Below, one piece after another: positions 1 through 64,000 of a stretch of DNA of 64,000 nt. Source of the stretch: Selaginella moellendorffii (taxonomy: Eukaryota > Plantae > Lycopodiophyta); assembly GCF_000143415.4 (NCBI RefSeq), contig NW_003314309.1:1299897-1363896 (forward strand), given 5' to 3'. Position numbers and translations under genes: made by a program. Every line of letters begins with the position of its first letter. Within the stretch, counting starts at the first letter, position 1. The notes below the pieces were generated by a model. That model ran no database searches. It saw only the letters and a program-made list of their open reading frames with translations, and was not told the origin of the DNA.

Positions 1-522
1 TCACTTTAACTTTGGACTCCTTAGTATTCATATTATTATTTATCATATAGGTATAACATTCCTCAGTTATGTTGGCCTCTCTTTTGCCACACTACCCTTG
101 GAATCCTCCCCCTACTATTACGCAAGGACTTACTAAACCTTCAAAGATGATTGTTTTGGTCTTTCACCCTTGGACTCAATCTCGAATTCATACTCAAACT
201 TAAACTTAAACTTAGACTTGGACTTAGTTTTGAATGATCTTGGACTCAGTCTCGAACTTGGTATTGGTCTCAGACTTGATCTTAACACTTCTATGACATT
301 TGTCATGTGTTCAACATTCTTTTGTCCCTTTCTAGAGATTCATTTATCAATCACTTTATACTCATTCTTCAAGCACTTCTTTGGGAATTCCACTCCCACT
401 CTTGACTTTCTAAGTTGGAACTTTTTGTCCAAATGTGTTATGTTCATTGGACTTTTGCTTTGACCACTTCTATATGGCTCATTTTCAGCTCCACTTTGGA
501 ACTTATAAATTTGTGTCTTACA
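1..522 (-). mobile_element. Degenerate fragment of LTR family A (5' end of LTR)
   Basis: Reverse complement begins TGTAAGACACAAAT...CCAAAGTGGAGC, matching the start of the LTRs at 9633, 32388 and 38161; decayed GAGTCC-type repeats follow. Confidence 0.7.
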
Positions 523-979
523 ATTACAAGGACATAAAAAAATCTTTTCATTTTAAAATGATACTAGCAAGTTTTACAAATGGTGCCAAGAGAACTAGAG
601 AATCACAATGTCTATGACGCTGGCAAATTGGGATAGAATAAGATTGTTTTTTTCCAATGAATCTTGACAATAGGGATGATAATGGAAGAGACATGGCAAC
701 TCCATCAAGAGCTCAATCATTTCTACAACAATGTTCTCATTGATGTATATTTTAAGAAAATCTTACCTGTGGCTATAAGCTCATAGGCACTAGCAAAAGG
801 TGGATTTGCTTGTTAGCAATTCAATCAAGTTTTACAATTAGAGTTTGATGGTGGTGGTGTGATTCTTATTGGGCACGCTCTTGAATGCGAGATTTAAATA
901 GAATATTCTATTACACCCTTTAAAACCCTAATCTATATAAACCCTAGTTTTGCCATTAATAAAGCACCCACAAGACAAG

Positions 980-1912
980 TGAATGTGATTATAAGTATCG
1001 AAAGTTATCTGTTGGCAAGTCCTTTCAAATATTTTTTCTTTACTACCATAATGGCAAAAGGTTGGTATTATTGGTTCCCTTTTCAGCTCTTTTTGCTCAA
1101 GTGTTAGTAAATTGGGCTTAGCATTTATACTTAGCCAAATGAACAAAAGGTAGGAACTCTTATATGTTTTTTGTTGAGCATACTCGGCCTGGTTTTTAGT
1201 TTTCTTTTGCTTTGTTTTGTATTGGCTTGACTATTGAGACTAGTCCCTCAATATCACCATATGATAGCTTACCATGTCTGCTAAACACCTTCATTATTAT
1301 GCCCCATGTGTTAATCCCGTTTGGTCTTATAGCTGTTTGTGGAATGTGTTTAGATTTGTTAATTAGACATATTTATAGAGTGTAGAGATTATCTTGGACA
1401 CAATGGTGTTTTTTCCGTGTCCAAATTTGCAATTTAACACCTATCCATATTTAGTAAATTTTCATTATTATTCTAGAGACTAATTCCTGAGACTAGAGTG
1501 AAAGCCCAAAGCGTGTCTTTTCAAAGGGGGGCATAGTCTAGCTTGTGCTTACATGCTTGTCTTTGTTTTATATCCAGCTTGGGTCTAAGCTTAAATTCCA
1601 TACCATACTAGCTGGTGGAGTAGCCATATCCTCGCATTATACCACTAGTATGCTGAAATAGTGCTAAACTTTGTTTGGCTCTATTTTGCATGTTGGTCAT
1701 AATATTAGGATGTTAGGCATTCTAGAACAATTTTTATATCGCTTTGTCCTCCTATCCCTTCACTCATTGGGTTGTATGCTTGAGAGTCATGTTGTGCTTT
1801 ACTTCCTTCGCTTTTTGGCTCTATCCTTAGGAGTTTGGCTCCGTCCCTTCATTCAATGGCCTAAGGTTGGCATATGACACATGGCACATAAAGGGTTTAA
1901 GTTCTACTTTGT
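980..1912 (+). mobile_element. Degenerate copy of LTR family B
   Basis: Colinear similarity to the solo LTR at 4122-5283 (GAATGTGA..GTATCGAAAGTTA; AAAGCCCAAAGCGTGT; GGCATATGACACATGGCA; GGGTTTA). Confidence 0.7.
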
Positions 1913-2084
1913 AGGGGGGATTGGAGAACAATTAGATGGTCATAAATTCCTCTTGAGTGGACTCTAAAGTAGTGTTTTAATAAGATTTGAGTGAGTACAA
2001 ATTAACTTAATATAAAAAATAAAATTTTAGAGAAAAAAAATTAGTAATTAGTGAATTTTTTGTTTCTATTTATATTTAAATATA

Positions 2085-2990
2085 TTAATTATAACACTTT
2101 GTTTTACTTGACCATATTTGAATTAAAGGTTTATCATCTTGATATAAAACTAAATTACAATCTAGCTGTAAAATAAATATTGATGGTTTTACACAATTAA
2201 GTTTGTTACAATAAGTTCCAGTTGCATATAATGGTTTCAAATCAAATGCTGAATACAAAACAAAATTTCCATCTTCTTGCAATCTGAATTTACAATCAAA
2301 ACTTTCTCCATATGTATTAGTATTCCATAAAACTATATATTTGTAATAAAAAACACTATTACAATCGTGTTGGACTAAAAACAAATATGCTTTATAAAAA
2401 TGTGCTAAAAATTCACTAGCATTAAGTGTGGCCAAATATAAACCTTTATATCCACTAAATAATCTATTTTTTAAGAAATTACAAAATTTATATGGAAATG
2501 AAAGAGAAGTAATATTATCATGAGGAGTTATTCTATGAGTATATCCTCGTACTTGATATAATATTAAAAAAATACCAATATCATGTTCAACAATAATACT
2601 TGTAAAATATGATGCTCTTGAATTTCTAATAGAAAAATAAATTTCTCTAGCAACACCTAATATTAGCTGTCTAGTATTATGATTGTTAATTTGACGAATA
2701 TTATTATTGTTCACTGGACAATTTAAACTAGCAGATATAATGACAAATAAAATATCTATTGTAAATGTTCCTGAAACATAGGATGTATAAAATGCAGAAC
2801 CTTCTGGTGTAGTTCCACCTAAAGGTAATGATTCAGTTATAAAATGAAAAAAACTAAGAATTAATGTATCCATATTTATTTGCTTTGGAATTGCTTCACT
2901 ATTTCCATAATTATCATAATGAAATTCATTTTGAGTATAAGCTATATAAAAACATGAATAAAACATTAAGATAAAATATATAAATTTCAT
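2085..2990 (-). CDS. Putative secreted protein with C-terminal bulb-type (GNA/B-lectin) mannose-binding domain
   Basis: Intact 301-aa ORF; hydrophobic N-terminus (MKFIYFILMFYSCFYIAYT); three QxDxNxVxY motifs (QHDCNSVFY, QEDGNFVLY, QLDCNLVLY); ends IWSSKT. Confidence 0.8.
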   Translation of the reverse strand: MKFIYFILMFYSCFYIAYTQNEFHYDNYGNSEAIPKQINMDTLILSFFHFITESLPLGGTTPEGSAFYTSYVSGTFTIDILFVIISASLNCPVNNNNIRQINNHNTRQLILGVAREIYFSIRNSRASYFTSIIVEHDIGIFLILYQVRGYTHRITPHDNITSLSFPYKFCNFLKNRLFSGYKGLYLATLNASEFLAHFYKAYLFLVQHDCNSVFYYKYIVLWNTNTYGESFDCKFRLQEDGNFVLYSAFDLKPLYATGTYCNKLNCVKPSIFILQLDCNLVLYQDDKPLIQIWSSKTKCYN

Positions 2991-3399
2991 CAGGAAAAAC
3001 TGATGAATGTTTTAGTTCTATAAAAACTCTATATATTAATAAATGAAGTTAAAGTTCCATTTTTAAATAAATAAATAAATAATTTAAAATTTAAAATATT
3101 TAAATCTTTGGGATAATCACTAGATTTAATTTTTTTTAATAATAAAATAGGTATATTAGTTTAAATTTAATGAACATTATTCGTTTATTCAAATTAGGCA
3201 ATATTTGAGAGGTATGGGGTTGAACCTTGTTTTTTTATTAAATCATAATAATATAAAATAAATAAATTTATTAATAAATTAAAATAAATAAATTAAAACA
3301 ATGAAATTTTTATACAATTAATGTAATCCTTATAAACCAACATCAAGTCTTGCATTTTGTACTTTGAAAGTGGACGATGATAGAAGTTATAATGCCATT

Positions 3400-3760
3400 A
3401 TTATCCCACTTGTATACAGCCCAATTGTTCAATAAATTCCACTCAAATATGTGGAAAAATACTCATCAAATACTAATTCTTAAGCTTATGCCATAAGTAG
3501 TGATGCCTAGCAAAGACCAAAGCACTACTTCATAATGTCCAAATGCCCAGTCTGGGCATATGTTGTGATCATCAAAATCCACAACACCACACTCTATTCT
3601 TCTATCCCAACTAGTGAATGGTGGTAAAGATGGTGCTAAAATGCAATTGTGGCAACGTTGAGCCAAACACCTTGTTGGAACTACTCAAAGGTCTCTTTTA
3701 CCTCAGCCATCAGCCATATGCCATTAGCAATAGCTTATATAACTCCCACCTTCACCAAAT
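3400..3760 (-). pseudogene. Possible decayed pentatricopeptide-repeat (PPR) gene fragment
   Basis: A stop-ridden minus frame reads ..SVVLWILMITTYAQTGHLD.., resembling the PLS-PPR motif VVSWxAMIxAYAQxG. Confidence 0.3.
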
Positions 3761-4121
3761 TACATATAAGATTGGAGCAGTGAGTGCCATCCTATCCTAG
3801 GGGCTGGATTTTGATGAGATAGAAGGTGATGGCATTCCATCTAAATCTAATGGCCCTTGGTAGATTATCATAAGTGGTTGAGATCTATACTATGTGCAGT
3901 ATGTGAAGCTCCATAAGAAGAGATCTTGCTAATGAGACCTTATTTGCCTTCTTCCTTGATTTCCATCTATTTAAGCATATTTTAAAGTGGTATTTGAAAG
4001 CCTTTTAAACCTAACAAGGTACCTTAAAATAAAATTGGTAACACAAATTCATTTCCCTGCTAGCCCAAGGAAATCATTATAGTAAAATAAGATATTCACA
4101 ACTAATGAAACTGGCTCAACC

Positions 4122-5283
4122 TATCGCGAATGTGATTTTGGGTATCGAAAGTTACCTATCAGCCAGTCCTTACGGACACTCTTACCTTACTGCCACAATG
4201 GCAGGAGGTTGGTATTGCTAGACCTTTTATTAGTCCCTCTTGTTCAAGTGTTAGTAAACTGGACTTTGCATCTGCACTTGGCCGGACGAGCATAAGGAAG
4301 GAATTCCTAAGTGTCTATTTAGCCAAGCATACTTGGCCCGGCTTGTTAGTTCTCTTTTGCTCTGTCTTGCATTGGCTTGACAAGAACCCTTGTGTATTGA
4401 GACTAATCCCTCAATATCGCTAGATGATAGCTTACCATGTTTGCCAAACACCCTTGCTATTATACCCTTTGTGTTAGTCTCATTTCGGTCCTAAATGCTA
4501 TTTATGGAAAGTGTCTAAATCTGCTCATTTGACATATCTATGGAATGTAGAGATCAGCCTGAACACAATGGTGTTTGTCCCGTGTCCAAATTCGCAATCT
4601 AGCGCCATTCCATATTTAGTAAGTTTCGAGCTTGTCCCAAAGACTAACTCCTGGTACTAAGGGTAGGCTTGGGGTGAAAGCCCAAAGCGTGTGTTCCTCA
4701 AGGGGGGGGGGGGGGGGGGGGTTTGGGGGGTTTGGGGGGTTTGGGGGGTTCCAAATGTATAGTGGGTAGGTTGGGCATGGCTGACCAACCTAAGGTATAG
4801 TCTAACTCCCGCTTGCGTGCCTGTCCTTGTTCTGCGTCCGGCTTAGGTCTAAGCCCAAGTTCCATTCCATGCTAGCTGGTGGAGTACCCATGTCCTCGCG
4901 TTAGGCCATCGATATGCCGAAATAGTGCCAGACTCCGTTTGGCTCCATTTTGCGTGCTGGTCCTGGCAATGGGATGCTGGTTGCTCTAGGACTATTCCAA
5001 GTCGCTCCGGGCTCCTGTCCCTTCGCTCCTTGGGCTGTATACTCGGGAGTTGCTCCGTGGTCCGGTTCCGTCACTCCTTGGCTCCATGCTTGGGAGTTTG
5101 GCACCGTTCCTTCGTTCAGTGGCCCAAGGCCCTGAACCTCGGGTTCCGCACCACTGTCCTTTGAACACGTGGCATATGACACATGGCATATGTCACGTGG
5201 CATAAAAAGGGTTTAGGTTCCGCTTTGTGGTATTATCCTATGGTAAACCACCATAGGATAAAGGGTCAAAACCATGCGCTACA
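4122..5283 (+). mobile_element. Solo LTR, family B
   Basis: TA(TG)TCGCG...GCTACA ends; 5-bp TSD CAACC at 4117-4121 and 5284-5288; homologous to the PPT-adjacent LTR at 39992-40996. Confidence 0.9.
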
Positions 5284-5385
5284 CAACCATATAATTGATT
5301 TTATGGTTCTAGAGTGATTGTGTTGTGGTAAGTGAGAAACATTACAAAGCAACACTTGCATATAAGTAAGTAATCGGTGCGCAAT

Positions 5386-5511
5386 NNNNNNNNNNNNNNN
5401 NNNNNNNNNNNNNNNNNNNNNNNNNNNNNNNNNNNNNNNNNNNNNNNNNNNNNNNNNNNNNNNNNNNNNNNNNNNNNNNNNNNNNNNNNNNNNNNNNNNN
5501 NNNNNNNNNNN
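5386..5511. other. Assembly gap (N run)
   Basis: Run of n characters. Confidence 1.
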
Positions 5512-8500
5512 TTATGCCCTTTCTTCTCCAATGCACACACTAATGTGTTTGTTTTTCATTCTAGATTCTTTCCATGGCTAATGGTTTTATGCCAATATGA
5601 ATTATGCAAATTTGGGTAGTTTTCTTTAATGTGGCAATTTACTAACTTGTTGAGCCTTCTGTCCTACTAAGGCTTCCCATAGGCTACCATGGGAGTAGTG
5701 TTCCAAAGTACGCCACTATCACTATATAACTTTTTCTATAGTCCACCACTACAAAGATATAGGATTTTAGAGATGGCAAGAGACATTTATTTTCTAGATA
5801 TTGTTCCTAGTGTGAAAGTATTCTATCCACATGGCCAATCTTTAGATTCTCTGCTGATATTAAATGCAATCACCTCATATGTCGTAGCAAAAGTATGTGT
5901 CATCTGTAAATTTTGGGACTAAAATTCATTAGAATTTTGTAGAGAACCTTTATCTAAAACTAGTGTATATATCAATTTTGCAGCTGTTAGGTATGTGCCT
6001 TGTGTAGAGCCAAAAGAGCATAGTGTAATTGCCATAGGTTAACCAATTTGTTAACCTGCTAGTTAAAATTTACATAGTGCAAAAATTGTATATATAGTTC
6101 TAACTTGAACTTTATCATGTATATGTGGTACCAATCCATACCTATGTGTAAAAACCAAGATTTGTTTAAAATACTATTTTGGGAGTCACATGTTACAACA
6201 ATTTAAACACATATATGTTTTTGTTTTTTCATATATTTTGCAAGTTTGTACATTTTTTTGTCAAGCTGCCCAAGGTTTAGAAGAAGATGGTTGGACAGAA
6301 GCAACCAAAGAATATCAAGGCTGCAATAGAGTGTAGGGAGAAGGGACTACTGGAAGTTGGTGTTGTCCCATTGCAAACCTTGGTGCTGTCTCTGTACAAA
6401 CCTTGCAAGCTAAGTCATAGTGAAGGCTATCAATATAAAAATGTATGATCTAGTGGCCTTCCTTCTCCACTCCATATTGATTGTAATAATAAGTTTAAAA
6501 GCACTAGTTATATGTCTCAAGATTCTCCTCTGACATATGCCTAAGACTGTGCAGTTCCACAATGATGCTTTGATTATTGGAGGTGCAAACTTATATTGTT
6601 TCCCCATACAACATTAAGGAACTACCAAGATCATTATAATTGAAAAACATAGGGTTCACCATCTAACAAAATTCAATAATAAGTGCAATGTAGTCCCTAA
6701 ATTGATCATTCTCCTTGTCGAACATCTTTTACTGTGAGTGAATGACATCAAGTCTTGAACATCCTCACATCCATATCCATAGAACTTTTGGCAAGAGTTG
6801 TAACAACTTGATGTTGATCCTTGTCTTATCTCAAATGAGCAATACCATGTTGATGCAGTATTGATGAAGTTGATAGCAATTCCAACCCAAATGACAATGC
6901 AAATGGCTTCATGAGGTTTAGTGAGGGAAATCCAACAAGTGTTAGTATTGCTCTATAATTCCATATTAACCTTCAATTTATAAAAAAATAAATTTGTGTG
7001 TTTTACATAGTTTTGTTTAGATTTTATTGTTCTCTACTTTGTGGACCTCGACAATGAATTTCTTGAGCCAATAATGGAAGTTGGATCTCTAGAAGAACCA
7101 TATGTTCTTCTAAGCTTTACCTATGAGATAAATCATCCTCCTTTTAATTGTACAGCCATCAGAAGAACATCCTCTAGTATAGCAAATGGCTAGCTCTATT
7201 TTATTCAAAGGGGAAGATCATAAAGTTTACTTGTTTGATTGATGTCTTTGTTGCCAATGGGGGCTGCCCAGCTCCACAACCATAACCTTAGCTCCATGAC
7301 CATATGTAGAGCATTGCTAGCAATTGTTACTACTGTTGCTTGCTAGGTAGCATGGTCGTAGCATGATTAGATAAGGAAGCTCCACACCCAAATCATGCGA
7401 GAGAAAGAGAAGAGAGAGGGAGAGGAAGGAGGAGAGGAGAGGAAAGAGGTGAAACTTGTGGTTAAAATCTTAAGAAAATCTTTATTTTTATTATATGATA
7501 ATTAAAAAGTAAATTATTAGAATATTAGATAATAAAATAAAATTAATAGTTATGAGTACATGAAATATAGAAAGGGAATATAGAAAATGTGTATATCAAT
7601 TAGCCCAAAAACCCTAGCTTATATATAAAATGAGTGGTCTAAATTAAAACTAATCCAACAACTACCAAAATCCTATTATGCTAATATTAGTATACAGCAT
7701 TGTAGTTGTACACTTGGTCCTCACATCATCCCTTCCTCTCAGAATAATGGAAAACCATTAGGGTTCTCTTGTAGATGGGTTGGGATTTGGAGGAACGTCA
7801 AGAGGAGGCATTGATGGATCTATAGGTGGTATCAATTGTTCTTAATCCTTTTGTATGAAGCATTTTAACTACTGCACATGCACAATTTCTAGAGGATTGG
7901 TCTGTTGGACATCATGCTGAACATCATAAACTTATGGCCTAACTTGTTGCAACACTTGATGCAATTCTTTCCACTGAGCAAAGAGCCCCTTAAATAAACC
8001 ATACTGTAAAATGGGGAAAATGGACTAACACCAAGTCATCCACTTTGTACTCCATAGGTGGATGATGATAGGATTTGTAGTGCCGTTGTTATCCCATTTG
8101 TACGTAGTCTAGATGTTTGGTAAACTTTGCTTAGACAAGTGGAAGAATGCTTATCAAATATTAATCCCACAACTTAGTATTGGTAGCTCGTAGCAATTGC
8201 GAAGGTAAACCCAGCTCTGTTGGTAATATTGGATCATGACCATATAGAAGTTTATATGGTGAAACACCAACAAAACTCTACACCCCTGTGACATATGCAT
8301 ACCGAAGAGATGGCAAATAACCATCCCAATCTAAATGTTGAAAGTTCATGTACGTCATGATTCCTTTGAATGTTCGAACGAGCCATTCCACCAAACTGTT
8401 TGACTATGGATGATAAGCACTCGTGAAAGTGTGACATATCCCCAACCAAGACATCAAAACATGAAATGCCTTAGCCATAAATGCAAGACTATTATCAGAA

Positions 8501-9632
8501 AGAATCCGCTCTGAACAAGAATGTTGGAATACCATTCAATTGAGGAGGAAGTATCTAACAATAGTTGCAGACGTGCTAGCAAGAGCACCAACTTCCACTC
8601 AATAAATCAAGTACTCAGAAGCAATAATAATATACTCATTGCCAGTAGTTGATCGTGGAAAAGGTCCCATAAGATCAAACGCCACCAACTCAAACAAACG
8701 GGAAACTGCAATTGACTCCAACCGTCTTTTCACAACACGAGGGGGAGTATTACGAGCTTAGCACTAAATGCAACTATGCACATACCGGATAATATCATGT
8801 CGCATCTCCAGCCAATAGAAAGACCTGCATAACTTCTCGGTCACACAACGATGTTCCATATGCCCATCTAGAACATGAGAATCATGGTAGGCATGAAAAA
8901 ACTGTGGAATAAATATTGAAAGCACCATCAGCCGTAAATGATCATCAGGATCCATCCCCACAAAATAAAGAAAGCCATCTTCAAGATGATATTAAGTAAA
9001 TGCTAGAATCGCAAGTCATCAGCAAGTGATGCAGGATTCTTAAACCCATCTCAAAGCCTTTAAATCCATGGCTCAATCTTTTGAGCCTCGTGAACCTTAT
9101 CAAGAGAAATAGATATTATTTTGCACCTTATGAACATTAAACATCAAGTATAATAACCGCTGACAGCATAAAATCCTCATCTAGAAAATCCACAGATGCT
9201 AGAACAACAAGCTCATCAAAAAAATAACAAAAGAGCGAAGAAGGAAGAGGAGCTCAAGAAAAGGCATCAGCATTAACCATAGAACTCTTTGGGCGATGAA
9301 CAACATCAAAATCATATATTTGAAATTTCTAAACTCACTAAGCAAGACGACCAACTAAGTTTTTTTACTTCAATAATGAAGTAACGGTAGCATGATCACC
9401 TTTTAGTAATGTCTGAGAACCATGTAAATATGCATGAAGTTTCTCAAAACCCCAAATTGATACTAAACACTCCTTCTTTGTCGTGGAGTAGTTCACCTTT
9501 GCTGGTATTAATATACGGCTGATGTATGCAATGGGATGGCACTGACCAGACACACTTGGGCACTTTTGCATCAACACACCTCCAGGAGCATCCATGCACA
9601 AAATGAAAGGTCAAGTGTATTCAGGATACACC

Positions 9633-10220
9633 TGTGAGACACAAAATCCCTAGGCCCCAAAGTGGAGCCGGAAGGGCGCCACGTGGTAGTGGTTGAAGCG
9701 AGAGCCAAACGAGCGTAACACGTTTGGACCAAAAGCTCCGACTTGAAAAGTCAAGAGCGGGAGTGGAACTCCCAACAAAGTGCTCGAGGAACGAGCACGA
9801 AGCGAGCAATAAGCGAGGCTCCAAAAAGGGACCCAAAAGGACCAACACATGACACGTGGAAGTGTCCGAGATGGACTCGAGATGGAGTCCAAAGTGGAGT
9901 CCGAGATGGACCCGAGTTGGAGTCCGAAGTGGAGTCCGTGATGGACTCGAGTTGGAGTCCGAAGTGGAGTCCGAGATGGACCTGAGTTGGAGTCCGAAGT
10001 CGAGTCCGAGATGGACTCGAGTTGGAGTCCGAAGTGGAGTCCGAGATGGACCCGAGTTGGAGTTCGAAGTGGAGTCCGAGATGGACCCGAGATGGAGTCC
10101 GAGGTGGACCCGAGATGGAGTCCGAGATGGAGTCTGAGATGGAGTCCGAGATGGAGTCCGAGATGGAGTCCGAGATGGACCCGAGATGGAGTCCGAAGTC
10201 GAGACCGAGACCGGGACCGG

Positions 10221-10252
<32 letters not shown>

Positions 10253-11397
10253 TCGGGACCGAGACCGAGACCGAGGCCGAGGCCGAGATCGGGCCCGAGC
10301 CCGAGTCCGAGTTCGAGTTCGAGTCCGAGTCCGAGTCCGAGTCCGAGTCCGAGTTCGAGTCTAAGAGGGTGAAAGCCCAAAGCGTTCGTCTCCCAGACCC
10401 TGGGGGGTTTGGTGAGCTCCAAAAGTATAGTAGGGGGAAGACTGTGGTGGAGCCAGTTTGGCCAGGAAAGGCCAGTTTGGCCAGGAAAGGCCAGTTTGGC
10501 CAGGAAAGGCCAGTTTGGCCCAGGAAGGCCGGACCCAGTGTTGGGTGATGAGCTGCCCACTGGGAAGTCCAAGACTAGAGTGAACACAGACCGACAAGCG
10601 GGGTAGCTTGGTGAAGTGTTCAAGAGCCGGCTCTAGTTCCCCCGGGAGATCGACTGGCCGATGCTCCCAGTCCAAGTGTGGGTGGCACTACCTACTTGGA
10701 TACCTGGTGTGGCTCAACGGAACCCACTCTAAGCCCATGGCTAGAGCACCCAAGGGCAGAAGGCGAGGAGAGTACCCAGGTGGCTCGCGTAAGGCCACGG
10801 TGTTCCGAAATGTTGTCCCAAAGGCCCAGACTGTGGAAAGGAAGAGGAGCAGTCCTCTGGGGTAGTGACCAGGGACACAATCGTGTGGTGAGGAAGTCCC
10901 AGAGGACCGTGGGACTTAGCGGTCGGGCCTGTGGGTCTCGATCCAGTGGCAGTGTTGGCCAACACGGCCAGGGGCAGAAAGGGACTTAGTGGGGACTAAC
11001 AGAGGGATATTGGGGAAGGCTATTCCCCTTGTCGGTGGGCATCCTAAGGATGCTAAGGAGTGGATCTGAGATGACCACTCACGGATGGTTTGCCTAGTCT
11101 TGGAGAGCCAAGATGGTGATGCAAGTGGTATTGGACTACCAGTGTGGCAAAGGTGATTGGGCATGGCCTTAGCGTAACGGGCTGCTATGTCGGTGGTACC
11201 TTTGAGTGTCGGTCATGGGATCGGACACGTGGAGCACTTGGACCAAGTGCAAATGTTGAGTGGCATGGATGCCATTCTCAGGGCTAGCAAGTCCCAAGTC
11301 CTGGATTGGACTTATGGAGGTTGTGAATGAGACTCCTCCAAGTGGTCAGAGGTGTGGTTAAGTGACTAAAGTAGAATGGAAAATTTAGTCGCTTACA
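9633..11397 (+). mobile_element. Solo LTR, family A, inserted in Gypsy pol
   Basis: TGTGAG...CTTACA ends; TSD ACACC at 9628-9632 and 11398-11402; same sequence family as the LTRs at 32388 and 38161. Confidence 0.95.
9866..10360 (+). repeat. Tandem 6/12-bp repeats (GAGATGGAGTCC, GAGACC, GAGTCC) inside LTR A
   Basis: Direct reading; the same arrays with different copy numbers occur at ~32676-33128 and ~38400-38860. Confidence 0.95.
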
Positions 11398-12687
11398 ACA
11401 CCAAAATTGGAGGAGTCGTCAAAAGCACTTTGAGATCCATGAATGCCCACTCACAGTTTGCAAACCACTTTAGCAATGCTCACAATAGTGCAGTGCAATC
11501 AGAAAGATGATCCACAAAACGATTGAAATACTGCACCTTGCCCAGGAAGTGCTGCACATCATTTATAAACTTCGGAGTAGGGAACTTTAGAACAGCCACA
11601 AATTTATTAGGATCAACTTGCAAACCCTCACGAGAAATACAATACCCAAAATAAGTTGTGTCCTTGGACCCAAACATGCACTTCGACCGCTTCAGCTCTA
11701 AACCAACATCCTATAACCGATCCAACACTTTATAAACATCACGGACATGTTCCTCCCACGTCCCCTTCAAGTGGATCAAGACATTATCAATGAAGTCAGT
11801 AGTCACCTTTGGCATATCACAAAGAACCTCATCCATTGAAAATTTGCTAAAGCATTGTTCAAACCAAACGGCATCACCAAGAACTTGTAAAAACTAAACG
11901 GTGTACAAAAAACAGTCTTAGGAATATTTTCTTCGGCCATCGGTACTTGCCAATACCCAGAAGTAAGATCTAGTTTGGTGAACTAATAACTTCTCCTTAG
12001 ACAATCCAAGAGATCAGTAGTGTGAGGAAGAGGGTACACATTTAGGATCATCACTTCATTTAATGGATGATAGTCGATGCAGAAATGAATATTCTCATTA
12101 GCCTTCGTCATAAGATGAGGTTCACATGCCCAAGGATTTTGTGAATTTCAAATAATACCTTTTTCCAACATCTCCTTGACATTTGTATGTAGAATCTTGA
12201 TCTCTTTGGATGATTGATAATGAACATGAACCTTGATTGGACGAGCATCCTCAATTGGAATCAGATGACGTGTGGCAATCTTGGCCCTAGATGATAAGTC
12301 AAATTCAAAGAGATCGATATACTCCTTCATGAGCAAGTCAACCACTGCAACATAAAGACCATCGAAGGGATCAGAAAAGGGAAGAGCGAAACAAGATAAA
12401 AACATAAAAGGAAGTAATGAGGAGACAAAAGTAATGGAAGTAGAGGTAGAAGCAGAGGGACAAAAAGGTACAGAAGTGAGAGGAATGAATGAAATATAAG
12501 TATGAGACAAGGGGCGAAGCCTCAAAGTCACACTTGGCATGATTGCATTGCAACCAATCCATACCAAGGATGAGGTCAAAAGCTTGACTCGGCACCACTT
12601 GCAATGACTACAATCCAAGCTCAAGATCACCCACATGCATAACTAAGTCCGCTTCATCCCATGCATATGCATGTATATGACCATTGC

Positions 12688-13295
12688 TATCGCGAATGTG
12701 ACTTCGGGTATCGAAAGTTACCTGTCAGCTCGTCCTTTTGGATATTTTTTCTTTACTGCCATGACAGCAGGAGGTCGGTATTGTTGGTTCCTTTTATCAG
12801 CCCCTCTTGTTCAAGTGTTAGTAAAATGGACTTTACATTTGTACTTGGCTTTCTACAGTGACGATCTCTTCGTGTTTGACCGGACGTGCATAAGGAAGGA
12901 ATTCCTAAGTGTCTATTTAGCCAAGCATACTTGGCCTAGCTTGTTAGTTCTCTTTTGCTCTATTATGCATTGGCTTGACAAGAACCCTCGTATATTGAGA
13001 CTAATCCTTCAATATTGATGAATGATAGTTTACTATGTTTGCCAAACACCCTCACTATCATACCCTTTGTATTAGTCTCATTTCAGTCCCAAATGCTATT
13101 TATAGAAAGTGTTCAGATTTGCTCATTTGGCATATCTACGGAATGTAGAGATTGTTTTGAACACAATGGTGTTCATCTCTATCCAAAGACATTCTATATT
13201 TAGTAAGTTTCGAGTTTGTCCCAGAGACTAACTCCTAGTACTAAGGGAGGCTTGGGGTGAAAGCCCAAAGCATGTGTTCCTCAAGAGGGGGGCTG
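12688..13295 (+). mobile_element. 5' half of an LTR family B copy, truncated at the DNA transposon TIR
   Basis: Starts TATCGCGAATGTGAC; matches 4122-4705 up to the G-run, then the TIR begins. Confidence 0.85.
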
Positions 13296-13320
13296 TAAGC
13301 TCTATTTCGTTAAAGTGGGA
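13296..13320 (+). repeat. Left TIR
   Basis: Exact reverse complement of 26992-27016. Confidence 0.95.
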
Positions 13321-14939
13321 TTTATTCAGTAAAATGGGACTAAGTACAAATTTTCAAGTATTTGAAAATGACGTGAAATTATATGTTTTTTGTTCAGGGG
13401 CTAGACATATCTGGGGCATGGTGACTAGCGCGGTGACTTTGTGTCCAGACTGAGTCCATCTGGTTGTATAATAAATCTCATTGTCAAGGTGAACAAGCCG
13501 AATCTGAAGCTAAAGAAGAGCGATGGCATGCACGCACACACTATTTGTTTGTTCATTGAGCGTGTGGTGAGCTTTCCAAGATGAACGTCATTCCTATTAG
13601 CCAGACATATAACTTAATGGTGAGAACATTTAGATATTATTCAATGTTATCTTTTTCTAACGAATCTAATTGTGAAGGTGTAGTAAGAGGCATTGCTAGT
13701 TTGGAGAAGTCATTTAACTCATTTGACCCTTAGTGTATTTTCATGAAACTAAATAACATTCATATTATTAAGGAATTTCTCTAGTACCTTTTTTTTACGA
13801 CATAGAGGCTTGCATTTCTTTCAAAGGTGATTTAGTAAAAGGCCTGAGGGCACATGCCATTCTATTTCTCAGACCGGTATTAAGATATACTAGTGCAAAG
13901 GGAAAAAGGTATTTGGTGATCAAGTAAATGGCATGAGGGCACACGCCATTATAAGCTTAAGCGCTAGTGGACACTTCCTTTTTGGTACTCTCAGTGGTAC
14001 TATCATCCTTCTCCGGGTCAGTTGTTTTGCTTTGGATTGTTGTCTCTGACGTTACTGGGGTGTTCTTGATAGTTGTTAATGTTGCCATTTGTTCAGAAAA
14101 ATGATCACCTAGAGTATAGTACGGGGAGTTTGGAAGACTTATATATTCTACATTTTCACCTATCTCCTTCTCTGTCTCCTTTTCTGCCTCACTTACAGAT
14201 TTTGTGCTTGCCATGAGAACGCTCTTCACCCTAAAATATGGAGTTCGTTGTGTTATAAAAGGAAACCAACACACACGCTGCAAGGGAATGATGGTACATA
14301 AAGCACGTAAGCCCACAATATGGGTTTATGTGCCATTAATATGGGCCACACGCCATATTATTAGATTTATGCACGTGTGATTAGTAAATGCATATGTCAC
14401 ATCATCTTTGTTTTACCTCACACACTATATCAGGCCTAATGAACCATATCACATGTGCGCACATGCTATATATATGGAGAAGTATTATGCAAGGATAGAA
14501 AAATTCAATGCATGATTGTGGAGAGCAATGGCATGAAGCCACATGCTAAATAACATTTTAGAGAAAGAATTAAAATAAAAACATGCAAACAGTACTGAGT
14601 GGACCAAGACTTAGAAGTGCACAATTGAATGAGGTATTTCTAATAAATATTTCACTCACCTCATATAGGAATGGCTACCACTCTCAAATGGCGTATCGCC
14701 TCATGCCATCACCTCGCAATTTGTTATAACAATCCGATGAATTCATATTCGGCTTGTTCACCTTGAACTTTAAGTAAGATTTGCTAGAACAACTAAGAAT
14801 TTATACTTGTTATTTGTATCATCTCACCTAGGAATGGCGTAAGGCCACATGCCATCACGCCTCCTCTGATTCAGATTCAGATTGTTCACCTTGAAATAAA
14901 ATACATTAGAAACTTAGTAAAGGAATATTAATGAATCTC

Positions 14940-17751
14940 ACCTTGAACCCGGGTTATGAATGCTCTTGCTGCATCTCTTGCATGGTCTGGCAAGGTGATG
15001 GTGGCACTCTGCTTCCGCATCCAACCATGCACAACATTATCCACCGATATGCTCATGCTGGGATCCCTTGGATTCAGCACCTATCTCTTTTCTAGGCAAT
15101 CCTTCGTATATCCGGAACTTGGCTTGAACCACTCCACAGTTACATTGAAGGAGTTAGTTTCCGCGTCCTCCTTTGCATCAGTGATGCAGCGCCCCACCCA
15201 TATCATTTGTTTTTTATTACTGGGTCTGACAAGCACGACCATTCCTTTGCAGACCTGTACTGGATTGAATGCTGAATCCGGCTTCTTGTTCCTCGGCCCA
15301 CAATAGTGATCCTCAACATCGTTATCTGTCACTGCATTTCCAGAGGACATTGTTCCGCTACTATCTGGTGCTCTGGGTTCTGGCCAAAATGACTCTTCCA
15401 ATTCTTCATTTACAAGGCCCATTTTGGATAGCAGATATAATCTTCTCCCAGTATTCGAGCAAAGGCTTGCACCTCTGAAAATAGGATTCTCCACCAAACA
15501 CCAACCCCCTCTTCCAGAAGGCAATATGCTGTCTAATCCCGGCCACTATACTTTCCTGGCCTTTGAGTCCATCCGGGTGCATCGGCCGTGGGGAACTCTG
15601 AGGAATCATAGGTTCCCCAGTTATGGGATCTCTCTTGAAGAGTTCAATGCCGTCCACTGGCAGCCACACTGTGTCCCATTCTCTCATCTTGTACCTCATC
15701 ACTGGAGCACCGTCACGCATGCTGAAATGAAACTGAAGAGGCTTGGAGTGGCCAATCAGCGTTTCGGATCCGTCCCTGATGTAGCCTCTTACAAACCCCT
15801 TAAAGTCTGGAACCTCTGTCACAAGTGCAGCTTCAACAGTGCCTTTAATACAATTTTGGAATTCATCGTAGAGTTGTGGGAGGGTGAGGACATTGGATCG
15901 CCGGAGGGACTCTGCCAGGTGACTGAACATGGCATCGACGTCTTCATGAGTGTGCCCAACCATGAGAAAGCCAAGTGTAACCGTTTCAAATATGCCTTTG
16001 GCAACAAGCATCGCCAAGTACGCGAAGACATACATGTTTTTGTTCTCACTGCCAGCATTGTTTGTTTGGAGCAGAAGATGGGGTGGAAGGCCACATCGGC
16101 CGCAAGAACTTCCTTGAGATTCTGCTTCGTTTGGATGAGGCTGTGCATTCACCGGGCGACCAGCCTCGTCGGAATGGCATGAGGCCTCACGTGATAACCC
16201 TACAATTTGACGGCCAACATATTCACTGGGATGGCATGGGGCCCCACGCGATACTGCAAGCCTTTGCTCCTCCTCCAGCTGAACCCTGTATGGGGTTCGA
16301 TCGACAAGGGCCTTATGCAAGGGTTGGCCGTTCAGCTCAGTCTGCGCACTTTGCAGAGACCTTAAGTGTTTTGCTAGGGACGCAATCATCTTGTTTGCAC
16401 CCCCGCCACCCCATAGAGGTACAAAGAAGTTCCCATAGTTCTGGGCACCATGCCCATGAGCGATTATGCCAAACAGAGACACAGGCAGCTACATGGATGA
16501 AGAGATTGCCTTGGGGGCAGGATTGAGTCGAGGTAAGCACGTCTTTTTCTGGTCCATTTTGTCGTGGATGATGCAGAGGTAAGAGTCAGGTCTCTCCATT
16601 GAGAGAATCCTGTTATGATAATATGCAGTCCTGCAGCTTCTCTGCTCGATGTTGTGGTCGAGCCGCCTTCTAACCAACGTCTCTCGCTCTTGAGCGATGC
16701 AAGAATTCTTCGACAAAGCCATTTTGATAGCAGTGCACTCGTCACACTTTGAAAAGCTGGAGTACTTTCCTATACTCACATCCCTGAACCTGTTGCTCCA
16801 CAATCTACTAAATCTAGATTGGCTCAGCTTCCTGTAGCCATTACTCTAGAGTTCCCGATTCACATCTTCCAATATGGCCCCCTTGGTATACATGGAAGGG
16901 AGAACTCGTTGGGTGTCTCGAGTTCCATCTTCCAAGAGGCGGGTTTTATGTGGTTGCTACTCGCTACATGTCTCGACAAACCTTTTGAAGATTGCCTCTC
17001 CATATACAACATGACCCCTGGTTTTGTGAGTACCGTCGTTCCCATGGACTGCCTATTGAACCCTTTGTTCCTCGAACTCAATTTTGATTCTGTAGAATGT
17101 GGTTCGAGGGACTCCATAAATGATTCTCCATGCCTTCATGCAGACCAAACCCCTCTGGAAGACCATGCCCCCCACCTGATGTTCTAAAGCATCAATAGAT
17201 GACCGTAATGCCTCATACACAAAATTGCGAGCTGCCTTCCAGGACAATGTCTTGTATCTTGCTCTCTCCTCTTCAATAGCATCCCAATCAGCATGTTGAC
17301 AGCACCTCCTCTTGCAACAAGCAACTGTCGAGACCATTCGAACCTCCATCGCCATTTTCTGCCTTTTCGGTTCGTTGCTCAGATCCCTTTGGCTGTGCTT
17401 TAGGAAGGTGTACTTTCTTTTCCCATGAAGAGATGTTCTGTCATCAGTTGTAGTGGTGTTTGATTGTGAATCCTTCACATTCTCAAACACTAAGTGCCTC
17501 AATTTCCACCGCACAATGCTTCCAATAGTCAGACTGTTTTCTTCTGTGTCAACAACCTCTAAAATCGCAACTCCAATATCATCCCAGCCCAATTCTTGAT
17601 TAGCAACCGCATCTCTTGGAACGACAACTGTGGCTAAGCCCTCAGCTACCACCTCCCCCTCGGGGTTGTTTAGAAACACCTTTGCCTGAATCCATGTAGC
17701 ACGGTTCTTAAGATCCACGGAGGGAACATGCTTCGCACTTGCGGAGGCCAT
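14940..17751 (-). pseudogene. Transposase (DDD/E RNase H fold; Sola-like), inactivated
   Basis: ORFs 17053-17751, 16489-16803 and 15406-16482 share one frame broken by TAG stops. Motifs: CCKRRCC..VCMKAWRIIYGVPRTTFY (Cys/HTH-like), KCDEC..H, HDKMDQKK, LQT(N)NAGSENKN, GHTHEDVDAMF. Frameshift into 15081-15524. Confidence 0.85.
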
Positions 17752-18371
17752 TCTGAAAGTGCAGAAAAGAAGTTAAGACCATACAAAAAATGATTGGAGA
17801 ATGGCCTAAATCATAGCATACCAAACAACGTCAATAGCATGAGGCCACATGCCATTATTCAAACATGCTATTGACACCCACGTGAAATTTCGCATTCACA
17901 AAATTGGCATGAGCCCTCATGCCATCTTGATATACACATAGCTGCAGGCAAGTAAAAACATACATGACAATACGCTAGCCATGAAATTGCAAGGGCCCAA
18001 GATGGCATGTGGCCTCATGCCATTTCTAAATGTGGTCCTAAGCCATTCCATGGTGAACATACCAGGAAGCACAAGTGCCGAATATCAAGAGGAAGCGGTA
18101 GCCACACCAAAGACAGTGCCGCTCGCAACACCGCAACTACTCGTAGCGCCGCTCGCAACACCGCAACTGCTCGTAGCGCCGCTCACACAAACTGCCACTC
18201 GCATAAACTGCCGCTCGCAATGGCGCTCGCAATGTCGCAACCGCTCGTAGACGCATAAACCACAGCTCACAACACCGCTTACACAAGCAACGCTCACTGC
18301 GCTCAGCGGAATTAAGAACACGGCGCACAAAAATGATAGACCTAGGAATGAGTTCGAGAATTCAAAAATAA

Positions 18372-20283
18372 CACACGCTTGAACGTCACATCAAATCCTC
18401 TGACAAACCAGATCTTATGATTCCTCTGACAAATTTCAAACTAAGTAGCTTCTAGACTTTGCTGTCGGAGGTTGAACTTTGTCACATCATGTCCTTGCCT
18501 CGATCCAGCTGTGCCATGTCAGTGATTCGAACTTTGCCATGCCATGTCAACGATCCGCGCCAAGATTATTCGCCGTGTAAAGGAATAATTATGCTGTGTG
18601 TGTACGTCCATTTATGGCAATATAAGGCCACACGCCATTCAAAGAATAATGCTAGTCGAGCATTTTTGGGTTCAAAATTGCATGAGCCCACACGCTATAA
18701 AGTTTACTTGTACCAAAAATAGAAACAGCTTTATTTACTTGGGAATTTAAGTGGTTGAGGCATTTTTAAACTTACAAACACATGCCCTACTTACATTCCT
18801 TTGGTTGCTTAAAATTCAAAAATATTATAAACCTTTCTTTTTGCATTTTCAATGTTTTCAATTATGGTTTTTGATTTTCGCAGGACCAGCCTAGTAATCT
18901 ATTTGCATCCCATCATGTTTATAGCTAGCTTTCGTTTGTCCCCTTCGCTAGCCTGAGATACATCTACTCGGCATTTGCCTCTTACAGCATTTGCCCAGAA
19001 AGGGCATCTTTCTTCACGCAGCATTTGCCACATGTTTAGGGTTTAGGGTTTAGGGTTTAGCAATTCAGTAGCTTGATAAACATGCAAATACAGAACTTGA
19101 TGCAAAATCCTTTGATATGTCACAATGCCTTTAGGACCATAAATACATTTCAATAGAGAGGGTCCTTTCATTTCATAACTCCTTACATAGATCTTGGTGA
19201 AACCAGAGTTAGTGAAGTTAGTTTCTTGTGATCCCGCATCTGATTGTGATGTCCCTTTGCAGTGTCGATGGAAAGGTCAATGCACACCAAACTGTAAAAT
19301 CTTGGAGCAAAATAACGGTCGGATCTATGGCAAATGCCCCTGAAACATTGTAAGGCTCGTGTGGTCTCATGTGGTGTCCGATCGAGATGCTTCTTTGCAG
19401 GGTCATCAAGAAAGACACTGTATACCATTCTGTAAAATCTAGTTGCGATCTAACGGTTGGATCTCCAGAAAACTCAAAAAAATCTCGCGCGTGTCAGAAT
19501 ATTCTAGGAATATACTCCTATGTGCCCCTGAAAATGGCATGCGGCCCCACGCCATTCAAGAGATAACGCCAAATGACGCCGAGCATTTTTTGGTGCATTT
19601 TTTGGGATCAAAATTGCATGGGCCCACACGTTTGAACGTCACATCAAATCCTCTGACAAACCAGATCTTATAATTCCTCTGACAAATTTCAAACTGAGTA
19701 GCTTCTAGACTTTGCTGTCGGACGTTGAACTTTGTCACATCATGTCCTTGCCTCGATCCAGCTGTGTCATGTCAGTGATTCGAACTTTGCCATGCCATGT
19801 CAGCGATCCGCGCCAAGATTATTCGCCGTGTAACTGCTCGGCATCTGCCTCTTACAGCATTTGCCCAGAAAGGGCATCTTTCTTCATGTAGCATTTGCCA
19901 CATGTTTAGGGTTTAGGGTTTAGCAATTCAATAGCTTGATAAACATGCAAATACAGAACTTGATGCAAAATCCTTTGATATGTCAGGACCATAAACACAT
20001 TTCAATAGAGAGGGTCCTTTCATTTCATAACTCCTTACGTAGATCTTGGTGAAACCAGAGTTAGTGAAGTTGGTTTCTTATGATCCCGCATCTGATTGTG
20101 ATGTCCCTTTGCAGTGTCGATAGAAAGGTCAATGTACACCAAACTGTAGAATCTTGGAGCAAAATAACGGTCAGATCTATGGCAAATGCCCCTGAAACAT
20201 TGTAAGGCTCGTGTGGTCTCATGTGGTGTCCGATCGAGATGCTTCTTTGCAGGGTCATCAAGAAGGACATTGTATACCATTCT
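18372..20283 (+). repeat. Internal direct duplication in the transposon intergenic region
   Basis: ~18372-18580 matches ~19625-19833, and ~18965-19432 matches ~19835-20283 (the ORFs at 19183 and 20035 are near-identical). Confidence 0.9.
19034..19060 (+). repeat. Interstitial plant telomere repeat (TTTAGGG)n; second copy at 19904-19923
   Basis: GTTTAGGGTTTAGGGTTTAGGGTTTAG. Confidence 0.9.
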
Positions 20284-20951
20284 TTATTTAGCTGAACATC
20301 TGGCATTTTTGGAAATACAAGATGCTTTGGAATATCCAATCATGCATGGTATAAATATAGCGAGGGTATTAAATGATATCCCAATCATGATCTTTCTTTT
20401 GGATTTCGCGTGCATGCAGTCCGAGGAATGATGACGTTGTGGATTTCTTTTGGATTTCACGTGCATGCATGCGCGCGGCGATCCAGAAATTAATGGTGGC
20501 GCCCAAGTCCGAGGAATGATGACGTTGCGGGATTACCAACCGTCGTGACATTTCGCGCATGTGAGGTTAGGTTTTGCATCGTACTCGCGCTCGCACACTC
20601 GCGCTCGCATCGCGCTCCCACTCATGATCACGCTCACATTCGCGCTCATCTACCTTCTCTACAGGTTTCTCGTGTGCATCGGCGTCCACTCGCGCTTGCA
20701 TCACACTCGCGCTCGCATCGCGCTCGTGTGGATCGGCGTCCACTTCAAGACACACCCAGTTTGTAACTTCGCCGCCAACTCCGCCGCCCACTCCGCCACC
20801 CACACGCAGCCCACTTGGCGTCCCGGGAGATTTCAGCGCCACTCTCCAACTGTAAGTGGCAGAGTAGCCTTGCTGCTACGATCCGCTGCACACACAGTGC
20901 ACATTCGCCAGCGAGTCTGGCCTCGATTGTCACGCCTCCATTCGGCTTCAA

Positions 20952-23900
20952 ATGGTAAGTCTTTTAGGCCAAGTAGAAAATGGCATGAGGCCACATGCCA
21001 TTCAGTAGCAACATTGGCATGCACCGATTGGGCTCTCGAGTGCAGTCCGGTTACAGATGGCGTGTAGCCTCACGCCATCTTAGGATGCAGCCTCAAGACA
21101 TCTGATGCAGTGGTGAATGGCGTGTGGCCTCACGTTATTTCCAGCTGCTAGCTTTTCATCTGTCAGCTCTAATTGTTGTGCATTTCTGAACAGGCGAGGA
21201 ATTGCGTTCTTCTTCCAGCCACTATCAATGTGGATGCAGAGAAGGGGGAGGAGCTCACCAGTTGGACTTTCGGGATGGAAGGCGAGGATCTGAGGCTGTA
21301 CAACACAGATGGTGGGAGAAAAGAATGCATGGGGATCCTCATCCAAGTGACAGACACTCCATGCAGTTCCATGCAAGAATATGGACTGGCACTTGTGGTA
21401 GAAACAGCGTCCGCCTTCAAGATCCACCTTGCACATCCTAGTGGCTTCCCGGAGGGGGGCAGCGGCTATGAGGAATTCCTAGAGGGAGCTAGGGAGAGGT
21501 TGTCCAGGAGGCCCACAATTTCAAAGACGCTGCGGGTCTATGAAGATCACATGGAATCCACGGACCTCACCTACGGCGATGTTCAAAAACTATATTCCAA
21601 CATTGAGCCGTTGAGAGTGCCTCCAGTTCGCGAAGCGAAGGGGAAGGGGGTCGATCTGGAAACTACCCCGAAGCAGAAAAGGGTGGTCAAGCTCAAGCCG
21701 ACGTCCGACTCTCCTGCTCCAAAAAAGAAGCTACTCGGTGATGCCATTGCCTCGGGTTCGAACACTACACCCACCAAAAAGAAGAGCTGCAAAGAGCAGA
21801 AAGAGCAAGAAGAGGCAGCAAAAATCGTCGCAGATAATAGTACTTGTTACTATTCCAACAAAGTATATACAATCGACGTGAGCCGTATCGACATCCAAAG
21901 AAAATACAACCACAGGCTAGTATCTGATGAGTGGGTGGAGAAACTGAAGCAGAAGATGCTGGCAAGTCCAATAACACCCGACATCGCAGACGTGATCCCC
22001 TACTACCGAACAATGAAGGGCGAGACGAGGTTTCCAGACTTGATCAATAGGAAGGTGTTGGACGATCAGAACATCCGGTTCTATGCCGTCTTCGGGCAGC
22101 ATTCTAGCTTGGCGATGCAAGAGATAGTTGTGGATATTATTGTGGGCGAGGAGGTGAAGAAAGTCTTCAAGACAAGAGTTGTCCGCCTGATAAAAGGCAA
22201 CTTGCCCCTCCGATCTATCATATACATCTCCCACGTGCAGAATGTCAAGCAAGAAACGTGCTACAAATCGGGTCTGCATGAGACATTGGCACGAACACGG
22301 AAGCTCTGGGTTCAACTAAAGAAGCCACAAAAACCAGGACAAGGACGTGCACTAGCAACTAGCGCCTGGCAGGTAAGCCTCGTTGCATGTGGCATAGCAT
22401 GTGGCCTCACGCCATTTCCATTGCAGGAATTCTCGAGTCTTCTCTCGAAAACACTGGGGGTCAATGACACACTCAGCATCCATAACATTCTACTCGCGAC
22501 AAAAGTTGTTTTTGACAAATGGGTAGATGTGCTGAGGAGGTACCATGACGGGGAGTTGCTAAACTCAATGGGTGTGGAGGACGGCCGAAAGCCCAATGAT
22601 TTGAAGCTCAACGCCTTGCGTTTCTCGCGGTCTCTAGACGATGACGACCTTCTGACAGTGGCTAATGCTCTTCTACGTGGTGAGGTAGTCTTCAACAAGA
22701 CCAAAATGACTCCCGGCCATATTGTGACATACGAGGACTTGTGCACGACTCTGAGAGCTCGTGCGCTATTGAAGGATTGGATCTTCGAGCAAGTGGCTGT
22801 GGAGAGGGTGAGCATCGACACCACGCAAGAGATGATGGAAGAGCTGGAGTTGTCAAATGAAGACATCGACGAGTACGTGAAGGGGGCCCCCAAGTTCATC
22901 GATCTGCTGCGGGATGCCACGAAAAGTAAAGCTGAGAAGTTGGATCAGTATCCAAATTTCATTAAGAGGGATGTCGACTGCCGGCTTCAGAAATAGCTCG
23001 ACCCCGCAGCAGAGGCCTATCGAGAACCTTACCGGGTATACGTGAATTCGGATGAGGATCAAAGGTGGAGGAGCATCGTTTCCCGCGGAGATGAGCAGGT
23101 CAAGAACATCTTTTGTGTGATGGACTTCACAAACGAGGAGATCACTTATGCAGACGAAGTCAGCTCCATCATTGACTTAATGGTGGGACTTGCATAGGTG
23201 GAATCTTCAGTCCACTATATGATCTACGACTCCGAATCCTATCACAAGTTCTGGAAAGCCTTGAACGAAGTGAAGGCTTGGTTGAAAGGCAAGGAGATGC
23301 GGGAGATCCATGGGATAATGGCTAAGAAGAAGATACCGACGAATGTCCGCATCTTCACACTCGCCCTTGTTATTGGTCCTGCAGCAGAGTGGGACTGGAG
23401 TGACTTCCCAGCTTCGTTCGACAAGGCCGATCGAATTGATCTGAGGGAGGTCAATTTACCCGTGCCTGAGGAACTGAAGACGGCTATGGAGCTTTCGAAT
23501 CCAGAGAAAGCTCCAGGTGCAGCATGGGAAATGCTCAGCTGGGTCTTCAACGCAATAGCGGGTGGGTCACCTGCTTCCAACTCCAAGGGCAAATGCGTTG
23601 TCGAGTACAACTGCGGCGGACTATTCTTTCGAGCCGCACTACTCAAGGGTGTCCCGTGTGTTGTGGTGACAAACTCCATTGAAGAGGTGACTTCAATGGA
23701 GCATATAATTACAGTTGCCAAAGAAAAACAGTATCTTCTCTGCGAACCTGGTGAGTACGCACTTTAAGTTTAAATGTTATCTCACAAGCTCTGTATGCAG
23801 GAGCGTGGCCACCCCCAGATGCTGAAACGGCGTTAACAGCTACTGTTGAAGATACCCATGTTGGGCCGAGCTCACAACCTGCACAAGGTAAGGTCACGTA

Positions 23901-26573
23901 AGGCCTCACGCCATTTTGATTATAGATCGTTCTGAATATTCAGACACGAGGACTGAAAATCGCACTGGTGGCGCGTCGAAGAAGGACAAACAGACAAACA
24001 ATAGGAAAAAAGGAGGTACAAATTATATTTGCAATGGCGTGTGGTCTCATGCCATTCCTTGCAGGAGACACTTCTTCAAAGGCAAAACAGGCAAGCACCA
24101 GCCAAGCTCAAACTGACAGTGGTCATAAAAAGTGAAAGCACGTTGGACAGTCATCGGGATCAGAGGCGTTTGAAAAGGAAGAAGGGCAACGTAAAGATGA
24201 TAGGTAATGCCTCGCGGTTATGGCATGTGTGCTCATGCCATTCATTGCAGATCAAGGGCTGAGTGAAAGCAGCCAGTCACCACCTCCTGACTCAGATTCC
24301 TATGGCGGACTCCCCTTCCCCAATCTCAATGGAGAGGTACAATGGATGAGGGATGCTTTTCAAGTCAGGGCCACGTTTTTCTCATCTCGTCGTCTTCGAA
24401 GGGTGCAAGAACGTGTAGAAACCATGTTAAGAGAGTCGGGTGAGGATACGGTCCTAGGTCACGCACTAAAACAGGCTATGGATGTCTTGTATTTTGAGAT
24501 GGAGACTCGGCCAGATGATTTTCCCAAGATGGTCCTAGAAGAACAAGCCATCCAGCCTAAGCAGCCTATGGAAGAAATGCAGGAGGGGGATGAAGAGCCA
24601 GAGAAAGATAATGAGCAGGAAGAGCAGAAGGACGAAGAGGAGGACAAAGAAGAGGAGGACGAAGAAGAGGAGGATGAAGAGGACTTGGATGGTCCTCACA
24701 ATGGTGACGATCACAATAACGATGACGACGATGATGACGACGATGGCCAGCCTGAGGTGGCCAAAGAGCAGCGGAGGAAGGTCATACAAGACAAACCATC
24801 AGGTAAATAATAGTACATCCATTCCTAACCTTTTACCATTTCTAACATTGTCCATGTAGGTCGCAGAGCAAATGGTAAGTAGAGATTATTCAGTTGAATT
24901 AAGATACAAACTCTAGCCTTTAGTGTCGAGGAAGGATAGTGCCAAGCAAGGGTCGAAACGTATGTCCAATCCTTCAGAATCAGCAGTGCGCCCAAGTGAT
25001 ATTGGTCCTAGTTCCTCAATAGCAGTTGATGGTAAATACAGTATAGTCGATTCAATGTGCTAATGAGTTTGTTTTTAGTAGCACGGGAGGATACCATCTC
25101 AATCGAAGGTAGATATTTGGACATGCATATGGATCCGCCAGTGGACTCTACTTGCCTGCAAGAGTCATTAGAGCTGGTGGAGGCTACTATCCATATCAAC
25201 GCCAAGCAAGCTGACCACGCTCCACTTGATGCTGCCCATACCACTGAGTCAATCTTGTCCACGTATCCAACTGACGGTGACCAGGCGCCATTGGACCCGC
25301 ATGAGGCCGCCCCAGCCGCCGAGCCAGTCGTATCCTCATTTCCAACGAACTCAACGTGTGCCCAATCGTCTAACTACGCGCCATTGGAACCTCCCTACAC
25401 CGCCCCTGCTGCCTGTTCGGTCATGTCCACTTTGCCAACGGAGGCACCAGCTGAAATGGCGTGTGATCACACGCCATCGGAACCACCCCATGCCACTGTT
25501 GAGCCAGTTGTACCAGAGTCTACAGCTGAAATGGCATGTGCCCACACGCCATCGGATGCGATTGACCCCACATTGCAGAGGAGAGTATTTCCGCCCTTCA
25601 CGTTTCCTCGACCAAAACCCTCTCAACGACCATCGGGAGCACCATTCGCTAATATTGTAGATGGTAAAATTGACTTGTACCATTTTTTATGCTGACACAT
25701 TTCATTTCAGAGTCACGGCAAAGGTATTGTATCGTTTTTGATCTGAACGGTGTCCTTTTCTCCCATGAGCGTGGCTCGTCCTCGAATGTCACTGCACCCT
25801 CCAAAGCCTACGGTCGCAAGTTGGTCAAAAGAGACAGATTCACATTAATCACACAGGAGAAACTGCGGGATCTAATAATGACCATGCGACACTTAAAACA
25901 GAGGGCCGGGTTCAATTTGCAATTGGGAGTTTGGACATCCATGATGCGCCACAATACATTAACGTTGCTACAGATGATGCACGATCAGATGCGAGTAATA
26001 TTACCATTTGACTTTCTCCTAACGCAGGAGGATTGCTTGACTATGGTCCATGTGAGGGGTAGCAAGCCCATCTTTGTCAAGCCAGAGGCTGTAGTGATGA
26101 ACCGGACTGCTAGGTCAAGTGAAATCCTCATCATCGATGACTCGCCGATTAAAACTGCAGCGAACACGCACACATATGCAGTGCACCCCATCTCTTGCAG
26201 TATGGAAACTAGGGAGAAGAAACCGTATGTTCTGGGGGACCTTGCAAAACGGCTTAGAGCAATGGTGATAGAGAACCGGCTAGTCCAGGAGGTGGCTGCA
26301 GAAATCAACCAAATGGCAGATGGAACGGTATATCAGAAGTCATTTGATCGGACAAACACCAGTCATCATTTATGGCATGTATATTGTCTAGCCAAGCACT
26401 ATCTGCATCTCCATAATCTGCTCAACCGGATGGGTTCTTCGACCACTGAACATGAGCGTGGACGTATTAGAGAAGAGATGGCATTACTATTGGGTTTAAA
26501 TCCTGATAGTGTGGAGAGTGATGAAATTCCAAGATTATTGTATAGGCGTTGGAGGCAAAAAATAACAGTCTGA
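20952..26573 (+). pseudogene. Transposon accessory gene (~1,640 codons, ~11 exons): ParB/Srx-like, degenerate DNA amino-MTase-like, acidic tract and FCP1/NIF-type HAD phosphatase
   Basis: Phase-consistent GT-AG model: 20952-4, 21194-22372, 22427-23750, 23801-87, 23944-24015, 24065-24203, 24251-24802, 24860-74, 24924-25031, 25082-25663, 25711-26573. Motifs: NHRLVSDEWVEKL..FYAVFGQHSSLA; NPEKAP..KGKCVVEYNCGG..AALLKGVPCVVV; FDLNGVL..VWTS..FVKP..IIDDSPIK. Two TAG stops and one +1 frameshift. Confidence 0.7.
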
Positions 26574-26991
26574 GATGGCATGTATTTATTTAAAAATGTA
26601 ACTTATTATGGCATGGGGTTCCATGCCATTGTATTAATATTAAAAGATAATTCTTTGAGAAGATTTGCATTATACTAGAAGTGTTACAGCATGTTATTGG
26701 AAGTCTACGAAGTTGTTTTATTAATAAGGGGAAGGTAAAGATTGAATGGGGACTTGGGCTCCACCTAGACTCGGAGCAACTGAGCCAATATTAAAAGGAT
26801 GGAAAGAAATTGGACGACGATGACAAGGAGAAGAGAGAGGTGAAGCAGTGGCAGGGGGAGGAGAAGTGATTGAGTAGACATTTCCTTGTTTAAAATAAAA
26901 TGGCATGTGCCTCAATGCAGTTGAATTTTGTTATATTTATATACTATATAAAGGTTTGGAAACCTTATTTTACAAGTGGGATAATGACAAT

Positions 26992-27016
26992 TCCCACTTT
27001 AACGAAATAGAGCTTA
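26992..27016 (-). repeat. Right TIR
   Basis: TCCCACTTTAACGAAATAGAGCTTA. Confidence 0.95.
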
Positions 27017-27432
27017 TGCTGAGAACATTGCCAGTGCATTGCACAACCCAAAGGGCATCACTAGAAATTCAAAGCTTTCATACTTCATTTGATAAGTTGT
27101 CTTTTTGACTTTAGGTTAATTCTTGAGAAGTATTTTGCCTTTCCCAACCTAATGAAAAAATCCTCAATCTTTCATAAAGGGTATTTGTTCTTCTTTGTAT
27201 ACTTGTTGAGTAATTGGTAGTCTATGCACATGCATATAGAGCCATCTTTTTTTTTCACAAATAACACTAACACACTATATGACAACTTACTCAATCTAAC
27301 ATATCCTTTATCCACCAACTTCTCAAGTTGGCACTTGAGATCCTTAAGTTCTTTTTCGTTTAATCAATAAGGGGGACAAACCACTGCCTTAGCACTCTTG
27401 ACTAGCTTGATATTATGTTCTATTGGTCGGGT
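27017..27432 (-). mobile_element. Gypsy RT fragment
   Basis: Minus strand reads ..[35 protein letters not shown]. Confidence 0.8.
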
Positions 27433-30400
27433 TGTAAGCCATAAATTTTTCCTTTCCAATTTGCCAGCTTACCTTATATATTTGACCAACACTGCTTTGG
27501 CTTTAGCTAAGTCCAATCGCTAAGGTTCCCACCAATTGTACCAGCTCCTACCTGGTCTTACTTGGTCTCAGCTACTCATTACACGAGCAACGGAGCATTA
27601 GCCACCCATCCACGGATTCCCAAATCTCTCCCAATCCCCCTTTCCGGGCTAAACTAGACTTAAGGTTCGGCTACACTCCCCGCAGGCACAAGCAGCTAAG
27701 CACACCAAGCCTCTAGGTTTCTAACATCCCTTGGTACCACAGGACTTCATCATGGGACCCTCTAAATCCAAATTCTTGGGTGCAACACATGCTTTGGGAC
27801 GTCGGGGTGAAACACCGTGGCCTAACAGCCCGGTATGGGTACCCCCCACTTCCATCCCAAAGGGAAGGCCCAAGCCCCTAGGAAGGGCGAGGACCAATGA
27901 GCCGCAAAGTACTCAAGTGGGGCACCACTTCACATGAGCCGGGAGCACCGCAGTCAGTTTCCCTTTCGAGAGTGGGAGTTGCTCTTGAGCACTTCCTTGG
28001 GTGGCCCCTCCGGCACCACCCAAGTCCATGCTCACTCCCACCCAAGGCCCCTCGGCCCCAGTCTCAACCTCAAGTTAGTTTGGAAGCACTACTGGAGAGT
28101 TCCTTCAAAACTGGTTCCTGAACCTCACTATCCCTACTATACTTTTAGAACCCCCTACAATTCGATACCCACATCAAACATCTCTTTTTAATTCTACAAC
28201 TTGTTGACCATGTCTCCGGAGGCATCCCCCCACTTAGCGGTGTGCCTAAGTTAGCCTCCCCGGCCAAGAGCCCATGACAACGGAATATAGGTGTCCCTAT
28301 ACCCCTCACCTCACCACGCCCTAGTATGGGGGTGGGACTTGAACCCAACCTTGCTTTACTAAGGGGTTGGGACTCGAACCCAACCTCCGTAGAATACGTC
28401 TATGGATTTGACATCCCCGTGGGGAGTCAGGTGTAGTTCTCTACGCCTAGTTGACATAGTTAACCCATGCTAATTAGCTTACCTTCAGTGCGCCTTCAGG
28501 TCCCAACATATGCCATTGCTCGACTTCACAAATGGATGCTTCTAATTGAACTTTGTATAAGTATATAGAGTTCTGCCTTGCAGAAATTCCTCCACTAGAT
28601 CTTGCACATTCCCTAGGTTCTCCTCCAGTTCCCATGTTGCTTTGCAGTGTGGAAATCCTTTCCACTTCACATGGAACTCTCTCACCTCGTGTCCTTGTCG
28701 CTTGCTCTTGCGCGCATTGAGGATGGCCTCCACTTCATATTCCTCTTCTCTTTGGATAACCTTAGGTAAATGTCTCACTTGGTCCTTGCGAAGTGGATCC
28801 TTAAAGTACGGCTTGAGTAAGTTCACATGGAACACTAGGTGCATCTTCCCTATCTCTCGAGGAAGTCGGAGGTAGTAAGCCACTTTATCGATTTGTGCCT
28901 CAATCTCATAAAGCCCTGTGAACTTGCTTAAGGAACTCAAGATCAGTTCATTTCCAGGAATACATGCATCTTACCTTTGGGTTAACTTCCGGCTGATCCT
29001 ACTTGGTAGCCTTAGGTTCTTGATGTTCAGCCACACCTTCTCCCCAAGTTAGAACTCTACGCCCCAACGCTTCTGGTTCGCATACTTGGTTTGCCTGTGT
29101 TGAGCCCGTTCCAAGGAATCCCTCACTAAATTCCAAATGTTGAGTCTTTCCACCGTGAATGCCTCCACTGCGGATAACTCTCCATGATACTCGGCCATGT
29201 TGAATTCCACAGGACCTTCAATAGCTCGCCCATTGATGACTTCCCATGGACTCACCCCGATACTCGAGTATGGTGAGATGTTATAGCACATTTCTGCAAG
29301 GCCCAAATGACTTACCCAATCAGTCTGGTCTCCAGAGATATAAGATTGCAGATAATCCTCCAGCTGCCTTTCCATTTCTCCATCTGTCAAGAAGTGTTAG
29401 TGCCATCCAACTTGACTTAATACCCAATACCTGTCTATGGGTGATAGGCTGTGTTGAATTTCAACTTGGTGCGATATTGTTCCAGGAGAGTTCTCCAAAA
29501 CCTGCTGGTAAAGATCTTATCTTGATCCAAGATTATCTCCTTTGGCCTTCCCCACACTCGAACCACTTGTTTGAAGAACAACTTCACCACACCTTCCGCA
29601 TCCACTTCCGTAGTGGTGGGTATAAAATGTGCCATCTTCGAAAATTGGTCCACCACCACGAATATCGCATCAAACCCCTCACTTGAGGGGAGTCCCATGA
29701 TGATGTCCATCATAAGACATTTCCACAGACGATCTGGAATTGGGATGCTTTGTAACAAGCCCCCACTAGCCTTAGTCACAGCTTTGACCTGCTAACATGT
29801 TGGACATGTCTTTATATAGTCTTGGACGTCCTTAGCCATATTTGGCCAGTGATACTTCCTCTTGAGTAAGCCCATCGTTTTAGGCACTCTGCCGTGTCCT
29901 GCAAGAGGTCCATCATAACACTCTTCTAAGGCTACCTTCCTTAGTTCCCCTTTTCAAACATATACCCTCGTTTGTTTGTAATAGATGAGTCTATAACTCA
30001 TTTTTTCTTCCGTTGGCAGCTCACCTTTCTGATGAGCTTCCTACGCCTCTAGATTCCTCAGCAACACTTCTTGTGCTAGACCATCATTCTCATATGCTGT
30101 CCACATATCATCCCAAAAGGTTGTTGTCATGCTGGATATCACCAACTTCAAACTCGCTTTTCGACTTAGAGCATCCACCACGATGTTGCTCTTCCTAGGT
30201 TTGTACAGAATCTCACAATCAAACTCGGCCAAAGCATTGGCCCACTGACCCTGTTTCCCCCTCATGTTGGGTTGTGACAAGAAGTGTTTCATTGCCACAT
30301 TGTTTGTGTAAACTTTGAAGTGTCTCCCAAGGTAGTGTCTCCACTCCTTGAGTGCCTTGACCACCGCAAATAATTCCTTCTCGTGGGCAAGCCACTTCTG

Positions 30401-31190
30401 TTGAGTCTTGTTCAACTTTTTCGAGAAGAACGCTACTAGATGGTTGTCTTGCTTCAACACTACACCCAACACAAAGTCCGAAGCATCTATTTCTACTTCA
30501 AAGTCCTTACCAAAATCTGGTAATGCCAACACGGGAGCCTTCCTCAATTTCCCTTTGAGGTGGACAAATGCCGCCTCGCATTCCACTGTCCATACCATCT
30601 TCCCTTTACCCGTTTGGTCCGTTAAAGGCAGGGCTACTCTCGAATAGTGTTTGATAAACTTTCGGTAGTAGTTGCATAGCCCCAAGAATGCCCTTAACTC
30701 GCGTACATTCGATGGTCGTTCCCATTTTTGGATCGCTTAGACCTTCTCAAGGTCCACCTTGAGCCTGTCCTTGCCCACCACATGCTCGAGAAACTTTACC
30801 TCTTGCTGAGCAAAGTCACATTTGCTCTCTTTAGCATACAACTAGTGTTCCCTTAGTTTCTCAAACACCTTCGTCAAGTGTTTGGCATGCTCCTCTAGCA
30901 TCTTGCTATAGATCAGGATGTTGTCAATATAGACAACCATGAAGTGATCCAGATAGGGTACAAAGATGTGGTTCATCAATGCCGAAAACTTTGCCAGTGC
31001 ATAGCCCGAAGGGCATCACCAGAAACTCAAAACTCCCATACCTTGTTCGATAGGTTGTCTTCTTGATATCTTCCTTCGCTACCCTAATCCTAACTTTAGG
31101 TCAATCCTCGAAAAGTATTTTGCTTTTCCCAACCTATCGAATAAGTCCTCAATCCTTGGCAAAGGGTACTTATTCTTCTTTGTATACTTG
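27433..31190 (-). mobile_element. Degenerate chromovirus (Ty3/Gypsy): RT-RH-INT-chromodomain plus 3' region
   Basis: RH (30041-30685, EIDASDFVLG..HEKELFAVV); INT (29435-29779); chromodomain EYEVEAIL..FHVKWKGFP..TWE (28542-28940); LTR-like end GGAAAAATTTATGGCTTACA at 27433. Confidence 0.9.
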
Positions 31191-31194
31191 TCCC

Positions 31195-31975
31195 TTTTAT
31201 GCTAGTGGAGTTAATTGAGCATTTCAAGTGTCTTTAGATTAGACGAGTATAAGGGCAGAATTCCTACGTACTATTAGCTAAACACACTTAGCCTGGTAAG
31301 GAGTTCCCATCTTGTTATGTCTTGCACTGGCTAGTGACAAGAACCCCTACATATTAAGACCAGTCCCTTAATATTGCCAAATGATAACTTACCATATCTG
31401 CCAAACATCCTCGTTATCATGCCTTATGTGTTGGTCTTGTTTAGTCCTAATTTATGGAAAGTGTCTAGATTTACTAATTTGGCATATCTATGGAATGTAA
31501 AGATTGTCCTAAACACAATGGTGTGGGTCATGTATTCAAATTCACAATCTAATGTCATTCCATATTTAATAAGTTTTCATGTTTGTCCCAGAGACTAACT
31601 TTTGGTACCAAGGATGACTAAGGGTGAAAGCCCAAAGCATGCATTCCTCAAAAGGGGGGTTGTGGGGGTTCTAAATGTATAGTAGGGATAGTGGGTAGGT
31701 CAGGTATGGTTAACCAACCTGCTTGTATGCTTAGGTTTAAGCCTAAGTTCCATACCATGCTAATTAATAGAGTACCCATATTTTCATGTTAGGCTGCTAA
31801 ACTAGCATTAAACTCTATTTAGCTCCATTTTGCATTTTGGTCCTGGCATTGGGATGTTGGATACTATAGGATTATTCTTATGTGGCTCTGTGCTTCTGTC
31901 CTTTCACTCCTTGAGTTGAATGCTTAGGAGTTGCTCTATGTTTTAGTTCCTTCACTCCTTGGCTCCATGCTTATT
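31195..31975 (+). mobile_element. Degenerate partial LTR family B
   Basis: Similarity to 4230-5090. Confidence 0.7.
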
Positions 31976-32387
31976 AAACAAGTATATAACTTAATGAAGT
32001 GAGTTTAGTGTTTGGGTCTTATGAAGCAAGTTGAAGAGTGGTTGTTAGTTGCTTTACAACTAGTGATTGCTTATAGACTTTGTTAAGGACTTTAACATTT
32101 GCTTTGTTTGATGATGATTTAGCAATGGTGGGCTTACTTTACCAAATGGTGTTGCAAACATTAAACTTACGTAGTTTTTCCATGTTAGCGTGTCAACTCT
32201 ACCTTTATCGATATTATTTGATTGTGTTTAGTTTGTAGTGTTGGATTACATTGAGTCTTGGATGTGGTGATTCACTCCTTAATGATGTGTTATATATAGC
32301 TGAGTATTATTGAAGGATTAGTCTCAGATGCTAAGTATAATATCTTCAACCTTGGTTAGTTTAGTTGCTAAAAAGTTTTGAGTGGTG

Positions 32388-35300
32388 TGTGAGAAACAAA
32401 ATCCCTAGGCCCCATAGTGGAGCCAAAAGGGTGCCACATGGTAGTGGCCAAATCGAAAGCCAAACAAGTGTAACGATAGAAGTAAGAGCTCGTAGCAAAT
32501 CCCAGAAACAATAGACCTCCAATGAGAAGTTTGGACTAAAAAGCTCCGACTTGAAAAGGTCGGGAGTGGGAGTGGAACTCCCAACGAAGTGCTTGAGGAA
32601 CGAGCACAAAGCGAGCAATAAGCGAGGCTCCAAAAGGGGACCCAAAAGGACCAACACATGACACGTGGAAGTGTTCGAGATGGACCCGAGTTGGGGTCCG
32701 AAGTGGAGTCCGAAGTGGAGTCCGAAGTGGAGTCCGAGACGGAGTCCGAGGTGGACCTGAGATGGACCCGAGGTGGAGTCCGAGATGGAGTCCGAGATGG
32801 ACCCAAGATGGAGTCCGAGATAGAGTCCGAGATGGACCCGAGATAGAGTCCGAGATGGACCTGAGATGGAGTCTGAGATGGACCCGAGATGGAGTCCGAG
32901 ATGGACCCGAGATGGAGTCCGAGATGGACCCGAGATGGAGTCCGAGGTGGAGTCCGAGATGGACCCGAGATGGAGTCCAAAGTCGAGACTGAGACCGGGA
33001 CCGAGACCGAGACCGAGATCGGGACCAAGACCGAGACCGAGGCCGAGGCCGAGACCAAGCCCGAGTCCGAGTCCGAGTCCGAGTCCGAGCTCGAGTCCGA
33101 GTCCGAGTCCAAATCCGAATTCGAGTCTGAGAAGGTGAAAGCCCAAAGCGTTCGTCTCCCAGACCCTGGGGGGTTTGGTGAGCTCCAAAAGTATAGTAGG
33201 GGGAGGACTACAGTGGAGCCAGTTTGGCCAGGAAAGGCCAGTTTGGCCCAGGAAGGCCGGACCCAGTGTTGGGTGATGAGCTGCCCATTGGGAAGTCCAA
33301 GACTAGAGTGAACACGGACCGACAAGCGGGGTAGCTTGGTGAAGTGTTCAAGAGCCGGCTCTAGTTCCCCCGGAAGATCGACTGGCCGATGCTCCCAGTC
33401 CAAGTGTGGGTGGCACTACCTACTTGGATACCTATCGTGGCTCAACAGAACCTCCCTCTAAGCCCATGGCTAGAGCACCTAAAGGCGAAAGGCGAGGAGA
33501 GTACCCATGAGGCTTGCGTAAGGCCATGGTGTTTCGAAATGTTGTCCCAAAGTCCCAAACGATGAAATGGAAGAGGAGTAGGCCTCTAATGCAGTGACCA
33601 AGGATACGGTCACATGGTGAGGAAGTCCCAAAGGATAGTGGGACTTAGTGGTCAGGCCTGCGGGCCTTGATCTAGTGGCAGTGTTGGCGAACACGGCCAT
33701 AGACTAAAAGGGACTTGGTGGGGACTGGAAAAGAGTTGTCGGGGAAGGCTATTCCCCATGTCTGCGGGCATCCTAAGGATGCTAAGGAGTAGATCTAGGA
33801 TGATCGCTCATGGACAGATGGCCCAGTCTTTGAGAGATAGGATTATGATGCAGGTGGCGTTAGACCACTGGTGTGACCAAGGTGAATGGGCATGGCCTAG
33901 CGTAATGGGCTGGTATGTCGGTGGTACCTTGGGGTGTCGGTCATGGGATCGGACACGTGGAGCACTTGGACCAAGTGCAAAGGTTGAGTGGCATGGATGC
34001 CATTCTCAGGGCTGGCAAGCCCCAAGTCCTAACTGGGACTTATGGAGGTTGTGAATGAGACTCTTCCAAGTGGTCAGAGGTGCAGTTAAGTGACTAAAGT
34101 AAAATGGAAAAATTAGTCGCTTACAACTTGGTATCAGAGCTGTTCCTTAGTCCGACTTTTATTGGTGCTCAAGTATATCACCATTGATGTTGGCATCGGA
34201 AGGTCCTAGGAGTGGGCCTGTCCTTGAGGAGTATCATGTCGAGAGGACATGGCTCTCCACTCAAGTTCACGCGTGAACTTGGGCACAATGTGGTGGATAG
34301 AAAAGGGCCAATAATGGAACGACTTTGGGATCTTGGGAACAGTATAAGGGTTTCCTCAGAGAGCTAAGGATGTGATCCAGATGAACGTTTGACGCAGCAA
34401 ACGGGCTAATGTAGTTGTGGTAAACAATTATAGTTGGGATCACGGGGAAGATGTAAACTCCAAAACAATAAAGGAGTCACAAAATTACCCTCATATAGTT
34501 GAGGCTAGTGCTCATAACTTTGAGACATGAATTGATGACCATGGGAGGTCAAATACGGAAGAGGACACAAGTCCTTGAAATGGTAGTCGGGGCTACCTCT
34601 AATAAATGCTGGAACAACCCAGGAGTTGGGGGTGTACTCAGAGGATGAGTTGGTATTCTCATCACATAGACAAGTGGTCCTAAGGGGCAAAAGGTTGCCC
34701 CAAGAGAACAAATCAAGTGTCGGAGTAACACTTGCAAAGATGGTCCTTGTGAGCAAGACCTGAATACAAGAAGTTGTATTCCAGTGAGTTGACACCTCGA
34801 AAACTAAGACCTCTCAGGTCGTTGGATTAGCAAAGTCTAAAATGCTGGATGACTCAAGTGGAGTCAGGAAATAGTCCTAAGGGATTGGTTGAAGCATTTG
34901 GACGGAGGTGTATGGTGCCCCATGAGGTATGGGGAGGATCATAAGATCCAAGTATGAGAACAGTGAGTATCTCATTGATGGCAGAATGTGCCATATTAAA
35001 GTCGTGGGAAAGATGTTCCCAGAAGAAAACAACTTTGGCCCAGAGTTGGGTGCAAACACTATGGTGCAGTGCTAACGGATAGTTAGCATGAGGAACAACT
35101 ATATTGGTCTCGGCAAAAGACCTAAACACTAATAAGTAGTGTTATAAGGATAGGCTCGTGGAGCCGATGGTGTGGAGACGGTGCCAAGGCATGCTGCCTT
35201 GAGGTCAAGTTGGCGGGTTCATGAAAACCCCGTCCAAAGGAATCCCAATGGAAATGGGAATGGCATAGCTTAAGCTAGAAAGCATGCGGTTAGAGTGTGG

Positions 35301-38300
35301 TGATCCAGATAATGATAGAGGTGTGGAAACACTAGCAATGAGTTGTAGGACTTGACAACTATGAAACAATTAAGCAAAAGGTGCAAAATAATTCGTTAAA
35401 CGGGTAGAAGGCAACTACCTAAGACTTCTTATTGGGATAAAGAAGTTAGATATACCCTTATGAGGGATAAATTGCTTATGCTGCGAAATAGTAGGTCAAT
35501 GTCGTAAAGGGAATGCTCATTGCCAAAGAAGCCATCATTGGGACACCCAAGCACTCTAGAACACTAAAAGGTGGTGTTTGGTGTCATGAAGGCAATGGAT
35601 AATGCCCAAGGGACAAAGTCCCTAGCTAATGAAGGATAGGAGGTGCTATCCAAATGTCCAAGGTTGTGGAGACGGGAGAAGTCTGTCTACCCAAATTGGA
35701 CAAAGCCAAAGAAGGATTTTGGCAAGGCTAGTGATGGGCATATAAAGACCCATAAGTAGCAACGATAATCCCAGTGTGTGGGATTACAAGGTGAGTATAC
35801 CCAATTGAGGAACCACTCCCTAGGCTGTCGGGTAGGTTCATCCCTATGAATACTTGCCAAGGCATGATAGAAAGTGCAAAGGTATCCTCCAAGTCTGGAG
35901 GAGAATGACCGAAGGAAAAGTGTGAAGCCAAAAGCAAATAGTAAAGGGATAGAACCGAACCATAGGAATTGACAGGCATGACCAAGGGTGGTTATGCAAG
36001 TTGGGAGTGGATAATCAAGTGGGCACTCAAGCATGTTGTTACTAGCAACCGGGATGCCATAGAGAGTCAAAAACATGGGATTGTCCATGTTAGACTATAT
36101 GGCAATTGGAAAGCTTGCGAAAGGAGAGGCTTTAGCAAGCTAAAGGGACAGAGTTCCTTCGAAAGGTTCCCAAAGACAATTCTAGGTAGCTAGATACCTA
36201 GAAAGCCAAGTGTAAATGGTTCATAGAATGCGCAAAATCAAAGTGGTGCAGCAGAAGTGTGGTCTTGAAGCTTGCGATGAGGCGAGGCTATCAAGGTTGG
36301 GGAAGTAGTTCCCGAGTGTTCAAAGAGAGGGCTTTGAACGAAAGTCAATGATTGAGGACTTTCACGCTTATGCATGAACCATGTTACGATGGCCGAATAA
36401 CTTGCTAAGTGAGATTGGCAAGCTGGGGGAACGAATACCCTAGTTGAAGGAGCCAACTTCAAAGGGGTGGCCCATGGGGCCAAGCATGGAGGAGTCCATG
36501 CATGATCACAAACTTGTCAAGTGAGAGGACTTGGCAATGCGGAGGAACTAGGTTCCTAAGTTGTGATCTGTAGCACGCTTTAAATATAAGTTGGTGCACC
36601 GGTGTGGGGAGTCACACCAGGCATCCGATGTGATGCTGTCCGTAGATGCATATACGGAGGTTGGGTTCGAGTCCCGACCCTCTAGTGCTTGGGTTCGAGT
36701 CCCAACTTACTAGAGCGTGGTGATGGTTTGGAATATGAGGACACTCATATTTCGGTGGTCATGGACTCTCAGTGGGGAGACTGGTTTGGACACACCGCCA
36801 AGCGAGGGATGCCTCGGAGTTGTGATGCACGGTTAGATTGCTTAGTGTGAAAGCTCGGCATATCTAACTTGAACACTTTGGTGCAAGTGGCACCAAGGAC
36901 GTGGTGAGTGAGATGGGGACACCTAATCTCAGTTGCTATGAACCCTTGGCTGTAAGGGCTGGCTTGGGTGCACCGCCAAGTGTGGGGGATGCCCCCGGGG
37001 TTATGGTCAACAACTTGAAGGTCTAGAAGACCAAATACCTCTTGGCAACTCTGTTAAGACTAGGTGATCTTATGGCCAAATAAGGACAAGGTCCTTGGTT
37101 GGCTAAGGAATGAAGTTCCTAGTTCAAAATGTTGAATTGAACTGTTTAAGATGGTGTGGCTTGGTCATGATGACCAAGTGGGAAGAGCACCTAAGGGAAA
37201 TAAACTGTGTCCGTGCGATGGTATAGTGAGTCTGAGGAAAGTAGTCTCTATAAGAGACCCATGGGAGGGTCACGAAGCTGGGCCGTGGATAGAGCCCATA
37301 GTAGAAGATGCTAAAGAGACGTACTAGGGGTGAACATCCTCCGAACTTGGCAAAGAAGAGTCTTTGCTATGGAACCAAAGGGATACCTCGAAAATGGAGG
37401 TAGCGATCTTATATTACTGGGTGCAACAATCAAGGATAGGAGCAAAGGACTAGTGGCCAAGTTTGGGCCATGGAATTTAATGGAAGGGATCCAAATGGCA
37501 AAGTTAGCCAAGGAACACTAATGTGTTTGATGCTAACGGCTTGTGGGAAAGGAAGTGGACTTCCAAGGATGGATTCCTAAGTGCTCCAATTTGGCGAAGT
37601 AAAAGCTTTAAGTGAGGGAGCGGCAAAGTAGCCAAAAGATAGGGCCATGGACAGCCCTAGCACAAAATATGATAACTAGAACTCAGTACCAAAGGTGGCA
37701 TGAAATTGAACAGAGGATGATGGTGCCCCCAAGTGGAGAACTTCCTAGGATGTGGAACTGGAGTTGCACAATATGTGCAATGCAAGGTGTCGGAGACACC
37801 TAGGAAATTGACTTTGAGAAGTTAGAATTAAAAGTTCCAAAGTGCAAAGGTTATAGCGCTGGAAAGTGATACCACTCGAGAATGTGTAGTGGAATCGAGT
37901 TAGAGAAGATGTCTCTAACAGGTTTAGTGAGAACTAAACCAATAAAAGGAGAGAACCACCACAAGTGGTTGAATGAGCCTCTAAGTCGGGGAGGTTATGC
38001 TCCTTAGAGATGGACAAGGCATGGTAAGCCTTTGGTGTCAAACCATAGACAAATATTGGTTGGGTGCCAAGGATGGAAATGGTAACACGTGCGAGTGTTA
38101 CTTTATAAAAGGGTTTATCGTTCGATAAGGACATCGAACTTCGTCTATGGGTGGTGGAGTTGTGAGAAACAAAATCCCTAGGCCCCAAAGTGGAGCCGAA
38201 AGGGTGCCACATGGTAGTGGCCGAAGCGAAAGCCAAACGAGCGTAACACGTTTGGACTAAAAAGCTCTGACTTGAAAAGGTCGGGAGTGGGAGTGGAACT

Positions 38301-39856
38301 CCCAACGAAGTGCTTGAGGAACGAGCACGAAGCGAGCAATAAGCGAGGCTCCAAAAAGGGACCCAAAAGGACCAACACATGACATATGGAAGTGTTCGAG
38401 ATGGCCCGAGTTGGGGTCCGAAGTGGAGTCTGAAGTGGAGTCCAAGACGGAGTCCGAGGTGGACCCGAGATGGACCCGAGGTGGAGTCCGAGATGGAGTC
38501 CGAGATGGACCCGAGATGGAGTCCGAGATGGACCCAAGATGGAGTCCGAGATAGAGTCCGAGATGGACCCGAGATAGAGTCCGAGATGGACCCGAGATGG
38601 AGTCTGAGATGGACCCGAGATGGAGTCCGAGATGGACCCGAGATGGAGTCCGAGATGGACCCGAGATGGAGTCTGAGATGGACCCGAGATGGAGTCCGAA
38701 GTCGAGACTGAGACCGGGACCGAGACCGGGACCGAGACCAAGACCGAGATCGGGACCGAGACCGAGACCGAGGCTAAGGCCGAGACCAAGCCCGAGTCCG
38801 AGTCCGAGTCCAAGTCCAAGCCCGAGTCCGAGTCTGAGTCCGAGTCCGAGTTCGAGTCTGAGAGGGTGAAAGCCCAAAGCGTTCGTCTCCCAGACCCTGG
38901 GGGGTTTGGTGAGCTCCAAAAGTATAGTAGGGGGAGGACTGCAGTGGAGCTAGTTTGGCCAGGAAAGGCCAGTTTGGCCCAGGAAGGCCGGACCCAGTGT
39001 TGGGTGATGAGCTGCCCACTGGGAAGTCCAAGACTAGAGTGAACGCGGACCGACAAGCGGGGTAGCTTGGTGAAGTGTTCAAGAGCCGGCTCTAGTTCCC
39101 CCGAGAGATTGACTGGCCGATGCTCCCAGTCCAAGTGTGGGTGGCACTACCTACTTGGATACCTGTCGTGGCTCAACAGAACCTCCCTCTAAGCCCATGG
39201 CTAGAGCACCTAAAGGCGAAAGGCAGGGAGAGTACCCATGAGGCTTGCGTAAGGCCACGGTGTTCCGAAATGTTGTCCCAAAGTCCCAAACGATGAAATG
39301 GAAGAGGAGTAGGCCTCTAATGCAGTGACCAAGGATACGGTCACATGGTGAGGAAGTCCCAAAGGATAGTGGGACTTAGTGGTCAGGCTTGCGGACCTTG
39401 ATCCAGTGGCAGTGTTGGCGAACACGGCCATAGACTAAAAGGGACTTGGTGGGGACTGGAAAAGAGTTGTCGGGGAAGGCTATTCCCCATGTCTGCGGGC
39501 ATCCTAAGGATGCTAAGGAGTAGATCTAGGATGATCGCTCATGGACGGATGGCCTAGTCTTTGAGAGACGGGATTATGATGCAGGTGGCATTAGACCATT
39601 GGTGTGACCAAGGTGAATGGGCATGGCCTAGCGTAATGGGCTGATATGTCGGTGGTACCTTAGGGTGTCGGTCATGGGATCGGACACGTGGAGCACTTGG
39701 ACCAAGTGCAAAGGTTGAGTGGCATGGATGCCATTCTCAGGGCTGGCAAGCCCCAAGTCCTAACTGGGACTTATGGAGGTTGTGAATGAGACTCCTCCAA
39801 GTGGTCGGAGGTGCAGTTAAGTGACTAAAGTAAAATGGAAAAATTAGTCGCTTACA
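32388..39856 (+). mobile_element. Full-length non-autonomous LTR retrotransposon (LARD-like), LTR family A
   Basis: 5' LTR 32388-34125 and 3' LTR 38161-39856 (TG..CA); TSD TGGTG on both sides; PBS TGGTATCAGAGC at 34129-34140; purine tract before 38161; 4-kb interior with no long ORF. Confidence 0.95.
34129..34140 (+). promoter_or_regulatory. Primer binding site (tRNA-iMet)
   Basis: TGGTATCAGAGC located 3 nt after the LTR end. Confidence 0.9.
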
Positions 39857-39991
39857 TGGTGATTTGCTCTCTCTTTTCTTTAGTTTTGCTATAATATTGA
39901 TAACATTGAAGTGATGCTCTATCGTTGACATTATTGATGTCAAGATTCAACTGAAATGAGATATCTCTTGAAAGAATTGATATTGAGTTTC

Positions 39992-42900
39992 TGTAGCACA
40001 CGTAGTTTTTACCCTTTATCCTATGGTGATTTACCATAGGATAATAACGAAGCAGAACCTAAACCTTCCATGTGCCACATGTCATATGCCATATGCCACA
40101 TGTCATGTGTCTAAAGGATAATGGTGCGAAACCCAAGTTTCATGGCCTTGGACCACTAAACAAAGAACGAAACCAAACTCCTAAAGAGCGAAGGTACTAG
40201 AGCACGGAGTGACTCTCAAGTGTATAGCCCAAGGAGCAAGGGACAAAAGCACAGAGCGACTTGGAACAGTCCTAGAGCATCTAGTATCCCAATGCTAGGA
40301 CCAATATGCAAAACAGAGCCAAACGGAATCTAGTGCTATTTCAGCATACCAGTGGCCTAACATGAGGATATATGGGTACTCCACCAGCTAACATGGTATG
40401 GAACTTAGGCTTAAACCCAAACAAGACACAAAACAAAAATAAAAACACAAATGGGAGCTAAACTATACCTCAAGCTGGTCAGCCATACCTGACCTACCGA
40501 CTACCGACCCACATCCCCTCCCCCCCCCCCCAATGTGAATTTGGACATGGGACAAACACCATTGTGTTCAAATAATCTCTATGTTCCGTAAATATGCCAA
40601 ATAAGTAAATCTAAACATAGTATTTAGGACTTAAATGAGACTAACAAAAAAGGCGTGATAGTGAGGGTGTTTGGTAGACATGGTAAGCTATCATCTAGTG
40701 ATATTAAGGAACTAGTCTCAACACACGAGGGTTCTTGCCAAGCCAGTGCAAGACAGAGCAAAAAAGAACTAACAAGCCGGGCCAAATATGCTTAGCTAAA
40801 TAGACACTTAGAAATTCCTTCCTTATACTTATCCAGCCAAGTACAGATGCAAAGTCCAATTTACTAACACTTGAATAAGAGGGATTGATATAGGCTCCAA
40901 CAATATCAATCTTTTGCCATCGTGGCAATAAGGAAAGAATATCCGAAAGGACTAGCCGATAGATAACTTTCGATACCCGAAATCACATTTGCGACATTCT
41001 TTCCCCCTTAGGGAAAATCGATGTCCTCGTCGATGCATACTCTAGTTTATACCATTGTCAAAGAAACAACTCCAGAAAAAGTTCATAGTGATCACACTAT
41101 GTAAGAAATGCACCAACTTAAATGAGTTAAGAGCCAACCTCTTTTACTAACGCACATGTGCTACCAGCTTAGACACCTTCTAGCCATTGCTGACAAAAAA
41201 ACTACTAATAGAGTTAGCCACCCTTGCTACTCTAGTGTCACCCAGCTTAGAAAAGAGTGATATGCCCCTGCCTATAAGGACATAAAGAGAGAAGCCAGAG
41301 GCCCCAACCCTCATAAGCAAAGAAACCAAATGTATCAATAATATTTAGATAGACTACTATAAACAAGCAGTTAGAGTTGTTTATATAATCACGCCCTTTT
41401 AACGAAATAAGGAACATTGATAGAAAGCTGGGTGATGTGACCAGTTAATTGTAATTACCCCATTATTAGAGATTTCATCATGCACACGAAGTGCCAAAGC
41501 CAATCTGTTTATACTAGCCCAAACTCAAAGGTCAATAGATAGATAATATCAAAGTTAGAGACAATGATATCTTAAAGACTTAATTATCAATGAATAATTC
41601 TTAGATTAAAACACAAAAGTATTCTAAATAAGTTATCATCCGATAAACCAATATTAGAGTACATGAACCACCAAGATTACTATAGTTGGAAAATATAGGA
41701 TTCACCATCCAACAAAATTCAATAGCTAGTATATTATTAAGGACACTCAATGACAAAACTTAACTATCAAGCATATTAAACAACTTACAAAAAACAACTA
41801 AAAGAACACAAAGTATCATTGACAGATAAGTAAAATGCTTATGAATGTATAACCTAAAGAAAATAACACTCAACTTATTAGAACTAACTGTAACGATAAT
41901 CAACAGAATAGAATGAATGTTACAAGACCAACAAACACTCATTCATGCTAACTATCACACTAGCTAATCTGAATAGATTTTGGTCAATAATACGAAGGAA
42001 CTCAAGTTACTTAAACAAGTGTCAACAACATCCTACCAATGTCTCAAACCCAAGACATTAATCCAAAGCAAACCACAAAGAACATGTGGTAATATGAAAA
42101 ACCATAAGCCATCAAAGAGACCAATTAACCATCATGAAAAAACATTAATCATCCCACCAATAAAAAGATGTATAATCATTGTCGAAGATAGAATCCACCA
42201 AATCATTCTAAATCAACAATAATTAAGCAAAACTTTTGACAAGGACAATAACTCAAGATGATAGTTATTCATCAGCAATGATTGCCATATGTAAATACTA
42301 ATTTCAACTTTGAAGCTAATAAGCTAAAATGCTTTCCCCAACAACTCCTAATAAATGGAACAATGAGCATAAAAGTTAAAGAACCAAAAACTTGAATAAG
42401 TTTATAACCAAGTCTCTTATAACAATGATCATAAGTTTCATATGAACTAATTTCAATGCTAAAGAAAAAATCATGGTACAACTCACAATATCTTCTTTAA
42501 GATATCCATAAGCTAAACTTTATAATGCAAAAGCTAATGAAGAGCATATTTGCATCAATTCAAAAGCCAAACAAAATAAAGTTATGTTTAACAAGTGATC
42601 ATCAAATTGATCCTTCATGAATCCATCTTTTATAACAAAACATAACTCACTTCATAACAAGCATAAGAAGAATCATCAATGATCAATATAATCCAACTCA
42701 AATTCAACAAAGATTCAAACATTCAAATATCGATCACTAATTCTTCCTCTTGTAGAGTGTAGCACACCTAAACATCAGTCTATAATAGTTATCCCCATGG
42801 TTATGGATTGAATCCATGCCGAAGTCAGTTTGCCAAAACTGACCCAAGTACTAACAAACGAGAGAGACAAAACTATGATTTATAGAAATATATTATTTTA

Positions 42901-45900
42901 TTGATTTGCAAGATTTATTACAAAGTTTACAAAAGCTAGTCTTTATTATGATTCTCATACTTCGTGACAAGCTCACGAGCATATGTAAGATTCCTAAGAG
43001 GTTCCCAAGTTGATTCACAAGTCGGGTAACCTTTCCACTTAACTAGATATTCCTTTGCACGAGCCTGTCTCCAAAATTAAGAATCCAAGATAGTTTCAAC
43101 TTCGTATTCTAGTTCACCGTCCACAATGTTTAGTGGCGGACGAATTGCCCCGTGTCGCGCAACATCCATAGTGTAAGGAATCAATAGATTGGCATGAAAT
43201 ACATTATGAATATTGGACGTCTCTGCAGGAAGATCCAACTGATAGGATACAACACCAATTCATTTCAACACCCGATAAGGTCTAACATATCTCGATAACA
43301 GCTTCTGAGACAAGGAGCCCTTAACATTTGTTCTAGGAAGATAGCCACACCTGATCTCCCACTTGATAGGATACATCCCGATGATGTTGATCCTTATCAC
43401 ATCGATACCTATCTTGAGCTTTACCCATTGTCTCAGTAGCTCTAAACCAGCCTTGGCGTAGCTGCTCCACATAAGTCTCAACGGCCGGGACCAACACTTC
43501 GGACATTGGTTTTGGTACAACAATCTATTAAGGCACCCCACGAGCATTCCCTTGCAACATCTCCCATGGAAAACAGCCAGTAGCACTATAAAATGTGTTG
43601 TTATAACATATTTCTACTATATCCAAATGTTCAACCCAGTTGTGTTGATCCACCGTGACATAGTACCATAAATAATCCTCAATTTGAGCATTCACGCATT
43701 CGGTTTGCCCGTTAGTTTGAGGATGATAAGCCATACTAAACTTCAACTTGGTACCAAACAACTAGAACAGTATGCCCCAAAACTTCTCCGTAAACCTCGA
43801 ATATTTATTTGAGATCATCTCTTCGGGAAGACCACAAACCCGCAGTACTTCATGGAAAAAAAGCTTTGCTGCTTGTTTTGCATTCACTATTCCCACCGTT
43901 GGAATGAAGTGTGCAATCTTCGACAACCGATCCACAACCACCATCAAAGTATCATAACTTTTAGACTTCAGTAAGCAAATGATGTAATCAAGTGTCACAC
44001 TTTGAAATGGCTATGCCGGTGCTGGAATGCACTGCAACTTTCCAGCCTGCTTCTTAGCTTTGCACTTACATTGCTGGCATATAGGGCAGGAATGGACAAT
44101 ATCCGCTACATCACCTTCCATACCAGACCAAAAAAATCCCTTTTTCAACGAAGCCAAAGTCTTTTGCTTTCCACCATGTCCCGCTGCCAGAACATCATGA
44201 TGTTCCCGGAAAAACAACTGCTGCAGAACCTTAGAGGGACGATACAATCTTTCTTGCTTATAGAATATAAGCCCATCCCAAACTGAGAAGTGAAGCTTCA
44301 CATTGGTTTGACTAGCAACTTTCGCTACTTCACTACCAAGGTTCTGCTTCAACATCTCTGCATAGTGCAAAATTGCCTTCGCCAATGGATCACTTCCATA
44401 CAAAGCCTGAAGGTCCTCCAACCAGTCTGAACTGATTGCCGATATTACCCGGAACTGAGCCAGATGACTCAATGCATCCGGAACAATATTGTCTTTACCG
44501 GGTTTATATATAATTTCAATATTATATCTAGCAAGCTTCTCTTGCCAACGAGCTTGCTTTTGCATAAGCTTTGGCTGCATAGCAAAGTAGCTTAGTGTGT
44601 TACTATCTGTATAAACCTTGGTATGTCCACCCAAATAATCTCTCCAGCATTCCAATGTCGACACTATAGCAAACATCTCTTTTTCGTACATTGACCATCT
44701 TCATTGAGTTTCATCCAATTTCTTGGAATATAACGCAACAGGACAACCATGTTATCTTAGTGTAACACCAACTACTTTGTCACAATCTTTCTGTAACACA
44801 ACACCAATAGCATAGCCAGATGCATCACAATGCACTTCGAAGGGTTTATCAAGATCCGAAATCCTAAGAAAAGGAACTATAGTCAAGATCTCCTTCAATC
44901 GTACAAAAGCACACTGACAAGTTAGTGTTCAATGAAACAGTATACTACTTTTCGTCAACTCAGTCAATGGAAGAACAATTCTTGCAAAATTGCGGACAAA
45001 CTTGTGATAGTATCCCGCTAAAATAAAAAAGGAACAAACATCTGATACAGTGGTCGAAACTTCCCAAGACTTCACCGCTTTGACCTTCTTTGGATCCACC
45101 TCAATTATGCCACCACCAACTATATGTCCAAAAATGTTCACATGCAATTGTCCAAAAGCATATTTACTTTCCTTAGCATATAGTTTGTGTTCACGCAATT
45201 TCTAAAACACCAGCTCCAAGTGTTTCAAATAATCCTCCAATGTTTCATTGAAGACCAAAACATCGTCGATATATAGAACAACAAATGTGTCCAAATAATC
45301 TCCAAATATTTTATCCATCATAGTGCTAAACATTGCTAGAGCATTACATAACCCAAATGGCATGACAAGGAATTTATATGATCCGTATCGAGTCTTAAAG
45401 GTGGTCTTCTCCATATCCTAATCCGCCACCCATATCTAGTGATACCCAAATCACAAATCAAGTCACATAAAATACTTAGCCTTTAAGAGTTGGTTAAACA
45501 AGTCATCAATGCAAGGCAAAGGATAACTTTTTTTTACCATGATTTTGTTGAGTGCCCGATAATCAATATATATCCTCATGATTCCATCCTTTTTCATAAC
45601 AAAAAGGACTGGTGCTCCATAAGATGACTTGCTTGGTCGAATATGACCTTTGTCAAGAAGTTTTGTGAGTTACTTCTTGAGTTTAACCATCTCCTTGATG
45701 TTAAAATAATACAAAGCTTTCTTAGGTGGTTTAGAACCTAGAATAACCTCAATCCGATGATCAACCTCACGACTAAGAGGTAGCCCTGGCAGCAAATCTT
45801 TTAGGAAGGTATCCTGATTCCACACCAACAACTCCAATATCTTCTTTGGTATAAAATCAACTCCATCACCAATTCGAACTGAATCACCCACACCTTTAAC

Positions 45901-46100
45901 TTCCATCACTTGAACCTAAAAAGTCTGACATCCCTTTTTAACTACTTTTTGAGTGGCTCTTGCAATCAAGAACTTAACATTTCAATCCTTTGAAGAGCAC
46001 TTTTGCAACTAGAAAGACATATTAAGATGTCCTTATGACTTTAACATGATACGACTTTATCTAACACTATAAATCCTTTTAATATATTTATTGAACAAAT
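39992..46100 (-). mobile_element. 5'-truncated chromovirus with 3' LTR family B (39992-40996)
   Basis: [20 protein letters not shown] abutting TGTCGC at 40996; RT (45202-45414, [15 protein letters not shown]); RH (44011-44691); INT (43528-43998); chromodomain EYEVETIL..EYLVKWKGYP..TWEP at ~42960-43110. Confidence 0.85.
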
Positions 46101-46963
46101 CCATATCAAACACCATCTGGAAATCTGGTATTTTCAACACTACCAAGTCCACTCTTTCAATGGAGTTAAAAACTCCTCAATCTCTCCCACCACCACACCT
46201 TCTAAATCCCCTCGCTTTTCTTGATGTAGGGGAGCCATATTGGTGAGGTTTCCAGGGGGTCCACAAAAGGAGACTACCAGCTTGCTGTGTGTCAGATTGG
46301 ATTCGAGCACAGGTTTGGCGATCCATGAGACTCCTCCACCTTCTGGTGTATACAAAACGTGCTGGCTCTAGAAACGACAAACCATTGTTCTTGGTCTTCG
46401 GTGGAGCCAGTTCTAACACCCATTCTTCACTCGTTGGAGCTCTCCTTAGCTCGAGGCCTGGAGGGCCGGCGAGCTATTCCCATCGTTTCGGCGGTTTTCT
46501 ACACCGCGAGTTCTGCGATCATGCTGTGGTCGCCAACAGTGCTCGTGCTGATCTTGTCGAGGTTGCTGGTCGGCTCAGGTCTCGGCATGGCAGTGACAGT
46601 GATACATTGCCAGAGATCCATGGGACGCTGTCCACGCTGCCGCAGTTCATTGACTTGTGCTCCAGAGGCTGAGGAACAAGACGGACATCTCATGTGAATC
46701 CTCTTGGTTTTCGTTCTTTGTTTATACTCACAACTTCTTTTCATCTTTCCAGCGGAGTTGGCACTGTTGGTGGAAGGATTGGGTGTGAAACCTGCGGTTC
46801 ATTGGTGGATCCGACCACAATGCCTTCCATGATGGAATTCCCTTGTATTCCCAGCTCGGGCTTGAGGCAGTGTAATGCTCCTGGAAAGAAAGATCACACT
46901 GGATGAGCAAAGGTTGAGAAAGCAATGTACCTGCGATGATCATTTTGACTTTAACCGCGCTTG

Positions 46964-48286
46964 TTATTTTTTGCCTCGGGCATATTCTACGATCATCGGT
47001 CTTCCTTTAAGCATGTATCCGTGCACAAGTTGCAATGCACGGGTTGCTGCCACTACGTCTGGAATGTTCAAGATTTCACGTACTGCCAGAATAAACAAGA
47101 TGCGAACCTGGGAATGTAACAAAGGCTTGACCCTTCATTCGTCCTTTTTGCATTAGTCGGAAAAGAATTTGATCGTCTGGTTGTTTCTTAAATCGAAGAA
47201 ACAATGCGGCTAGATCCTCCTCTGTGACTTCCGAGCACAGATTCTTGACGTAGAGAACCTGAGAAAGAAGCGATTCAGCCTTTATCTAGCCACAAAATGA
47301 ACTTACGTTTGAAGGCACACCTTGCTGGTGGTCTCGGAACTTTCCATCCGACCATTCCTGCAACTCCTTGAAAGAAAGCCGGTTCGAGGCGATATTCTCT
47401 TCAGAAACCATGGGGGGATTCTTTTCCTCGTTCCCGGTACTTTTAGCGTCCTGAGTGGCTTCATCCAGATAGGTGTCCAGATCCAGCAGTGGTGGAGCTG
47501 AAGATGAAAACACTTCCGATGACGATCTCGAAATCTCTTTCCCAGATTGCATTCGTGCTCGTTCCTAGTTTTCAAAACCTCAAAATCAAAGAACGAAAGG
47601 AAGTTGGCGACAGTGAAAACTACCTCCGGCGTAGTGCCACAGCAAACGACGCTGAGCTCAGGCAAAGGTTTTCGGAGAGAAACACCTGGATCAAAACAAA
47701 TACTGAAGAATACTTGTAAAACCACACAAAAAAGAAAGCTACCTTCCACAGTAAGATGTGCTATAGCTTGCAATCTTTGCTTTCCTTCGATCAAAGAAAC
47801 TTCCAGCTCCTTCTCATGGCGTCCCATTTCTTGCTTCACAGCTATGGAGCTCTCTCGAGAAAGAGTTTGCTTCTTTCGTTCCATCTCTTGGCTTTGCAAG
47901 AACACCGGGTCTGGACCATACCTCTGGCGTTTGCACTTTTCCTAGAAAATGAAAGAAGACCAGAAAAAACTCTAGCTCCAAGAACAAAGAAAGAAATTCT
48001 TCACCTCAGGCTTTTGGATCTCCCCCTCGTCTTGTTGCGAGCGAAATTCTGCCAAAGTCGAGACTCCTCCAGCCCCGTGAATGCCTCGATAGAAAGATTG
48101 CGTAGCTCCCTTGAATTCCACTTGCTCTAATCTATCCATCCAGCAAGAATGTGAAACCAGCGCGATCCATGGATCGATCGATCGAACATACCTTGCAGAA
48201 GTAGAGAGCTGTCTATCGAGGAGATGCTGGAGCATAAACTCCGCGCGCGTCACCGGCGCGCCTATACCCTCGCCTTCTTCCTCCAT
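46964..48286 (-). CDS. RBM41: RNA-binding protein 41-like (U11/U12-65K paralog), single C-terminal RRM, multi-exon
   Basis: ..EENIASNRLS..GVPSN/VLYVKNLCSEVTEEDLAALFLRF..FRLMQKGRMKGQAFVTFP/..ALQLVHGYMLKGRPMIVEYARGKK*; N-terminal TRAEFMLQHLLDRQLSTS. Confidence 0.75.
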
Positions 48287-48358
48287 TCTTCTCAAGAACC
48301 CTAAAAATATTTTGAGGTTGCGATGAGCATCGTCAGAGCGCCAAATCGCGCGCTTGCA

Positions 48359-49015
48359 ATGGCGGGCGGCGCCGCTGCTCCTTCGCCAGCGCAGCAGGGC
48401 CGCATTCTTTCCCTCGTCCAGGGATGCGCCAGGGATCAGTCTTTCGGAGGTATGGCAGGATTTCTTCTTTCCAGTGCTGGAAATCGAAGTCCATGCAGAG
48501 GGCCAGGTAGAACAGCTCAAGAAGAAGAGCGCGGAGCTCATGTCGCAGCTGGAGCTCGCAAGATCGGAGCTGGAAACGAAGAAAGCGCGCAAGAAATCCG
48601 CGGAGGAGGAGCTCAAGTGCCTCGAGGTGGAGCTTAGCAGCGTGGAAGCCACGATCCAGTCGCGACAGGTGGAAAATATTGCCGATCGATCGAAATATCT
48701 CCTTTCTTTGGCAGGCAAGGCTGGAGAACAAGCAGCTGGAGATTGCCGATACGCGATCACTGCTGGAAGAACTCAAGGTAGGAAAATCTCTCATGAAACT
48801 CTCTTGATCTAATCACCATCGCGATCGATCGATCCTTTCCAGCGCAAGCAGGTGCAAGACAGGTACACATTGCTCGTTCTCGCCAAAGTATTTGACACTG
48901 ATTGTTTCGATCCAGGGACCAATTCATTCAAGAATCGCTCGAGCTGAATGCCAGCATTCGCCAGCTCCAGGAGAGCTCGTCGCGAATCGTGTGTGAAGCT
49001 TGTGAACGCTGCTAG
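48359..49015 (+). CDS. Plant coiled-coil protein (At3g28370-like), multi-exon
   Basis: MAG..QGRILSLV..EELKCLEVELSSVEATIQS..DQFIQESLELNASIRQLQ; GT-AG introns. Confidence 0.6.
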
Positions 49016-49094
49016 CGTTACCGGGAATTGACATTGGCGACTTCTATAACATTTTGGGTATTCTGTTACCAGTTTTGTTTTAGGGTTCTTCGCG

Positions 49095-49871
49095 ATGGCT
49101 AGTGGAGCTGGAAGACGCGGGAACAAGGCGGATAAGGTCTTGGAGTACGAGGCCTTCGTGGACAAACGCCTCAAGCCGGACCTTGTCCGAGCTATTGCCG
49201 AGAGGTAAAAACTTTCTTCTTCTCTTTCATTTTGGTGTTTCCATTGATTCTCTTCTCCTGAGCAGGGACAAGCTCATGGAGCAGCTTAAGACTTAGTAAG
49301 TATCTATCCTTTACTATTTCGCTATAAGATTGCTAACTCTTCTTTTTCTTTGTAGCTCGGATCTTGCCACTAACATCAAGATGCTAGAAGAGAACAAGCT
49401 TGCGAGGCTAAGAACCATGGTGAACTTGGGATCCGAGATTTACTGCCAGGCAGATGTGTAAGCTTTCAGGTACTTGCCTGGCAGCAGGCTCTAAATCCTT
49501 GAGTTTCTCTTTCAGGCCAGACACGTCGCGTATCTTTGTCGACATCGGCCTTGGCTTCCACGCGGAGCTCTCTTGGAAAGAAGCCTTGGACTTCATCACC
49601 ACAAAGACAACGATCCTTGACAGGTGAGCGTACCACCAATATTTTTTTTTATGTTTCTCTAGAGGACAGTTTTCAATAGGACTCATGAGCGCGATTCTAA
49701 TGCCCAGGCAAATCGACGAGGAGACGAAACGTGTCGCGAGAATCAAGTCTCAAATCAAGCTGGTATTTGTTTCCGCGATTTCTTCGATTTCTCCTCCAGT
49801 GACATGATTGATCGATCTTGTTCCAGGTCTGCGAAGGCATTCGCGAGCTCTTGAATTTGGGGCCAGAGTGA
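49095..49871 (+). CDS. UXT: UXT prefoldin-like protein
   Basis: YEAFVDKRLKPDL..LRTMVNLGSEIYCQADVPDTSRIFVDIGLGFHAELSWKEAL..IKLVCEGIRELL across short introns. Confidence 0.92.
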
Positions 49872-50427
49872 TACTGTTCCATTCTACTCGAAACTTAAAA
49901 CTTACTACTTGGAAGTTATACCTTGGAAGATTCTATTTGGGGCAATCGCCGCGCGGAGGTTTTGACACGTGCCCTTCTGTGGCAGACATTAACTCATTTT
50001 TACGACAGCGTGACAAAACGAATGACCATTAGTTAAAGTTAAGAAAAGGGGGAAAAAAGAGGAAGGTAAAGGAAAGAAAAGCGATGGTGCTTGCGATTGC
50101 GATTGTTGCTCGTCATGGCTAGGGTTTCTTGGTGCTTGTAAAGAGAAATAGGGTTGGGGATGCCAAAGTGACACGATGGCCCGTTCCTCGTGAGGGCGCG
50201 CCGCGCGATCGGCAGCTGGAATGGTAAGCGCGCTTGGAAATTCTAGTCCCCACTCACAAATGCTTGCAAAAAATCTCCCAGATCGCGCGCTCTTCTTCCG
50301 GGCCTGGAATTCGTCCTGATTTCGCGATCTTGCGCTCGCCCCGGCGCTAGATTTCGGGAAATTCGGGGGGAAGCCCCACATTCTCAGCGAATGTGTTCTT
50401 GATCGCGGCGATCTCAATCCTTCCAAG

Positions 50428-51685
50428 ACGGGGGCTGCTTGCTGCGTGGCCGCCCGGCGGCCACGCAAGTCTCTCGAGGACGATGTGGTGGAGCAGCAGC
50501 GGCATTACAGGCAGAGAAATCCCTCCCAAGTCTCGGGTAGCTGGGGTAAGTCCCCGGTGGACGATTTCGAGGTCTCGGTCCATGGTGGTCCGCAGCTACG
50601 CAGGCTCTCTTTCTCTTCTGGGAGTAGAAGTGGAAGCCGGATAGCAAGCTCGCCTGTGAGCCACCAGCGGACCTTTTCTGGCAGCTTGTTCTCGCAGGGT
50701 GTGAGCCCCTCGGATAGCTTTCGAACTTCTCAATGGAATTTCATTGGAGGAGCGGCAGACTACATCTTTGCTCTACCAGGTACCTGGAAATGGGGTCCCA
50801 TGATTTACTTTTTTTTCTGGTTTCTCGTTCTAATCCGTTCTTTGTTTGTCATAGATTCGGTTAGCCCTTCTGGTCTTTTGCATTCCAAGGAGGTATGCAT
50901 AGAGTTCTCTTCTTTATGTTGGTATGCCATGATCTTAATTGTTGTTTCTATAGTCCTTTTCGGAACCCGCATCTTCTCATCGAGAGAGATTGAGATGGAC
51001 GAGTGCCAGCAGCCCGTCGGATTTTTTCTCTCCCCAGGACTCCACGAACATTAGCATGGAGCAGCTCAAAGTTGCCGGTTTGCTCCGGCCCCCGGTTGAG
51101 CTACTGACTTGCGGCCTGTGCGCACGCTGGTTGTCTCAGGCGTCGCCGCTGAGCTCACTGCCCGTGGTTGGAGTTCTCTCCTGCGGCCACGTGTTCCATG
51201 CGGAGTGCCTCGAGCACTCGGTTCCACAGGGCCAAAAGCAAGATCCCCCATGCCCGCATTGTGTTTCGTCGGAAAGGTCCCTCAAGAGCGCCTCCAGCAA
51301 GAGTCTCACGCAGTCATCGTCGTCCAAAGGCATACTCAAGAGCTTCTCCCACGCCTCGACGTCCGCAAAGAACAAGCTCTCCAGAGTTGGCGTGATAACC
51401 GACGACGGTTCAGGGGCCGGAAAGGAGCCGCAACTGAGCAAGTTTCCGTCGTCAAGCGGCTCCTCCAAGTCTCAGCTGTCAACTTTCTTCGGTGACAAGA
51501 CGACTCTCGGGAAATCCATCTCCAAGCGGGCGTTCCCATTTATCAGAAGGAAGGATTCGCTGCTGGGCGAATGCAGGTTCCGGAAGCCGGGCTCTCCCGC
51601 CCGAGTCTCGCCCGAGAAAGATTTCACGGTCGAAGAACACAGCCAGTCGAAAGAAGCTCGGTCGACTTCGTTCAGGAGCCCGTGA
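50428..51685 (+). CDS. RING-finger protein (plant MGAACCVAAR family)
   Basis: CGLCARWL..VLSCGHVFHAECLE..DPPCPHC; N-terminal (ACG)GAACCVAAR; introns at ~50780-50950. Confidence 0.8.
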
Positions 51686-51935
51686 ACAGGTGCGCATGGT
51701 GGTGCTCTTTGGCAGCAGCTGTAAGATACTCATAGGACGCCAAATCAGTGTATGTGCCTTGATACCGGTCTGGCAGCTCTCGTCTGATTACTCCGTTTTC
51801 CTTCTCCATCAAATCATCGTCGTCGACGCAATGGTCTGTTCAATCAACAAAGCTTCTCTCTTTTTTCTTTCACTCTTTCTCTCGGCTCGGGTAACACTTT
51901 TACTTTATTGAGATGCTAACCTTGGTTTGAAGTCT

Positions 51936-52628
51936 TTACAGAGCTCGGCTCAAGAGAAGGCCTGCATAAGCGGCCATGAGAAGAACCGGAAAGGCCACCG
52001 TGAAAACTCTCCCCACCAGCTTGAGCCATCGGTTGAACCTCGGCAGCGGTGCTCCAAAGCACGACCAGAGAAAGACGATCCAGACGCCTACCGCTACGCC
52101 GGTGGTTGCTCCATCGCTGAGCTCCAAATGGTTCTTCAAAGCTCGGCACAGCACCCCGGTGGTCATGTACGAGAGGCTAAACCAGAGGCAGCGTAGCATC
52201 ATCCTGGCAACTCGGTGACGCTCCTTGTCATCCACTGGGCCCTCGAGCTTCACCAGCAGTGCGACGATCGACTTCTTGCTCTTCTTCGCCGCCGCTGCCG
52301 CCATCTTTCTCTCGGGTGGAAACGGAGGCTTGTTCTTGCCTCTCGACTCCGGGGACGAGCAGCTCCGGGCAGTGACCAAGTAGACGGCCATGAGCATTCC
52401 GGCGGTGGCAATGACAGAGGCAGTGAGAAGACTGAATGCGAGAGGCTTGTCGCGGGTGTCACTGGAGCTGAGAGTTACCTGTAAGCAAGTGGAGGCAATG
52501 ACGCTTAGGGGCGTCATGGCCACATTAGCGACCGCTGTGACGACGTCCTCGCGGTGTTCTTCGTGCTCCTCGTCTTCTCCGGCCATGGAAGACGCTGCTG
52601 GTGCTGGTGCTGGTGTTGGTACCTCCAT
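51936..52628 (-). CDS. Hypothetical multi-pass membrane protein
   Basis: Intact GC-rich ~230-aa ORF with several hydrophobic segments; family not recognised. Confidence 0.55.
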   Translation of the reverse strand: MEVPTPAPAPAASSMAGEDEEHEEHREDVVTAVANVAMTPLSVIASTCLQVTLSSSDTRDKPLAFSLLTASVIATAGMLMAVYLVTARSCSSPESRGKNKPPFPPERKMAAAAAKKSKKSIVALLVKLEGPVDDKERHRVARMMLRCLWFSLSYMTTGVLCRALKNHLELSDGATTGVAVGVWIVFLWSCFGAPLPRFNRWLKLVGRVFTVAFPVLLMAAYAGLLLSRAL

Positions 52629-52997
52629 CGCTGGAAGTGACAACTAGTGCTCTCTGCGCTGCGAGCTTCTTTTTAGCGAGGCCGGCTTTACGTGGAGTGT
52701 ATCGCAACACGCTGGTAAAAAAGCTGGCGAACTTATGTGTGTGCTGTTTTTGCAGCGGTGATTTCCACTGCTTGAGTATGTGTGTAGTGCACACAAGAAT
52801 CGTTTGGGTTTTATTTTATCTAGCAGGGAATCGTACGGACTATTTTCTTGTTTTCGGTGCACCAACGAATCCACTGCATAGTCTTTGCGTTTCTTAAATG
52901 CTCACCTCTTTTCTAATAGTTGGGATACTCTTTCTTTCTTTGATTTGATTTTTTCCCTCTTTGCGTGTGATATCAGTATCGTCTTGAGTCTTGAGCG

Positions 52998-54809
52998 ATG
53001 GCTATGGAGTGGTGGTCCGCGATCATAGCCGCTTTGGCCCTTGCAAAGTCGATAGCTCTCAACTTGGTGATTGCGAGGGTGGTGGGATTTGTGTTCAGTT
53101 TGTGCCGCCTTCATGTTTTTGTGAGGAGGAGATTGGCAAAGCAGGGAATTCTCGGCCCCAAGCCTTCATGGCTCGCGGGAAATGCAGTCGAGATGAAGAG
53201 ATTGGTGGCCTCTGCGACGTCGGCTGATATGAAGAGCACCAGTAACGATATTTCTGCTCGGCTGCTACCTTTCCACCACAAACATGCACAGACTTACGGT
53301 ACGGCAATCTTATCACTACTTTCTTGGTTTTCATTCCGTGTTGCAGGGAAGAGATTTCTAGCCTGGTCTGTGGGATGGGAACCTTTCGTGAGCATCTCAG
53401 AGCCAGAGCTGATTCACGAGATTTTAAATTCGACCGATTTCGAGAAAAGTGGAATTCAAAACAGGTTTATGATGCCTCTGTTTGGCAGAGGACTTGCCAT
53501 GGCCACTGGAAAGGCTTGGGACCATCAAAGGCGGCTTCTCAATCCTGCTTTCTACGTCGAGAGAATCAAGGTGGTTTATGCTTCGACGATGGTTTCTTCA
53601 ACTTTCACTGACTGCTATACTGCGCAGGGGTTCCTTCCAACGATAAACTTTTGTGCGAGTGGCCTGGTGCAAGAGTGGAAAGGATTGATTCGCAGCAGCA
53701 GCTCGAACGTTGTGGAGGTCGACGTCCATTCCGTGCTCACGTTGGTCACAGCGGACATCATTGCTAGGACGTCTTTTGGGCACGAGTTTACCCACAAAGA
53801 AGAATACGTTCGCTTGGAAAGAGAGCTCGAGGTGTGCGTTTTGAATCAACCGGCGTTTTGCTTGATACCCGGCTACAGGTAACAAATACACGCTGTCACA
53901 CGCTTTGCATTGACCATTTTCGTCTCTACAGATATCTTCCTACTAAACAGAACAGGAAGCTGTGGGAAATCACGCGAAAAATTCGAAGCTACCTCTATGA
54001 ACTGATTGACGCTCGGCTTGCCACCGGCAAAGATCACTTTGGTGACGACATCTTGGGCTTGCTACTGGCTGCTACGTTCTCGTCCTCGCCATCCTCGACA
54101 AAGAAAGTACCTCCGATGAGCAAGGACGTCCTGATCGACGACTGCAAAACGTTGTTCTTCGCTGGATACGAGTCATCTGCTGATCTCGTTACTTGGTCGA
54201 TGATGCTCCTGGCTCTAAACCCGGAGTGGCAGGCGAGAGCCCGCAGTGAAGTCCTGCAGGTTCTTGACGGATGCGAGGTCCTCACTTCCGAAATGCTTCC
54301 AAAGCTCAAACTCGTAAGAAGAAGATTTCCTTTATCTTCCAGCTTTTTCTCTCCTAACGGTGATGGTTTTCAAACAGATTGGCAACATTCTCTCGGAAAC
54401 TCTACGCTTGTATCCAGCCGCCGTGGCTATCCGACGTAAAGCTGTCAAGGATGTGGTGTTCACCAAGGGAAAGCTCGTCATCCCCAAAGGAGTTTGTGCG
54501 GAAGTCCCCATCTTGCGCGTCCATCACGATCCAGAACTCTGGGGAGACGATGTGCTCGACTTTAATCCGGACAGGTTCTCGAAGAGTGAGGCAGTGGCAG
54601 CTGGGAGCTATTTGCCATTTGGCTGGGGGCCGAGGATTTGCATTGGGCGAAACTTTGTTCTTGCGGAAGCCAAGGTGGTGTTGTCTACGCTGCTCGACAA
54701 CTTTGAGTGGGAGATTTCACCTAACTATCGCCATTCTCCTCGAGCTGGAGTGACGCTCTATCCCCAGCATGGCATGCAATTACTACTGCGGCAACTTCCT
54801 CAGAACTGA
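52998..54809 (+). CDS. Cytochrome P450, CYP72 clan
   Basis: N-terminal TM plus GILGPKP; I-helix FFAGYESSA; ETLR; FNPDRF; heme motif FGWGPRICIG; four short introns. Confidence 0.95.
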
Positions 54810-55557
54810 TTTGCTGGTCCGATCCAAAGAAAAACTAACAACACTTCAATGATTTATGATTGTTTTGACAGATTGTATGTATGGGTGGTGGTGCATGTCA
54901 TAATAGTTCATAAAACACGCAGTCACATAAAATCAAGAGCATCAAAGAATTAGAACACCAAATCAGAGCATTCTAATTTAAGAATTCAACAAAGTAGCGT
55001 AATACGAGTATTGGATTTTTACAGATATGAAAAGATGTGATCCACAAGAACTATCTATGATCTTTTACTTTATGCTACACTGGTTGTGTTTTATTTCTAA
55101 ATATAAAGCAATCATGAATTGCAAGCGTCCATCAACCTTGTCAGGTGATCAATCAACCTTTTTCCAAGAAAGCGGATGAAACTTACATCAGCTTTGTCAA
55201 GCAGTGGACATTCGATCCTTGTTACAGACCATTTGTCTCCATCAACCGGTCAATCGCGTGAACAAATGCATTGCAATCGAACTTGGCACCACTATTCTTT
55301 CTCCCTCATCGCTGCCAAAAATCAACATAGCCACCACATATTTTGCTAGGATTCCTCCAATGGAAAACTTGCGATATTGCCGTAAGAAAATAGCTCCCGC
55401 ATAAAATCCTTGTAAAAACCTGTTCTCGATGCTCCCCTGGCCATAGCGCAATTCCTCAAAGCTTGGGCGTCCAAATCCCATTGCAAACCCGGCTTGAAAC
55501 GCACAAAGGTTAGATGGATATAACATAAGCATGCAAGAAACTTCTATACCTTCATGC

Positions 55558-58500
55558 TTATATAAGTTTTGCCTTCTCCCAAGCCGTGCGAAGTTGTTCC
55601 GCACTGTCAACAGAGGCATCGAGGATGGTTTTGATGACGTCCGCTTCGTGACAGTGAGATTCCACTTCTTTCTCGAGTTTGGCAGACTGTAGTGCGGCTC
55701 TGCGCAACACGCTCTCTGGCATTCCTGCATGGAAAGAGCGACTAACATGTGCATGAGACGGGAACTTTGGCTTGCCTGCTATTCGTGCGACGTTGACGCC
55801 ATAACTCTTCGGGCAAGAGCCAGAAGTGAGTTTGTAGAGGAATGTTACTGCTTCCAGCTCGTTATTTCCACCTCCAACCTTGCATGCCATATGGCACAAA
55901 GACACCTGTCCACAGCCAACAATGAGGCCAGCAAAAGACGCGGAAAGCTTACGGAAGGGTCATTCGCAAAATCGCTTGCAAGTTTGTGGTAGTGAGAAGA
56001 AAACATTCCCCGACATTGGACGTTGTGTGCTAGATAATGGAGCACGGCGTGCCTGGAAACAAAAGAAAAGGAAGAAGAAGCAACGGAGATAGGCTTTTAA
56101 GAAACACAAATGAAATAAAACATACGCTATAGCTTGGCCGTCTGAGGTTGCTGTTCCACGTCCAAGCTCGTCCAGAGCCACAAACGAGTTTTGAGTTGCA
56201 CAGCGCTGGAACAGACGGTGTTAGAGATGGACGCTCAAACACAGTCGAGGAGTTACCAGCATAACAGCGGTTTCCAGTAGTTCAATCAAGAATGTGCTTT
56301 GACCTGTCATGATTTGATCCTTGGCTCCCATACGAACGAATAATCTATCCGTAAGGGAAAGCTCGAGCGACTCAGCTGGAACCTCTGAACCAATCTGGAA
56401 GCGTCAAAAACCTTTTAGTTTTGTCCAAAGTATCATAGATGACTTTACCTGTGCGAGTATCATTCCCAGACATACTTGACGAAGCAAAGTCGACTTGCCA
56501 CCCATATTGGGCCCTGTCAAAAGCATAACCTCTGGATTGCTTCCGCCACCGAGAACAACATCGTTCGGAACAAAAGGAGTGCTTGCAGCAGTACTAACAG
56601 CCACTATAGGATGTCGTAAGGCTTTGGCTCTAAAAACCGGCTTTGCAAGTTGACTTGCTGGGACAAACGTTGGCAAGCACGTCATTCCATCCATGTGCAA
56701 CCGGGCAGACGATATGCTCATAAGAGCATCCAATTCTGGAAAGAGAAAGCTTGTTTATCAAGCGAGTGTTGCTTGCATACCAGAACTTGCATACCAGAAA
56801 CAGCTCGAATAGCAGAGAGCCAGTGATCGTGATCGTCACAAAAGCGCTTAGTAAGAGTTTGGAGTATGCCTCTCAGAGCAGCTTCCTTCTCGTTTTCACA
56901 AAGGCTAAGCTCTTGCAACAGCTCTTTCACCCTTGGTGTCCAGTATCGACAGAAACCCTGCACGTTAGCTCTGCTAGTCACTTTCAATGAGAACGCCGCT
57001 GTTTACCTTTCTAGACGAGCGAAGTTCGTAATCTGAAGGCACTTTAGTATGCAGCTCTTCGGGTATCTCAAGCAGGTAAGTATCCTTCCCAACAGTCACG
57101 TAAGAAATCTGCTACAGAGCAACAGTCAATATGAGTACAATGGAGAAACAAGCTACCTCTGGATTTTTGAAAAACTTTTGCTGGCTCTTCAGGTAGCTCT
57201 CGAGTTTTTCTCTGGGATCAGATGCCGATAAGTTGCTATGATCACCACCGGTTACTCGACCATTTGCTTCTGACTCCGACCAGTCAAAGGAATCCTCAAA
57301 ATACTGCAGAAGAGGCTTCAAATCAGGAAATCCTTTCCCTAAGAAGAGTATACAATTTTCAGTAACGTTTGGCTATATAGGAAAAAGGCTTACCAAAGGT
57401 CAATAAAGACCGCAGGCGAGCTGATTTGAGCTGCGGCAGACAATTGCCGAAACAAGATACAGCTTTGACAAGTTTCTGAAAGCCCCGAAGTGCCGCAACG
57501 AGTTCCTTGATCTGCTTCTTTGCAGCATCTTCATACAGCACAACCTTCTGCGAATGCCTCCCATTTTCCCCACTAAAAACGCATTGCAGTAAATCAGAAG
57601 TGCATCGAATAAGAGTCTTCAAACCTGTTTGCACTGAGTCGAGCTAGAAGTCTTTCAAGGTCCGGAATACCAGAGAGCTCCCGTCGAAATTCTGAAACTG
57701 CATTTTCCGCCACACCCTGCAACAAGCTCGATCAACTCGGAGTGAGTACCAACAGACTAACCTGCATATCTACGACGGCATTTTGCCGTTGCACAATGGA
57801 TTCAATATTGCAAAGAGGCCTGACAATCCACTGCTTCAATAGACGTCTTCCGAATGGTGTTATGCAGTGGTCGAGTAAACACAAAAGAGTCCTGTAATGA
57901 CCAGCTTAATGAGTTACCGCATCGAAACCATACTCACCCTGCCACTCCACAATTGGAAGAGTTTTCCAATATTTCCAAGTTATCCAAAGCAGCACTGTCA
58001 AGTACCATGTGAGCTTCTGCGGCTTCAGGAATAGCGGCTGAATGTTCGAATGACAGGTCCGATCCTGGAAGCAACTCGAACCTCCCAAGCTGGAGGAGCT
58101 GACCATCAAGAAGCGATTGCCTCAAGTAACAAATGCAGCCCCCAAAAGCAGATAAAACTGGTTCTGACGAAACACCAAGCTCGAGAATTTTTTGAAGAAC
58201 GGTAGGCATCACGTCTGAAGCTCCATAACTGGTGCGAATCTCTTTGGTTGTCTGTTCAGCGTCCCAGAACTCTTTTGAAGGTACAAGTTGACTGATCAAT
58301 GGTTTTCTTGTTTGTTCGCGTAAGGCCTTTTGAGTAGCGTCCGTCAGCAAGCCAAGCGGCAAGACTAGTTCGACAGGCCTCAGTTCTGTCAATATAGATC
58401 TGAGTTTCGTCCTTGCGGAGTCATCCTCGACCTGGCGTTATGCATCAATAAGTTATAAGCCACACAGTAGACAATCACGGACCTGACCGAGCATAAATAA

Positions 58501-60484
58501 AGCCCTGGAGGCATCTACCACGCAAAGTCCGACCAAAGAACCTCCATAATTGTCCGCCTTCTCTGTTACTGCAGCAAGGAAGGAGGGCTCCGCATTGTCA
58601 CTAATCATACCAGAGTCCACCATGGTTCCCTTAGTTATGATCGCACATATTTCACGTCTTACAACCTGTAAACTTTTGCTTGTATGTATCAAGAACACAG
58701 ATCGTTATACCTTGTCTTTGCTGCCCGTTTTTCTCTTGCGTTCTTCAAGCTGTTCTGGTGTCTCCGTTTGCTCCACCACCAACACTCGATGCCCCTAAAA
58801 TCAAAATCATAAGCATTTCCACTGGGGTGCGAAGTTTCTACCTTTCGAACTAGCTTCTCTACATTCTCAAAATAATTCTTTTCCGGGAAGCCACAATGCG
58901 GCTGCTCACCCTGAACAAGAAGAAAGGTTAACACTTTATAAATAAAAACTGGAGAGAGCGTAGTGAACCTTCATGTACTGCAGATCAAGGTCTTGAGCTC
59001 CAACATGTGCATCCATCTCAAACATTTCGTAGAACTTCCCCATCTGCAGCATGCAGCACAGCTAAACACTAGCAGGCATAAGCATCGCATCATCACCTTA
59101 AAAAGAAGAACTTTATCCATGTGTTTGGCCTTGAATTCCCACCATTGCCTCTATTTCGTAAAACAAAAAATAATGACCATCACAAAAGATCAAGGCAGTA
59201 CCTGGCCTCCTGTGAGCCCTTTCACAAACTCGGCCGGCAAAAAAAGTGTTCGAGAATCAAAATTTGGCCAGTCATGGCGCCTTCCTGAAGAATCCTTGCG
59301 GTTCCTTTTACAATTCACATTTTGATCAGCCAGGACGCAGTAACCCAATCTTACTTGCCAAGAAAGCTGAATTTTCTTGAGATTCGACCGCCAAAACGTT
59401 CAAGTGCTTCACCACTCAGCAGTAGTGAGCGATCGGCCTCTGCACGCCAATGTATATCAATCTAGAAAACACTAGGACAAGCTTACCACAACACTCATCC
59501 GCTCTCGTTGTGGCAGGTTCTATCTGCCGAACAGTTTCCTCTTTGAACCGTGTAATTTTTTCGAGTTCTTCAGCTCGCTGTCTGCAGAAAAGATGCTCAA
59601 AATCTGAGTCAGGAAAAGGCTAGTACCTGGTATCTTCTTTCGGAATTTCTCCGATCGTCGCTTCGTCCTCCATCGTTCGTTTTTCTTTGACATCGGCACC
59701 TTTCACTTCACAGCCACTATCATCGTCTGAAGAAGCCACCACGTACTTCTTTCTCAGCCTTTTCCTCGGAGCTCCCAAACCATCCGACGTTTTGACTGCT
59801 GCACCTGCTGAAGAAACAGAAGAACTTCTTCGAGTTTTTCCACAATGACTGTTCTCCAAATCCATCTTCTCAAGGAACTCCTCGTCGTCACCATCTTCCA
59901 AAACGACCTTCTGCTGTCCAGACACGCGATTGTATTTGAGCGATAATTTCCCGCACCAAAATACCTTCAGTCTTTTGAGTGATTTACTAGACTCCGCTGG
60001 AGGACTTCCACATACATTGTCATCCGCCGGCCTCTTTAGCGGAGACTCTTTGCTTTTCTCATCATCTCTTTCCTCATTTGGTGCTGTTACCGCTTGAAAT
60101 GAAGAAAATGTTAGTAGAGAAGTCATAGAAAGCATCTTATCTCACCAGTTCTATCGTTTTTTCCAGTATCTTCTTCTTGTCGATCATGAGTTTTCGGTGA
60201 CAAAGCTTTTCCAGCATACACACAAAACTACAAATGTTAGCATTGGGAAGATCGAGAAGAACTGGCAATCTAATCTACGATCCAAGATCCCTCCATTCCT
60301 CCCAAACTATCAAAATACCTGGATTACTAGCAGCGATAGTCGCATCATTGATCACCAAAACCTTCTTTGCCGCTGGCGATGGAGCAGCGGGAGAAAAGAA
60401 AGACGCAATGCTGCGCTGCTGCTTGGCCGCGGCGCCGCCTCCTCCACCGCTACCGCCGCCGCTGCTCCTTCGATGCGGCGCCAT
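55558..60484 (-). CDS. MSH6: DNA mismatch repair protein MSH6
   Basis: PIP-box QQRSIASFF; [23 protein letters not shown]; [10 protein letters not shown]; Walker [12 protein letters not shown]; DELGRGT; many short introns. Confidence 0.95.
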
Positions 60485-60568
60485 GGAATGGAAATCGAGG
60501 AAGAAATGCGCTCTAGCTAGGGTTTATGGCTTCCCGCCACTAGTTAAGTAGTAGCGTTTATTTCTATT

Positions 60569-63500
60569 CTATTTGGTTACAAGCGCATTGGAGCCATCGC
60601 TCACAACGTAGTTGTCGTTGATGAGGATTATATCCGTGTTTGGAACTCCCCCACAGTAGAAGACATTGTCTTCGTTGTCGCGGAGAGTTTGCTCGTCGCT
60701 GCTAAAGAGAATCGAATGTGGACAAATTTCGCTGTCGATCAGATGTCTCGAGTTTGCCGCGATTGCTTTCCTCACGTAGCCTTTGTAGACGAGCAAGTCG
60801 TCCACCAAAATCTGCCATTGTATCGCTGTAAGTGATTGAAACAAAGCGAGAAAAGCTCCAGGAGTTTACCTCGATCTCACGGACACCAAACGTGGGATTC
60901 CGGCTGTAGTTCCAGATCTTCACGAGGGATAACATCACAGGCTCGTTGAAATACAAATAGATCTGGTTACCCTGTGAGAGAAAAGAAACAGCACTACTTA
61001 GACTCGAAAGAGAAAAATGCTTGAAACTTACTTCGGTATAATCTCGTACGCTCAACCACATGTTTTGAGTGTCCCAGGTGTTGTTCACTCCATTGAAAAG
61101 CTTCTCTGGATTGCTGAAATGAGTGGTCATGTCAGGCAAGACGTGAACATTGTCTGTGGCATATGTCAAGGCCTCCAAAATCAGAAAAGGAAGGAAAAAA
61201 CTCGAAGGATACGTTTTAAGACGGGGACACTTTGGCCCAGCTCGTCAAATAGCTCGATTCCATTGAGTCCCAGATACTGGTGGTCTCCCCAAGTTGAGAG
61301 AAGCACAAACTTGATCACATCTGAAAGACAAAAAAGACAAAAAAGTTCACGTATTTTGCAATGAAGTAGTTACTTACGCCCAGAGGGAAACAAGGGCGTG
61401 AGATACTCCTGTAGAACAAGCTTAGCGTAAATCCGCCTTTGCTTGACATTCTCTCTAACGTTGTGCTGTTTTAAGAAACCACCATTACAATGAAAACATT
61501 CACTTCAGCTACCAGATTGGTTACCTTTTCAAGTTGCTGGAGATTTCTTTTGGATCTCTTGTACAGCGTCAAAACCTGCCCAAAGTCGAACTTGTCCGTC
61601 CCGGGAGCTGAAAACCGAGTTGAGACTGAAATATCAAGTTAAAACACATACCTTTTCTTAACAGGAAGCCTCCTGCCGGTGAAACTTCGACGTTATCAAC
61701 GAGAACCTGTATCCATTTTACCTGCAAAGCCGCCGAGTTCTTTAGCAGGCATGAAAGCAAACATAACTTACACCACGGAACGTGTCGTCTAAACTCTTGT
61801 TGTAGTTCCAGAATCTGAAAGCTGACATTGTCACCGGCCTTTTAAAGTCGATCTCCAGGAAGTGCTCAGCCTCCGGACCATCATACGGCACAAGCCACAT
61901 ATGCCGATCATCCGTTGTCACATTACATCCGTCGACAAGCTTATCAAGCGTCCTGTAGTCTCCGGTATGCCCTGGTATATCGTTCAAGTCCCTTGGCTTT
62001 CCAGTGATAAACTCACTCTGAATTGAGTGTGCATTTCCATTCTCGTCCAGCACCTGCAGAAACAAGTCTCTTCACGTTACCAACAGTAGCGGACGAAAAG
62101 AGATTCTAATCCACTTACACGAATGTTATGCGAAAGTAGTGGGAGTTCTGGTAAAAGGTACGAGCCTGGATTCCAGTCAGTCCAAAGTAATAGCAATCTC
62201 CCCAAGACCTGAGTAGATTGAGCCTGAGAACACGTCCCATTGGCGCTTTATCCGAACCACAGTGGTCGTGTAATGACTGTCCAACGCGCTTGCCCTGAGA
62301 GGAAGGCACCGGGAGCTTAAACACGGGATTTTGTAAAGGACTTCCAATGTAGGCCTCGGTATCCTCGTTCATGTCATGTAATCCGTCGCTTCCTGGAGAG
62401 CCTTTTTTCTTGTAAGTTTGCGCGTCATGCATCTCTATGGCACACAGGCTGGCCTGAAAAACATCACGACACATGAAATGAAAGGAAAGAAAAAAGATGA
62501 AGCTACTAACCTCATTGTTTGTGAAGAGAATTGGCTCAGCATTGTTGTAAGCGTCAGAGAGCAAGCCGGATGCTCGTCGCAATTCTCCATAAAATATGAG
62601 CTGAGAGTCGAGGAACATACGGATCAACCTGGCACCGCGGTAAGTATGCATTGTCGACTTGTTGTAGTTCCAAAACCGGACCATTCCCAGCAAAGTTGGC
62701 CCCTCGAGAGAAATGGTGATGGTGCAAGGATGTCCCGGAGAGAAAGGTGCGAGCCACATATGAGAATCGTCGCACGTCAGGTTGACATTGTCGACCAGCC
62801 TTTCCACGGGACACGGACTGCAGTTAAGTCCCGAGAGGAGAGCTGCGGTTGTGTAGCCCACACTGATTTGCTTCCTCGAGTCGATGTGCACCACCTGTCC
62901 AGCGTCGTCAAAGATCTCAATGCCGGAGAGACCAACGTAGTGTGGATCACCCCATGAGCTGTGAATGTCGATCGTCAGCTTCATTCCAAGAGGTAGGAGC
63001 GGAATGGAGAAGTCACTCGGCGCTACAAGCTCCGATATTTGTTGCTCGTCACCGTCTAGCTCTTCTAAGTCTGCATCGTCGGTGTAGCTTAGAGCTTGGA
63101 GAAGCGCTGCTTTGTCGGCTGATTCGTCGAGCATGTCGACCGAGAACATTTCATACGTTGCATCCGCGGACAAGTTCGCACTGACAACTTTCTGGCTCAC
63201 ATTTTGCTCGAACTTATTGTAGAAAGTACAAGTGTCTGTAAACAAAGAAAAAAGCTCTGAGCGGATATTGTAGTCGTTTCAGAAGTCTTACCTTCACCGT
63301 CTGAGTTTAGTATCCTTTCAATCTCCTCGAGCTCCATATTGTCTTCCTCGAGCTTGTCTATGTCGGCTTGCAGATTGTCGTCAGCGTCGTCGGTCTCCTC
63401 TGGTTGTGGTTCCCTTTTCGAAGCGATACTACGCTGCAAGTAACGAGCAGCCCTGGACCATATTGACTCCGTTTCAACCTTTTCCACGGCCTGCCTCGTC

Positions 63501-64000
63501 GCAAGCTTATTACCAGCGACTTCAGAGTCTTCAAATTTTGGAGACGAGGAGTTTAGCCTGAAAGTTACACGTAGATCCAGGAAAAAAGATTAAAGGAACT
63601 TCGGTTTATACCTTGAAACTTCGAATTCCAGCTTCGGAGATGGAGGAGTTATCGAGATTGATTTTCCAATGGACGGATTTGGCAATGTCACTCCTTCCCG
63701 CAGTGGTATTCGTGTGCACGAATCATATACTTGGCTCCCGGATGACTTTGAAACCGTTCCCTGCCACGCTATCTCCCCGTCTATCAAAACTTGCAAGTCC
63801 CTCACACCTTTGCCAATACTTTGGGTGTGATTCCAAACTTCAAGGTGTCCGATCGAAGTGTCTTCCGAAGGTAGCTGAAAGAATATTTCCAGAGGAGGAG
63901 AGCCTGGCAAGGGAAGTAAAGCCTCCCACACGCTAGAATTCACACCACCATCCACAATCCGGCCAAGTTCTTTTGCAGCTTCACAATTCGAGGTGATTTG
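60569..64000 (-). CDS. KATNIP: Katanin-interacting protein (KIAA0556, DUF4457 repeats), 5' end outside the window
   Basis: Repeated SWGDxxYxGLxGIE..D / LVDxxNxTxDDxHMWL / RFWNYNKS..RG units. Confidence 0.9.

Follow-up and report, generated by a model that had tools for sequence, protein, structure and literature searches.

The window, that is, the whole 64-kb stretch of Selaginella moellendorffii DNA that was analysed, contains a DNA transposon bounded by terminal inverted repeats (TIRs), in which a DUF7869 transposase gene and an accessory gene lie on opposite strands of the >10-kb element. The features are as follows, with domain names within the accessory gene given as leads.

13297..27015, no strand assigned: whole TIR DNA transposon, 13,719 bp, delimited by the TIR pair and contig ends
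13297..13323, + strand: left TIR, starting AAGCTC; 24 bp perfect, 26/27 matching
26989..27015, − strand: right TIR, inverted partner of the left TIR
14944..17754, − strand: DUF7869 DDE/D-type transposase gene; 3′ end (~14944) approximate
20952..26573, + strand: accessory gene, divergent from the transposase gene, ~10 predicted introns
~21850-22372, accessory gene: putative ParB/DUF3723-like region
22427-22990, accessory gene: helical domain
23020-23749, accessory gene: possible degenerate amino-methyltransferase-like region
25711-26570, accessory gene: putative NIF/FCP1-like HAD region

Contigs from public runs start at 13297 and stop at 27015, with other flanks joined there. The element is a multi-copy family, and the copy in the window is decayed. 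No target-site duplication was found at 13297/27015 in this copy, and its flanks mismatch; as they are non-contiguous pieces of another repeat, the copy looks rearranged or mis-joined. The element is probably a Sola-like DNA transposon, and DUF7869 presumably resembles Sola. In the literature searched, which lay largely outside subscription journals, no mention of "DUF7869" was found, and neither this element nor palindromes dispersed through elements of its kind were described.

The transposase frame matched Pfam PF25273 (DUF7869) with an E value of 3e-40. In the window copy it contains 4 in-frame TAG stops and a frame break near 15415, and its second catalytic Asp reads Asn; family contigs differ from the window copy at two transposase stop codons. 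The transposase relatives (640-1180 aa) keep the acidic motifs HDKMD, QLD and HEDVD (RNase H-like DDD/E). The N-terminus of one relative gave a weak match to Transposase_23 (E 0.043) and a match to PF26133.

The accessory gene of the window copy carries stops and a frameshift near 24171. Its introns were predicted from GT-AG ends and the reading frame, and intron 22373-22426 alone is backed by relatives, in which the corresponding 18 residues are absent; two presumed RNA runs yielded no splice joints, and intron 1 is crossed unspliced by one contig, which speaks neither for nor against the introns. By language-model features only, the accessory protein may be ParB/DUF3723-like: Atlas features gave DUF3723 at 0.97, with the recognition score under the Atlas reliability line, and ParB_N at 0.92 for the N-terminal 175 aa. 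Searches with Pfam, NCBIfam, PHROGs and PDB profiles did not confirm that it is a ParB, nor did AlphaFold. The AlphaFold pLDDT was ~35 over the ParB-like part, and the models built from 8-row alignments were confident in helices only; Foldseek and VIA-align found no clear match for the accessory models (best Z 4.8 and 5.8), and when the accessory profile was compared with YbdM-like and SopB-like ParB sets, shuffles scored equally well. The CTP motif of ParB is marked by the GxxR arginine, which is replaced by Ser, Thr or Ala-type residues here (GQHS/GQHT in 4/4 aligned proteins, versus DGFHR in YbdM). The GQH core is conserved between the accessory protein and proteins of Calypogeia and Riccia, and the downstream domains are shared with a Selaginella protein. 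None of the 10 element frames scanned matched a ParA ATPase partner.

When the relative P0037 was placed first, the methyltransferase-like region gave a profile E value of 0.009 at the SAM-binding region (score 25.5, where 20 shuffles reached no more than 18.7); when the window protein took that place, the same SAM-binding region was hit at E 0.31. The model of this region yielded a generic alpha/beta layer only (Z<6), and no DPPY-type motif was visible in it. An acidic stretch follows the region and precedes the NIF/FCP1-like one. Pfam scans found no VANC-family match in the accessory frames, and no EnSpm/Plavaka transposase or 2OG-oxygenase domain in the element frames. A full HMMER search for accessory homologs returned 9 matches; two of these, P0025 and P0028, were repetitive and were discarded as false. 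With the N-terminal part as query, word-index searches gave either nothing or a known member only, and comparisons of the accessory protein or its relatives with PDB sequences, NCBIfam, PHROGs, phage genomes and viral contigs gave nothing informative.

An earlier note on this DNA had described about 25 dispersed 22-bp palindromes in introns, UTRs and coding DNA, with a nearly fixed 8-6-8 spacing. A strict search of the 64-kb window for ATGGCRTG-N6-CAYGCCAT returned 10 matches, all with a spacer of 6, and zero with the strict arms at spacers 0-5 or 7-15. Allowing up to 3 mismatches gave 24 matches, all within 13523-26921. Furthermore, a symmetric weight matrix at ≥12 bits found 24 sites within the element, four of them coding, and none at ≥8 bits in the remaining ~50 kb, so that within the window the motif is confined to the element; a shuffled element contained 0.05 matrix sites per copy (100 shuffles). 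The full 22-bp consensus of the 24 sites is ATGGCRTG-WGGCCW-CAYGCCAT. An exact match to the pattern given earlier is seen in only 10 of the 24. The sites are listed below, with no strand assigned; all 24 are followed by one weak site.

13523..13544: 2 mismatches; repeats the 14834 unit in inverted orientation
13839..13860: 2 mismatches; flanks shared with 13928
13928..13949: exact
14448..14469: 3 mismatches
14528..14549: 2 mismatches
14688..14709: 1 mismatch
14834..14855: 1 mismatch
16174..16195: 2 mismatches; transposase variable loop
16231..16252: 1 mismatch; transposase variable loop
17834..17855: 1 mismatch; 5′ of transposase
17904..17925: 1 mismatch; 5′ of transposase
18002..18023: exact; 5′ of transposase
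18677..18698: 2 mismatches; between genes
19534..19555: exact; between genes
20980..21001: exact; accessory intron 1 (20955-21193)
21057..21078: exact; accessory intron 1
21117..21138: 2 mismatches; accessory intron 1
22394..22415: 1 mismatch; intron 22373-22426
23893..23914: 4 mismatches, 20.5 bits; intron 23888-23943
24034..24055: exact; intron 24016-24064
24220..24241: exact; intron 24204-24250
25456..25477: exact; coding EMACDHTPS; 75-bp tandem unit, low-complexity linker
25531..25552: exact; coding EMACAHTPS; second tandem unit
26608..26629: exact; 3′ of accessory gene
26900..26921: weak site, 3 mismatches; under the matrix cut-off

Further weak or half sites were seen near 14335, 18615 and 19613. 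The earlier note had placed three copies in intron 1, one in each of the four short introns listed above, three 5′ of the transposase and four in coding frames (16174, 16231, 25456 and 25531), and all these positions were recovered; its range began at 13839, and the site at 13523 precedes that start. A second element sharing the end was found to have a 2-mismatch site, which lies ~50 bp into different sequence (contig loose end at 13340). Predicted coding DNA makes up 56% of the element, yet only 4 of the 24 sites are coding (P 8e-5 with the approximate gene model). Four sites lie within 1 kb of an end, versus 3.5 expected, and neither TIR contains a site, so the palindromes are unlike the subterminal sites that transposases usually bind. 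Seven sites fall in introns of the accessory gene, 5 predicted introns of which have none, and in three introns the site is placed 9-11 nt before the AG.

In all 24 sites, five arm positions never vary. Positions 6 and 17 change independently of each other (A-T 8, A-C 8, G-C 4, G-T 3; Fisher P 1.0), and this lack of pairing covariation between the arms speaks for a protein site on double-stranded DNA rather than for a hairpin. The single variable arm step is CG or its deaminated form CA/TG in 47/48 half-sites, a variation that may be plain mutation. The spacer, described earlier as varying, does so in part and is constrained to W-GGCC-W; since the same letter stands at both of its ends in 14/24 sites, the site has a direction. 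Among the differences from the family majority in 13297-14900, 0/15 fall in the arms of the 7 sites there, and with ~1 expected this conservation is not significant.

Across 276 site pairs, flank identity in the best orientation averaged 14.8/50. Common flanks were found for 25456/25531, 13839/13928 and 13523 with 14834, and flank sharing is weaker in 14688/14834 and 16174/16231; the coding pair 25456/25531 clearly arose by tandem duplication, and 16174/16231 probably by duplication. Recurrence in unrelated contexts, as the earlier note had it, is thus overstated in view of these two coding pairs and of two further pairs that share flanks, although most flanks are unrelated. No target duplications flank the sites in the contexts listed. 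An introner origin of the short introns was rejected, as the sites are internal, their distances to the splice sites vary and many are outside introns. Taken together, the fixed spacing, the invariant arm positions, the lack of covariation and the mostly unrelated flanks support the view that the 22-bp palindrome behaves like a candidate site for a dimeric protein.

Related DUF7869 elements were found to carry lineage-specific palindromes of their own, one also in coding linkers, which is new here. A table of seven motifs against 20 sequences is block-diagonal with non-overlapping words, and the words follow the starred clades of the transposase tree. Four of them read as follows.

L001, L002, L003 and L005: GCTCAAAC-N4-GTTTGAGC
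L004: TTTGGCCATATGGCCAAA
L010: CGTCGGC-N5-GCCGACG
L012, L014, L015, L023 and L040: TTGGTGGCCACCAA

Most sites of the relatives lie directly 5′ of the transposase, and in L010 two sites lie in the open transposase frame, reading AVGCPPT and PVGCPPT. The copies in L001 and L002 are within longer duplicated units, and those in L010 and L068 have unrelated flanks. In a de novo palindrome scan of 80 related loci, only 15 had at least 3 copies, in some cases as tandem arrays (L040, L014, L059), and palindrome counts exceeded the shuffle maximum in 8 of 18 loci tested; because the motifs had been chosen from these very loci, only recurrence in sister loci is independent. Five of the 11 closest loci, which are short (1.9-4.3 kb), showed no motif. 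No accessory homolog was detected among the 80 related loci, not even in five that bear palindromes and are 7-20 kb long, so that palindrome and accessory gene have been seen together only in this window. A 563-aa frame of L055 was considered as such a homolog and rejected, having no detectable homology.

We tentatively propose that a dimer of the accessory protein lands on the palindromes, which would be sites particular to this family, and that the protein would thereby cover the element, so that the genes on it stay usable in the face of host CG/CHG methylation. The reader would be a protein acting on double-stranded DNA and encoded by the element itself, namely the accessory protein, with the ParB/DUF3723-like N-terminal region and the helical domain behind it as the putative reading part. 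Binding would protect or activate the element in the manner of VANC on VANDAL, and ParB-like loading at the sites followed by spreading is possible. Given the CG or CA/TG step in nearly all half-sites, the reader is predicted to accept methyl-CpG and TpG alike, and would thus recognise silenced copies. Local duplication would create new sites, which would be retained in introns and flexible linkers because they cost little there. In the window copy, 27 of the 37 listed C-to-T changes relative to the family majority occur at CG or CHG; this copy is methylation-damaged, so any protection failed here.

That the transposase is the reader, using one or more N-terminal Tnp1/En-Spm-like domains for autoregulation, copy activation or end pairing of the long element, appears somewhat unlikely to us; it stays a real rival because no accessory homolog was found beside the palindromes of the relatives. 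The motifs track the transposase tree, but this correlation is expected of any gene travelling with the element. The relatives' sites mostly just 5′ of the transposase and the AT-rich-clade relatives, which have palindromes with no detectable accessory gene in 7-20 kb, argue for such a reader, whereas the window sites are not subterminal, are absent from the TIRs and include seven within accessory introns. The weak Transposase_23 match and the PF26133 match of a relative are in its favour, as is the sequence-specific activation by transposases and the transposase-derived TnpA that a 2026 preprint reports (bioRxiv 10.64898/2026.08.24.746577).

It is quite unlikely that the palindromes have no reader at all and are neutral remains left by local duplication or by the insertion of a tiny unit. 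At least 4 site pairs have common flanks, the spacer direction is kept as in copies of one unit, and the L001/L002 copies lie within longer duplicated units; but the arms are fixed while most flanks are unrelated, the pattern recurs in several clades with different words, as in L010 and L068 with unrelated flanks, sites are kept within reading frames, and the contexts listed lack flanking target duplications. A host transcription factor or chromatin protein, the sites of which the element would have gathered to secure its expression, could account for the clustering in intron 1 and on the 5′ side of each gene, and the GGCC and CATG cores presumably resemble plant factor sites. This is very unlikely in view of the ~16 specified bases with a constrained spacer, the absence of the site from 50 kb of neighbouring repeats and the wholly different word in related elements. 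RNA hairpins steering the splicing or stability of element transcripts would fit the placement 9-11 nt before the AG in three introns and the stems reaching over the 3′ splice region in introns 24016-24064 and 24204-24250 (z −2.5 and −2.2). Nevertheless, the arms show no covariation and mispair as A-C at the variable pair in 8 sites, the remaining two motif introns fold no better than shuffles (z 0.45 and −0.97), many sites are outside predicted transcripts and no Rfam match was found, which leaves this explanation extremely improbable.

Returning to the accessory protein as the reader, an extended version, which we consider unlikely, is that each DUF7869 lineage pairs its own long palindrome with a ParB-derived clamp on a dead methyltransferase fold. 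In this "centromere code", methyl-CpG and TpG would be read alike, and about two dozen loading sites would allow spreading over 14 kb, shielding the element from silencing and joining its ends. If true, a bacterial partition module would have been re-used by a land-plant transposon, providing naturally orthogonal protein-site pairs.

The idea of element-specific sites with a reader is already partly published for Sola1-1_Ec32, PAG3 and Arabidopsis VANC. Sola1-1_Ec32 of the brown alga Ectocarpus is a giant TIR transposon of 21.5 kb with AACCG..CGGTT termini, a 282-bp TIR and a 4-bp target-site duplication, and its type carries ParB and N4/N6-methyltransferase accessory genes (PMC12477816). The window element is similarly a big TIR element with termini beginning AA and ending TT (AAGCT..AGCTT); in contrast, its TIR is 27 bp, no target-site duplication was recovered, its methyltransferase-like part has no DPPY-type motif and its accessory gene ends NIF-like. 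The main text of that paper does not contain "palindrom". PAG3, from Plavaka transposons of the red alga Bostrychia, is a ParB-like accessory protein that was proposed to bind the element's inverted repeats (bioRxiv 10.1101/2025.02.11.637652), which resembles the putative ParB-like protein and proposed sites here; however, an EnSpm/Plavaka transposase and a 2OG-oxygenase partner domain belong to the PAG3 system, and tandem arrays adjoin PAG3 whereas the window sites are dispersed through introns and exons.

In Arabidopsis, binding and demethylation by VANC21 on VANDAL21 were shown by experiment (PMC5735166; PMC10398659). The motif there is likewise family-specific, mainly non-coding including introns, locally duplicated and different between families, but VANDAL21 is Mutator-type with a 9-bp non-palindromic motif in tandem arrays (PMC5735166), and the window accessory protein, in which no Pfam domain was found, is a putative binder. 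As in bacterial ParB/parS (PMC8367383), several dispersed palindromes accompany a protein with ParB-like model features; unlike it, the setting is a eukaryotic transposon with no ParA match and without the CTP-motif arginine. The motifs of Spm TnpA systems are also family-specific and co-diversify with transposon lineages (bioRxiv 10.64898/2026.08.24.746577); the reader is element-encoded there and presumed so here, and those motifs are terminal and non-palindromic, whereas the window motifs are palindromic and spread over the whole element. In the accessible text of the algal giant-transposon papers, ParB-like accessory proteins were proposed to bind the element that carries them and to modify it, with no binding sequence named. 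With the window element come an exactly defined 22-bp candidate site and a candidate for its reader, and with the relatives several further lineage-specific palindromes; the self-binding proposal thus becomes directly testable, cross-binding controls included. Sequence-specific self-regulation, so far demonstrated for VANC and TnpA in flowering plants, would then reach another transposon group, likely in non-seed plants, and orthogonal, possibly methylation-blind DNA-binding tools could follow.

The array of 22-bp palindromes (ATGGCRTG-N6-CAYGCCAT) is a real feature of the window. With strict arms, 10 matches were found, every one with a 6-base spacer, and none with spacers of 0–5 or 7–15 bases; the near-invariant 8-6-8 spacing described in the earlier note was thus borne out, and all of its site coordinates proved correct on re-scanning. 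Allowing up to three mismatches, 24 matches were found from 13523 to 26921 and none beyond this range in the window. With a symmetric weight matrix, 24 sites within the transposon listed below scored 12 bits or more, against 0.05 per shuffled element, and no site in the rest of the window reached 8 bits. The consensus, ATGGCRTG W GGCC W CAYGCCAT, revealed that the spacer, which was said to vary, does so at its W letters but is otherwise constrained. C5, T7, C15, A16 and A21 are unchanged in all 24 sites, and the paired W letters are mostly identical (AA in 7, TT in 7), which gives this pseudo-palindrome a direction. At the variable arm step, 47 half-sites out of 48 read CG or CA/TG, through either simple deamination or a reader accepting methyl-C and T alike.

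The features of the transposon are as follows.
13297–27015: bounds of the element, marked by a 27-bp terminal inverted repeat, 24 bp of it perfect
Minus strand of the element: DUF7869 transposase (E 3e-40)
From ATG at 20952, plus strand: accessory gene with about 10 predicted introns
25711–26573, last accessory exon: NIF/FCP1-like HAD phosphatase region, a weak match (E 4e-4, falling short of the cut-off) with FDLNGVL... and IIDD

Public runs from a single organism yielded contigs spanning the element end to end. One terminal contig begins at 13297, another ends at 27015, and foreign flanks join the left end, which indicated a multi-copy family. The two flanks show no target duplication. They correspond to separate, non-adjoining stretches of an LTR-like repeat, and this copy may therefore have been rearranged or misassembled. 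Outside the element, an LTR-like repeat 1.7 kb in length, with 6/12-bp tandem arrays (GAGTCC/GAGACC) in its interior, occurs three times (9633–11399, 32388–34127 and 38161–39856; 84–91% alike). A lower-depth sister or non-autonomous element has the first 44 bases (13297–13340) in common, then diverges, and has a site with two mismatches some 50 bp in, within unrelated sequence.

The 24 relatives of the transposase are longer, and those with a name include one from Riccia sorocarpa. The transposase frame holds four TAG stops, at two of which family contigs differ. Among 42 examined differences from the family majority, the base common among contigs of the element's copies (33 of the 40 listed, with 192 more beyond, plus 9 further majority rows), 37 were of C-to-T type, 27 of these in CG or CHG context, a pattern consistent with a plant copy that is methylated and decaying. 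The likely host is a non-seed land plant, judged from the named relatives (Riccia, Calypogeia and Selaginella) and the TTTAGGG runs. Between the genes, 18372–18580 is duplicated at 19625–19833 and 18964–19434 at 19834–20286 (93–97% alike), with short telomere-like TTTAGGG runs; contig depth drops and joints bypass 19676–20159, so this duplicated stretch may be private to this copy. Short direct repeats rich in CGCTCGCA lie in the two likely promoter regions (18100–18280 and 20580–20740).

Based on the predicted gene model, coding DNA is depleted of sites (4 of 24 vs 56% of element length, P 8e-5), the four coding sites being those already noted. Within 1 kb of an element end there are 4 sites vs 3.5 expected, hence no subterminal concentration, and the terminal inverted repeats contain none; five of the 10 predicted accessory-gene introns hold sites. 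At the seven sites in 13297–14900, the family majority departs from this copy at a single spacer base and nowhere in the arms; the mismatched sites are therefore degenerate throughout the family. In the regions 13430–13560 and 14640–14950, two copies of a micro-exon-like unit (GEQSESESEEA-type) followed by a palindrome lie at the 3′ end of the transposase, and a further, inverted copy lies at 13484–13530.

Among 80 loci with related transposases, none carried the window's motif at up to two mismatches, and none showed a detectable accessory homolog. A GCTCAAAC-N4-GTTTGAGC palindrome occurs in L001, L002, L003 and L005, one starred clade of the transposase tree; 7 to 10 copies of TTTGGCCATATGGCCAAA lie 5′ of the L004 transposase; an AT-rich clade (L012, L014, L015, L023 and L040) has a TTGGTGGCCACCAA palindrome; and the distant L068 and L055 have yet other palindromes. 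L010 carries CGTCGGC-TGCCC-GCCGACG six times with unrelated flanks, and two of the six, within an open frame, read AVGCPPT and PVGCPPT, a close parallel to the window's EMACxHTPS coding sites. The motif-by-locus table, its motifs picked from the very loci tabulated, was block-diagonal; L055 contributed a single stray count, and 59 other loci gave two between them. Two or fewer copies of any dyad were found in 65 of the 80 loci, and no palindromic motif in five of the 11 closest, on short contigs. L055 (2590–3220, 7085–8086, 8339–10870), a distant DUF7869 element, bears five GGTGGCTG-N8-CAGCCACC palindromes, and its 5′ frame resembles a C5 cytosine methyltransferase by eye, with no Pfam match. 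Dyad-bearing tandem arrays with units of 42–46 bp or shorter lie near related transposases (L040 1870–2730; L014 7150–7450; L059 24–420).

Stops interrupt the accessory gene, as does a frameshift near 24171, at which point contigs of the family contain additional bases. HMMER over 1.84 billion representatives returned nine matches to its protein, and the seven kept have a GQH core in common with it; they lack the 18 residues corresponding to intron 22373–426, which supports this intron. By language-model features, the N-terminal region grouped with DUF3723 (0.97, 199 of 256 features), although the recognition score fell short of the tool's reliability line; when DUF3723 was left out, it grouped with ParB_N clusters (0.92). 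HMM libraries, fold and profile comparison gave no confirmation of a ParB identity. The ParB CTP motif includes an arginine, which the accessory protein lacks. The helical domain that follows is confidently modelled, and its fold comparison gave no clear match. The next, alpha/beta region aligns weakly to N4/N6 methyltransferases at their SAM-binding end (with the relative P0037 first, E 0.009, exceeding 20 shuffles; with the window protein placed first, E 0.31), and no DPPY-type motif is visible.

Since the dyads are long, of fixed spacing, lineage-private and kept from coding DNA, their reader is probably dimeric and element-encoded, a dimer of the accessory protein or transposase that would recognize the palindromes; a host factor is a quite improbable reader. 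The accessory protein is our tentative candidate, favored because the sites are dispersed and crowd its introns and because this second gene has ParB-like features, which count toward it as ParB proteins recognize dispersed palindromes. Reading by the transposase, the main rival, seems less likely; it is strengthened by palindrome-bearing relatives without a detectable accessory gene.

Two further explanations dispense with a reader. Most flanks are dissimilar (mean likeness 14.8/50), in line with the unrelated contexts claimed earlier, but this does not extend to several pairs, with clear common flanks at 25456/25531, 13839/13928 and 13523/14834 and weaker likeness at 14688/14834 and 16174/16231; the sites therefore multiply at least partly through local duplication. 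Neutral duplication is an unlikely explanation of the palindromes. RNA hairpins, suggested by two introns that fold better than shuffles, are very improbable: the R position varies independently of the Y position (P 1.0), and eight sites have an A-C mispair there, which disfavors hairpin selection.

The literature searched gave no account of this element, its motif, or lineage-specific palindromes in DUF7869 elements, and the available portions of PMC5751038 and PMC4455052 give no diagnostic Sola sequence. VANC21 binds a 9-bp motif in introns and non-coding parts of its own element (PMC5735166), and TnpA and transposases can activate sequence-specifically (bioRxiv 10.64898/2026.08.24.746577). 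By analogy with VANC, the element-encoded reader would likely serve self-protection or activation of the element against CG/CHG methylation. Adenine methyltransferases fused to ParB-HTH are described in chlorophytes and chytrids (PMC4738411), and a ParB-like protein, PAG3, with adjoining inverted-repeat arrays in Bostrychia (bioRxiv 10.1101/2025.02.11.637652). Sola1-1_Ec32 of Ectocarpus carries a ParB-like and N4/N6 methyltransferase gene proposed to bind and modify its own element (PMC12477816); its layout is the same as that of the element in the window.
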